A stretch of DNA of 36,764 bases from a virus. This document shows, one piece after another, positions 1-36,764 of this stretch (positions within the stretch are counted from its first letter, which is position 1; each line of letters opens with the position of its first letter). Both the position numbers and the translations under genes were made by a program. Under the pieces are notes generated by a model that saw only the letters and a list, made by a program, of their open reading frames with translations, was not told the DNA's origin and made no database searches. The stretch lies in the IMG/VR virus record IMGVR_UViG_3300045988_146803. One strand, 5' to 3'.

Positions 1-55
1 CCATAGTATACAGGAATGGCTGGCAAAAGTCAAAGAAACTACCGATAAAATCGGG
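1..55. repeat. Terminal direct repeat, left copy (identical to 36710-36764)
   Basis: CCATAGTATACAGGAATGGCTGGCAAAAGTCAAAGAAACTACCGATAAAATCGGG is present at both ends. A 55-nt length fits a k-mer assembly overlap of a circular or terminally redundant molecule. Confidence 0.97.
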
Positions 56-3000
56 GGAAACGGAGAAGTCCTAGCGAGCGTCGTAAACGATTTCGAAGAG
101 AGCAGCACCTATCACCAAATGGCTGGAGAATATGCCCATAACGTTCTATCGGGAAAGTCGACAAAGAAGGGCATGGCCGAGCAGCAGCTGGACGCAGATG
201 AGAAATCCTTCGCGGACAGCGTAGATCGTTTCATGGCAGGAAAGATTTCCACAGATACTATCCAAGTCATGAGGACTCCGCTTGTGATGAGGCTTGTAGG
301 AGCTGAAGTTCTGCCGGTTGAAATTTCTGTATCCGACTTGAAAAAAGTTTTAGTAGACAAGCATACGGATATCACTCCGGACATCATGAAACAAATTCCA
401 CGTGCACTTACGGATCCGATGATGATCTTTTCCACATACAGTGGGAAAAACGGAGAAGTGCGCAAGGTGATCGTGCTTGAGCTCAAAGATAAGAACGGGG
501 CTACCATCGTGATACCTATGGAATTGGAACGCAAGAAAGGCAACTATGAAGTAAATCAGATTACAAGTGCGTATGGGAAAACGGATAAGAAAACAAGGAG
601 AACGTCTTTTGTATGGTTCCAAAAACAATTACAGGAAGGGAAATTAGAATATGCCAATAGAAAAAAGGCTACCGACTGGATTTCTTCAGAGCAGCCCCAT
701 TGGCTCATTCCCGAAGAAAAAGTCGATAACCTTTTATCTGCTCCTAATGTAGCAAATGAGGAAGACCTTGTCAAGCTGAAAAGCGAAAATCCCACCTACT
801 ACCAGACGGTGGCAGACAAAAATCTCGTTGCCATGCATAACATAGATTTGGGAAATCTGGCAGCCGCTATCAAGTTAGGAGGGCTCCCAGTACCTTCTAT
901 TGCTGTCACTAAAAAGCAGACGTCATATACCGGATTTGGGGACGCTACCTTGATTATGAAAAAGGATACGGTAGACCCATCAAAAACCCCAGTTTTTTCC
1001 AGAGATGCATGGACAGGCGTGTTCCCTAAAGTTATTAGATTGGCCAACATGAAGAGACTGACGTCTTTTGTAGAAAAAGCCATAGAGCCGTTGCAAAAGG
1101 AGCTTCCAAGAGAAGCTGCTGATTACGGGGATATATACAATAGCTATATCTTACGCAACGCCAATAATAAGAATGGTGACGTGCAAAAGATGTTAGAGGA
1201 TTCACTGAACTCCGCAGGGTACAAATATTACTTTCTGAAAACAATAAACAAGGAGCCAAAACTAAAATGGAGAAAGAAGGGGTTAAGCAAAGAACTGATA
1301 GACCATCCCGAGATATTGCAGGCATGTCAGGGGCTTGAAAAGAAGTACGGGGAGCAGGGGCTAAAAGAGCTGTTGTACGAAGGCCCTTTTGCTATGCTGG
1401 AAGAAAGCACGGACCTCAAGAAAGCCAATGATCTGATAGTCAATGAATTATCAAAGAAGCCGGAAGGAAACGAATCACCATTCCTCAAAAGGGTACACGA
1501 ACGTCAGCAGGCCAGACTGGTAAATGGAGAAACGCTTCATTCATTGCTTTCAGACTACTTGGAAAGAGACAAGAAGGTTTTTGAAGGGGAAAGTTTTGAA
1601 CAGCAGTTAGACAAGCGAATAAAGGCCAATCAAAATACATTCAATGCCTGGAAAGAATCTTTTCGAGATGAAATGTTAGGCGAGTCTGTCATTCGGGATA
1701 GTGGCAAACCTGCAGACTTGGAGAACATAGTTGATGCCATGTTGGGAAACCTAAAAAATGCTCAAAAAGGTTTTGCCGGATTCGGCATAGGAAATATCAT
1801 AGCCAGCAGCGCCAAAAAGATAGAATCATTCGGAGAAATGCACCGGGAAGCAGATAGGAAAATGGATGAATCTACCAACATCGAGACAAGCTTGGATAAA
1901 TCGGAACAGTACACGAAGGTAAAAAACGAAATTATGGATTTCACGGACCGAATGGCTGAAGCCTACAAGTGGGAAGACCACTGGGAATCCTGTTCTGATG
2001 CATCGCAAGTTCTGATGTCCATGATGTCAGGGAAAACGTTCAAAGCATCTGCGAGAAAGTTTGGCTTCACATATTCCGCAGCGTTAGAGAAACAGGCCAA
2101 AGAAATTATAAAGGAAGTAAAGGATCTTCCCGCTAAGTATTTCGAGGCAAAGCCACAGCGCGCGGTTCGTTTCAGTGAAGTGGCTGCTGCTGTCATGCCA
2201 AAAAATGCGTCAAAAGAGATCAAAGATTATCTGAGGGCGCAAGGCGTAACCATCCGTTTATATGATCCCAGAATAGAAGGCGACCGCGAGCGAGTCACAA
2301 ATAGCGCACAAGACAGAGTAAAGCAATATTTTCAGGAAGGCAGCAATTACCAAGGTTCCTACGACAGAAACGCCAACGTCATTGAGCTTTTCGACGGTGC
2401 GAATGAATCTACAGTGATTCACGAAGGCGCTCATATGTTCCTTTCTATGCTTGAGAACATGAGTCAGATGAGCGAAGAGAATGTCGCCACCTACTTCAAC
2501 GGGGATACGGCGAAAGCACGCGCTGCATTGAAGAGCATGCGGGGCGATCTCTCTGCCATTCGTTCATGGGCCGCCTTTTCCGAAGATCACCTCTCTGAGT
2601 ACAAGGGGACTATTTTAGAGAAGGAATTCACCAAGTATGCCGAAGACATCAGAGCAGGGAAGGCCGGTGCCATGGAACGCTGGATGCAGGAACGCTTTGC
2701 CAGGGGCTTCGAAAAATACCTCATGGACGGTAGCGCACCCACCAAAGAAATGCAGGGGGTCTTCCGACGGTTCAAGAAATGGCTGACCGACATCTACAAG
2801 ACAGCAAAGAACCTAGGAAACGTAGAACTCACACCCGAGATCAAAGACATCTTCGATCGTATGATTTCCACAGAAAGCGAGATCAACGCATGGGCCGCGC
2901 AGCGAAAACTGGAAGCGATAGATAAGACCGTCAACGTGAACCAGTCCGAACTGGGTAACCTCAAGGCATGGGCTGAGAGCGTCAAGGACAAAGCTCTGGA

Positions 3001-6000
3001 GAAAGCCATGAGTTACTACCTTCATATGGTGAGAGAAGAAGCCATCGAAAACTTCAAAGCCTCCATTTCTTCTGAAGAAGAGAGAACCAGCTTTATCGAG
3101 TCTCTGGGAGAAGAGAATGAGATCTATCAGATCGAGACCATTTACAACTCCGACACATTCCCTACAAAGAAAGACCGTGACGAATTTCTCCAAATGGCCG
3201 GGTTCACAGAAAAAGATCTGAAAGAGAAGCTGAGAGCTGCTGGCGGCACTACGGAAGAACGGTGGAACAAGCACATCGAAGAGATGGTGCAGCACTATCG
3301 GGAAGAAGCATTAACCCCGGAAGCCATCAGGGGCATGGCCGAAGAAATTCTTCGATCCCCGGAAGGCATGGCCAAGAAGTCTCGCATCGAAGCCATGCTG
3401 CTTGAAAAGAAAGTTTCTGCTTACATCCATCTCGTCAATTCTATGCAGATGGAACTCAAACGGTCCAAAGACAAGAAAAAGACCGCGAGAGAAATTCGCA
3501 AGCGATTGGGACTTGTTTCCGAAAAAGAAACAACAGAGATCGACAAGCAGACAGATGTGATTGCCAAGTCGGAAGATAAGATCGCAAAGCTGGAGAAGCA
3601 GAAGAAGCTGCTAAAAGAGCAGCTTGAAAAAGCGAAAGCAGAAGCTGCAGCAGCCAAGGGCGAGAACAAGTCCAGAAAGGAATCACAGACCATTCTGGAA
3701 GGAAACATGCGAGCCCTTGAGGCCGAGCTTGAGAAGGAACGCGCCCAAAGAGCAAAGGCCGACAGCACCACAAAAGACGCAGAACTCACCGCTGCTGATC
3801 TTGCTGTGCAGCTCCAGACTATGGTAGACGGCCTCAAAGAGTCCAGAGACGCCATGCGCTTCGACATGAGGGAAATCAAAGAGGACGCCAGGAATACATT
3901 AGGCGGCGAGAAACTCTCCCACGCCACCAGCTGGCGATGGTGGGAGAACAAGGCACAGATTGCAGAAGCCCGCGCCATGAAAGCGGCCGCAGGCAATGAC
4001 TGGGAAGGCGCTGCTTATTGGAAACGTGAGCAGGCGCAGTGCCTAACCATGGCCAAGTTCGCCAGGGCAAACGAAGAAGAAATCCGTCGCACCCTTCACG
4101 GAGGCGGCGGGAAAGTCACCACGCCTCTCCTTAACGAAAACGGCATGGAGCGCTACGGCATCTTAGGCATCCTGAACCGCATATCCCGGACGGATAAACC
4201 AGTCATGATGAAGGACGACGCACGCTACTTCGTACAGCACATGGCATACGTCTTAGGGCTCACGAAGAAAGACGGCATCTTGCCTATTGACGAGAGCGGG
4301 CAGGAGAGACCTTTCAACTGGCGCTGGCTTGCTGTAGAGATGAATCCCATGCAGGCCATGGACGATGATCGCTATATGGCCGAGGATATCATTCCAGGAT
4401 GGATGAGAAGCGCCTTCGAAGGCTCTACCTCTTTGAAGCTAAAAGACCTTACCATGGACCAGTTCCGAGAAATGGCAAAAGTCATGAAGGCCGTCTACAA
4501 ATTAGGCAGGAGAGAATACGAGGGCAACACCTTAGGCACCTCTTTCGATAACGCGGCACAAAAGATCCACGATGAGATTTTAGACAACTGGACGCACCGC
4601 GTGGCCACTCCGGGACTCAAGAACCAGACCGCCACTAGCCTGGACAGGCTGGGGACAAAAATCCACAGCCTCATCAAGGACATCACACTTCCCGAGATTC
4701 TGATCGAACGACTGGGAAAGTCTGCTTATGAGTATTTTTATAAACCCATGGATAAAGCAGCTGCCCATTTGCGAGAGCTAAAGAGCGAAGCCCGAGTCAC
4801 CTTCCGGAAGAACTTCGCGATCTACTCCAGGAAAGAATGGACGGTGATCCGAAGCAAGAAGCTCTACACCGTAGGGCTAGACGAGCGCGGTAAACCCGTT
4901 TCCTACACCAAGGAGCAGCTCCTCGCCATGGCCCTGAACTTTGGCACCAAGTCCAACAGGGAACGCCTCATAGAGACCTTGTGGCTGAGCGATACCTTGA
5001 ACACCGACGAGAAAACCATACTGGACATGCTGGATAAGAACCTCACTGACAAGGACTGGGACTTCGTAGAAAGCGTATGGGAGCACCTTAATTCTTACTG
5101 GGGCGAGAGAAACAAAGTCCAGAATGATCTCTACGGCACGCCCCTAGGGAAAGTTCAGGGCGAAGATTTCACGCTGAAGTCGGGACGTGTCATCCATGGC
5201 GCGTACTATAGAATCAAGTACGATCCATTAAGCAGCACGAAGACAAGCAACTTCTCCACAACAGACATCGCCAAGATGGACATGCAGAATATTTCCTCCT
5301 TCTCCTTAGGTATGGGGAGCACCAAGCAGCGTGCAGGAACATCCGGCGGACAGAAGCTCCGCCTCGATCTCGACGTATACGTAGAGGCCGTGAACGAAGC
5401 CATGCAGCACATCGCCATGCGAGAAGCTACTGTAGACGTCTACAAGCTCCTCAACCGAAAAGAAGTCGTGGCAGCCATCGAAAACACCGCAGGTCCGGAA
5501 ACTCTTTCTCTGCTGCAGGGATGGGCCAAAGACTGCTGGCACTCCTCGATCAAGGATATGAGCGAATGGGACTCTACCCTAGGCAGAGCCCGGCGGCGCT
5601 TCAACTTCACGACGATGGGGTTCCGATTCTCCACAGCTTTACTGAATATCGGGAACATCACCGGCATGATGGAACGGATGGGAGCAGCCAATGCCCTAAA
5701 GGCCGTCGGAGATTTCTATTTTCATGGGATCATCGTAGAGCAGCGGCGATTTATTCAAACCAAGTCCACTATGATGAGAGACCGAGGGGCCACAATCGAT
5801 CGGGATATGTACATGCAGGACAGATTGCCGGTAGGGAAGAACGAGTCCGAGTTCCGCTCCAAGATCGAGCACGGCAAGTATGGCGTCGATACCTTAAACT
5901 CCAAGGCCTACTGGCTGATCCAGGCGACAGATGAAATGTTTTCCATGCCTGAATGGTTATTTACTTACAAGAGAGCCATGGCCGCTATGGAAATCGAAGG

Positions 6001-6688
6001 CAAGCTCAATAGAGACGAGATGGACGCAGAAGCCGTGAGACTGGCAGATAAAGCCGTGAGAGAGACTTTCGGATCCAATGAGACCAAAGACCAGACCAGC
6101 TTTATCAGGAAGAACGGAATTCTTGCACAGATGACCACCTTCTATAGCTACACCAGCCTTGTCACAAACCAGTTTATCCGCGCAGGGTATATCTTATACG
6201 ACAAGGGAGATGTGAAGCCGCTCCTCGCAGCCACGTGGTATTGGTGGATCCTAGGCGCTTTAGTCGAAACAGCCTTACGAGAAATCGGGGACGACTCTGA
6301 TGATGAAGATAAATGGAAGAAGAAATTCCTCCATGTTGCTGCTTCCGGCGGCCCCATTGGCGGTGTCCCTCTTGTAAGAGAAGCAGTCCCGTGGACAGTA
6401 GATTTCTTTACCGGGAAATCCTTCGGATCCGCAGCCCCAGACGCTCCATTCTTCGATACCCTAAAGCACATGGAAAAATTCCTCAAAGCCACCAAGAAAG
6501 GTGATCTCATAGAGATGGGGCGAGGAGCCACCAAAGCCATCACAAGGACATCCATACCCGTCCCGGATACCATCACAGACGCCTTCTGGAACTTCATGCG
6601 GCTTACTTGCACTGACACGGAATTCACCATGTGGGATTGGTTCAGAAAGTCACTTTGGGATAAGACGCTAAAGGAGAAGAAAAAATGA
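2..6688 (+). CDS. Giant virion/ejection 'polyvalent' protein, continuation (bases 2-55 duplicate 36711-36764); T7 gp16-position protein
   Basis: Codons from base 2 (HSIQEWLAKVKETTDKIGGNGEVLASVVNDFEESSTYHQ) are stop-free into M119 of the listed ORF and share the frame of 33186. Visible modules: a MuF_C-like module (MRTPLVMRLVGAEVLPVEISVSDLKKVLVDKHTDITPDIMKQIPRALTDPMMIF...YEVNQITSAYGK); an HExxH motif (VIHEGAHMF, nt 2420-2434) followed by ERFARGFEKYLMDG...FRRFKKWLTDIY; a long coiled coil (~3420-3900); and C-terminal hydrophobic segments (~6130-6290). Confidence 0.85.
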   Translation, partial: HSIQEWLAKVKETTDKIGGNGEVLASVVNDFEESSTYHQMAGEYAHNVLSGKSTKKGMAEQQLDADEKSFADSVDRFMAGKISTDTIQVMRTPLVMRLVGAEVLPVEISVSDLKKVLVDKHTDITPDIMKQIPRALTDPMMIFSTYSGKNGEVRKVIVLELKDKNGATIVIPMELERKKGNYEVNQITSAYGKTDKKTRRTSFVWFQKQLQEGKLEYANRKKATDWISSEQPHWLIPEEKVDNLLSAPNVANEEDLVKLKSENPTYYQTVADKNLVAMHNIDLGNLAAAIKLGGLPVPSIAVTKKQTSYTGFGDATLIMKKDTVDPSKTPVFSRDAWTGVFPKVIRLANMKRLTSFVEKAIEPLQKELPREAADYGDIYNSYILRNANNKNGDVQKMLEDSLNSAGYKYYFLKTINKEPKLKWRKKGLSKELIDHPEILQACQGLEKKYGEQGLKELLYEGPFAMLEESTDLKKANDLIVNELSKKPEGNESPFLKRVHERQQARLVNGETLHSLLSDYLERDKKVFEGESFEQQLDKRIKANQNTFNAWKESFRDEMLGESVIRDSGKPADLENIVDAMLGNLKNAQKGFAGFGIGNIIASSAKKIESFGEMHREADRKMDESTNIETSLDKSEQYTKVKNEIMDFTDRMAEAYKWEDHWESCSDASQVLMSMMSGKTFKASARKFGFTYSAALEKQAKEIIKEVKDLPAKYFEAKPQRAVRFSEVAAAVMPKNASKEIKDYLRAQGVTIRLYDPRIEGDRERVTNSAQDRVKQYFQEGSNYQGSYDRNANVIELFDGANESTVIHEGAHMFLSMLENMSQMSEENVATYFNGDTAKARAALKSMRGDLSAIRSWAAFSEDHLSEYKGTILEKEFTKYAEDIRAGKAGAMERWMQERFARGFEKYLMDGSAPTKEMQGVFRRFKKWLTDIYKTAKNLGNVELTPEIKDIFDRMISTESEINAWAAQRKLEAIDKTVNVNQSELGNLKAWAESVKDKALEKAMSYYLHMVREEAIENFKASISSEEERTSFIESLGEENEIYQIETIYNSDTFPTKKDRDEFLQMAGFTEKDLKEKLRAAGGTTEERWNKHIEEMVQHYREEALTPEAIRGMAEEILRSPEGMAKKSRIEAMLLEKKVSAYIHLVNSMQMELKRSKDKKKTAREIRKRLGLVSEKETTEIDKQTDVIAKSEDKIAKLEKQKKLLKEQLEKAKAEAAAAKGENKSRKESQTILEGNMRALEAELEKERAQRAKADSTTKDAELTAADLAVQLQTMVDGLKESRDAMRFDMREIKEDARNTLGGEKLSHATSWRWWENKAQIAEARAMKAAAGNDWEGAAYWKREQAQCLTMAKFARANEEEIRRTLHGGGGKVTTPLLNENGMERYGILGILNRISRTDKPVMMKDDARYFVQHMAYVLGLTKKDGILPIDESGQERPFNWRWLAVEMNPMQAMDDDRYMAEDIIPGWMRSAFEGSTSLKLKDLTMDQFREMAKVMKAVYKLGRREYEGNTLGTSFDNAAQKIHDEILDNWTHRVATPGLKNQTATSLDRLGTKIHSLIKDITLPEILIERLGKSAYEYFYKPMDKAAAHLRELKSEARVTFRKNFAIYSRKEWTVIRSKKLYTVGLDERGKPVSYTKEQLLAMALNFGTKSNRERLIETLWLSDTLNTDEKTILDMLDKNLTDKDWDFVESVWEHLNSYWGERNKVQNDLYGTPLGKVQGEDFTLKSGRVIHGAYYRIKYDPLSSTKTSNFSTTDIAKMDMQNISSFSLGMGSTKQRAGTSGGQKLRLDLDVYVEAVNEAMQHIAMREATVDVYKLLNRKEVVAAIENTAGPETLSLLQGWAKDCWHSSIKDMSEWDSTLGRARRRFNFTTMGFRFSTALLNIGNITGMMERMGAANALKAVGDFYFHGIIVEQRRFIQTKSTMMRDRGATIDRDMYMQDRLPVGKNESEFRSKIEHGKYGVDTLNSKAYWLIQATDEMFSMPEWLFTYKRAMAAMEIEGKLNRDEMDAEAVRLADKAVRETFGSNETKDQTSFIRKNGILAQMTTFYSYTSLVTNQFIRAGYILYDKGDVKPLLAATWYWWILGALVETALREIGDDSDDEDKWKKKFLHVAASGGPIGGVPLVREAVPWTVDFFTGKSFGSAAPDAPFFDTLKHMEKFLKATKKGDLIEMGRGATKAITRTSIPVPDTITDAFWNFMRLTCTDTEFTMWDWFRKSLWDKTLKEKKK

Positions 6689-6836
6689 TTCAACGATTTT
6701 ATTATCGGCTGATTGATTGCCAGCCATAGACAGACGTAGCGAAACGATTAGAAAGGGAAAAGCATATGATCAACACAAATTCATGTACTAAGGTTCTTGA
6801 CGTTGGCCGATGAAAGAGAAAAAAGGAGGGTAAAAA

Positions 6837-7484
6837 ATGATAGGTGTCGAAGCGAATCGAATCGTCTATAGGGGTGATGGAATTACAACAAGTTTTCCGT
6901 ATACCTTTACGGTCCTTGAGAAAGCGGATATTGTCGTGACGCTTGTAGACAAGGAACGTAAGAAAAAGACTCTCACGGGCAATTACTTCATTGATATGGA
7001 CAAAAAAGAAATTATCTACCCGGGGTATGCGCCCGGAGAAGAACCTGCAGAGGCCGAACGGCCGCCCGTGCTTCCGGAGGGATGGTATCTTGTTATCCAA
7101 AGAAAAACGAAAATAGACCAGCAGACAAGCCTCGGGGACAAATGGCCATTCGATGTGACGGAAGATGCACTGGATAAAATCACCAGAATTTTGCAGGATT
7201 TAGATACAGACTCTAAGCGGCATTTAGAAGTTTCTGTAGAGGCTAGCGGCATAGATCCCATGCTTCCGTCGCCTAAAGCCAACATGGGATTTTACTGGGA
7301 CGAGACCGGGACAAAGCTTGTAAAGGGCCTAAACCCGAATGCCGCCAGCGAAAGTGCAGCCGCCTCCGCCAGTGCAGCGGCCACCAGCGAGACAAATGCA
7401 GCCGCGAGCGCCAATACAGCCAAGGCGCAGGTCGAAGCTGCACAAAGTAAAGCCGAAATCGACACTATTTCTATAAGCGCATAG
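6837..7484 (+). CDS. Short tail fibre-like protein (T7 gp17-type N-terminal adaptor motif, no obvious receptor-binding domain)
   Basis: RBS AAGGAGGG precedes the start. The N-terminus VYRGDGITTSFPYTFTVLEKADIVVTLVD is the pattern typical of podovirus fibre N-termini. The C-terminus is Ala/Ser-rich (ASESAAASASAAATSETNAAASANTAKAQVEAAQSKAE), as in fibre shafts. The position matches T7 gp17. Confidence 0.65.
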   Translation: MIGVEANRIVYRGDGITTSFPYTFTVLEKADIVVTLVDKERKKKTLTGNYFIDMDKKEIIYPGYAPGEEPAEAERPPVLPEGWYLVIQRKTKIDQQTSLGDKWPFDVTEDALDKITRILQDLDTDSKRHLEVSVEASGIDPMLPSPKANMGFYWDETGTKLVKGLNPNAASESAAASASAAATSETNAAASANTAKAQVEAAQSKAEIDTISISA

Positions 7485-7507
7485 AGCAGTAGATAAGGAG
7501 GAACACA

Positions 7508-7648
7508 ATGAGCAAAAACTATGAAAAAGTAAAACACTACTACGAAGCAGGGCTCTGGAGTAAAGCCAGAGTGTATGCTGTCGTCGGCCGCTGGATCACG
7601 GAAGAAGAATATAAAGATATTACAGGAGAAGATTATGTCGTTGGATGA
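7508..7648 (+). CDS. xkdX: XkdX-family small phage protein (46 aa; below the ORF-track length cutoff)
   Basis: MSKNYEKVKHYYEAGLWSKARVYAVVGRWITEEEYKDITGEDYVVG matches the XkdX signature (YY..G.W......V..G.IT.EEY..ITG). RBS AAGGAGGA is upstream. It lies between the fibre and holin genes, as in Firmicutes phages. Confidence 0.8.
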   Translation: MSKNYEKVKHYYEAGLWSKARVYAVVGRWITEEEYKDITGEDYVVG

Positions 7649-7808
7649 AATCATCGAGACCCAGTCCACCATCATTGACCTGCAGAACCAGCTTATTCGT
7701 AAATTCGGCGCAGCGCTGAACCTTGAGCTCTCTTACAACGATGAAGTAGAACGGATCCGGAGGCTTAAAGAAAAACTCAGACAAGAGGAGGGAGACCATG
7801 GACTTTAA
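7635..7808 (+). CDS. Small coiled-coil protein of unknown function (57 aa)
   Basis: The internal ATG at 7635 of listed ORF 7575..7808 avoids most of the overlap with xkdX. Product MSLDEIIETQSTIIDLQNQLIRKF...RRLKEKLRQEEG. Its end overlaps the holin start. Confidence 0.5.
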   Translation: MSLDEIIETQSTIIDLQNQLIRKFGAALNLELSYNDEVERIRRLKEKLRQEEGDHGL

Positions 7809-8295
7809 CATACTCTATGAATACACCAGGCAGGGCGTCCGCACACTGGGAGCCGGGTGGTTTGAGAAGGCAGCCGCTGCTAGTATCGGGGCTATGCTAC
7901 AGATGCATGCTGAGCTCATGTGTGCCTTCATCATCCTCATCATCTTAGACCTTGCGACAAAGTGGCTCGCCCTCGCCAAGCCTCTCACGGCAGATGGTAC
8001 ACTGGCCGAAGAAATCTGCATGATCCCTGAAGCACACCGGCGGGGGCTCATCTCATCCGATGCGATGAAGACGCGCTTTGTGAGCAAAATTATGATGTAC
8101 ATGCTGATTGCATTTGCATCTGGTGTCGTCGATTTTATGTTTAAGGATATGCACATGCCGGCCTTCTTCATGACAGTCTGCATCGGATATTTGGCGACGA
8201 CCGAGCTGCTCTCGGTCGTCGAGAACCTGAACGACGCAGGTGTTTCCGCACTAGCAGATCTCGCAGACGTCGTGAAAAGAAAGCGAAGAATGTAG
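7798..8295 (+). CDS. Holin (phage_holin_4 / LL-H-like family)
   Basis: RBS GAGGAGGG precedes the start. Several hydrophobic helices are present, with the family-typical TTELLSVVENL motif and a basic C-terminus (VVKRKRRM). It lies immediately upstream of the lysozyme. Confidence 0.8.
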   Translation: MDFNILYEYTRQGVRTLGAGWFEKAAAASIGAMLQMHAELMCAFIILIILDLATKWLALAKPLTADGTLAEEICMIPEAHRRGLISSDAMKTRFVSKIMMYMLIAFASGVVDFMFKDMHMPAFFMTVCIGYLATTELLSVVENLNDAGVSALADLADVVKRKRRM

Positions 8296-8304
8296 GAGGG
8301 AAAT

Positions 8305-8886
8305 ATGAAAGTAGTTGACATAAGCGGATGGAACACTGATATTGACTGGTCAAGACTGATGGACGAAGGCGTGGAAGGCGTCATCGTTAAGATCTCCGAA
8401 GGCCGCACACTCTCCGAGCTCCACAGTAAGCAGATCGCGGGCGCAGCCGCCCGTGGCCTCAAGTGGGGCGTCTATTGCTACACCCACGCGCAGACCGCAG
8501 CGCGCGCCGAAGAAGAAGCCGAAGCCGTCATGGACGCCTTGGACGTGCTGGACTATGGGGCGCCCGAGCTGGGTATCTGGTTTGATGTAGAAGCTCCCGA
8601 GGTGCTCGCCCTTGGTAAAGAAAACATCACCGCCGTGTGCAGCGCATTCATCTCCGCTTGCAACGCAAAAGACTACCAGGCAGGGATCTATGCAAGCCTG
8701 TACACACTGGAAACTTTCATCGGTGTGGAAGATCTTGCAGACTACGTCCCCTACTGGTGCGCCCAGTACGGGGCGAGCGAGTGCGGCTTCCGAGATAGCT
8801 ACCCAGGCAACATTCTCTCGGGCTGGCAGTGGACCGATTGCTATAGCATCGGCGGAGAGAATTACGACATGAGTGAATGGTACTAG
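8305..8886 (+). CDS. Endolysin, GH25 muramidase, catalytic domain only
   Basis: MKVVDISGWNTDIDWSRLMDEGVEGVIVKISEG...GIWFDVE...GIYAS...WQWTD matches the GH25 (Cpl-1/LytC-type lysozyme) pattern. At 193 aa there is no room for a cell-wall-binding domain. Confidence 0.85.
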   Translation: MKVVDISGWNTDIDWSRLMDEGVEGVIVKISEGRTLSELHSKQIAGAAARGLKWGVYCYTHAQTAARAEEEAEAVMDALDVLDYGAPELGIWFDVEAPEVLALGKENITAVCSAFISACNAKDYQAGIYASLYTLETFIGVEDLADYVPYWCAQYGASECGFRDSYPGNILSGWQWTDCYSIGGENYDMSEWY

Positions 8887-8894
8887 GAGGAAGA

Positions 8895-9305
8895 ATGTGG
8901 AAATCTCAAAGAAAATGGCTCTTCTTGCTGCTGGCGTGCTCCTTGTGGCTTTTGGCTGGTTCTACTTCGCGGGCCGAGGGGATGTATCAGATATCGGAAA
9001 GCGAGCTGACGACACTCGAGCAGAACTTACATCGGCTAGAGAAGAACAACGAGAGCAAGCAGCAGCTCTTGACCGAGCAGAAGGCGCAGCTGACCGAAGC
9101 CAATCAGCAATTAGAAATAGCCAAAGTACAACTGGAAGAATCGAGGAGATTGAACGATCGGACATTGAAATCATTAGAGAGTGCAAATCGATCCTTACAA
9201 GTGTTAGAAAACGAGGCAAAGCGGAAAATTAGGGTTAAGACTAGGCAAAGAAATCTATGGATCGGTGTATCCGCTGCTTTACTTTACGCTTATATCTCCC
9301 AATAA
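8895..9305 (+). CDS. Lysis-cassette membrane protein with signal/lipobox-like N-terminus, coiled coil and C-terminal TM segment (unimolecular-spanin-like)
   Basis: ATG 8895 follows AGGAGG (8885-8890). Product MWKSQRKWLFLLLACSLWLLAGSTSRAEG, then heptad-rich LEQNLHRLEKNNESKQQLLTEQKAQLTEANQQLEIAKVQLEE, then C-terminal NLWIGVSAALLYAYISQ. The C/G-ending codon bias matches neighbouring genes better than the overlapping frame 8873..9232. Confidence 0.6.
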   Translation: MWKSQRKWLFLLLACSLWLLAGSTSRAEGMYQISESELTTLEQNLHRLEKNNESKQQLLTEQKAQLTEANQQLEIAKVQLEESRRLNDRTLKSLESANRSLQVLENEAKRKIRVKTRQRNLWIGVSAALLYAYISQ

Positions 9306-9317
9306 ATTACGCGGATT

Positions 9318-9339
9318 TCCGTCAAAAATCCGTCAAAAA
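9318..9339 (+). repeat. Tandem pair TCCGTCAAAAA x2 (candidate integrase arm-type sites)
   Basis: TCCGTCAAAAA occurs at 9318-9328 and again at 9329-9339. Confidence 0.6.
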
Positions 9340-9522
9340 CTTCTGGGAAACTGCGCAAAAATTGGCGAAAAGACTGACGTAATAAAAAAGTTGAATATGT
9401 AAAATCATTAGACTTTATCGAATGTCAAGAATATTTGCAAATTGGTGTACAAATAGGGGCATTTAGAGTATAGTAAACTTAATACCTTGAAAGTATACGT
9501 ATTTGCCATATTCTTTTATTCG

Positions 9523-9544
9523 TCCGTCAAAAATTCGTCAAAAA
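9523..9544 (+). repeat. Tandem pair TCCGTCAAAAA / TTCGTCAAAAA (candidate integrase arm-type sites)
   Basis: The same 11-mer pair appears in the same orientation about 205 bp from the first pair. The integrase N-terminus looks like an arm-binding domain. Confidence 0.6.
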
Positions 9545-9549
9545 ATAAA

Positions 9550-9584
9550 AAGGGTGCCCTTATCAAAACAGGGCATCCTTTTTT
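9550..9584 (+). terminator. Rho-independent terminator (hairpin plus T-run; A-run upstream makes it potentially bidirectional, serving int as well)
   Basis: AAGGGTGCCCT (9550-9560) pairs with AGGGCATCCTT (9570-9580), giving 11 bp with one G.U on the plus-strand RNA. It is followed by TTTTTT and preceded by AAAAATAAAAA. Confidence 0.7.
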
Positions 9585-10677
9585 ATGATCCAAATATCCT
9601 ATCAACATCTCGCGCTGCCTTTGCTCTCATCTCATCCGTATAGTGGATATACACACGCTCCACCGTGGTGATGGTATCACCAAGGAGACTGGCGACTGTT
9701 TTGATATCCACACCGGAAGACAAGAGGCGCGTCGCATAGGTATGGCGGAAGTCGTGCATGCGGTGCGCAGGGAGATACTTGCGAAGGATGGTATTCAGTG
9801 TCTCGCCATGCCGGTATTTTGTCAGGCGGCCATGGAAGTAGAGGACGCGGAAATCCCTGTACTCTACGAGCGCCTGATACAGAAGGCGGGGGATAGGTAC
9901 CGTGCGGCATGAATTTTTAGACTTCATGCGCTTGACACCCATCTCATACTTATGAACGCGGGAGAATTGCTTATTGAAAGAAATGCTGCGCGTCTCGAAA
10001 TCCACGTCCCCCATCGTGAGCGCCAGAAGCTCTCCCACGCGGGCCCCGGTGTACGCCGCGATAGTCATAAGGATCCACATCTCCAGATTCTCTTCATGCA
10101 GAGACGTCAGCAGGTAGGAAATCTCTTCAGCTGTCATTGTGCGAATGCGAGACGCCTCCCCTGCCTCGTCCATACGGGGCTTGTATGTCAGATCGGAAAT
10201 CGGTGAAATGCTGATGACGCGATACTTCACAGCCTCTTTAAAGAGATGCTTCATGTGCCGCACCCATCCTTTCTTCGTATTCTCCCCGAAAGGCAGCGTA
10301 TGAAGCCTCGTAAACATATCCGTATATGTGATATCCATCATCGGTTTATCCAGCAGAGAGCCGGAAACGGAAGTCATCCACTCATAGAGCATGAGAGAAT
10401 TTTCTGCCAGCTCCTTTCGACCGGAAAGGTAGAGATCGGAAAATTCGCGAAGCGTCATACCTTCATTCACCGGATCAATATCTCCTGCTTTCTTGACCGC
10501 CGCGAGCAGCTTCTCCTTCTCTTTATCAGAAGCCGCTAGAGACCGCAAGGCATAGCCTCCCTTAGACTTCTGCTTCCACTTCCCATCCCGATCCCGGTAG
10601 GAGAGGATCAGCTGGTAGCTCGCCCCGCCGTTTGTCTTCGCCCGCTTGCGGATGATAAATTTGTAATTCAGTTCCAT
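9583..10677 (-). CDS. int: Tyrosine integrase (phage integrase family) with N-terminal arm-type DNA-binding domain
   Basis: ARVGELLAL...HDFRHTYATRLLSSGVDIKTVASLLGD...VERVYIHY gives the R...HxxR...Y catalytic set. The N-terminus YQLILSYRDRDGKWKQKSKGGY is typical of arm-binding domains. RBS GGAGG lies 8 nt upstream of the ATG. Confidence 0.93.
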   Translation of the reverse strand: MELNYKFIIRKRAKTNGGASYQLILSYRDRDGKWKQKSKGGYALRSLAASDKEKEKLLAAVKKAGDIDPVNEGMTLREFSDLYLSGRKELAENSLMLYEWMTSVSGSLLDKPMMDITYTDMFTRLHTLPFGENTKKGWVRHMKHLFKEAVKYRVISISPISDLTYKPRMDEAGEASRIRTMTAEEISYLLTSLHEENLEMWILMTIAAYTGARVGELLALTMGDVDFETRSISFNKQFSRVHKYEMGVKRMKSKNSCRTVPIPRLLYQALVEYRDFRVLYFHGRLTKYRHGETLNTILRKYLPAHRMHDFRHTYATRLLSSGVDIKTVASLLGDTITTVERVYIHYTDEMRAKAARDVDRIFGS

Positions 10678-10695
10678 TAGAAAAACCTCCGTTCA

Positions 10696-10724
10696 TTGGA
10701 AACAGAGGCGGTACATGGTATAAT
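10696..10724 (+). promoter_or_regulatory. Near-consensus sigma70/sigmaA promoter pointing away from int
   Basis: TTGGAA (10696-10701), a 17-nt spacer, then TATAAT (10719-10724), preceded by TGG. This gives an extended -10 of TGnTATAAT. Confidence 0.55.
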
Positions 10725-10730
10725 ACAGTT

Positions 10731-10833
10731 GTAATCCGCCTCAATGCATGGGGACATTACACGCCAACGGGAGACTGCCATCTCCATCGGCACAGCCGTA
10801 TCCATACGAATGTATGGGTGCGGCTTTTAATTT
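10731..10833 (+). ncRNA. Candidate ~100-nt small RNA (promoter-to-terminator unit without a credible ORF)
   Basis: It lies downstream of the 10696-10724 promoter. It ends in a 14-bp hairpin, AGCCGTATCCATAC (10794-10807) / GTATGGGTGCGGCT (10812-10825), with two G.U pairs on the plus-strand RNA only, then TTTTAATTT. The only ORF inside is 28 aa and has no RBS. Confidence 0.4.
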
Positions 10834-10846
10834 GCACCAAAAGAGG

Positions 10847-11221
10847 TCAAGACGTATCCGGCGGCCCGCAGATCGCTGAATACTGGACTTCGATGACGGC
10901 ATCCACTGTCGCCTTTCCGGCGGGGGAGAGCAGCCGATACTTCTTGATAAGCTCTTCCTCGTGCTCGTTTAACTCGATAGCTTTTATTCGCATAGCGTTG
11001 CTCGATTTATACTCCGACTTTCCTATAATCCATAATGGATTGACGTTGAGAGCACGAGCAATAGCACCGATAACAGGAATCTTGATTTTAGAAATAGTTC
11101 CTTTTTCATATCTAGTAATCGTAGAAGCGGCTACCTGAATTCGTTCAGCTAATTCCTTGCGGGTTATGCCAACGTCCTCGCGTGTTGCTGATATTCGCAT
11201 ACCAATTTCCTTAGGTGTCAA
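10847..11221 (-). CDS. CI-like repressor, XRE-family HTH
   Basis: A TTG start at 11221 lies 6 nt after AAAGGAGGTG; ATG 11200 is the alternative start. HTH region ITRKELAERIQVAASTITRYEKGTSKIKIPVIGAIARALNVNPLWIIG. It is divergent from a Cro-like gene and adjacent to int. Confidence 0.85.
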   Translation of the reverse strand: MTPKEIGMRISATREDVGITRKELAERIQVAASTITRYEKGTISKIKIPVIGAIARALNVNPLWIIGKSEYKSSNAMRIKAIELNEHEEELIKKYRLLSPAGKATVDAVIEVQYSAICGPPDTS

Positions 11222-11261
11222 TGGTTTCACCTCCTTTCTGCAGATGATTATATCATCAATT

Positions 11262-11276
11262 ATTGCATACTGCAAC
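11262..11276. promoter_or_regulatory. Operator-like palindrome ATTGCATACTGCAAC
   Basis: Variant of the ATTGCA-N3-TGCAAT inverted repeat. Confidence 0.6.
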
Positions 11277-11303
11277 ATGATTATAGCAATAGAGTGGAAA
11301 ATA

Positions 11304-11318
11304 ATTGCGTAGTGCTAT
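11304..11318. promoter_or_regulatory. Operator-like palindrome ATTGCGTAGTGCTAT (degenerate copy)
   Basis: 12/15 match to ATTGCATAGTGCAAT. Confidence 0.5.
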
Positions 11319-11359
11319 TTACACACACGGAGGTTTGTGATAGGATATGCATAGAAGAA

Positions 11360-11374
11360 ATTGCATAGTGCAAT
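11360..11374. promoter_or_regulatory. Operator palindrome ATTGCATAGTGCAAT (perfect copy)
   Basis: Perfect 6-bp arms ATTGCA/TGCAAT around TAG, just upstream of the cro-like RBS. Confidence 0.65.
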
Positions 11375-11392
11375 TATAAAAGGGGGGTGAAT

Positions 11393-11626
11393 ATGATGAA
11401 AGCAAAGAAATTGGTAGATTCGAAACGGATCAGAGCAAGAATGATAATGTTAGGATTGCGTAATAGAGATCTCGCAAAAGCATGGGGGTGTGCCGAGCAG
11501 ACGGCTTCGCAGAAGCTGAACGGTACGCGACCGTTGTCGCTAGAAGAAGCTAATAAGCTGGCCCAGCTTCTCAAATTGAGCGAGGTTGAATATTACGTTT
11601 TTTTATTTAAACCGGAAATTGCATAG
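11393..11626 (+). CDS. Cro-like HTH regulator
   Basis: MMKAKKLVDSKRIRARMIMLGLRNRDLAKAWGCAEQTASQKLNGTRPLSLEEANKLAQLLKL is a short XRE/Cro (DUF739-like) pattern. The gene is divergent from the repressor, with a GGGGGG purine tract upstream. Confidence 0.8.
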   Translation: MMKAKKLVDSKRIRARMIMLGLRNRDLAKAWGCAEQTASQKLNGTRPLSLEEANKLAQLLKLSEVEYYVFLFKPEIA

Positions 11627-11632
11627 TGCAAT
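11618..11632. promoter_or_regulatory. Fourth operator copy ATTGCATAGTGCAAT overlapping the cro-like stop codon
   Basis: Exact repeat of 11360-11374. It lies between the cro-like gene and the RBS of the next gene. Confidence 0.6.
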
Positions 11633-11646
11633 CCAGGAGGCACGCC

Positions 11647-11958
11647 ATGCCACACAGCGAGAATCTGCTATCCCAGAAAGAGGTGGCCAAGCGATGGGGG
11701 TGCGACACCTCGACGATCGCCCGTCGAGAGAAAGACGGGTTGATCCAGAGGGCGATCGCCATCCCCGGCGTATGGTACACCCGAGCCTCCGTTGAAAGGG
11801 CGGAAGGCCTGGAAGGGGACGAGAGCCCCATGAGCCCTTTTGAAAGAAGGCGTCTCGAGAAAAGGATCCGGGAGCTGGAGAAGAAAGTATCCGGCTATGA
11901 AGACCAGTTCTATTTCCTTTCGGACGCCATGGAAAGAGTGAAGAAGATGATGAATTGA
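11647..11958 (+). CDS. HTH DNA-binding protein (MerR/excisionase-like) with C-terminal coiled coil
   Basis: ATG 11647 lies 6 nt after AGGAGG. HTH LLSQKEVAKRWGCDTSTIARREKDGLI, then RRRLEKRIRELEKKVSGYEDQ. Confidence 0.65.
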   Translation: MPHSENLLSQKEVAKRWGCDTSTIARREKDGLIQRAIAIPGVWYTRASVERAEGLEGDESPMSPFERRRLEKRIRELEKKVSGYEDQFYFLSDAMERVKKMMN

Positions 11959-11959
11959 G

Positions 11960-12316
11960 GTGAGGAAAGTGGATGAGAACGAATTCAAAAAATGCCGCGA
12001 GCAGTTGCTCGCGGCGGGGATCCAATTCGAGGAAGATCATATGTTCCTTTTCCCGTCAGACGCAATAGCGCTGAAGGCAAAGAAGTTTCTCAAGAGAGAT
12101 AAGAAAGAGGACCTTCTGGATTTCAAAAACTTCGAGAAGGCGGTGCAGCCACTGATGGACTACATGAGAAAACGCAGGAAGGAATCTCATGGGCTGGACG
12201 AAGCGGAAGTCGTAGTAAGATACGACGGCGCGAAACTCATGACGGGGCGATATGGGATACCGGAAGCGGAAATCAGCCGAGGGTCTCAACCGGATCCTTA
12301 TATGGAGGAGAAATGA
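11960..12316 (+). CDS. Hypothetical early protein
   Basis: GTG start after GAGGTGAGG. It is co-oriented and tightly packed with its neighbours. Confidence 0.6.
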   Translation: MRKVDENEFKKCREQLLAAGIQFEEDHMFLFPSDAIALKAKKFLKRDKKEDLLDFKNFEKAVQPLMDYMRKRRKESHGLDEAEVVVRYDGAKLMTGRYGIPEAEISRGSQPDPYMEEK

Positions 12317-12501
12317 CAGAAGAAGAGTTCATGAAAAGAAAAGAGCCCACCGTGCGCAGCTTGCTCTTGCAGTTAGCGGGAAAGGGGTTCACGGTGGATC
12401 AGGTGAATGAGGTGCTGAGAGCAGCAGCCAGCCTTGCAGGAATGACGCCTTTCACCGACGGCGTTATCGACGAGTTGAATAAGGGGAACCCGTGGTATTA
12501 G
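12313..12501 (+). CDS. Hypothetical early protein (62 aa)
   Basis: ATGA start/stop overlap with the preceding gene; GGAGGAG RBS. Confidence 0.6.
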   Translation: MTEEEFMKRKEPTVRSLLLQLAGKGFTVDQVNEVLRAAASLAGMTPFTDGVIDELNKGNPWY

Positions 12502-12655
12502 GACGTCGGGATAGCTCTTTGAGAATGCGATCATAGGCGCTCTGGTATGTGACGGCGAAGCTTTCTGGCGTTTGGGCAGAAGGTTCTGCGACAGTTATGC
12601 GATGCTTTAGCCACTCTAATGCCACGAAGTGCGCCTGCATTTCAAGATCATTCAT
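12464..12655 (-). CDS. Counter-oriented small protein (63 aa), unknown function
   Basis: ATG 12655 lies 5 nt after AAGGAGGTGA. It is the C-terminal part of listed ORF 12464..13126. An extended -10, TGCTATACT (plus coordinates 12681-12689), lies upstream. Product MNDLEMQAHFVALEWLKHRITVAEPSAQTPESFAVTYQSAYDRILKEL... Confidence 0.5.
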   Translation of the reverse strand: MNDLEMQAHFVALEWLKHRITVAEPSAQTPESFAVTYQSAYDRILKELSRRPNTTGSPYSTRR

Positions 12656-12712
12656 TGCTTTCACCTCCTTTCTGCTTATCAGTATAGCAGGAAGGAGGAG
12701 TGTGGAGGAAAG

Positions 12713-12973
12713 ATGACAGACGAAGAATTGCAAGAAGAACAGAGAAGGGACTTTGAAGCGAGAAGAGATCTCGCCTTTAAGCAGCTTGTGTGCGCCCTCA
12801 ATGAGGGTGATGCAGAGATCTTCGATATCGAAGTAGAGAAGAACAAGGAAGGCGAGGACGTCGCATGGATCTACTTCAGAGATGGAGGACTCGCACGTGT
12901 GAACATCTGCGGAGATACTATCATCACCGCGATCCGTGAGATCTTGAATTGTAAGAGACTGAAGGGAATGTGA
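12713..12973 (+). CDS. Hypothetical early protein (86 aa)
   Basis: Internal ATG of listed ORF 12629..12973, preceded by GGAGGAGTGTGGAGGAAAG. Acidic product MTDEELQEEQRRDFEARRDL... Confidence 0.6.
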   Translation: MTDEELQEEQRRDFEARRDLAFKQLVCALNEGDAEIFDIEVEKNKEGEDVAWIYFRDGGLARVNICGDTIITAIREILNCKRLKGM

Positions 12974-12983
12974 AGGAGAAGCC

Positions 12984-13232
12984 ATGGACAAGAAAGAATT
13001 GGAAAAGCAGATGAAGCAGATGAACGAGACGGCAGAGAAGTTCGAAAGATCCTTCGAGGCCTGGAGGAAGAAAAGGAATACAGCCGTCAAGGAAGTACTG
13101 AATGTTTTGGTAGACAGTGACCTCACCTACGAGGAAGCCGTCAATGTGTTAGATGGATGCCGGACGTACCTGCGGCACAATCTGAAGATCGAGAACATTG
13201 ATCTCAATGTAGAGGAGAGAGAACCATTTTGA
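12984..13232 (+). CDS. Hypothetical early protein
   Basis: RBS AAGGAGA; co-oriented and tightly packed. Confidence 0.65.
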   Translation: MDKKELEKQMKQMNETAEKFERSFEAWRKKRNTAVKEVLNVLVDSDLTYEEAVNVLDGCRTYLRHNLKIENIDLNVEEREPF

Positions 13233-13420
13233 CAGACGAAGAAGCAAAGACATTAGGAGAGCTTGCCCTGAAAGCGGACATGCTCCGCCGCCAATGCCGA
13301 GACATTGAAGAGAAGATGAAAGAGCAGAGAGCAGCCAGGAAGAGAATGGCAAAGTGCATGCTGGCAGAGCTCATCATTATCCTGGCATTCGCAGCGGGTA
13401 TCGCGGTATGGAAAGGCTGA
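13229..13420 (+). CDS. Small tail-anchored membrane protein (63 aa)
   Basis: TTG start overlaps the previous stop. Helical N-terminus, then a C-terminal TM segment MLAELIIILAFAAGIAVW. Confidence 0.55.
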   Translation: MTDEEAKTLGELALKADMLRRQCRDIEEKMKEQRAARKRMAKCMLAELIIILAFAAGIAVWKG

Positions 13421-13432
13421 TAGGAGGGAACC

Positions 13433-13627
13433 ATGACAAGCGCAGAAGCGGTCGAGGTCGTCCATCGAATGATGGAGGCCCGCGATCGGGAACAGGAAAA
13501 CATCGCTGCAGAAAAGCAAAAGGCAGCGAATGATTTCTGGAAAGAGGTATTTCACGCATTTGCAGCCTACGGGACGGCAGCCCTTGGCGTCCTTGCGTTC
13601 ACCCTGCTTATGGCGGTGGCACAATGA
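13433..13627 (+). CDS. Small tail-anchored membrane protein (64 aa)
   Basis: RBS AGGAGGG. C-terminal TM segment AFAAYGTAALGVLAFTLLMAVA. Confidence 0.6.
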   Translation: MTSAEAVEVVHRMMEARDREQENIAAEKQKAANDFWKEVFHAFAAYGTAALGVLAFTLLMAVAQ

Positions 13628-13866
13628 CTACGCTGAACGATATCTTGGCACTCATCCCCATGGAAGACCAGTGGATCTATGTCTTCGATACCGAGGGGCA
13701 CGAATATTATGAAGGATTCAAAGGGAATCTGGAACTCAGCGAAGAAGGAGAAGGGCTGATCGTCAGCAGGCTTTATGGGAATGATACTGATACGAAAGAT
13801 CCAAACTATGGCATCGTGCCGACCATCGAGATCGAGGTGAAAGCCAATGAGAGGCTGCTGGGTTAA
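13624..13866 (+). CDS. Hypothetical early protein
   Basis: ATGA overlap with the previous stop; acidic 80-aa product. Confidence 0.6.
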   Translation: MTTLNDILALIPMEDQWIYVFDTEGHEYYEGFKGNLELSEEGEGLIVSRLYGNDTDTKDPNYGIVPTIEIEVKANERLLG

Positions 13867-14044
13867 GCTCTGGATGATCGGAGAGCAGCTGTGTCATGTG
13901 TCCATTGACCAGTCGGACAAAGACTCCAAGTGGACCATCATGGCAGCTGCCGCCCTCATCAAAGAATATTGTAAAGAAACCGGGCTGGATCCCTCCATGG
14001 CAGCGGAGCATATCGCCCGAATGTTGGAGAAGAAACATGATTGA
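13847..14044 (+). CDS. Hypothetical early protein
   Basis: ATG lies 6 nt after GAGGTGA. Confidence 0.55.
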   Translation: MRGCWVKLWMIGEQLCHVSIDQSDKDSKWTIMAAAALIKEYCKETGLDPSMAAEHIARMLEKKHD

Positions 14045-14276
14045 CGAAGGAATCATTATTGAATTCATGAAGCACATCAAAAGGCAGCTTAGTGAAGAAC
14101 AGGCTAGGGCGGACAATGCGGATCATGAAGGAAGGACTAAAGACTACTTCTGGCACGCAGGCTACATCAGTGCCCTGAAAGAGAGCCTGAAAGAAATCGA
14201 AAGGGCTACCGGCATCACCGGTGTTTACGGGAAGGAGGAAACATGCAGGATACATACACGAAAGCAGAGCTTGTAG
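14037..14276 (+). CDS. Hypothetical early protein (79 aa)
   Basis: Internal ATG (MIDEGIIIEF...) of listed ORF 13896..14276, overlapping the previous stop. Confidence 0.5.
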   Translation: MIDEGIIIEFMKHIKRQLSEEQARADNADHEGRTKDYFWHAGYISALKESLKEIERATGITGVYGKEETCRIHTRKQSL

Positions 14277-14422
14277 AAAAATTCCAAGAGCTAGAAAAGC
14301 GGGAAATTATACGCGCGAAGCGTGATATGGAGCGGGGAGAAAGCGCCGCTGCCGAGTGGCACCTAAACCGCGCATCCATGCTGAAGGAGCTAATTGCTCT
14401 TACCGTGGCGGGGGCACTCTGA
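14243..14422 (+). CDS. Hypothetical early protein (59 aa, below ORF-track cutoff)
   Basis: ATG 14243 follows GGAAGGAGGAAAC. Product MQDTYTKAELVEKFQELEKREIIRAKRDMERGESAAAEWHLNRASMLKELIALTVAGAL. Its stop overlaps the next start (TGATG). Confidence 0.55.
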   Translation: MQDTYTKAELVEKFQELEKREIIRAKRDMERGESAAAEWHLNRASMLKELIALTVAGAL

Positions 14423-14625
14423 TGATCTACTACTGCGCACGCTGCGGGAAACCCATCCCGCGAGGGAAAGAAATGATGGAAAAGATGAATGGCCGCCTTG
14501 TGACGACACACATGGACTGCCGCGAAAGATACAGCAAGAGGACATTGGATCAGATGATTCACGAAGCCCTGGACAAAGGACCGGGAAACGAAATTCGTAG
14601 AAAGATGAGGGGTAGAAATGACTGA
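14422..14625 (+). CDS. Small CxxC/HxxC zinc-binding protein (67 aa)
   Basis: MIYYCARCGKPIPRGKEMMEKMNGRLVTTHMDCRERY; translationally coupled start. Confidence 0.55.
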   Translation: MIYYCARCGKPIPRGKEMMEKMNGRLVTTHMDCRERYSKRTLDQMIHEALDKGPGNEIRRKMRGRND

Positions 14626-15034
14626 GAAAGAAATCAAAGAATACACCGACAGAAAGATCAAGGAAATCAAAAAGGAAACCGAATGTGACGACTGCATCCT
14701 GCTCATTACAAAAGATGGTAACGGAGAAATGCGCATCGGCATCAACAACGAAGAATCTCTGGTGGTGTGTGCCCATCAAGTGATCAAAGCCTATGGAGAA
14801 CAGGGAAAGAACCCATACACCAGACAGACCTGCCTTCTGAGAGCGCTGACACAGCATCTTATCGACGAAATCAAAGAGGAAGTCGGTGAGAAGGGGCTCT
14901 CGGGAGAGATCGATGACCTGATCCCAAAAGAGACGGAAGACGATCCGCCTGCTGAAGAGGAAAGCGGCATGGTAAAAAGAATCTCCAAAAGAGGGAAGCC
15001 GGAGGCAGCAGATGATCCGTCTGTCGAAAAATAA
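14618..15034 (+). CDS. Hypothetical early protein with acidic C-terminus
   Basis: Listed ORF, co-oriented, overlaps its neighbours by a few nt. Confidence 0.65.
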   Translation: MTEKEIKEYTDRKIKEIKKETECDDCILLITKDGNGEMRIGINNEESLVVCAHQVIKAYGEQGKNPYTRQTCLLRALTQHLIDEIKEEVGEKGLSGEIDDLIPKETEDDPPAEEESGMVKRISKRGKPEAADDPSVEK

Positions 15035-15419
15035 GAGGTACAAGCTCTTTGAGATCGTCCGTCACCGGGATAGAGACCTCTGGGATGTCTATGAAAGAAT
15101 GCTGGGAATACCGTATCCGGCGGGGAGAACCCACGTCCACCACGTCATTCCAGTAGCTTCCGGCGGAGAAGACATCGCAGAGAACCTCATCACCTTAGAC
15201 CCGAAGACCCATTTCTATGTATTCCATAACGGATTCGGGAGTGTGGATAAAGAATGGCAGAAAATCGCCAAGAAGTATCTAGCGAGCAAGGAGGTCAAGG
15301 CGTGGCACGAAGAAAGAGAAGCAAGTTTGACAGCCCTATACCAGACTGCAGAAACTACCCGTATCAAGAAGATCCGGAAGAATTGCTTGCCAGAGAAAAG
15401 ACCAGGCTTCAAATACTAA
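15012..15419 (+). CDS. HNH endonuclease
   Basis: RTHVHHVIPVASGGEDIAENLITLDPKTH matches the HNH core (H-H...N...H). RBS GGAGG lies 6 nt upstream. Confidence 0.8.
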   Translation: MIRLSKNKRYKLFEIVRHRDRDLWDVYERMLGIPYPAGRTHVHHVIPVASGGEDIAENLITLDPKTHFYVFHNGFGSVDKEWQKIAKKYLASKEVKAWHEEREASLTALYQTAETTRIKKIRKNCLPEKRPGFKY

Positions 15420-15457
15420 GAGAAGACAATACCATCTGCCCTGTATGTCATAGGGGT

Positions 15458-15610
15458 ATGAAGCACACCTGCCATTGTCCCAAAGAAAAAGCGGCCGTCT
15501 GTGAAGAACATTGTGAAACGTGTGAATACCACGTACCAATGACAGCGGCCAGCAATGGGAAATGTTTGTACACGAAAAAGCCGCCTGCGGGAACAGGCGG
15601 CGAAGGGTGA
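15458..15610 (+). CDS. Cys/His-rich small protein (50 aa from ATG; frame open further upstream)
   Basis: MKHTCHCPKEKAAVCEEHCETCEYH... The in-frame upstream codons encode ICPVCHRG but have no canonical start after the HNH stop. The start is uncertain. Confidence 0.35.
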   Translation: MKHTCHCPKEKAAVCEEHCETCEYHVPMTAASNGKCLYTKKPPAGTGGEG

Positions 15611-15680
15611 AAGATAAATTCACGTTTTTCTATATGAGAGTATATCACGCCCTTCATAAAAAGTCCAGAAAAGCAAGGCA

Positions 15681-15705
15681 CAAAGGGGATTTTCCGTCCC
15701 CTTTG
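15681..15705. promoter_or_regulatory. Perfect 9-bp stem-loop upstream of rep (candidate origin/nick hairpin)
   Basis: CAAAGGGGA-TTTTCCG-TCCCCTTTG with no following T-run, 33 nt before the rep start. Confidence 0.4.
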
Positions 15706-15737
15706 CCCCCTTGTTAAGGCTATTATTTGGAGGACCG

Positions 15738-16478
15738 ATGCCGTATCGAAAACGTATTTTCACCTACCCGGGAGGGCGGGTAGAAGAGAAGTATTTCACT
15801 TGCCGTCTCGGAGGCAAAAAGACTCGTATCAAAAATTGCAACAAGACCCCGGAAGCCGTGGCCAAGGTCAATGCGAGAAGAGCGGTGAGGCATCTGGAAG
15901 AAATTCTTCTCACCAACTTCAAGCAGGGAGATCAATACATCACACTGACCTATGCCAAAGAACCCAAAGACTACGAGGAGGCCATCCGCCATCTCACGAA
16001 CTACATCAAGAGACTTCGGAGACGCTACCAGAAAGCAGGGCAAGAACTTCGCTACATCTACACCACGGAATACAAGGGGAAACGAATCCACCATCACATC
16101 CTTGTGAACAAAGTTCTGGAGCAGCAGGAGCTCAGAGATACATGGGGGCACTCCAAACTAAGTGCCTATGACATCATCGAATACCAGGGAGAAGGAAGAG
16201 ACGCCAAGAAACTTTCCGCTTACTTCACGAAAGAGTCCAATATCACTGTAAGGGAAGGAAAGCAGAAAGTGAGATACGTCGCTTCGAGGAACCTCAAGAA
16301 GCCGGAAGTCCAATATCAGACCATCCAGTCTAAGAAATGGAGAGAAAGACCGACGGCGAAAAAGGGATATGCCCTGGCAGACGTCATGAATACCTTCACA
16401 GGCTGGGGGTATCCGCTGCAGATCGCAAGGTATGTAGAAATTCCCAAGAAGAAAAAGCGAGGGAGAAAAAATGAGTAA
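15738..16478 (+). CDS. rep: HUH-superfamily rolling-circle replication initiator (Rep)
   Basis: Three ordered motifs: I, YITLTY (nt ~15936-15953); II, RIHHHILVN (HHH at 16089-16097); III, KLSAYFTKE (Tyr codon at 16221-16223, YxxK type). Spacings of ~48 and ~44 aa are typical of single-Tyr Reps. ATG 15738 follows TTGGAGGA. Confidence 0.75.
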   Translation: MPYRKRIFTYPGGRVEEKYFTCRLGGKKTRIKNCNKTPEAVAKVNARRAVRHLEEILLTNFKQGDQYITLTYAKEPKDYEEAIRHLTNYIKRLRRRYQKAGQELRYIYTTEYKGKRIHHHILVNKVLEQQELRDTWGHSKLSAYDIIEYQGEGRDAKKLSAYFTKESNITVREGKQKVRYVASRNLKKPEVQYQTIQSKKWRERPTAKKGYALADVMNTFTGWGYPLQIARYVEIPKKKKRGRKNE

Positions 16479-16824
16479 GATCTGTCCCGAGTGCGGGAAA
16501 TCATTTGTCGGCAGTACAGGCCAGAAGTATTGCTCCTACAGGTGCTGCAAAAGGCACAACAGAAAAGCAAAAGAAATCAAGCATCCGGATCCACCCAAGG
16601 GCGTGTCGATCATCCGCGCCTTTTCCTGCAAAGAGTGCGGGCATGAAGTCCTCGTCTGGGAAAGAACAGATAAGAGGACCGTCTTCTGCTGCAGTCTCTG
16701 CGAGAAGAAATACTGGAAGCACAATACTTCCAAGAGCAACAAGCATAGAAAAGGCGAAATCGGCATGTCCGGCGGCATGAGCTTAGGGAGCCTCATCCGA
16801 AGAGAAAAGAGGGATCTCTTATGA
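16471..16824 (+). CDS. Zinc-ribbon repeat protein (2 copies)
   Basis: CPECGKSFVGSTGQKYCSYRCCKRH and CKECGHEVLVWERTDKRTVFCCSLCEKKY. Its start overlaps the rep stop. Confidence 0.7.
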   Translation: MSKICPECGKSFVGSTGQKYCSYRCCKRHNRKAKEIKHPDPPKGVSIIRAFSCKECGHEVLVWERTDKRTVFCCSLCEKKYWKHNTSKSNKHRKGEIGMSGGMSLGSLIRREKRDLL

Positions 16825-17504
16825 CAGGGGAAGAATATACCGCCTTTTTGCGCGCCAGAAAACCTGAAGTATACATTCAGAATTCATCCGGCGTCCCGGT
16901 GAAATGGATCGTGACAAGAGCCTATATCAATGGCGTCAGCGCAAAGCGTCATATAGATGCCGAGAACTACAGCCACGACGACACCGGTTTCTTTCCAGTC
17001 GCCATGCTGATGACCAAAGCGCAGGCAGCCAAAAGGAAGAAAGAGCTCGCAGAGAAAGCAAAGTCCCTGCAGAAAATTTGCGCCGGGTGCGGCGCAGCCT
17101 TCACCTCAAAGGATCCTCGCAAAGTGTACTGTTCCGCCAAGTGCCAGAAAGAGTCGAATAGAAAAGAGACTGTTCGGAAATACTGGGAAAGGATGGAAAA
17201 CGAAGAACGCCCCATCCTTGTCTGTCCCGTCTGCGGGAAGAAATTTCAGCAGAAACATTGTGAGCGGATCTGCAGCGATGAGTGCCGGGCGAAGAAAGCC
17301 ATAGAGACCGGCAAGAAAATCAGAACCGTTGCACAGCAGCACAAGAAAGAGCGTGAAGAGATCCTAGGGGGAGAGATCGAGCTCGCGAAGAAAATAAAAA
17401 GAGGGAAGGTCTGCGCCGGGTGCGGCGCCATCTTCCGGGCGAAAGGAGGAGAAAGATATTGCAAAACATGCATGAAAAAGGGAGTCACATGGGGGATCGA
17501 ATGA
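16821..17504 (+). CDS. Zinc-ribbon repeat protein (3 copies)
   Basis: CAGCGAAFTSKDPRKVYCSAKCQKE, CPVCGKKFQQKHCERICSDECRAKK and CAGCGAIFRAKGGERYCKTCMKKG. A 17-nt DNA repeat, TGCGCCGGGTGCGGCGC, occurs at 17079-17095 and 17412-17428. Confidence 0.7.
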   Translation: MTGEEYTAFLRARKPEVYIQNSSGVPVKWIVTRAYINGVSAKRHIDAENYSHDDTGFFPVAMLMTKAQAAKRKKELAEKAKSLQKICAGCGAAFTSKDPRKVYCSAKCQKESNRKETVRKYWERMENEERPILVCPVCGKKFQQKHCERICSDECRAKKAIETGKKIRTVAQQHKKEREEILGGEIELAKKIKRGKVCAGCGAIFRAKGGERYCKTCMKKGVTWGIE

Positions 17505-17767
17505 GAAAGCACGATGCACGCATGATCATTCAAAGAATCGTAGCCGGAGCATTCCGGGGGACAAGGAAAGCCTTCAAAGCAAAGAAACTTGAAACCAAAA
17601 GGAAAGACCACCCGCAGCACCATCTCTACTGGTGCAAGAGAGAACCCATCAACCAAAGACGGAAAATTGAGATCGAATTCTGGACCGGGTGGTATCTCAG
17701 CCTGCATAGCGGATGCTTCCGGGAACAAGTATTCAAAGAAGCCGAAGAAAGAGAGAAAGCAGAATGA
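17501..17767 (+). CDS. Basic hypothetical protein (88 aa)
   Basis: ATGA overlap with the previous stop. Product MRKHDARMIIQRIVAGAFRGTRKAFKAKKLETKRKD... Confidence 0.55.
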   Translation: MRKHDARMIIQRIVAGAFRGTRKAFKAKKLETKRKDHPQHHLYWCKREPINQRRKIEIEFWTGWYLSLHSGCFREQVFKEAEEREKAE

Positions 17768-18333
17768 CAGAAGAAGAGAATCCGAGAGAGCTAGACAAGC
17801 GCTTAAGAAACCAAATTCAAAACCTGCTCGAGAGTAAAGAGGGCAGAAACCTGTGGGCGGGAGAAATCCAATTCCAAAGTATCCAGCTGAATAACAGCAG
17901 TGTTTCCATCAGTTATGTCGATGCGGATGGTGTGAAAACGTTCACGTGTGAAGAGCAGCCGAGAGAAGGATTTAGAACCGCTATGGCGGCGATGAGCCTT
18001 TACTATACCGACATGGCAGGGGACTATAGACCCGAGAAACCGGTACAGGCCATTTTCGCGGTGGAGAAAGTAGTGCCAAAGCGGGATAAGAAATCCGGGG
18101 CGCTAAAAGGAGTGCGGCTGGGCGGGCGGTTCTATCTCAAAGGCAGCCCTACCGCGCAGCGGTTCAGCACGATCGAAGACATCACTCCGACCGATAACGT
18201 GTTCTGCATCATGAAGAAAATCTATGATGAAGCGGCGCTTTACATCAGCGGCGAGCGGAGAGAAGAAAACCTTTTTAAAACGAGCCGGGATGGTGAGCAG
18301 GAGTCAAGCGATGAGCGGGCAAATGAAGAGTGA
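17764..18333 (+). CDS. Hypothetical replication-module protein (189 aa)
   Basis: ATGA-coupled start (MTEEENPREL...). No motif recognised. Confidence 0.65.
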   Translation: MTEEENPRELDKRLRNQIQNLLESKEGRNLWAGEIQFQSIQLNNSSVSISYVDADGVKTFTCEEQPREGFRTAMAAMSLYYTDMAGDYRPEKPVQAIFAVEKVVPKRDKKSGALKGVRLGGRFYLKGSPTAQRFSTIEDITPTDNVFCIMKKIYDEAALYISGERREENLFKTSRDGEQESSDERANEE

Positions 18334-18354
18334 TAGATTTTTTCGATTTTCCGC

Positions 18355-18412
18355 GAATTGGATTGAATTGAATTGGATTGAATTGAATTGGATTGAATTG
18401 AATTGGATTGAA
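18355..18412. repeat. Tandem iterons: GAATTGGATTGAATT x3.9 (15-bp unit, internal 5-bp RATTG periodicity)
   Basis: Exact copies at 18355-18369, 18370-18384 and 18385-18399, plus a partial copy at 18400-18412. The block is intergenic and lies directly before the ssb RBS. Confidence 0.95.
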
Positions 18413-18423
18413 AGGAGAAAGAA

Positions 18424-18924
18424 TTGAACAGCGTAGAAATATCCGGGAACCTCGCAAGAGATCCCGTCGTCAGATCCACTAAGACAGGGAGAGCCGTTGC
18501 CACATTTACCGTCGCCTCCAGTCGCCTCTATGTTACGCAGAATGGTGAACAGAAAGAACAGACCGCATGGATCAATGTCGTTGCCTGGGGAGCCATCGCG
18601 GAAAGAGTGGCCAACTTCTGTAAGAAAGGAACCTTCGTCTACGTCCATGGCAGCCTGAATACCAGATCCTACGATGACGACAGCGGCCAGAGGCACTGGA
18701 TCATGGAAGTCGTAGCAGACATCGTAGCTGATCCGAAATGGGGAGAAGGCAAGGCGTCATCCGGAGGAAGCTATTCCGGCGGATATAGCAAGGGATCCGG
18801 CGGCGCTTCCAATGGCTATGGAAACAATTCCGGCGGGTTTAACCAGTTCGGCCCTTCCAAACCGGAGCAGCGAGAAGAGAGCATGTTCCCTGCGAAAGGG
18901 CCGCAGGAAGACATACCATTTTAG
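18424..18924 (+). CDS. ssb: Single-stranded DNA-binding protein
   Basis: TTG start after AAAGGAGAAAGAA. OB-fold pattern NSVEISGNLARDPVVRSTKTGRAVATFTVA...WINVVAWGAIAE...GTFVYVHGSL, a Gly/Ser-rich linker and the acidic tip EDIPF. Confidence 0.9.
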   Translation: MNSVEISGNLARDPVVRSTKTGRAVATFTVASSRLYVTQNGEQKEQTAWINVVAWGAIAERVANFCKKGTFVYVHGSLNTRSYDDDSGQRHWIMEVVADIVADPKWGEGKASSGGSYSGGYSKGSGGASNGYGNNSGGFNQFGPSKPEQREESMFPAKGPQEDIPF

Positions 18925-18981
18925 GTAAATGAGAATGATTGAAGAAAATCCATAAGTGGTAAGTATTCGAGGGGGATCAAA

Positions 18982-19308
18982 GTGAATAGGCAGGAAAGAA
19001 GAAGGCTAGGCGTCAAAAAGAAGGATCCCATGGTTTCCATCAAACAGTCAGACGTCAATGCAATGAAACAAGAAGCCACCAAGAAAGGCTGCGAGCTGGC
19101 CTTTAACTTAATGCTTGCTATTCCGGCTATGGTCATCCATGACAAGTTCGGAAGCCTGATGAAGAAAGATGGCAGAGTGAAAAAGTTCGTAGACCTCTGC
19201 ATGAAAGAGTATAAGTGCTATGAAGAGGGATACATCACCCTGCAGGAGCTGGCTAAGTGCCTGCAGGACGAAGCAGGAGTCAAAATCAAAGGATGGGATT
19301 CTTATTAA
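18982..19308 (+). CDS. Hypothetical protein
   Basis: GTG start 5 nt after GAGGGGGA; 108 aa. Confidence 0.6.
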   Translation: MNRQERRRLGVKKKDPMVSIKQSDVNAMKQEATKKGCELAFNLMLAIPAMVIHDKFGSLMKKDGRVKKFVDLCMKEYKCYEEGYITLQELAKCLQDEAGVKIKGWDSY

Positions 19309-19325
19309 GAATGAGGAGCGAGAAA

Positions 19326-19622
19326 ATGAACGATGAAGGGGAAAGAAATTTGGCTGGTGATGGTTTAAGGAAACGCAGAGATGCGTCAGGCATGGCTGCC
19401 GCTCAGGCGCACTATAACCAGTGCGCCATTGAGCCAATCGAAATCATGCAGATGTACTTCACCGCCCAAGAAATGTATGGTTTCTGCAAGGGGAATGCGC
19501 TGAAGTACATCCTGCGTTCCCGATTCAAAGGGCACGAGATCCAGGATATGGAAAAAGCGCTGCAGTATGTCGAGTGGGCTGTGGACGTTCTGAAGGGGAA
19601 GAGCATCAATCCGAGGAAATGA
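19326..19622 (+). CDS. DUF3310-family phage protein
   Basis: AHYNQCAIEPIEIMQMYF...FCKGNALKYILRSRFKG..IQDMEKALQYVEW matches the DUF3310 pattern (HY...iEpi..i......GNa.KY..R...K...D..KA..Y). ATG follows AGGAGCGAGAAA. Confidence 0.7.
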   Translation: MNDEGERNLAGDGLRKRRDASGMAAAQAHYNQCAIEPIEIMQMYFTAQEMYGFCKGNALKYILRSRFKGHEIQDMEKALQYVEWAVDVLKGKSINPRK

Positions 19623-19685
19623 AATCAGCCTACTGCAATTAAACGGCTATCGCAAAGAAGGCTGGGAGGTAGAAGAAATCAAGAG

Positions 19686-19931
19686 ATGACCATCGAAGAG
19701 AGAGCGGAAGCCCTGGCAAGGAAAGATTTCAATAAACTGAATATTCCGGAAACGGTGAAAAAGAGATCACTACGCAAAAGACGCCAGGGCAAGACGCTAG
19801 TCTTCGAAGCAGGAGAACGTGGGATCCTCGTGAGATACTTCATGCGCTGCCAGGACAGGCACATATCCATGAAGCGCATTGTGACACACTTCCACGATGA
19901 AGAATTTGACAATTCTTCCAAACCACCGTAA
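19686..19931 (+). CDS. Hypothetical protein, last gene before the late operon
   Basis: Listed ORF of 81 aa, basic. Its position upstream of terS is where late regulators often sit in Firmicutes phages; that link is inference only. Confidence 0.55.
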   Translation: MTIEERAEALARKDFNKLNIPETVKKRSLRKRRQGKTLVFEAGERGILVRYFMRCQDRHISMKRIVTHFHDEEFDNSSKPP

Positions 19932-19969
19932 GATAGTTATGAAATCTCCAGCAGATTTTCGGCATCCGT

Positions 19970-20037
19970 AAGGAGCCGGTACCTTTTACCCGCATATATC
20001 TCGCGGGCAACGATAAAAGATACCGGCTCCTTTTTTG
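19970..20037 (+). terminator. Strong Rho-independent terminator (compound hairpin) between the early and late operons
   Basis: AAGGAGCCGGTA (19970-19981) pairs with TACCGGCTCCTT (20021-20032) around an inner CCCGC/GCGGG hairpin. It is followed by TTTTTTGTGTTTT. terS starts 22 nt later, leaving no room for a promoter. Confidence 0.75.
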
Positions 20038-20058
20038 TGTTTTAGGGGGGGTGAGAGC

Positions 20059-20532
20059 ATGGCCAAAGGGAAATGGGAGAAGTGGATAGAGCCGAATCAT
20101 CTCTTGATTTTAGGCGCGTGGGCGCGTGACGGGCTGACCGACGAAGACATAGCGCACAACATTGGCATTTCCCGCTCCACCCTGAAAGAGTGGAAGAAAA
20201 AGATTCCGGCCATATCGGCCACCCTAAATACTAATAAGGCAATAGCCGATATCCGGGTAGAGAATGCCCTCTACAAAAAAGCGATCGGCTGCACCGTCAA
20301 GGAGAAAGTCATCTCCAAAATCAAAAACCCGGACGGCACAGTCACAGAAACAGAGAGAATAGTGGAAAGAGAACTGCCCCCGGATACGACAGCCGGGATC
20401 TTCTGGCTGAAGAACCGAAAACCGAAAGACTGGAGAGATAAGCAGGAAGTCGAGCTTTCCGGAAACGTAGGCATGACAGACGCGCTGAAGAAAGCGAGGG
20501 AGCGAGTGAATGAACACCGAAATAGTAAGTGA
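20059..20532 (+). CDS. terS: Terminase small subunit (HTH type)
   Basis: MAKGKWEKWIEPNHLLILGAWARDGLTDEDIAHNIGISRSTLKEWKKKIPAISATL...VENALYKKAIG resembles Firmicutes-phage TerS proteins. It overlaps terL by 23 nt. Confidence 0.75.
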   Translation: MAKGKWEKWIEPNHLLILGAWARDGLTDEDIAHNIGISRSTLKEWKKKIPAISATLNTNKAIADIRVENALYKKAIGCTVKEKVISKIKNPDGTVTETERIVERELPPDTTAGIFWLKNRKPKDWRDKQEVELSGNVGMTDALKKARERVNEHRNSK

Positions 20533-21925
20533 CCTTGCCGGACTGGCGAAAGACCCCCTCAGTTTCGTCTACTGGGCTTTCCCATGGGGTGAAGGACTCC
20601 TTATCCATCAGGACGGCCCCGAAGCCTGGCAGAAGGAAATACTGGGGCATATAGGCGAAAACGTATCCCCGGACAAAGTCATCCAAGAAGCCGTCGCATC
20701 AGGTCACGGTATCGGGAAATCCGCTTTGGTATCCTGGCTCATCCTCTGGGCGATCTCCACCCACGAGAATACCCGCGGCGTCGTCACCGCCAACACAGAG
20801 ACACAGCTCCTCACGAAGACATGGCCGGAGCTTATGAAATGGCATGCCATGTTCCTCGCAAGAGATTTATTCAAAGTCACCGCCACCTCCATCTTCGCAG
20901 CCGAAGACGGCAAGGAAAAGAACTGGCGTATCGACGCTATCCCGTGGTCCGTGGCCAACCCGGAAGCCTTTGCGGGTTTGCATAATCAAGGAAATAGAAC
21001 CATCCTCATCTTCGACGAAGCATCAGCCATAGACGATAAGATCTGGGAAGTCGCGGAAGGTGCGCTAAACGACGCCAACACAGAAAGACTTTGGTGCGCC
21101 TTCGGGAACCCGACGCGAAATACCGGAAGATTCTACGACTGCTTCCACAAATTCCGTCCATACTGGCACACCATGCAGGTAGATTCCAGATCCGTCAGAT
21201 TTTCAGACAAGACAAAGATTTCCCAGTGGGAAGAAGCCTACGGAGCGGACAGCGACTTCTTCAAAGTCCGAGTCACCGGAGACTTCCCGGACGCCTCAGA
21301 CCTGCAGTTCATCCCATTAGGGCTAGTCAAGAAAGCAGCGCAAAGGAACCTGCATGAAGGGCAATACAAATTCGCCCCCTGCGTTATAGGCGTAGACCCC
21401 GCATGGTCCGGCGGAGACGCCACCTCCATCTACCTGCGTCAGGGGCTCTACACAAAGAAACTGGCAAGGATCCTCAAGAATACCAATGACATGACCATAG
21501 CCAACATGATCGCCCGTTTCGAAGACCAGTATCACGCAGCAGCCGTCAACATCGATTTAGGATATGGCACCGGCATCTACTCCGCTGGCATCACCATGGG
21601 AAGAGCGTGGAACCTCATCTCCTTTGCGGGCTCCTCTCCCGATCCGTCATGCGTCAACATGCGTGCTTACATGTGGTTCGCTATGAAGAAATGGTTCCAG
21701 ACCGGCGGCGCCATAGAAGCCGACCAGACTTTAATAGACGACCTCACCCATGTGGAAATCAAACCCACCATGGACGGCCGCATTCAGCTCAGGTCCAAAG
21801 ATGAAATGAAAAAAGAAGGCATCCCGTCGCCAAATGACGCAGATGCCCTCGCACTGACCTTTGCCGTCCCCGTCGTCAATCGGAAAAGGAACGGCAAGGC
21901 CAACACCAACTACCAGTTATTTTGA
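20510..21925 (+). CDS. terL: Terminase large subunit
   Basis: Walker A-like ASGHGIGKSA, Walker B ILIFDEAS, and a C-terminal nuclease-like region (VIGVDPAWSGGDATS...DADALALT). Confidence 0.88.
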   Translation: MNTEIVSDLAGLAKDPLSFVYWAFPWGEGLLIHQDGPEAWQKEILGHIGENVSPDKVIQEAVASGHGIGKSALVSWLILWAISTHENTRGVVTANTETQLLTKTWPELMKWHAMFLARDLFKVTATSIFAAEDGKEKNWRIDAIPWSVANPEAFAGLHNQGNRTILIFDEASAIDDKIWEVAEGALNDANTERLWCAFGNPTRNTGRFYDCFHKFRPYWHTMQVDSRSVRFSDKTKISQWEEAYGADSDFFKVRVTGDFPDASDLQFIPLGLVKKAAQRNLHEGQYKFAPCVIGVDPAWSGGDATSIYLRQGLYTKKLARILKNTNDMTIANMIARFEDQYHAAAVNIDLGYGTGIYSAGITMGRAWNLISFAGSSPDPSCVNMRAYMWFAMKKWFQTGGAIEADQTLIDDLTHVEIKPTMDGRIQLRSKDEMKKEGIPSPNDADALALTFAVPVVNRKRNGKANTNYQLF

Positions 21926-21936
21926 AAGGAGACACC

Positions 21937-22137
21937 ATGTGCGGAAACCCATTTAAATCCCCCAAAGTTCCGGCGGCGCAGAAAGTCGATCCGACCGTCA
22001 CCGACGTAACCAGTTCCCAGGTATCAGACGACAGCGGTGACACCGAAGCCAGCAAGAGAAAGAAAAAGCAGGGATTCGCAGCCACACGTCTTGCGACCCT
22101 GCTGAGTAATGCAGGAAGCAAGGACACCTTAGGATGA
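21937..22137 (+). CDS. Small protein between terL and portal (66 aa)
   Basis: ATG follows AAAGGAGACACC. Product MCGNPFKSPKVPAAQKVDPTVTDV...KRKKKQGFAATRLATLL; low complexity, unknown function. Confidence 0.5.
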   Translation: MCGNPFKSPKVPAAQKVDPTVTDVTSSQVSDDSGDTEASKRKKKQGFAATRLATLLSNAGSKDTLG

Positions 22138-23912
22138 ATACCATCTTAGCCAGCGCCATGCCCCCGGAAGCCCTTCCGGCGGATGGACAGAACATCAGAG
22201 CACCGGACAAGCACGCCGCCCTGTCACGGATCAAGCTCTTGAAGAACAAAAGAAACCCCTATATCGAACGATGGAAAGCCATCAGAGACTACGAGCTCCC
22301 CTTCTTAGGAGAATTCGATGATACTGACGACGAAACAGATAAAGGCAGAAGACGCGACCTCGCCATCAGCAACGGCGTCGCATGGCTCGCCAATCAGGCC
22401 TTCGCAGCCGGTATCATGTCAGGGCTTACACCGCCTTCCCGGCAGTGGTTCAAGTTCGGTTTCTCCGTGGATCAGGAAAACATAGAAGCCGAAAGACTTC
22501 TTGACGAACGGCAGTCCATCGTAGAAGCCGTGCTGCACAGATCCAACTTCTACAATACCATCCACGCCTGCTACACGGAGCTTCCTTTCGGGCAGGCACC
22601 TATAGCCGTATTCCCATCACCGGAAAGCGGCGTCCGCTTCCAGGCATTCACCATTGGTTCCTACTACATTGACACATCAGCAGGGAACCGCATCAACACC
22701 TTTGCCCGGAAAATCAAAATGAATGCCGACCAGATCGTGCAGCAGTTCGGGAAAGACCATTTGCCAAGGAACGTACAAGACGCGTTCAACACCCCATCGA
22801 GACGCTATGATATGGCCTTCGACGTGTGGTGGCTCGTCATGCCCAATGACAGCAAAAGGAACGGCCCATCGAATAAGGACATGCCCTTCCAGTCCCTCTA
22901 CTGGGTAGACGGGCAGGATCCCAATGAAAACGGCGGCTTCCTCTATACCGGTGGCTTTGAAGAATGCCCCGTATTGGTGGCCAGATACCAAATCACGGGT
23001 AACGACTCCTACGGGAAAGGGCCCGGATGGTACGCCGAAGGCGATGCCAAGTCCCTGCAGATCATGAAGAAGGATTTCCTGACCGCGATTGAACTTACCG
23101 TCAAGCCGCCTTTGACCACGGATGCCAGCACCTATCAGAGCGGCGTCAACTGCTATCCCGGCGGCGTCACTGTCACCAATACCCAAATGGGAGGGCAGGG
23201 AGTCGTTCCCCTGTTCCAGGCGCCGACCAACCTGCAGTGGATGGCGCAGGAAATCCAGAGACTGGAAGACACCATCAAGAGGACCTATAGCGCCGACCTC
23301 TTCCTCATGCTCGAATCCATCGATAACCCGCAGATGACAGCGAGAGAAGTCATGGAACGCCAGCAGGAAAAGCTGCAGCAGCTAGGCCCTGTCGTCGAGA
23401 GACTCCAGGACGAATTCTTAACCCCCATCATCGAACGGGTTTACAACATCCTTGAGAGAAACAACATCTTCCCGCCCATTCCTGATGAGCTCGCAGCCGA
23501 ACTCTCCGAAGCCGACGTGAAGATTGAATACATTTCTCCGCTTGCCCAGGCACAGAAGATGAGTGGCCTTGTGAACATTGAACAAGCCCTCGCCTTCGTA
23601 GGACAAATGGCGCAGCTCTATCCAGAAGCCCTGAAGATGGTAGATCCATTAGGCACCGTCAAGAAATACTTCGACCTCTTAGGCGCTCCGGCGGCTATGC
23701 AGAGAAGCACCGAAGAAGCCCAGCAGCTGATCCAGCAGGAACAGCAGGCCATGATGCAGCAGGAAGAAGAGCAGAAACAGCTCGCACAGGCGCAGGCATT
23801 AGCCCCTGTCGCACAGGCAGCCAAGAACCTATCTGACGCCGCGCAGAACGGAAACCCAGCTCTTCAGAACCTATTAGGCGTCAACGGGCCGGGAGGACCA
23901 TCCGTATTATGA
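22134..23912 (+). CDS. Portal protein (podovirus head-to-tail connector type)
   Basis: 592 aa, directly after terL. The N-terminal pattern RNPYIERWKAIRDYELPF...LTPPSRQWFKF resembles T7 gp8-type connectors. Gln-rich C-terminus. Confidence 0.8.
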   Translation: MNTILASAMPPEALPADGQNIRAPDKHAALSRIKLLKNKRNPYIERWKAIRDYELPFLGEFDDTDDETDKGRRRDLAISNGVAWLANQAFAAGIMSGLTPPSRQWFKFGFSVDQENIEAERLLDERQSIVEAVLHRSNFYNTIHACYTELPFGQAPIAVFPSPESGVRFQAFTIGSYYIDTSAGNRINTFARKIKMNADQIVQQFGKDHLPRNVQDAFNTPSRRYDMAFDVWWLVMPNDSKRNGPSNKDMPFQSLYWVDGQDPNENGGFLYTGGFEECPVLVARYQITGNDSYGKGPGWYAEGDAKSLQIMKKDFLTAIELTVKPPLTTDASTYQSGVNCYPGGVTVTNTQMGGQGVVPLFQAPTNLQWMAQEIQRLEDTIKRTYSADLFLMLESIDNPQMTAREVMERQQEKLQQLGPVVERLQDEFLTPIIERVYNILERNNIFPPIPDELAAELSEADVKIEYISPLAQAQKMSGLVNIEQALAFVGQMAQLYPEALKMVDPLGTVKKYFDLLGAPAAMQRSTEEAQQLIQQEQQAMMQQEEEQKQLAQAQALAPVAQAAKNLSDAAQNGNPALQNLLGVNGPGGPSVL

Positions 23913-24259
23913 AACACGCCATCGTAGATCCAAATTCCAGAGACGCCCGCTGGACGAAATACTTTCTGCAGTGTCAGAAAGACAAAGACAAAGACTCCAT
24001 CCAGAAAGTCGTCAAGACAGAAGAAGGAAGGTGGATCCTTTCCAGGATCCTCAACATGAGCGGACTCAACACCAGCTCCTACACAGGGAATGCCGAGACC
24101 TACTTCCGGGAAGGAAGACGAGAAGTCGGCATCGAAATCACCAACCTGATCCTTGATACCATGGGCCTCGAAGAAGGACATAAGGCTATCCAAAAGATCG
24201 ACAAAGATTTCATAGACTTCAAAATCCGGCAGAACCGGATATTCAACAAGGAGGACTGA
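23909..24259 (+). CDS. Bbp19-like head-morphogenesis-associated protein
   Basis: EEGRWILSRILNMSGLNTSSYTGNAETYFREGRREVGIEITNLIL fits the Bbp19-family pattern (G..vL..l...g.....f.......eGrR.vG..i). It lies between portal and scaffold. Confidence 0.6.
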   Translation: MKHAIVDPNSRDARWTKYFLQCQKDKDKDSIQKVVKTEEGRWILSRILNMSGLNTSSYTGNAETYFREGRREVGIEITNLILDTMGLEEGHKAIQKIDKDFIDFKIRQNRIFNKED

Positions 24260-24261
24260 AT

Positions 24262-24915
24262 ATGGATACCCAGAACAATGACATGAACACTGGAACCGAT
24301 CAGCAGACACCACAGAACACACCGACAGACAATCAGCAGAACCCACAGGGCGCAGGAGCCCAGGGAAACCAGAACCAGCAGACACCGCAGGACAACAAAC
24401 CATCCGGCACCCTGTTATCAGGAGCAGGGAAAGCCACAGGCGCTCCGGACACCTATGACTTTACTGCATCCCTTCCAGAAGGAATGGAACTCGACCAGGA
24501 CACCGCCGACTCCTTCGGCGAACTCGCACGAGGCATGAACCTCACCAATGACCAGGCAAACGAACTGGCCAAATTTGGCTATGAATGGGCGGGCAAAGTC
24601 GGGGAAGCCTACCAGAAGGCGCAGCAGGAAGAAGCAGACGCTAACGCCGCTGCAGCCATGAAAGAACTGGGCAAAGACTTTGAACCAACCGTCGCAAGAG
24701 CCGGGATCCTCATGAACTACCTTGAAAGGCAGATCCCCGGCATCCGAGACTCCTTCGCAGGATCCGCTGTATTCTCATCCCTTCCCATGCTGAAAGCCTT
24801 TGCCCTCCTTGGCGATCTGATTTCCGAAGACGGCGGAATCAAGACCAATACAGCAGCCGCCACCAAAGAAGACAATCCATACCCCAACACCGATTGGGAA
24901 TCATTAAAAAGATAA
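24262..24915 (+). CDS. Scaffolding protein
   Basis: Position immediately upstream of the capsid gene. Disordered Q/N/P-rich N-terminus, then a helical acidic region (PDTYDFTASLPEGMELDQDTADSF...NDQANELAKF). Confidence 0.65.
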   Translation: MDTQNNDMNTGTDQQTPQNTPTDNQQNPQGAGAQGNQNQQTPQDNKPSGTLLSGAGKATGAPDTYDFTASLPEGMELDQDTADSFGELARGMNLTNDQANELAKFGYEWAGKVGEAYQKAQQEEADANAAAAMKELGKDFEPTVARAGILMNYLERQIPGIRDSFAGSAVFSSLPMLKAFALLGDLISEDGGIKTNTAAATKEDNPYPNTDWESLKR

Positions 24916-24926
24916 GGAGATAAACC

Positions 24927-25943
24927 ATGTCAACCATTGGAAACCTTGCACTCAATTTCAATGACCTCCGAAAGCGTCAGGCACCGGACGGCACCATTGA
25001 TCACATCATCGAAGTATTAAAACAGTCCAACCCCATCATGGACGACATCAAGTGGAAACAGGGGAACCTGCCGACCGGCAACCAGACCACGCAGCGCACC
25101 TCCATCCCGACACCGTCCCTCCGCGCCATCAATAAAGGCGTGCAGCCGACCAAGTCCAGCACCAAACAGGTAAGAGACACCTGCTGCATTTTGGAAGCCC
25201 GTTCCCGTGTCGACATCGAACTCCTTCAGCTCGAACCAGATCCGCAGGCATTCCGCCGCTCTGAAGACGACGCGCATATCGAAGGCTTCTCTGAAAAAGT
25301 CGCCAGCATGATCTTCTACGGCGACTCCGACGAGAAGCTCGACGAATTCAACGGCTTCGCGAAACGCTACAATCACTTCGGTGGGAAAAAAGGAGACTAT
25401 TCTTATCAGGTCAGAGACGCAGGCGGCAAGACCGATGGCGCCCTTTCCTCCGTCTGGCTTATCGGATGGAGCAACAGCGTCTCTGGCATTTACCCGAAGT
25501 ACGGTTACGCAGGCCTTAAGATGAGAGACCTCGGAGAACGCACCGTAGAAGACGCAGAAGGCGGCTCCTATCAGGCACTTGAATCTCTCTTCACATGGAA
25601 GCCGGGCCTCATGGTGGCAGATCCTCGCATGGTTGCAGCTGTCAGAAACATCGATACCGCTACTCTCCTCGAAGCTACCGACGAGCAGAAGAAGAGCTTC
25701 ATGGATCAGCTCATTTATGCGAAGAACTCCCTCAGAAGAATCCAGGGCGAAAACATGAAGCTGGGTATCTACGTATCCGAGAAAGTCTACGACTTCCTCG
25801 AATCCTACCTCATGGACAAGAACCACGTTCACGTTACCCGTCAGGACTTCGCAAACGGCACTTCTGTACTCGCACTCTTCGGCATCCCGGTATACAAGGA
25901 AGATGCCCTGAAGGATACCGAGCCACTCATTACCGAAGCATAA
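24927..25943 (+). CDS. Major capsid protein (HK97-fold, BPP-1/epsilon15-like family)
   Basis: Strong RBS, 338 aa, strongly C-biased third codon positions. The pattern DGTIDHIIEVLKQSNPIMDDIKWKQGNLPTGNQTTQRTSIPTPSLRAINKGV...FYGD matches this MCP family. Confidence 0.8.
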   Translation: MSTIGNLALNFNDLRKRQAPDGTIDHIIEVLKQSNPIMDDIKWKQGNLPTGNQTTQRTSIPTPSLRAINKGVQPTKSSTKQVRDTCCILEARSRVDIELLQLEPDPQAFRRSEDDAHIEGFSEKVASMIFYGDSDEKLDEFNGFAKRYNHFGGKKGDYSYQVRDAGGKTDGALSSVWLIGWSNSVSGIYPKYGYAGLKMRDLGERTVEDAEGGSYQALESLFTWKPGLMVADPRMVAAVRNIDTATLLEATDEQKKSFMDQLIYAKNSLRRIQGENMKLGIYVSEKVYDFLESYLMDKNHVHVTRQDFANGTSVLALFGIPVYKEDALKDTEPLITEA

Positions 25944-25953
25944 GGAGGACACC

Positions 25954-26295
25954 ATGATCTACGACAAAGAAAACGCATTCATTTTTGATAAAGACGTATC
26001 CACCACCCCGGACGTCATCGCAAACGGCATGGGAGGAAACGCAGGCGATGAACTCTTTCTCGCTGCCAAATTCGCCTCTCCACTTACGGCGGCCGCCGTG
26101 ATCACACTGAAGACGGCAGACGCTGCTGCTCTTGATAGCGCGGCCACCCTCTGCACACTGACCATCCCGGTAGGCGCACAGAAGGGATTTATCAAAGTCC
26201 CCTACGGCGCAAAGAAATTCTACGGCATCTCCGTCACCGGCCCCACCAGCGGCAAGTGCACCATCGCCCTCACACTGGACAGCGAGCTTGAATGA
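25954..26295 (+). CDS. Putative capsid decoration/cement protein
   Basis: 113-aa beta-rich product directly after the MCP with a strong RBS (TAAGGAGGA). The functional call rests on position only. Confidence 0.45.
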   Translation: MIYDKENAFIFDKDVSTTPDVIANGMGGNAGDELFLAAKFASPLTAAAVITLKTADAAALDSAATLCTLTIPVGAQKGFIKVPYGAKKFYGISVTGPTSGKCTIALTLDSELE

Positions 26296-26444
26296 AAGAG
26301 ATACATATTAACGAGATCGGAAAAGGAAAGCTCGAAGACCTTTCACCCAATGAACTCCGTGCCCTCTGCTGGAAAGAGGGCATAGAGATCAAAGGGGATA
26401 TCAAGACCAAGAAACAACTGATCGATCTCATCAAGAAACATTAG
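26292..26444 (+). CDS. Small HeH/Rho-N-like domain protein (50 aa, below ORF-track cutoff)
   Basis: MKEIHINEIGKGKLEDLSPNELRALCWKEGIEIKGDIKTKKQLIDLIKKH. The L..L...ELR.L....GI......KTK..LI.LI pattern resembles Rho N-terminal/SAP-like modules. ATGA-coupled start. Confidence 0.55.
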   Translation: MKEIHINEIGKGKLEDLSPNELRALCWKEGIEIKGDIKTKKQLIDLIKKH

Positions 26445-26452
26445 GAGAAATC

Positions 26453-27064
26453 ATGTACAGCACAGATATCTGCAACATCGCCCTCTCCTCAATCGGACAG
26501 GGACAGATCGCTTCCATCGACGAAGACAGCGAGGCAGCGCGTCAGTGCAAACTCTACTATGAACTGACAAGAAAAAGCCTTCTTTCCTCATTCCGCTGGG
26601 GCTTCGCGGAAAGATCGGAAAAACTTGCCTTAGTAGACACCACCGTCCCGAAATGGGAATTTGCCTATGCACTGCCAAAGAAATGTCTCATCGTCCGCCA
26701 GCTCTACAACAAGAACGGCGACATCATTGAAACGGATGAATCTGCCAAAGATGATACCTATCACGAGTTTCAGATCGCCCTCATGAACGAGAGTCAGAGG
26801 ATCATCATGGCAGACATCGAAGATGCATGGATGGACTACACCGCAGATATCGAAAACGCTGAACTTTTCGACTCCTCCTTTGCCGAAGCCCTGGCCCACA
26901 AATTAGCAAGTCACATTGCAATGCCATTAAGCGGCAGCCAGAACATGGCACAGTCACAGTACCAGCTCTATCAGATTGCCATCCAGCAGGCCATGTACAC
27001 CTCTGCGATCCAGAACCACCACAAGCCTTCTTATCCAACCAAGTACTTTGACGCAAGGAGATAA
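26453..27064 (+). CDS. Head-tail adaptor / tail tubular protein A-like (T7 gp11 position)
   Basis: 203 aa (T7 gp11 is 196 aa, from memory). N-terminal ICNIALSSIGQGQIASIDEDSEAARQCKLYYELTRKSLLSSFRWGFA is a recurrent podovirus structural-protein pattern. Confidence 0.55.
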   Translation: MYSTDICNIALSSIGQGQIASIDEDSEAARQCKLYYELTRKSLLSSFRWGFAERSEKLALVDTTVPKWEFAYALPKKCLIVRQLYNKNGDIIETDESAKDDTYHEFQIALMNESQRIIMADIEDAWMDYTADIENAELFDSSFAEALAHKLASHIAMPLSGSQNMAQSQYQLYQIAIQQAMYTSAIQNHHKPSYPTKYFDARR

Positions 27065-27066
27065 CC

Positions 27067-29769
27067 ATGAAAGAAACCATCTATCTCATGCAGTCATCCT
27101 TTGCGACCGGCGAAGTTTCCCCGGAAGTCGCCAGCCGCATAGACATGGAGAAATACCAGGCCGCTTTACTGCAGGCCGAGAACTGCTATATCAGGCCTTA
27201 TGGCGCTGTATACAAAAGACCCGGATCGATCTATTGCGGCATGGCCAAGAAGAATAAAGTTCGTCTGATTGAATTCAAGTCTACTGTGAACCATGCCTTT
27301 CTCCTTGAAGTAGGAGAAGGGTATATCCGCATCTGGAAGGACGGAAAATTTACCAATCAGGAAATCGTGACCCCTTACAAGGAATCCGAACTTCCCAAGC
27401 TCCGCACCTGCCAGAGCGCCGACATCATGTACATCGCCTCCGGCGCCCATCCCGTCATGCAGCTCAAACACTATTCTGACACCGACTGGCGCTTCGAAGA
27501 AATGGTGATGAATAGTCAGTACTTCGATGAGTTCTTAACAGTTAGTAACAACGTGGTAGACGAGATATGGAATAAAGCCGGAACATACGCATGGGAATGC
27601 CACAAGGCAGGGAACTATGCCGTGACCGTAGCGGGCGGCGGTGGCGGCGGAGCCGATACCGTGAGCCACTACAGAGACAGCAGATACAAAGAGGACGGAA
27701 GTACGGTAGAAGCTGCCGGTGGTATCGGCGGGAATGGTGCTGCTGTATCACAATCTGTCTACTGCAAAGAAAATACCACTTACACCATCACCGTAGGGGA
27801 CGGGGGAGAAAAAGGATCACCGGGAAATTCCGGAGGAAATTCCACCGCCTTCGGACTCACCGCGCAGGGGGGCGGCGGGGGACAACTGGGTACATTCACC
27901 GGTACAAGAAGGCCACACAAACCCTACACCGTATATACGGGGCATGCGGGTGAAGCAGGCGTCTCCTACGGTAATGGCGGACAGGGAAGTCATAACAAAG
28001 GGAATCCAGGATGGGTGGCCGTCAAATCCATGGATGAGCCTACCCTGACTATCTCCGGCACCGCAGGTGAAGTCACGCTCTCCTCGGATAAACCCTTCTT
28101 CTCTGCGGACATGAAAGGCATGTGGATGAAGATTTCTCAGGACATCGCCTCCAAGTCCGTCACCGCCAGCGGGGCCATGACCACAGATCCCATACCCGTA
28201 GGAAACGGATGGAAGATCATCACCCATGGCACATGGACGGGGCAGGTGGTCATCCAGAAATCCACGAATGGCGGCGAATGGAAAGACTTCAGGACCTACA
28301 AATCGAATGACGACAACAACGTCAGCGAATCCGGCACCGTCGATGAAGCAGACAATGTCAAAATGAGACTTGTCACCACTGCAGGTAAAGCCGACCTCAC
28401 ATCGACCGCCTACACCAAGTCCGGCATCATTCAGATCGAAACCGTGAATTCAGCAACCAGCGCCACCTGCCTTGTGAAAAAAGTCATTGGTCAGGCGGGG
28501 AAAGTCGACAGCTACTCCTTCGGCGCATGGAACGAAAAATACGGCTATCCAAGGACCGTGGGATTCTTCCAAGACAGATTGATATTTGCCGGGACGAAGA
28601 CGCAGCCATACGTCCTATGGATGAGCAAGACCGGAGACTACAACAATTTCTCCGTCGAAAAAGCCTCCGGCACCGTGACAGACGACAGCGCCATCTGCCT
28701 TTCCTTTATTTCCCGTCAGCAGGCGGAGATCAAGCACATCTGCCCGGCAAGCGACCTCTTCGTCTTGACCGACTCCAATGAATGGATCGTTTCCGGCGGC
28801 AGCACCGTTACACCGTCCAAATGCACCAACAAGGCGCAGACCTTCCGCGGATGCACGGAAGTCGAACCTATCTCCATCGGCAGCCGTCTGATCTACGTGC
28901 AGAAACGGTCCCAGACCGTGCGAGACATGGCCTATTCTTTTGAGACCGATTCCTACGACGGCATGGACCTTACCCTTTTGGCCAAGCACCTTTTGAGAGG
29001 AAAGACCATCGTAGACGCTGCCTACATGCAGGATCCCGACTCCAGACTGTATTTCGTCCGTTCCGACGGGGAAATCATCTGCCTCGCCTACATCAATGAC
29101 CAGAAAGTCTATGCATGGTCCCATATCATCACAAAAGGGAAGTATCTTTCCGTCTGCACCGTGACAGCTGAAGAGACCGACGAAGTCTACACCGCCGTCG
29201 AAAGAAACGGTAAAACCTATATCGAGAAGATGGGAACAGACAAAGACTCCCAAGATCCGAAAGACTACATCATGACCGACTGCTCCAAAGTTCTCACCTT
29301 TGATGAGCCTGACGATGCAGCGTCAGTCGACTGGATCACTGGGACAGTTTCCGTATTGGCAGACGGGAAATTCTTCGAAAACGTAGAAATCAAAGAGGGG
29401 ACAGTGACACTTCCCACCAAAGTATCCTACATGATCATCGGCTATCCCTACCGGATGACCATCGAACTGCCTAACGTAGAAATTCAGGCACAGAACGGCA
29501 CCATGCAGGGGAGATATAAAAACGTCCGCACCGTTTCCCTAAGACTGCTGCACACCTTAGGAGGCAGTATCGGAAACGGCGTAGGAAGAAATGACACCAT
29601 CAAGTACGAGGAGCTCTCCAACCAGAAGATCTTCCTCTACACAGGAGATAAAGAAATCACCATACCCAACCAGGGCGTAGAGAAGAACGGGCGAGTCATC
29701 ATCACCTCTTCCGATCCCTACCCCTTCTATCTGGCAGCATTGATCAGAGGAGTGATCGTCAGTGAATAA
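27067..29769 (+). CDS. Nozzle / tail tubular protein B-like protein with inserted glycine-rich domain
   Basis: 900 aa in the T7 gp12 position. N-terminus SSFATGEVSPEVASRIDMEKYQAALLQAENCYIRPYGAVYKRPGS. Glycine-rich insert at aa ~168-321 (nt ~27568-28030). Confidence 0.65.
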   Translation: MKETIYLMQSSFATGEVSPEVASRIDMEKYQAALLQAENCYIRPYGAVYKRPGSIYCGMAKKNKVRLIEFKSTVNHAFLLEVGEGYIRIWKDGKFTNQEIVTPYKESELPKLRTCQSADIMYIASGAHPVMQLKHYSDTDWRFEEMVMNSQYFDEFLTVSNNVVDEIWNKAGTYAWECHKAGNYAVTVAGGGGGGADTVSHYRDSRYKEDGSTVEAAGGIGGNGAAVSQSVYCKENTTYTITVGDGGEKGSPGNSGGNSTAFGLTAQGGGGGQLGTFTGTRRPHKPYTVYTGHAGEAGVSYGNGGQGSHNKGNPGWVAVKSMDEPTLTISGTAGEVTLSSDKPFFSADMKGMWMKISQDIASKSVTASGAMTTDPIPVGNGWKIITHGTWTGQVVIQKSTNGGEWKDFRTYKSNDDNNVSESGTVDEADNVKMRLVTTAGKADLTSTAYTKSGIIQIETVNSATSATCLVKKVIGQAGKVDSYSFGAWNEKYGYPRTVGFFQDRLIFAGTKTQPYVLWMSKTGDYNNFSVEKASGTVTDDSAICLSFISRQQAEIKHICPASDLFVLTDSNEWIVSGGSTVTPSKCTNKAQTFRGCTEVEPISIGSRLIYVQKRSQTVRDMAYSFETDSYDGMDLTLLAKHLLRGKTIVDAAYMQDPDSRLYFVRSDGEIICLAYINDQKVYAWSHIITKGKYLSVCTVTAEETDEVYTAVERNGKTYIEKMGTDKDSQDPKDYIMTDCSKVLTFDEPDDAASVDWITGTVSVLADGKFFENVEIKEGTVTLPTKVSYMIIGYPYRMTIELPNVEIQAQNGTMQGRYKNVRTVSLRLLHTLGGSIGNGVGRNDTIKYEELSNQKIFLYTGDKEITIPNQGVEKNGRVIITSSDPYPFYLAALIRGVIVSE

Positions 29770-30232
29770 CAGCTACTACGGCGTGGACATTCGCACCATC
29801 GACAGCCTTGCCATGGCCGACCTTTTATCCCAGATCCTCGCGGGAAACATGCGAAAAGAAGACAGAGAAGAATTAGAAGCCCAGGGGCGCATGCCTTATG
29901 GCGGCCTCTATGAAAGCATGACAACTTCCATAGAAGCCTACTATGCCATTCATGAGAACATGCCGCTCGCTGCCTTCGGAATCGGCCTATGCCCGGAGGG
30001 ATGCTCCATCTGGATGCTCGGAACTACTATGTGCGAGCGCCACAAGAAAGCCCTGGTCGCTTGCATGCAAGACTACATCAAGGACAGCTTGAAGAAATAC
30101 AAAGCCCTTACCAATTACATTTCCAAAGACAACACCAAAGCCCTCCGCGTCATTAAAAAGATGGGAGCCGCCTTTGGGGAAGAAGTAGAAACGGGCGGGA
30201 AAACCTTCGTCCGCTTCACATTAAAGGAGTAA
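29762..30232 (+). CDS. Virion-associated protein (T7 gp13 position)
   Basis: GTG start overlaps the nozzle stop. 156 aa (T7 gp13 is 138 aa, from memory). No motif firmly recognised. Confidence 0.5.
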   Translation: MNNSYYGVDIRTIDSLAMADLLSQILAGNMRKEDREELEAQGRMPYGGLYESMTTSIEAYYAIHENMPLAAFGIGLCPEGCSIWMLGTTMCERHKKALVACMQDYIKDSLKKYKALTNYISKDNTKALRVIKKMGAAFGEEVETGGKTFVRFTLKE

Positions 30233-30234
30233 CT

Positions 30235-30915
30235 ATGTGCAGCGTATCCGCCGCCCTGATCGGCTTAACCGCCGCGCAGGGCATCACATCTATGGCCTCT
30301 GCTCATCAGCAGGCCAAAGCACAGTCTGCTTATTACAATTCTCAGGCAGAAGCCGCAGAGCAGAACGCGAGAATCGCAGACAAACAGAGAGAGCAGATTT
30401 CTGACCAGTACCTGCAGAAACAGCAGCAGCTTGACGCCAGAAGACGATTAGTCATTGGCCAGCATGCGGCAGAAGCAGGAGCAAGCGGCTTCACAAGCTC
30501 CGGATCCATGCAGGACATGGACGCTGCCACGATTGACGAATGGAGAAATTCCTCCATGAATCTTTTAGGCAATCAGAGAAATGACACCAAGAGCGCCTAC
30601 ATCAACCAGGTGAATTACATCAATCAGGCAAACAGCGCAAGAGCTGCTGCCTACAACGCCAGACAGCAGGGGAAGCAGGCCATGTTTGGCACCCTCCTTT
30701 CCACGGCTGCTTCCATCTACGGCGTAGCCAAGACCTACGGGAATGCAGCTAAACAGCCAGCCTCCGGCGGACTTCACCACCAGGCGGCTATGAGCGGAAT
30801 GCCGGAGACCATGACAGACCAGGTATATGCCATGAATCAGTACAAGCCGCAGAAACTTTCCTTGACCAAGAGTCCCTACTCGTGGCTAGGTGGTGGCTTC
30901 AAGATCGGGAGGTAA
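30235..30915 (+). CDS. Internal virion protein (T7 gp14 position)
   Basis: 226 aa, Ala/Gln-rich helical (QAKAQSAYYNSQAEAAEQNARIADKQREQISDQYLQKQQQLDARRR...). It has the composition and position typical of ejection/core proteins. Confidence 0.6.
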   Translation: MCSVSAALIGLTAAQGITSMASAHQQAKAQSAYYNSQAEAAEQNARIADKQREQISDQYLQKQQQLDARRRLVIGQHAAEAGASGFTSSGSMQDMDAATIDEWRNSSMNLLGNQRNDTKSAYINQVNYINQANSARAAAYNARQQGKQAMFGTLLSTAASIYGVAKTYGNAAKQPASGGLHHQAAMSGMPETMTDQVYAMNQYKPQKLSLTKSPYSWLGGGFKIGR

Positions 30916-30918
30916 AGC

Positions 30919-33174
30919 ATGAAACTCTCTCAATTTTCAGGGGATATCAATAAGAACATCATGAAAGGAAAGATCATCCCGACTACGACACTAGAAAGCG
31001 CAGGAGGGAATACCGCAGGACTTACCACCTTAGGGAAGGCTGCAGGTGCCGTATCGGACATGCTGGGGAAGGTATGGCTGAAAGACCAGAACGATAAAAT
31101 CTTCGACGCAAAAAACGATTACGAGCAGCGCATCAATACCCTCATGGACGATGAGAACACCGGCCTTTTCAATACCCATCAGGGCAAGGCTGCCGAGAAC
31201 CTGCAGAAAGACTACACCGACCAGGAACAGAAGATTTATCAGCAGGTCCTGCAGGATCATGGGATCTCTTCTGATTACGCCGTCCGAGCTTTCGGGGAAC
31301 AGAGAGCACAGTCACAGACATCGAACTTTCGTATGATCGACAAGTACCAGCGAAAGCAGATGGAAGACTACGCAGGAAATCAGATTTCCTTGATGACCAG
31401 CAACATGGTGAACCAGTCCGTCAAAGACCCCGACTCCCTCATCACGAACTTCGGAAGCTGGGAGAAGAATACCACTGCCATTCTGGCAGGCCTCAGCATG
31501 GATAGCGCAGCTATTGACGTCAAAATGAAAGCACTGAAGAACGATAAAGCCAAAGAGATCATGCAGTCCTATCTCACCACTGGCGATTACAGCGCGGGCC
31601 TCAATGCCATCGCCTACATGAAATCACAGGGGATAGACGAACCGACACTCAAGGCTTACAAAGACCAGTTCCTTCAGAAGAAAATGACGCGGGAAATTAA
31701 AAGCAGCGCCGAAGACTATGTCAAAGGAAACGGACTGAACCTCACTACCATGACATGGGAACAGTTCCGGGATGCATGGAGGAAAGACCACCCGACGCCG
31801 GTCCCTCAAGGGAAAGGCAGCGTCACGGGAAATCAGATCGCGGAATTTGCCAGAAACAACTACACCGAGGGGGATCAGTGGATGGGAAGCGTCACCAAAG
31901 ATCCCACGATCCAGTGCGATTCATGGACCGCTGACGTCTACGCCAAGACCGGCCTTTTCCCGGACGGGACAATCACGCACGGTTCCGACTTCGGGGACGC
32001 CTACCACGAAGCGGGCGACGGCTATGAACCACAGCCCGGAGACTTCATTGATGGGGAAAAGCACGTCGGCATTTATTTAGGGAACGGCCAGTACATGGCC
32101 AGAAACTCCTCCGGCGGCATCCACATTGGCAGCATGGACGAGTGGAATGAATGGTTCGGGAAACCCATTGGCTATGGATCCGTGGCAGAGGCCAAAGGCG
32201 AAGCGGCGGACGACATGTCAGACGAAGAACGAGCCGAGCTGCAGGACAAGAGCGACGCTGCCCTAAAGCAGCAGTACGCCGAGATCCGCTCAAGCCAAGT
32301 AACCTACATCCAGAGCCAGGTGCGGAACATCACCAAAGGAATCCTCGAAATGGAGCAGAACGGTTCCACGCCCGGCCAGGCGTATGAGTACGCCGCGGAT
32401 ATTGTGGACAACGATCCCTTGCTGAAAGACTCTTCGGCGGGCGTCACGCTCTTAGGCCGTCTGATGAATCAGAAGAGAACCTACGAAAATTCACAGAACA
32501 GAGCTGCCAATGTAGGGAGAGGACTTGATACCAGCGGCTGCCTCAAAGAGAAAGGGTTCAACGCCTTAGAAGGATTTATCGGGACGAAAATCAATTCCAT
32601 CGAAGACCTCGACAACATCATCAAAGACCTGCAGGAAGAAGGCGTCTACCTCACTGCAGAGCAGGATGCCAAGATTCGGAAAGATGTCATCGACTGCGGA
32701 AACGGCGTGGGAACCTTTGCCGTCAAGATCCCGGACGATGACGCTGCCATTGCGGCCATGTGCTACACCAATACCTCCGCCGTCACCTCGACAGCGAAAA
32801 TGCTCATTAAGAGAGAAATCATGGATTTCAAAAACGAGCAGGGGAGAGATCCCGACAACGACGAACTCCGCACCATCTACTACGATGTGATCGGGAAAGA
32901 GAGCCTCGACAGCACCGGCAAAACGAAAATCGGCGGGATTAACATCTTCGGTGTAAACCTTTTCGGGGACGACTACGAAGCTCCAACCATGAGCGAAGCG
33001 CAGGCCTACGACGATCACATCAGGGAAACGTCGCAGGCCGTAGACGAAGATGGAAATCCGAATGGTTTCTACATTGACGTGGACTACGGGAACGGAAAGA
33101 CTGAGACCAAGTGGGTGTCTGATGAACAGATGAGACAGATTTCCAATGGAGAATTAAGCGTATTCGATATTTGA
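30919..33174 (+). CDS. Internal virion protein with NlpC/P60-type peptidoglycan peptidase domain (T7 gp15 position)
   Basis: 751 aa (T7 gp15 is 747 aa, from memory). Catalytic-looking Cys in TIQCDSWTADVY (codon 31915-31917) and His in GEKHVGIYLGNGQYM (codon 32062-32064). Confidence 0.7.
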   Translation: MKLSQFSGDINKNIMKGKIIPTTTLESAGGNTAGLTTLGKAAGAVSDMLGKVWLKDQNDKIFDAKNDYEQRINTLMDDENTGLFNTHQGKAAENLQKDYTDQEQKIYQQVLQDHGISSDYAVRAFGEQRAQSQTSNFRMIDKYQRKQMEDYAGNQISLMTSNMVNQSVKDPDSLITNFGSWEKNTTAILAGLSMDSAAIDVKMKALKNDKAKEIMQSYLTTGDYSAGLNAIAYMKSQGIDEPTLKAYKDQFLQKKMTREIKSSAEDYVKGNGLNLTTMTWEQFRDAWRKDHPTPVPQGKGSVTGNQIAEFARNNYTEGDQWMGSVTKDPTIQCDSWTADVYAKTGLFPDGTITHGSDFGDAYHEAGDGYEPQPGDFIDGEKHVGIYLGNGQYMARNSSGGIHIGSMDEWNEWFGKPIGYGSVAEAKGEAADDMSDEERAELQDKSDAALKQQYAEIRSSQVTYIQSQVRNITKGILEMEQNGSTPGQAYEYAADIVDNDPLLKDSSAGVTLLGRLMNQKRTYENSQNRAANVGRGLDTSGCLKEKGFNALEGFIGTKINSIEDLDNIIKDLQEEGVYLTAEQDAKIRKDVIDCGNGVGTFAVKIPDDDAAIAAMCYTNTSAVTSTAKMLIKREIMDFKNEQGRDPDNDELRTIYYDVIGKESLDSTGKTKIGGINIFGVNLFGDDYEAPTMSEAQAYDDHIRETSQAVDEDGNPNGFYIDVDYGNGKTETKWVSDEQMRQISNGELSVFDI

Positions 33175-33185
33175 GAGGAATCACA

Positions 33186-36100
33186 ATGGACGAAGAAATT
33201 TTAGGAAGCGTGCTGCATGGGATTAAGCCAAAGGACTACACACCTATCCAGGTGAGACCGACACCGGAATTTGGCGGAATTCAGCTCACCGAAGAACAGC
33301 AGGCCAAGAAGGACAATACGGAATCCGTCAAGGATGGAGAGATCCTGCCCTTAAACGGTTTTGCCGACACCGTAGAAGCCCAGTGGGAATCCGCCAAAGA
33401 CCTTGTGAAATCCACCGACGTATACAAGAACCTTTTCGGAAACAGCGCACCGGATGATAACCGCCTCGAACAGTCTGAGAAATTAGGAAGTGCGCTAGGC
33501 ATTGCCCCTCAGCTGATTGCCTCCGATCCGGATATGTACAAGGCAGCCGTCACCACCTATGAGAGACAGAGGAATGCAGCCGCACTGAACAACCAGCCAT
33601 TTTCTGCCAAGACTTTGAATGAACTCTACCCGGAACTCGACACGGAAGACCCCGTGGCCACCACCATCGCTTTGAAGGACTATACCAACATCCTGAAAAA
33701 CCGAGAAGCAGCAGCGCAGGGCGCGGCGGTTTATACCATGCCGGAAAGCAAGCTCACCGATCTTTCTAATGTCATCGGCTATCTCTACGACACCGGCACC
33801 CATTTTGCGGGCACCGCCTACGATGCCGGGCAGGCACTCGACGCACAGAGCGAGCTCATGTACAAAGCTTCCATCGGGGAAATCTCCGATGAAGAAGTAG
33901 AGAAAGCCATTCCAGGACTGATGAATGTCCAGAAATCATACAACGCAGAAATCGGGGACTCCTACGTGGCCAAGATTGTAGGGGAAACCATCTCCCAGCT
34001 TTCCATGCAGAAGAATATGATCATGCGCGGCGCAGCAGAAATCCTCGCTCCGATCGCTCCATTGGCGCAGCCTATCTTAGCGGCCACCAAAACAAACTTG
34101 CCGCAGATCGCTACCTTAGGCGCTGCATCCGCAGCGGGCGCCGTAGGAGCCACAGGCGCCGTGTCAGGAGCAGCCGTCACAGGAGCGGCCGCACTGACAG
34201 GGCTCATCGCCTTAGGCACTGCTTCCGTCTTCACAGGAACCTATAGAGCAGAAGCTGGACAGGCGTATTGGGATTGGCGCACCAAAAAGGATAAAAACGG
34301 GAAATCTGTTTATACCCGAGAGCAGGCCATTGGCCATGCCAAGAGAGTCGGAAGAATCAATGCAGCCATTGAAACCGGTGCATGGGAGCTCGCACTCAAG
34401 GGCATCACCAAAGTATGGGGGAGCGACGCAGCCAAAGCTGTCATCAAGAACGAAGCTGCCATGAAGAAACTGATCGGCGCAGGGAGAGCAGCCGTAGGAG
34501 CTAAAGCCATTGGATACGGTGCGAAACAGTTCGCCAAAGTGGCGGCGCCTGAGATCGCAGAAGAAGGTCTGCAGTCTCTTTCTGCAGATATCGATACAAA
34601 CCTCTTTGGGAAAGAAAATGTTCCCGTAAGAGAGATGATGGGGAATGCCTTGGACGCCATGATCGAAGCTGTTCCTTCCGTTGTTGGTATGTCGATCGGC
34701 GGTGCTTCTTTAGCAGGCGCAGGGGCACATAGAGCCATGAAGAGAATCACTGGCCTCTCCGAAATGAAAGACGCCGTTATCGAATTCAAACGTGAGAACG
34801 AAAGATCCATGCTGCAGAAACTCATGGATCTCCGCTCCGAATCGTCCCTTTACAAAAAAGCACCGGAAACCTACCGGAAGACGCTGCAGAACCAGCTCGA
34901 TCATACCGGTTCCGGCACGCTTTACATCGACGCTTCCGCAGCGGCCGAAAACGAAAAGACACACGATGCCTTAAACAAGCTCGTAGAAGATGGCACGATC
35001 ACCGCTAAAGAATTGGATGACGCCATCAAGACCGGCAAGCCCTTAGAGGTAGAGGCAGGGAAATACATGCAGACCGCCACCCCTGAAACCCATGAAGCCC
35101 TTTCCGACTACACCACCATGGACAAAGGAGAAAAAACGATCCATGCCATCCGAGAAGAGCGGCAGCGCATGAAAGACATGATCGACATTGTCACCATGAC
35201 ACGCGAAAAAAGAGAAGCGGTCGCTGCAGAAAAAATCTTGAACGACCACTTCTCCGATGATACCGATATCGGAAGAGAAGATAGGGACACCGCAAGAGAA
35301 ATTCTTTCCGGCGGTTTAGATCATATCGAAGACACATGCAAGACCATCCTTCAGGAAGCCAAAGACGCATGGGGAAAGCTGACCGGCGTCAAAGAACTCC
35401 AGGACTACATGGAACGGAGAAAGACACAGGACGCCAACACATCCAATGAAAAAGGCGTCGATATGTTCGACGTCGGGGAAGGGAAAGATCGGGTACATCT
35501 CAGAGTTTCCAAGAACCCAGATTGGTATCAGGATTTTTATGGTACATACGGAAGAGCACCAAACCAGCGTGAACTCTACGATATCGCCCAAGAGAAAATC
35601 ATTGCCGAGAATGATAAAGGCGATGAAGAATCCAAAGTGGCCATCGCCGAGATCGAAGAAGCCAAGAAGAGAGTCGAGTCCATCGAGAGAGTGAGTGAGA
35701 CGCTGAAATCCTTAAACAAAGAAGATCTCATCGCCCAGACTCTCTTAGATCCAGAGACCTACGAAGAAGCCTACAAGCCTCTCCTCGCGCAGATTCAGGC
35801 CGCAGGGAACGGGGCTGTCACCAAAGCCGCGAGAGACTCCGCTTTAATCCTGGCAAAGCTCGCAGAGAATTTCCATAGGAACTACGGCGTGCCATTGAAA
35901 TTGGCCATGATTGCCGCTGGTGAAGTCAGTCCGGAGACCGCGCATCAGCTGAACCAGTCCGCCATCGAGAACGAACTGCAGCTTGTGAAAGAGAAATACT
36001 GGAATACTGAGGAATGGATGAAAGCCCCGGACGGTACACTGACAAAGCTGACCGAGCGCCAGTGGCTGATTACCCATAGCGAAACTTTCAGGGAATGGTT

Positions 36101-36764
36101 TGGAGATTGGGAAACCGTCGAAAAGGTCACAAAGCTATACTATGGAAATCCAATCGTTATGACAGAAGGAGGATTTAAAGAAAAATTAGAGAAGGCAGCA
36201 CGAGATAACGGAATAAATATAGCCGCAGATGCCGATTCCATACGAAAAGAGATTAAGACCATTTTCAAAAGTCTGTACCCAGGTAAAGAATTATCAAAGG
36301 GGTACAGAGAACCGGGACGGGTAAAAAATCTTGACGGTGAGTTAATCAGTATCACTGTTTCATCGGCTAAGGAATTAAGGCATCACTCCACAAATCCGAG
36401 GACATTATTTTTGGCGGTTAACCTCGATTCTGTTATTGAAAACGCAACATTCCTTTACGAAGAAGTTAAAGATGAATCCAGAGTCAAAAAGTCAAATCAA
36501 ACAACATTGGCTTATAGGTATTATGCGACACGCGTTGTGGTTAATGGGGAAGAATGTATAGCCAGAATTATTGTAAGAAAAGATAAAAACGGCAATTTAT
36601 ACTTTTATGATGGTGACATTACAAGTAATGAACAAATAAAAAAAGACCTACCTAAATACCTGTATCCGGATACCAAAACCGGGCAGAATTTAGGTAAGTC
36701 TCTCTTTACCCATAGTATACAGGAATGGCTGGCAAAAGTCAAAGAAACTACCGATAAAATCGGG
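33186..36764 (+). CDS. Giant virion/ejection 'polyvalent' protein, N-terminal 1,193 codons (no stop in window; continues across the junction to stop at 6688; 3,403 aa in total)
   Basis: ATG 33186 lies 6 nt after GAGAGGA. Read by eye, the frame is stop-free to base 36764. It is absent from the ORF track only because it never terminates in the window. Minus-strand ORFs here look like shadow ORFs. It has a Gly/Ala-rich hydrophobic stretch (IATLGAASAAGAVGATGAVSGAAVTGAAALTGLIALGTASVF, ~34040-34240). A FREWFGDWE linker (~36080-36115) precedes a beta-rich module (YYATRVVVNGEECIARIIVRKDKNGNLYFYDGDIT). Confidence 0.85.
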   Translation, partial: MDEEILGSVLHGIKPKDYTPIQVRPTPEFGGIQLTEEQQAKKDNTESVKDGEILPLNGFADTVEAQWESAKDLVKSTDVYKNLFGNSAPDDNRLEQSEKLGSALGIAPQLIASDPDMYKAAVTTYERQRNAAALNNQPFSAKTLNELYPELDTEDPVATTIALKDYTNILKNREAAAQGAAVYTMPESKLTDLSNVIGYLYDTGTHFAGTAYDAGQALDAQSELMYKASIGEISDEEVEKAIPGLMNVQKSYNAEIGDSYVAKIVGETISQLSMQKNMIMRGAAEILAPIAPLAQPILAATKTNLPQIATLGAASAAGAVGATGAVSGAAVTGAAALTGLIALGTASVFTGTYRAEAGQAYWDWRTKKDKNGKSVYTREQAIGHAKRVGRINAAIETGAWELALKGITKVWGSDAAKAVIKNEAAMKKLIGAGRAAVGAKAIGYGAKQFAKVAAPEIAEEGLQSLSADIDTNLFGKENVPVREMMGNALDAMIEAVPSVVGMSIGGASLAGAGAHRAMKRITGLSEMKDAVIEFKRENERSMLQKLMDLRSESSLYKKAPETYRKTLQNQLDHTGSGTLYIDASAAAENEKTHDALNKLVEDGTITAKELDDAIKTGKPLEVEAGKYMQTATPETHEALSDYTTMDKGEKTIHAIREERQRMKDMIDIVTMTREKREAVAAEKILNDHFSDDTDIGREDRDTAREILSGGLDHIEDTCKTILQEAKDAWGKLTGVKELQDYMERRKTQDANTSNEKGVDMFDVGEGKDRVHLRVSKNPDWYQDFYGTYGRAPNQRELYDIAQEKIIAENDKGDEESKVAIAEIEEAKKRVESIERVSETLKSLNKEDLIAQTLLDPETYEEAYKPLLAQIQAAGNGAVTKAARDSALILAKLAENFHRNYGVPLKLAMIAAGEVSPETAHQLNQSAIENELQLVKEKYWNTEEWMKAPDGTLTKLTERQWLITHSETFREWFGDWETVEKVTKLYYGNPIVMTEGGFKEKLEKAARDNGINIAADADSIRKEIKTIFKSLYPGKELSKGYREPGRVKNLDGELISITVSSAKELRHHSTNPRTLFLAVNLDSVIENATFLYEEVKDESRVKKSNQTTLAYRYYATRVVVNGEECIARIIVRKDKNGNLYFYDGDITSNEQIKKDLPKYLYPDTKTGQNLGKSLFTHSIQEWLAKVKETTDKIG
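36710..36764. repeat. Terminal direct repeat, right copy (identical to 1-55)
   Basis: Exact 55/55 match to the window start. Confidence 0.97.

Follow-up and report, generated by a model that had tools for sequence, protein, structure and literature searches.

A probable polyvalent internal-virion protein in the gp16 position of a temperate podophage, with an exchangeable cargo block set in a conserved backbone

The window, i.e., the whole 36,764-nt stretch of DNA analyzed in this study, carries a giant ORF that probably encodes an internal-virion protein in the gp16 position, more precisely a phage-type polyvalent protein with which a temperate podophage would deliver cargo. The protein consists of a conserved backbone (aa 1-979 and 1956-3403) and an exchangeable cargo block (aa 980-1955). 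We regard it as a clear further example of the polyvalent proteins described in 2017, and not as a novel type of system. The initial annotation implied more novelty than the idea has, as the class has been known since 2017 and a preprint on gp47 of phage phi24B (2026) proposes the same role.

Genome and gene context

The initial 55 nt of the window are identical to its final 55 nt. Because of this terminal duplication, the contig closes into a circle of 36,709 nt, and the window is the circularly permuted genome (36,709 bp) of a temperate short-tailed phage (podophage). As the contig is circular, the giant ORF is split across the window ends. It starts at ATG 33186 with GAGAGGA upstream, crosses the window junction, and stops at 6688, which reproduces the length of 3,403 aa given in the initial annotation.

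33186..36764, + strand: 5' part of the giant ORF, aa 1-1193; leaves the window end and resumes at the window start (55-nt duplication)
2..6688, + strand: 3' part of the giant ORF, aa 1176-3403 and the stop codon

Relatives reside in genomes of Dialister, Veillonellaceae, and Megasphaera. The gene is a single ORF of 2,590-3,589 aa in each of eight bacterial assemblies. The best explanation for the host of the phage is Dialister, a gut bacterium, or another member of Veillonellaceae. The members of this family are Firmicutes with an outer membrane.

The genes run from the terminase, T7-type portal, and capsid protein through tail tube A and B to the gp13-like, gp14-like, and NlpC/P60 genes, with the giant gene last.

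29762..33174, + strand: upstream ejection-module genes (gp13-like, gp14-like, and 751-aa NlpC/P60 protein; Pfam PF11090, PF24072, and PF00877; PHROG)
29762-30232, + strand: gp13-like gene
30235-30915, + strand: gp14-like gene
30919-33174, + strand: 751-aa protein with NlpC/P60, in the gp15 position

The ejection-module genes match the PHROG 'internal virion protein' families 308 and 418. As the gp13-like, gp14-like, and 751-aa NlpC/P60 proteins precede it, the giant gene occupies the gp16 position. The proposal of a T7-type ejection protein held for the position in a T7-type structural module, while gene order is the only basis of the label 'T7-type': we found no sequence or fold similarity between the giant protein and T7 gp16, T7 gp15, or any solved structure. 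In the PhiXacm4-11 study, the same was reported for the 2,300-aa gp35. The giant protein and T7 gp16 share the location after gp13-like, gp14-like, and gp15-sized proteins, a large and mostly helical build with hydrophobic segments, and a peptidoglycan hydrolase encoded within the module. On the other hand, the former is 2.6 times longer, its hydrolase resides in the adjoining gene, and nuclease-type cargo is absent from T7 gp16.

Conserved backbone and exchangeable cargo block

Compared with its closest copy, a Dialister prophage (L012), the giant protein is 91-99% identical at aa 1-900 and 2001-3403 but only 23-75% identical at aa 901-2000. The same pattern, in which the flanks are 91-99% identical and the center is diverged or replaced, was seen across at least 10 relatives. 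It characterizes the prophages of Dialister and Veillonellaceae. At the DNA level, the block of identity stops at gene nt 2939 in L012 and two other relatives (L011 and L009) and resumes at gene nt 5868/5869, or at 6091 in L011. The slot in relatives holds LPD3, LPD23, eCIS_core, or a weak, below-cut-off match to ART-PolyVal, and L011 lacks the PBECR5 region of the giant protein.

33186..36122, + strand: N-terminal backbone module, aa 1-979 (91-99% identity to L012)
36096..36113, + strand: WFGDWE motif, aa 971-976, left edge of the variable block; conserved DNA ends three codons later in three relatives

We found homologues of the N-terminal module only in this phage lineage; a relative (L007) is 34% identical over aa 9-905 (E 1e-129). 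Aa 931-978 match phrog_30335. Of 101 giant representatives, 26 have a WFGDWE-related motif ahead of the HExxH module.

Domains of the cargo block

Three Pfam families, each defined on polyvalent proteins (Iyer et al., 2017), were detected in the cargo block, all exceeding the curated cut-offs against which Pfam matches were counted.

36240..36602, + strand: LPD3, aa 1019-1139 (Pfam PF18798, E 1.9e-11, 44.6 bits, cut-off 27)
356..673, + strand: MuF_C, aa 1294-1399 (Pfam PF18819, E 3.4e-21, 75.7 bits, cut-off 27.6)
812..1318, + strand: PBECR5, aa 1446-1614 (Pfam PF18814, E 1.7e-36)
1319..2341, + strand: cargo without assigned function, aa 1615-1955, ~340 aa (phrog_22978 matches aa ~1746-1946)

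Together with the cassette exchange among at least 10 relatives, these families bear out the initial reading of a mosaic polyvalent protein. The MuF_C match falls within the range of ~119-700 in which such a module had been anticipated, and the block that had merely looked conserved, 'LVAMHNIDLGNLAAAIKLGGLPVPSIAV', is the beginning of PBECR5. MuF_C itself belongs to the PBECR nuclease-like clade (PMC5512222), so that the giant protein has two PBECR-clade domains. H1454 and S1474 of PBECR5 were conserved in the alignment with five homologues. No match to aa 1615-1955 was found in Pfam or NCBIfam; this stretch is 23-32% identical to that of L012 and absent from L011. LPD3 was missing from the modules listed in the initial annotation.

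Spacer, C-terminal module, and hydrophobic segments

3419..3901, + strand: charged, proline-free helical segment, coiled-coil-like, aa 2315-2475 (heptad score)
3914..6685, + strand: C-terminal backbone module, all-alpha, aa ~2480-3403 (tblastn, PHROG, AF2)
34029..34241, + strand: Gly/Ala-rich hydrophobic stretch, aa 282-352, candidate membrane-inserting segment (Kyte-Doolittle)
6221..6277, + strand: C-terminal hydrophobic helix, aa 3249-3267 (Kyte-Doolittle 1.35, third highest)

The coiled coil proposed at 3420-3900 was confirmed in part. The segment contains no proline and 43% charged residues, and its heptad a/d hydrophobic score, a crude ad hoc measure, was 0.366 against 0.241 +/- 0.037 for shuffled sequences, a value that 1 of 300 shuffles attained. 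The same segment gave weak FlxA and SMC-like matches. The C-terminal module matches phrog_9880 (E 9.6e-78) and, in tblastn, BPP-1 bbp10, Pseudomonas phage AF, and Caulobacter, Xanthomonas, and Vibrio phages (E down to 8e-40); its AF2 model has a pLDDT of 70.6. Hydrophobic segments had been assigned to both ends of the protein, and the most hydrophobic windows indeed lie there. The top four 19-residue Kyte-Doolittle windows are aa 325-343 (1.76), 491-509 (1.36), 3249-3267 (1.35), and 282-300 (1.33), among which only the N-terminal aa 325-343 exceeds 1.6, the value usually required of a membrane-spanning segment. L007 is likewise hydrophobic at the position of aa 282-352.

These features can be read differently, namely as those of a core or ejection protein with a purely structural role, in which the 'effector' domains are degenerate spacers or parts filling the capsid or spanning the envelope and no enzyme is delivered. 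The N-terminal module, spacer, and C-terminal module, which make up most of the protein (~1,900 aa), are helical with no enzymatic signature, LPD3 has no predicted activity, and MuF_C of phage Mu has been described as catalytically inactive (PMC5512222), all of which agree with such a role. Nevertheless, the cargo changes faster than any other part and is exchanged between backbones that are nearly identical, which is unexpected for a spacer. Furthermore, PBECR5 retains the conserved His and Ser, and the same slot in relatives holds ART-type and other conflict-system domains. We thus consider a purely structural protein unlikely and prefer a polyvalent protein that delivers its cargo.

The HExxH module

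2342..2896, + strand: HExxH module, aa 1956-2140, backbone (motif conservation, AF2 model)

HEGAH corresponds to aa 1982-1986 and lies at 2420-2434, exactly where it had been placed, and two invariant Glu residues, E2072 and E2079, are in QERFARGFE at 2690-2713. The H, E, and H of the motif and the two Glu residues were invariant or nearly so in alignments of 14, 33, and 35 sequences. Across the HExxH family, H-E-x-x-H and E..FARGFE were both invariant. In the AF2 model, the helix bearing HExxH follows a beta-hairpin and the invariant Glu residues are on a later helix. The module was found in 10,583 cluster representatives at E<=1e-3 and 8,573 at E<=1e-10, the latter being mostly of 2,000-4,700 aa; its partner domains are LPD3, ART-PolyVal, MuF_C, LPD23, PBECR1/3/5, and ddrB-ParB. 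The module is a part of the backbone, not variable cargo, being common even to Bbp10 of Bordetella phage BPP-1. The second half of the module weakly resembles the LPD1 family (E 0.014, on one member).

Of the zincin module proposed initially, the motif and its conservation stood, while no profile or structure search confirmed the fold: no match to a Pfam peptidase model appeared at a threshold as permissive as E 10, no PDB sequence matched the module, and Foldseek retrieved no zincin (best E 0.69). A protease role is suggested solely by the motif and topology. Alternatively, the module may be not a peptidase but a helical partner of the neighboring PBECR nuclease domains that binds metal or nucleic acid and regulates or targets these domains. 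This idea accords with the absence of any profile or fold link to zincins, with the tight pairing with PBECR1, 3, or 5 in both large and small proteins, and with the weak likeness to LPD1; phi24B gp47 has HEWFH and LPD1 ~80 aa later. However, an invariant H-E-x-x-H helix that follows beta-strands, combined with invariant Glu residues on a subsequent helix, is what defines gluzincins (PMC5512222), and the metallopeptidases of polyvalent proteins were reported to fall into divergent clades in which the inserts separating the two helices vary (Iyer et al.; PMC5512222). We therefore regard a non-peptidase partner as quite unlikely.

As a peptidase, the module could instead degrade the envelope, e.g., as a peptidoglycan peptidase aiding wall crossing, rather than process its own polypeptide. 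Cell-wall hydrolases are needed in podophage ejection modules, the module lies in the conserved backbone and not in the cargo, and the phi24B preprint gives the gp47 metallopeptidase a wall-degrading role (bioRxiv 10.64898/2026.04.10.717836). Yet a neighboring gene already supplies a hydrolase (NlpC/P60 here; SLT in L007 and BPP-1), and no similarity to known peptidoglycan peptidases was found. Moreover, small stand-alone proteins combining the module with PBECR3 or PBECR5 are encoded on bacterial chromosomes with no virion context. The Neisseria proteins and P0002 unite the module with PBECR3 or PBECR5 within ~414-435 aa, and in BPP-1, Carin1, and Ab9 the module immediately follows a PBECR domain, which points to a link with nuclease domains. 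An envelope-degrading enzyme is distinctly unlikely, and we favor a self-processing protease.

Proposed function

We propose that the backbone, composed of the N-terminal module with hydrophobic Gly/Ala segments, the HExxH module, the charged helical spacer, and the all-alpha C-terminal module, may serve capsid packaging and let the protein cross the host envelope or assemble within it. The cargo between the WFGDWE junction and the HExxH module, which here comprises LPD3, MuF_C, PBECR5, and the ~340 aa mentioned above, is exchanged by recombination among related phages. The giant protein would be ejected with or ahead of the DNA, consistent with the packaging and injection predicted for the polyvalent class by Iyer et al. 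(PMC5512222). Cargo domains predicted as metal-independent RNases of the BECR fold may hit host or competitor RNAs early in infection, and the adjoining HExxH module would cleave the polypeptide to free them.

Comparison with known systems

Like the polyvalent proteins of Iyer, Burroughs, Anand, de Souza, and Aravind (2017; PMC5512222), the giant protein unites unrelated conflict-type domains in one polypeptide, is encoded among the virion genes of a portal-terminase packaging phage, and has a conserved HExxH module as a hub, with extensively mosaic orthologues. In contrast, its variable domains are limited to one internal slot with fixed junctions in an ejection-position backbone, and its HExxH module is unmatched by the Pfam polyvalent metallopeptidase model. 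A search of the main text of PMC5512222 for T7 gp16, internal virion proteins, and BPP-1 found none of them.

The BPP-1-like group (Bbp10, Carin1 gp32, Acinetobacter Ab9, OANV1 gp16, Pseudomonas AF, and Xanthomonas CP2-like; PHROG 9880) is similar in several respects. In BPP-1, Carin1, Ab9, and OANV1, small internal-virion proteins and a lysozyme/transglycosylase protein are followed by a giant of 2,052-2,986 aa in the same order. These giants share the HExxH module (28-33% identity), the C-terminal module behind it (~24%), and a PBECR domain immediately upstream; their polyvalent domains are LPD22 and PBECR1, LPD22 and PBECR5, or GNAT and PBECR5. They differ in bearing LPD22 at the N-terminus in place of the lineage-specific 979-aa module, in a smaller cargo than LPD3, MuF_C, PBECR5, and the unassigned stretch, and in a proteobacterial host versus an outer-membrane Firmicute. 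The database labels 'crystallin beta/gamma motif' and 'lysin' for the BPP-1-like giants are unsupported by any result here.

Stx phage phi24B gp47 (given as 2,811 aa in the preprint, whereas our translation has 2,807 aa) is also a giant podophage polyvalent protein with MuF_C, and has an HExxH motif followed by an LPD1-type helix ~80 aa on. It carries LPD5, LPD1, MuF_C, and LPD38, and differs in backbone, LPD5/LPD38, and gene context; only MuF_C aligned significantly (29% identity, E 4e-11), and when the HExxH regions were compared by hhalign, the probability was only 1.6%. gp47 was detected in purified virions by mass spectrometry but unseen in the cryo-EM reconstruction, and was proposed as an ejection protein (bioRxiv 10.64898/2026.04.10.717836).

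The N4 virion RNA polymerase differs in its unrelated virion module and in the RNA polymerase module, which was not found in the giant protein. Nonetheless, it is likewise a giant podophage protein (about 3,500 aa), packaged and ejected, and is fused to an HExxH metallopeptidase domain, with relatives fused to PBECR or ART (Iyer et al.; PMC5512222).

Reconstruction of the giant gene and its neighbourhood

An identical stretch of 55 nt is found at both ends of the window (1-55 and 36710-36764), and thus we regard the sequence as a circular unit of 36,709 nt that was cut within a single gene. Joining the ends yielded one ORF on the + strand, which starts with the ATG at 33186, preceded by GAGAGGA, crosses the junction, and stops at 6688. 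The encoded protein (henceforth the giant) comprises 3,403 aa, the length claimed in the initial annotation. Its homologues were searched for with three regions of the protein rather than the full length. The gene is unbroken in eight bacterial genome assemblies, where it forms one ORF of 2,590-3,589 aa. Many homologues of the C-terminal module (C-module; aa ~2480-3403) stand as ORFs of their own with a length of about 1,000 aa, the giants of three related loci (L007, L009, and L010) contain frame changes, and split genes occur in some metagenome scaffolds. As the ORF is continuous in the eight bacterial genome assemblies, the splits are probably assembly errors or frameshifts, and the same continuity counters the reading of the giant as a fusion of two genes.

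The genes leading to the giant ORF are as follows:
20510-21925, + strand, terminase
22134-23912, + strand, T7-type portal
after the portal, + strand, protease/scaffold, capsid protein, tail tube A and tail tube B
after the tail tube genes, + strand, gp13-like protein (PF11090), then gp14-like protein (PF24072) (Pfam)
30919-33174, directly before the giant ORF, + strand, 751-aa protein with an NlpC/P60 domain (E 2.7e-5)

Genes for the terminase, portal, capsid, tail tube, and gp13/gp14-like proteins immediately precede the giant on its own strand. This is the late-gene setting of a phage-type polyvalent protein. The gene order around the giant is that of T7 gp13-gp14-gp15-gp16, the giant being found at the position of the ejection protein gp16. 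Downstream of the giant are genes for a holin, a GH25 endolysin, and a tyrosine integrase, and thus the phage is temperate.

Polyvalent domains in a bounded cargo slot

Three domains were detected in the giant by Pfam above the curated gathering scores:
aa 1019-1139, + strand, LPD3 (E 1.9e-11)
aa 1294-1399 (window 356-673), + strand, MuF_C (E 3.4e-21)
aa 1446-1614 (window 812-1318), + strand, PBECR5 (E 1.7e-36)

More than one domain type of the polyvalent repertoire, differing in predicted activity, is therefore found in the same protein. What had been noticed from the sequence as a conserved-looking block (LVAMHNIDLG...) turned out to be the start of PBECR5. Because MuF_C belongs to the PBECR nuclease-like clade (PMC5512222), two of the domains found here are of this clade. 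H1454, S1474, and the T of DAWT in PBECR5 are conserved among six sequences.

We divided the giant into backbone and slot with a tblastn comparison against 20 related loci combined with sliding identity. Relative to the prophage of Dialister sp. i34-0019-2H8 (L012), aa 1-900 and 2001-3403 are 91-99% identical, whereas the identity in aa 901-2000 is 23-75%. In another locus (L011), the flanks are 94-100% identical, PBECR5 and the next 340 aa are missing, and a second LPD3 is found instead. At the DNA level, the high-identity block stops at gene nt 2939 (aa 979) in L012, L011, and L009 alike, three codons beyond the motif WFGDWE (aa 971-976), and the identity returns at gene nt 5868/5869 (aa 1956), except in L011, where it does so at nt 6091. 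A WFGDWE-related motif was found upstream of the HExxH module (aa 1956-2140) in 26 of the 101 giant representatives. More distant relatives retain the N-terminal module (N-module; aa 1-979) up to aa ~905-950 as well as the whole part beginning at aa ~1946-1958, and carry 134-620 aa of other content in the slot, namely LPD3, LPD23, a weak ART-PolyVal match (E 2.6e-5, below the cut-off), or eCIS_core. Altogether, the slot of aa 980-1955 varies among at least 10 relatives while its flanks are conserved. With the three repertoire domains and the position among virion genes, this bears out the mosaic polyvalent reading proposed in the initial annotation, and the giant agrees with the phage-type polyvalent proteins of Iyer et al. 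(2017) in domains, late-gene position, and mosaicism. A purely structural giant would be an unlikely alternative; the exchange of the slot between near-identical backbones speaks against it.

The cut point of the contig falls inside the variable cargo block (aa 1176-1193), and many homologues in the protein collection are likewise cut at about 1,150-1,350 aa; strain-level variation of the cargo may have broken the assemblies at this block. The cargo of some relatives contains a second, distinct HExxH motif, LVHE[IL]QHxIQ (aa 1057 of P0042, 1263 of P0043, 1273 of P0048, 1166 of P0050, and 288 of P0040), which is absent from the giant of the window and may represent another metallopeptidase-like cargo type. 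Furthermore, a prophage remnant in a bacterial chromosome (L002:5160-11308) adjoins Amidohydro_1, AdoHcyase, IF-2B, PNP_UDP_1, and HSP33 genes, the same flanks as those of the intact prophage L007. Apart from an integrase, all that is left in this remnant is the middle of the giant gene, which encodes part of the N-module, MuF_C, LPD23, PBECR5, and the HExxH module; the C-module is missing. Such a remnant may be a preserved piece comparable to the host-acquired polyvalent proteins of Iyer et al.

The HExxH module

The motif HEGAH is located at aa 1982-1986, and its coordinates in the window (2420-2434) agree with the initial annotation. In the module alignments, H1982, E1983, H1986, E2072, and E2079 are invariant or nearly so. 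A profile of the HExxH core (alignment A2), scored against 1.84 billion representatives, matched 10,583 of them at E<=1e-3 and 8,573 at E<=1e-10, mostly proteins of 2,000-4,700 aa, some of which bear 2-4 copies of the module. Across 33-35 diverse members, little or no variation was seen in H-E-x-x-H and E..FARGFE..G.AP. The partner domains in Pfam were LPD3 (13 of 33 members), ART-PolyVal (6), MuF_C (5), and LPD23 (5), followed by PBECR5, 3 and 1, ddrB-ParB, SLT, and RadC; these constitute the polyvalent-protein set. The HExxH module followed by the C-module was also found in Bbp10, the giant of Bordetella phage BPP-1, and in the giants of Vibrio, Xanthomonas, Caulobacter, Pseudomonas, Cobetia, Acinetobacter, and cyanobacterial podophages. 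As the two modules are common to these podophage giants, we regard the HExxH module as part of the backbone, not of the cargo.

The predicted structure is consistent with a zincin-like topology. The AF2 model of the module (mean pLDDT 72, core 87-94) proceeds from a beta-hairpin through the HExxH helix and a helical insert to a helix bearing the conserved E2072 and E2079, an arrangement matching the polyvalent-protein metallopeptidases described in PMC5512222. In the model numbering, the only two predicted strands are at 81-84 and 89-92, followed by the HExxH helix (98-117) and, further on, the Glu helix (186-205). Thus, motif conservation and predicted topology favour the zincin assignment of the initial annotation, while the fold itself gained no support from Pfam, PDB sequences, or Foldseek. 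No peptidase family was matched by the giant in Pfam at E<=1 or by nine module sequences at E<=10, and the module profile found no match among PDB sequences. The Foldseek search of the module model against PDB returned a best E of 0.69 with no peptidase or zincin, for which the long helical insert may mask the small core, and that against BFVD returned only other unannotated phage giants.

In an unlikely alternative, the HExxH module would be a non-peptidase partner of the nucleases. A PBECR domain lies directly upstream of the module in BPP-1, Carin1, and Ab9, and a search with aa 1880-2140 detected proteins of about 414-435 aa composed of PBECR3 or PBECR5 plus the HExxH module, including P0002 and small Neisseria proteins; one of these is encoded in the Neisseria sicca chromosome and another in a prophage remnant beside an integrase. 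The conserved HExxH and Glu residues and the predicted topology point instead to the peptidase reading. In one member, a weak LPD1 match (E 0.014) falls on the FARGFE helix, and in gp47 of phi24B, the giant of an Stx phage, an LPD1 domain lies about 80 aa beyond HEWFH. The module may therefore combine an unmodelled HExxH half with an LPD1-like half, although hhalign lends negligible support (probability 1.6% against the HEWFH region of gp47). Matches to DUF6782 and YgjP-like metallopeptidases among members could not be placed on the HExxH module and were absent from the three candidates checked. A weak SprT/DUF6782 match in L010 sits in the cargo, at a second HExxH.

The backbone and its relation to BPP-1 and T7

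The C-module matched PHROG 9880 with an E-value of 9.6e-78 (a second phrog_9880 match, 6.8e-35) and the gp16-position giants of BPP-1-like phages, and tblastn to bbp10 covered aa 1947-2136 and 2656-3285. The giant shares with the Bbp10-like family the HExxH module and the C-module in the same order, the gp16 position, and synteny, and is a member of this family. The AF2 model of the C-module is all-alpha (pLDDT 70.6) and resembled nothing related in PDB by Foldseek (best E 0.31, unrelated transporters); similarly, the authors of the PhiXacm4-11 study reported that the 2,300-aa gp35 is without PDB resemblance. Homologues of the N-module were found only in this phage lineage and in a few distant proteins also possessing LPD3 or LPD23.

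The initial annotation regarded the giant as a T7-type ejection protein. The gene position fits, with PF11090 (gp13), PF24072 (gp14), and the 751-aa hydrolase-bearing protein preceding the giant, but no similarity to T7 gp16 was detected by phmmer against PDB or by Foldseek of the C-module. The giant is thus not demonstrably a homologue of T7 gp16. In contrast to T7 gp16 with its N-terminal lytic transglycosylase, the giant has no SLT or lysozyme match, and the hydrolase (NlpC/P60) is found in the upstream gene. A hydrolase encoded so close by speaks against another unlikely alternative, in which the HExxH module would be a wall-degrading enzyme.

Two further features proposed from the sequence were retained in part. 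The four most hydrophobic 19-residue windows lie within aa 282-343, 491-509, and 3249-3267, matching the two ends of the protein as proposed, but only aa 325-343 (Kyte-Doolittle 1.76) exceeds the usual transmembrane threshold, the others scoring 1.33-1.36. For aa 2315-2475, a coiled coil is plausible, albeit not proven, from the lack of proline, 43% charged residues, and a heptad periodicity reached by 1 of 300 shuffles.

Proposed function

Considering the observed architecture, gene position, cassette behaviour of the slot, and motif conservation, the best-supported reading is that the giant would be packaged in the virion and ejected as a carrier protein. Incorporation into the capsid and passage through the envelope would depend on the backbone, and the neighbouring HExxH module would set free the exchangeable domains that the central slot carries (here two of the PBECR nuclease-like clade). 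For packaging, ejection, cleavage, and RNase action, the proposal relies on analogy with the polyvalent-protein model, the T7 and N4 precedents, and phi24B gp47, which was detected in virions (bioRxiv 10.64898/2026.04.10.717836).

We tentatively extend this to a general proposal, which we consider possible but doubtful: podophage giants at the gp16 position would hold a dedicated internal effector slot, bordered by T-x-x-F-x-x-WFGDWE on the left and the abundant, unmodelled HExxH/LPD1-like module on the right, where domains recombine as in polymorphic toxins and the HExxH module serves as the common release protease. If true, this module, with more than 8,500 clusters and no Pfam model, would be a main processing enzyme for phage-injected proteins. 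In any case, it represents an annotation gap, since it is found in thousands of giant phage proteins without a family model, and relatives are labelled 'crystallin beta/gamma motif protein' or 'lysin'.

No new class is opened here. The polyvalent-protein class was described in 2017 (PMC5512222), the year to which the concept and the majority of the domain families go back, and the idea of a giant polyvalent protein as an ejection protein was proposed in the 2026 preprint. Modestly new are the sharp bounds of the internal slot, where breakpoints recur, the HExxH module with its size and its place in the backbone (no family model exists for it), and the Dialister host. The giant shows how a temperate phage of human-associated Dialister may carry a changeable enzyme set in one injected protein, and near-identical backbones with different cargos in sequenced isolates offer natural 'swap' experiments.

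Hosts and related prophages

One genome per species was scanned for prophage copies. The copy in the Dialister sp. i34-0019-2H8 chromosome is 95% identical in the C-module and about 80% over the whole protein, and further copies were found in Dialister sp. Marseille-QA0723, two uncultured Dialister, a Veillonellaceae bin, and Megasphaera elsdenii. Negativicutes possess an outer membrane, and such hosts fit a T7-style ejection module. A Gram-positive host, suggested by the flanking genes, was ruled out, as the hosts are Veillonellaceae with an outer membrane. Copies of the lineage also occur in metagenome bins labelled Fusicatenibacter, Treponemataceae, Paludibacteraceae, and Agathobacter (L011, L013, L014, L015, and L017); these labels are probably binning errors, since the isolate-genome matches are in Dialister and Megasphaera. 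No close relative was found among GenBank phages by megablast of 25 kb or by tblastn of the N-terminal 955 aa.

Downstream of the giant, some relatives possess a reverse transcriptase (RVT_1) or an Mtd-like protein (mtd_2nd) (L008:10201-11382; L010:6906-9338). These genes hint at diversity-generating retroelements such as the one in BPP-1 and speak for a relationship to the BPP-1 group; none was seen in the window. Two radical-SAM genes, absent from the window, separate the giant from the lysis genes in the close relative L009 (13708-16548), whose giant is about 74-94% identical. In BPP-1-like phages, genes for tail fibres or spikes come after the giant. In the window, a single 215-aa ORF (6837-7484) with no Pfam match separates the giant gene from the holin at 7798-8295 (region 6689-8300), and the tail tube B protein (900 aa, 27067-29769) bears an inserted Gly_rich_2 domain at aa 171-317; receptor binding may thus be located in tail tube B. 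The type of wall hydrolase at the gp15 position is exchanged between relatives, being NlpC/P60 in the window and L009, and SLT in the prophage L007 (2876-5083) and BPP-1 bbp11. Finally, a 255-aa ORF (15711-16478) matched the replication-initiator family REP_ORF2-G2P (PF23343, E 3.6e-13), which is unexpected in a tailed podophage genome.

Follow-up and report, generated by a model that had tools for sequence, protein, structure and literature searches.

The window, by which we mean the whole stretch of 36,764 nucleotides analyzed here, carries its virion genes in the order terminase, portal, scaffold/protease, capsid, tubular tail A and B, gp13-like, gp14-like, a 751-aa protein, a giant gene and a fibre adaptor (the genes, domains and linker given with coordinates below are on the plus strand). 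The gp13-like internal virion/assembly protein (156 aa, 29762..30232) belongs to phrog_308, and its orthologue in the relative L002 matches PF11090. It is followed by the gp14-like internal virion protein, IVP-B (226 aa, 30235..30915; phrog_418, with PF24072 T7_gp14 on the orthologues), and by the 751-aa protein in the gp15 (IVP-C) slot (30919..33174), which contains an NlpC/P60 peptidoglycan peptidase domain (Pfam PF00877, E 2.7e-5). In relatives, and in Bbp11 of BPP-1, the gp15 slot has an SLT domain. Directly downstream of the giant gene lies a tail-fibre N-terminal adaptor (215 aa, 6837..7484), which PHROG tail-fibre families match over aa 4-130 and which is weakly similar to the N-terminus of T7 gp17 and to Bbp9; over the N-terminal 168 aa it shows 94-98% identity to the beginning of the 505-508-aa fibres in L001 and L028. 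Homology of the genes flanking the giant to those of T7 is weak (gp13, BLASTP E 9e-8; gp12, E 7e-6; gp17 N-terminus, E 0.002).

We turn to the giant gene, which is divided between the two ends of the window. Its ATG at 33186 is preceded by TGAGAGGAATCACA, with an RBS-like GAGAGGA upstream, and the encoded start, MDEEILGSVL, is shared by the relatives. The 5' part (33186..36764) runs through 3,579 bases, or codons 1-1193, with zero stops. Once one copy of a 55-mer present at both ends is removed, the frame resumes at base 2 (HSIQEWLAKVKETTDKIGG...), which belongs to codon 1176, and the 3' part (1..6688) passes through the ATG at 119 as the internal Met1215 and ends at a stop at 6686-6688. The result is a gene of 10,212 nt encoding 3,403 aa and occupying 27.8% of the circle. 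The ORF 119..6688 given in the tool's list (2,189 aa) represents only what follows Met1215, the C-terminal 64% of the giant protein. A preliminary description of this DNA had claimed exactly such a gene across the junction and had proposed trimming the 55-bp copy and re-reading the ORF as a check; carried out here, that procedure returns the single 3,403-aa frame. A gene lying over the point where a circular contig is arbitrarily opened is missed or truncated by gene callers, and 28% of the genome was hidden here in this way. The remedy is to trim the k-mer overlap, rotate the sequence and only then annotate.

The next question is whether the two ends of the window belong together. Comparison over the whole window gives an exact identity between bases 1-55 and 36710..36764, and 55 is the length of the longest terminal repeat. 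Chance cannot account for an identical 55-mer at the two ends. Such a k-mer overlap is what a circular path in an assembly usually leaves; it shows that the assembly closes but says nothing of the physical ends of the virion DNA. The unique circle is 36,709 bp, as the preliminary description had it. The window has an integrase gene, and annotation of the genome gives no RNAP or DNAP gene; overall the phage is a temperate BPP-1-like podovirus rather than a T7-like one. In our reading the window is a whole genome that closes into a circle and belongs to a temperate podovirus of the BPP-1/epsilon15 type whose host is Dialister (Veillonellaceae), a gut bacterium; the giant ORF is one real gene, split only at the assembler's linearisation point; and its product is the IVP-D, or T7 gp16-equivalent, internal virion protein. 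We give this reading, together with the protein architecture and the delivery model described below, a probability of roughly 0.78.

The gene can be compared with about 30 relatives, of which two are isolate-genome prophages. Sixteen complete IMG/VR relatives have a single ORF of 3,077-3,470 aa that is uninterrupted at the point equivalent to the junction, and several Dialister prophages, including those of the isolate genomes L029 and L037, have one uninterrupted ORF of 2,701-3,589 codons. In L003, L005, L006, L008, L009 and L011 the alignment is end to end, as a single tblastn segment in one frame spanning aa 1-3403 (1-3395 in L006), while L010 and L012-L020 hold both arms in one frame. The prophage of Dialister sp. 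i34-0019-2H8 (L029) has a single frame of 3,392 codons and is collinear with the window over 30896-36124, then 2-828, then 2344-6730. Because the contigs of these relatives are unbroken at the junction, the continuity of the gene is independent of the assembly of the window.

The protein itself is built of two conserved arms around a hypervariable centre. Sliding identity and the family consensus define the N-terminal arm (aa 1-950, 33186..36035), whose DNA is about 95% identical to that of all close relatives and which is also conserved in distant family members; a Pfam scan of this arm gives no known domain. Within it lies the sole strongly hydrophobic segment of the giant protein, a Gly/Ala-rich stretch at aa 308-352 (34107..34241) with a GxxxG-type glycine-zipper pattern that is also present in the family consensus. 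Its hydropathy and pattern make it a candidate membrane-insertion element.

Across the centre (aa ~950-1960) the relatives exchange cassettes at conserved linkers. Cassette A (aa ~950-1174) contains an LPD3 domain (aa 1019-1139, 36240..36602; Pfam PF18798, E 1.9e-11); it is ~100% identical to that of L003, L005, L006 and L011 and 40-60% identical to that of L001, L008 and L009, and in L010-L020 it is replaced or deleted. It is followed by linker 1 (aa ~1175-1250, 1..226), which keeps ~92-97% DNA identity even where the flanking cassettes differ and is the recombination joint between cassettes A and B. Cassette B holds a MuF_C domain (aa 1294-1399, 356..673; Pfam PF18819, E 3.4e-21), a region 99-100% identical to L008, L010, L013, L014 and L015 and ~60% identical to the others. 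MuF-C has been classed as a PBECR domain (Iyer 2017, PMC5512222), and from its sequence the domain here is a predicted RNase of the PBECR type. Cassette C opens with a PBECR5 domain (aa 1446-1614, 812..1318; Pfam PF18814, E 1.7e-36), by family a predicted barnase/EndoU/colicin-like RNase. Over the rest of cassette C (aa ~1615-1960, 1319..2356), where phrog_22978 matches aa 1746-1946, the window is unlike every relative fetched, with 30-59% DNA identity. LPD3, MuF_C and PBECR5 thus stand in one ORF, all over the curated Pfam cut-offs.

The conserved C-terminal arm (aa ~1950-3403) is opened by an HExxH domain (aa 1947-2136, 2315..2884), with HEGAH at aa 1982-1986 (bases 2420-2434) and a QERFARGFEKYL block downstream. 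Among 21 sequences, reaching down to ~25% identity, the HExxH motif (H43/E44/H47) is present in at least 90%, and the downstream E133 and E140 are invariant. The AF2 core of the domain has a pLDDT >90, and its order of AF2 secondary structures fits the description of zincins; searches with this region give no match to a Pfam peptidase family and no significant match to a PDB fold or zincin. We regard it as a predicted zincin-like metallopeptidase. Further downstream are a Lys/Glu-rich predicted coiled coil (aa ~2330-2480, 3464..3916), recognized by composition and only weak coiled-coil-type Pfam matches, and the C-terminal IVP-D core module (aa 2603-3403, 4283..6685; phrog_9880, E 1e-111). AF2 gives an almost entirely helical secondary structure for both the core module and the HExxH region; its model of the module has low confidence (pLDDT 63).

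The assignment as an IVP-D is carried by the C-terminal arm together with the genome position. The arm is homologous to Bbp10 of BPP-1 (BLASTP E 2e-25 and 9e-37; profile E 5e-68), the conserved region covering 1,450 aa; the HExxH region corresponds to Bbp10 aa 762-926 (E 2e-25), and it is the C-terminal module whose profile reaches 5e-68. Hardies et al. 2016 (Table 2, PMC4819975) list Bbp10 as the IVP-D of the epsilon15/BPP-1 group. Direct similarity to T7 gp16 is not significant by BLASTP (E >0.8) or by profile, and a Foldseek search of the PDB with the low-confidence C-module model gives no match. The link to gp16 is transitive and runs through Bbp10 and the literature. The slot of gp16, after gp13/14/15-like genes and before the fibre, had been pointed out from the sequence beforehand, and both the gene order and the Bbp10 homology support it.

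How does the giant compare with known systems? Bbp10 (NP_958679, 2,052 aa) occupies the same slot, after tubular tail B, an IVP-B-like protein and a ~720-750-aa muralytic protein and before the fibre; homology between the two proteins is collinear and takes in both the HExxH domain and the C-terminal module, and both phages are temperate podoviruses. Bbp10 is, however, 1,350 aa shorter, the hosts differ (Bordetella versus Dialister), and no similarity to Bbp10 is detected for the N-terminal arm and the central cassettes of the giant. T7 gp16 likewise follows gp13, gp14 and gp15, and gp16 and the giant are both alpha-helical. Unlike gp16, the giant is without a lytic transglycosylase domain, the muralytic domain being in the neighbouring 751-aa protein. 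The giant was said to be about 2.6 times longer than gp16 (1,318 aa), and the computed ratio is 2.58. The extra length is made up of the N-terminal arm, the exchangeable polyvalent-protein cassettes and the HExxH domain. The size in itself is not exceptional: the family of the C-terminal module comprises 7,269 clusters, mostly giants of 2,000-3,765 aa with similar cargo; thousands of members are in this range.

The cassettes connect the giant to the polyvalent proteins, for which both the concept and the predicted injection were put forward by Iyer et al. 2017 (PMC5512222). Like them, the giant combines unrelated domains of their catalogue (LPD3, MuF-C/PBECR and PBECR5) with an HExxH domain. 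A frequent hub domain in polyvalent proteins is a zincin-like metallopeptidase with an HExxH helix and a downstream Glu helix (PMC5512222), of which the HExxH domain here is a predicted example. Like the phage type it is encoded among late virion-structural genes, here between the internal virion and fibre genes, and its orthologues are strongly diversified in architecture. It differs in its anchor, which is the IVP-D core of a T7/BPP-1-type ejection apparatus rather than a MuF/portal-associated or N4 RNAP module. IVP-Ds are known to host domains destined for the cytoplasm (PMC4819975), such homologues having been described in 2016-2017. The giant joins a large class of giant virion proteins with swappable enzyme cargo that is already in the literature. 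Current understanding is unchanged by the finding. The locus does offer a clean example, with many members, of a probable ejection protein that would also deliver exchangeable enzymes directed against the host.

Two further giants bear on whether such a protein travels in the virion. The N4 gp50 virion RNA polymerase (3,500 aa) is similar in size, virion-packaged and injected; it is an IVP-D homologue with embedded cytoplasmic cargo (Hardies 2016, PMC4819975) and carries an HExxH MPTase in its encapsidation region (Iyer 2017, PMC5512222). It has an RNAP module, which the giant does not: Pfam scans of the whole protein and of pieces of it contain no RNAP family, in agreement with the absence of an RNAP-like motif remarked on earlier, and BLASTP of the giant against gp50 returns nothing at E <= 0.01. 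The Stx phage phi24B gp47 (2,811 aa), an LPD-bearing protein found in virions by proteomics, has been proposed to be a capsid-packaged ejection protein (bioRxiv 10.64898/2026.04.10.717836). By description it resembles our protein as an LPD-bearing giant from a temperate podovirus. Its LPDs are LPD5, LPD1 and LPD38, unlike the LPD3 found here, and a gp13/14/15-type core operon, present in the window, is not reported for phi24B. By analogy, gp47 and gp50 support the view that the giant is packaged in the virion and delivered with the DNA.

The following model can be proposed. Judging from the protein families, the giant would be packaged in the capsid core with the gp14-like and the 751-aa muralytic proteins, would be ejected before the DNA at infection, and would help to form a trans-envelope conduit. 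The ejection would bring the enzymes of the centre into the cytoplasm, and there the predicted RNases, if active as their families suggest, could attack host RNAs or defence RNAs from the very start of infection. Cleavage of the polyprotein by the HExxH domain may set the cargo free. These are phages of a common human gut bacterium, and with some 30 relatives, two of them in isolates, polyvalent-protein injection and processing, as long predicted, can be tested in a cultivable host.

A related possibility is that the polyprotein is cleaved before or during assembly, like DdrB of phage P1, in which case the virion would have only fragments and the 3,403-aa form would never be functional as such. 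The HExxH domain, with its near-invariant motif and invariant downstream Glu, separates the cargo from the IVP-D core, and Iyer et al. (PMC5512222) discuss pre-packaging cleavage (P1 DdrB) as well as unprocessed packaging (N4 vRNAP). N4 gp50 and phi24B gp47 are, on the other hand, reported as large virion proteins, and we take early cleavage to be credible but unlikely.

The giant ORF could also be real and yet chimeric in its cassettes, if the assembler had joined two co-occurring strains at a shared linker. The contig break coincides exactly with linker 1. The 55-mer starts a few bases inside this linker (...CTTTAC immediately before it, CCATAGTATACAGG from its first base), and the first base of the contig directly follows the point where three differing upstream cassette variants converge on near-identical linker DNA. 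Cassettes A and B match different subsets of relatives, each at ~100%, and a k=55 graph is unable to resolve a shared stretch of ~200 nt. Natural relatives, however, re-assort their cassettes freely, and the combination in the window is therefore biologically just as plausible. All cassette variants are in frame, so the giant ORF survives any combination. We consider a chimera unlikely.

Going beyond the exchange of cassettes as observed, one may ask whether the centre is a dedicated effector-swapping system, with the linkers at aa ~1175-1250 and ~1425 as recombination joints and with co-infecting phages and orphan cassette copies on the host chromosome as partners. Across linker 1, cassette B and linker 2, orphan copies at the host leuS...trmK locus are 97% identical in DNA to the window, and in the flanks only ~60-75%. 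We hold such a dedicated system to be distinctly unlikely; if it were true, the leuS...trmK reservoir would resemble the orphan toxin modules of CDI and Rhs systems.

In an opposite proposal, the protein has a structural role only, in the capsid core or the conduit, and LPD3, MuF_C and PBECR5 are inactive relics with no effector role. Activity in the Pfam families of these domains is a prediction, and L015 and L016 are without cassette A while their frame is open, which makes cassette A dispensable. Yet polar and charged residues are kept in at least 95% of the homologues of each domain (for example MuF_C H1296, K1337 and N1360; PBECR5 H1454), the cassettes remain open and get exchanged rather than decaying, and other conflict-type cargo (ART-PolyVal) in distant family members fits selection on effector function. 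A purely architectural role is, in our view, improbable.

Two separate genes (~1,170 and ~2,190 aa), fused in the window through faulty assembly or base calling near the junction, are very improbable: L001 (annotated as 1,165 aa + 2,155 aa) and L002 (stop after 1,170 aa) are split near aa 1170, within ~50 nt of the junction, and many homologues in other contexts begin near aa 1162-1215, but each split is a 1-nt homopolymer indel relative to the nearest in-frame relatives, beyond which the downstream frame still codes for the same conserved peptide, and ~25 other relatives are in frame. In L001 the run is A4, compared with A5 in L029 (an isolate genome) and L009. In L002 it is T4, compared with T3 in the window and five other contigs, all of which stay in frame. 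Both indel sites are within the contig and outside the 55-mer overlap, the TTT run of the window being in cassette A at 36689..36691.

We begin by considering the two ends of the contig. The first 55 bases of the window are exactly identical to bases 36710-36764, 55 nt being the longest terminal repeat, and trimming one copy gives the unique length of 36,709 bp that the preliminary description had proposed. This 55-mer is an assembler k-mer overlap, which indicates a closed assembly path and is uninformative on the ends of the virion DNA. The ATG at 33186, preceded by the stop codon of the upstream gene and by a GAGAGGA Shine-Dalgarno-like motif, opens a frame that is free of stops as far as base 36764 (1,193 codons), resumes at base 2, runs past the ATG at 119 and terminates at 6686-6688. 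The resulting gene product (3,403 aa from 10,212 nt, called the giant here) takes up 27.8% of the genome, in agreement with the earlier estimate of ~28%, and the listed ORF (119..6688, 2,189 aa) is, as had been suspected, only part of this larger gene. Only that part is listed because the ORF lister discards ORFs running off a contig end. The giant gene is hidden in the window solely by where the circular contig was cut.

The strongest test of continuity is given by independent sequences that have the junction point inside a contig. Homologue searches of the giant used segments of the protein. With aa 950-1650 as the query, many proteins span aa 1175-1193 in a single alignment, and two protein matches, P0001 (85% identity over aa 661-1592) and P0047 (aligned over aa 628-1317), both cross the junction. 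Relatives of the giant are encoded by 19 IMG/VR contigs, and all 16 that are complete have one unbroken ORF of 3,077-3,470 aa starting with MDEEILGSVL. Scanning one genome per species also brings up prophages in Dialister and Veillonellaceae genomes. In the isolate Dialister sp. i34-0019-2H8 (locus L029), the genome carries a single 3,392-codon frame and is collinear with the window over 30896-36124, then 2-828, then 2344-6730. Single frames, here of 2,701-3,589 codons, are likewise seen in remoter Dialister prophages (32-64% identity), one of them in the Marseille-QA0723 chromosome, and in some distant relatives (L023 and L024) the slot is divided among two or three genes.

The gene is split in two of the related loci, L001 (called as 1,165 aa and 2,155 aa) and L002 (a stop after 1,170 aa), with both breaks at most ~50 nt upstream of the junction. 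In L002 (10868-10872) a run of three T has become four (GAATTTTAGG vs GAATTTAGG in the window and five contigs), and in L001 (13440-13480) a run of five A has become four (CCAAAACGGGG vs CCAAAAACGGGG in L029 and L009). Past each shift, the same conserved peptide is encoded in the other frame. The splits are probably sequencing or assembly errors or sporadic mutations and not the normal state of the gene. Programmed frameshifting, including a Ty1-like UUU-AGG-UAA context in L002, is rejected because each break, set against the nearest relatives that are in frame, is a change in the length of a homopolymer, and the two changes go in opposite directions.

We turn our attention to the domains of the giant. 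Pfam identifies LPD3 (aa 1019-1139), MuF_C (aa 1294-1399) and PBECR5 (aa 1446-1614), each above the curated cut-off, and piecewise Pfam scans of the giant at E <= 5 return no further domains. These three families were defined in the "polyvalent proteins", which are predicted to be packaged and injected along with DNA, and MuF-C is classed there as PBECR, a barnase/EndoU/colicin-like RNase domain (Iyer et al. 2017, PMC5512222). Where the conserved C-arm (aa ~1950-3403) begins, an HEGAH motif (aa 1982-1986) is followed downstream by a QERFARGFEKYL block. The HExxH residues are kept in at least 90% of the sequences in a 21-sequence alignment with identity down to ~25%, and two downstream residues, E133 and E140, never vary. 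For this region, the AF2 model has a confident core, and its predicted elements (N-helix, beta-hairpin, HExxH helix, helical insert and Glu helix) follow the order of the minimal zincin description. The peptidase assignment is at the level of the motif, because the region has no Pfam peptidase match and the model (pLDDT 79) has no significant PDB match by Foldseek. In the giant, just one stretch is strongly hydrophobic, the Gly/Ala zipper of the N-arm (aa 308-352).

Measuring the sliding DNA identity of the giant gene against 13 relatives, we find two arms (aa 1-950 and aa 1960-3403) at ~95% in all relatives compared, and between them three cassettes, A with LPD3, B with MuF_C and C with PBECR5, that re-assort independently of one another. 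Cassette A has ~100% identity with L003, L005, L006 and L011 and 40-60% with L001, L008 and L009, and L010-L020 have other modules in its place or have lost it (L015 and L016). Cassette B is 99-100% identical to another subset (L008, L010, L013, L014 and L015), and cassette C is unlike that of every relative fetched. The short linkers between the cassettes have 91-97% identity. In linker 1 (aa ~1175-1250), the point between ...CTTTAC and CCATAGTATACAGG is where three upstream variants converge, and the first base of the contig is exactly there; the assembler broke the circle at this linker because the graph branches where co-occurring strains differ. The combination of cassettes A and B in the window could be a chimera of such strains, although every cassette combination is in frame. 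This mosaic shows exchange of the cassettes among the relatives. The 1-nt indels of L001 and L002 also cluster at the boundary of cassette A and linker 1, a recombination joint. In L013, LPD3 is replaced (giant aa 967-1314) by a cassette with a second HExxH motif (IIIHELQH), which has a weak eCIS_core match (E 9e-5) and a marginal PhageMetallopep match (E 0.024), so that by motif some relatives may have two metallopeptidase-like domains.

Stand-alone LPD3-MuF_C-PBECR5 genes (540-552 aa) and fragments are also seen in bacterial chromosomes, at a fixed site flanked by leuS and trmK-NIF3-rpsB-tsf (L025 8001-9623; L026 and L027 6100-9659). The L025 gene adjoins an unrelated prophage, which is not the phage of the window since its lysis module is only 73% identical; L026 and L027 have tandem diverged copies. 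The chromosomal genes are 97% identical in DNA to window 108-828 (linker 1, cassette B and linker 2) and only ~60-77% elsewhere, and may represent orphan cassettes or remnants of prophages that join the same cassette exchange.

The virion genes follow the order large terminase, portal, scaffold/protease, major capsid protein, tubular tail A and B, gp13-like protein, gp14-like protein, a 751-aa protein, the giant and a fibre adaptor. This is a T7/BPP-1-type virion module, with the giant in the operon of internal virion proteins (IVPs), and BPP-1 has the same gene order. The gp13-like protein matches T7 gp13 (BLASTP, E 9e-8), tubular tail B matches Bbp13 (E 3e-45), the fibre adaptor is related to the gp17 N-terminus, and the adjoining 751-aa protein, in the IVP-C (gp15) slot, is muralytic, with an NlpC/P60 peptidase domain. 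The cell-wall hydrolase of this slot varies among relatives, being NlpC/P60 in the window (30919-33174) and an SLT transglycosylase in L023 (2876-5083) and BPP-1 bbp11, which is further domain swapping in the ejection operon.

The C-terminal 800 aa of the giant match phrog_9880 and, by tblastn, large proteins of cultured temperate podoviruses, including Bbp10 of BPP-1. Two segments of the giant align collinearly with Bbp10, the HExxH region (aa 1947-2136 vs Bbp10 762-926, E 2e-25) and the C-module, the IVP-D core (aa 2642-3285 vs 1310-1942, E 9e-37; profile E 5e-68). For the epsilon15 subgroup, Bbp10 is the protein listed as homologous to IVP-D (T7 gp16) (Hardies et al. 2016, PMC4819975). The earlier placement of the giant in the gp16 slot is supported by this transitive homology together with the synteny, and the length given there for gp16 (1,318 aa) is correct. 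Direct similarity of the giant to T7 gp16 or N4 gp50 is not detectable, and homology to the N4 gp50 C-terminus was considered with no direct match. The C-module model (pLDDT 63, a low confidence) has no significant PDB match by Foldseek, and a PDB sequence search with the whole giant returns noise only. Megablast of 16.8 kb finds no cultured phage, the similarity being at the protein level only.

A profile search with the C-module matches 7,269 clusters at E <= 0.001, counted as 50% identity representatives, of which 3,795 still match at E <= 1e-30. Among the best 148 of the 7,269, the module is C-terminal, 124 proteins have at least 2,000 aa and 51 at least 3,000 aa, with a maximum of 3,765 aa. 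The N-arm (aa 1-950) and the HExxH block are common to 14 diverse members (20-37% identical to the first one), whose cargo includes LPD23 (9/14), LPD3 (8/14) and PBECR5, ART-PolyVal and MuF_C (4/14 each). The BFVD matches are only uncharacterised giant phage proteins with LPD labels or a Bbp10-derived "crystallin" name, the latter borne by a protein from a gut virome with 86% identity over the HExxH region. The giant adds one more member to a large class of IVP-D/polyvalent giant virion proteins described in 2016-2017, and is less surprising than the preliminary description held. A 2,811-aa LPD-bearing protein of phi24B virions has been proposed as an ejection protein (2026 preprint, bioRxiv 10.64898/2026.04.10.717836). 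By analogy with these families, the giant would be packaged into the capsid core and be the first to be ejected; it would bridge the diderm Dialister envelope jointly with the gp14-like and NlpC/P60 proteins, and in this way the central RNase-like cargo would enter the cytoplasm as infection begins. More speculatively, the HExxH domain may free the cargo by cleaving the giant itself, and the glycine zipper may be a membrane-inserting element.

The phage is a temperate podovirus and not of the Autographiviridae type, temperate because it encodes a tyrosine integrase bearing an Arm DNA-binding domain (9583-10677, minus strand) and a holin and GH25 muramidase (7798-8886, plus strand). The likely host is Dialister, since related prophages sit in Dialister genomes. 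There are no large polymerase ORFs in the window genome. A 255-aa Rep-like protein (15711-16478; REP_ORF2/G2P, PF23343, E 3.6e-13) is a putative rolling-circle-type initiator in a podovirus without its own polymerase genes. The tail-fibre gene (6837-7484) encodes 215 aa, the first 168 being 94-98% identical to the fibre N-termini of L001 and L028 (505-508 aa; 299-730 aa across relatives). The receptor-binding part is absent and no ORF fills the gap up to the holin at 7798. A truncated fibre, a defective variant and an assembly collapse are the possible readings. No diversity-generating retroelement is seen in the window. Two hallmarks of BPP-1 are present in relatives, as the fibre region of L024 (6906-9338) includes a domain that is Mtd-like (mtd_2nd) and L001 (612-965) encodes a Bbp19-family protein, and some members of the phage group may have diversity-generating retroelements.
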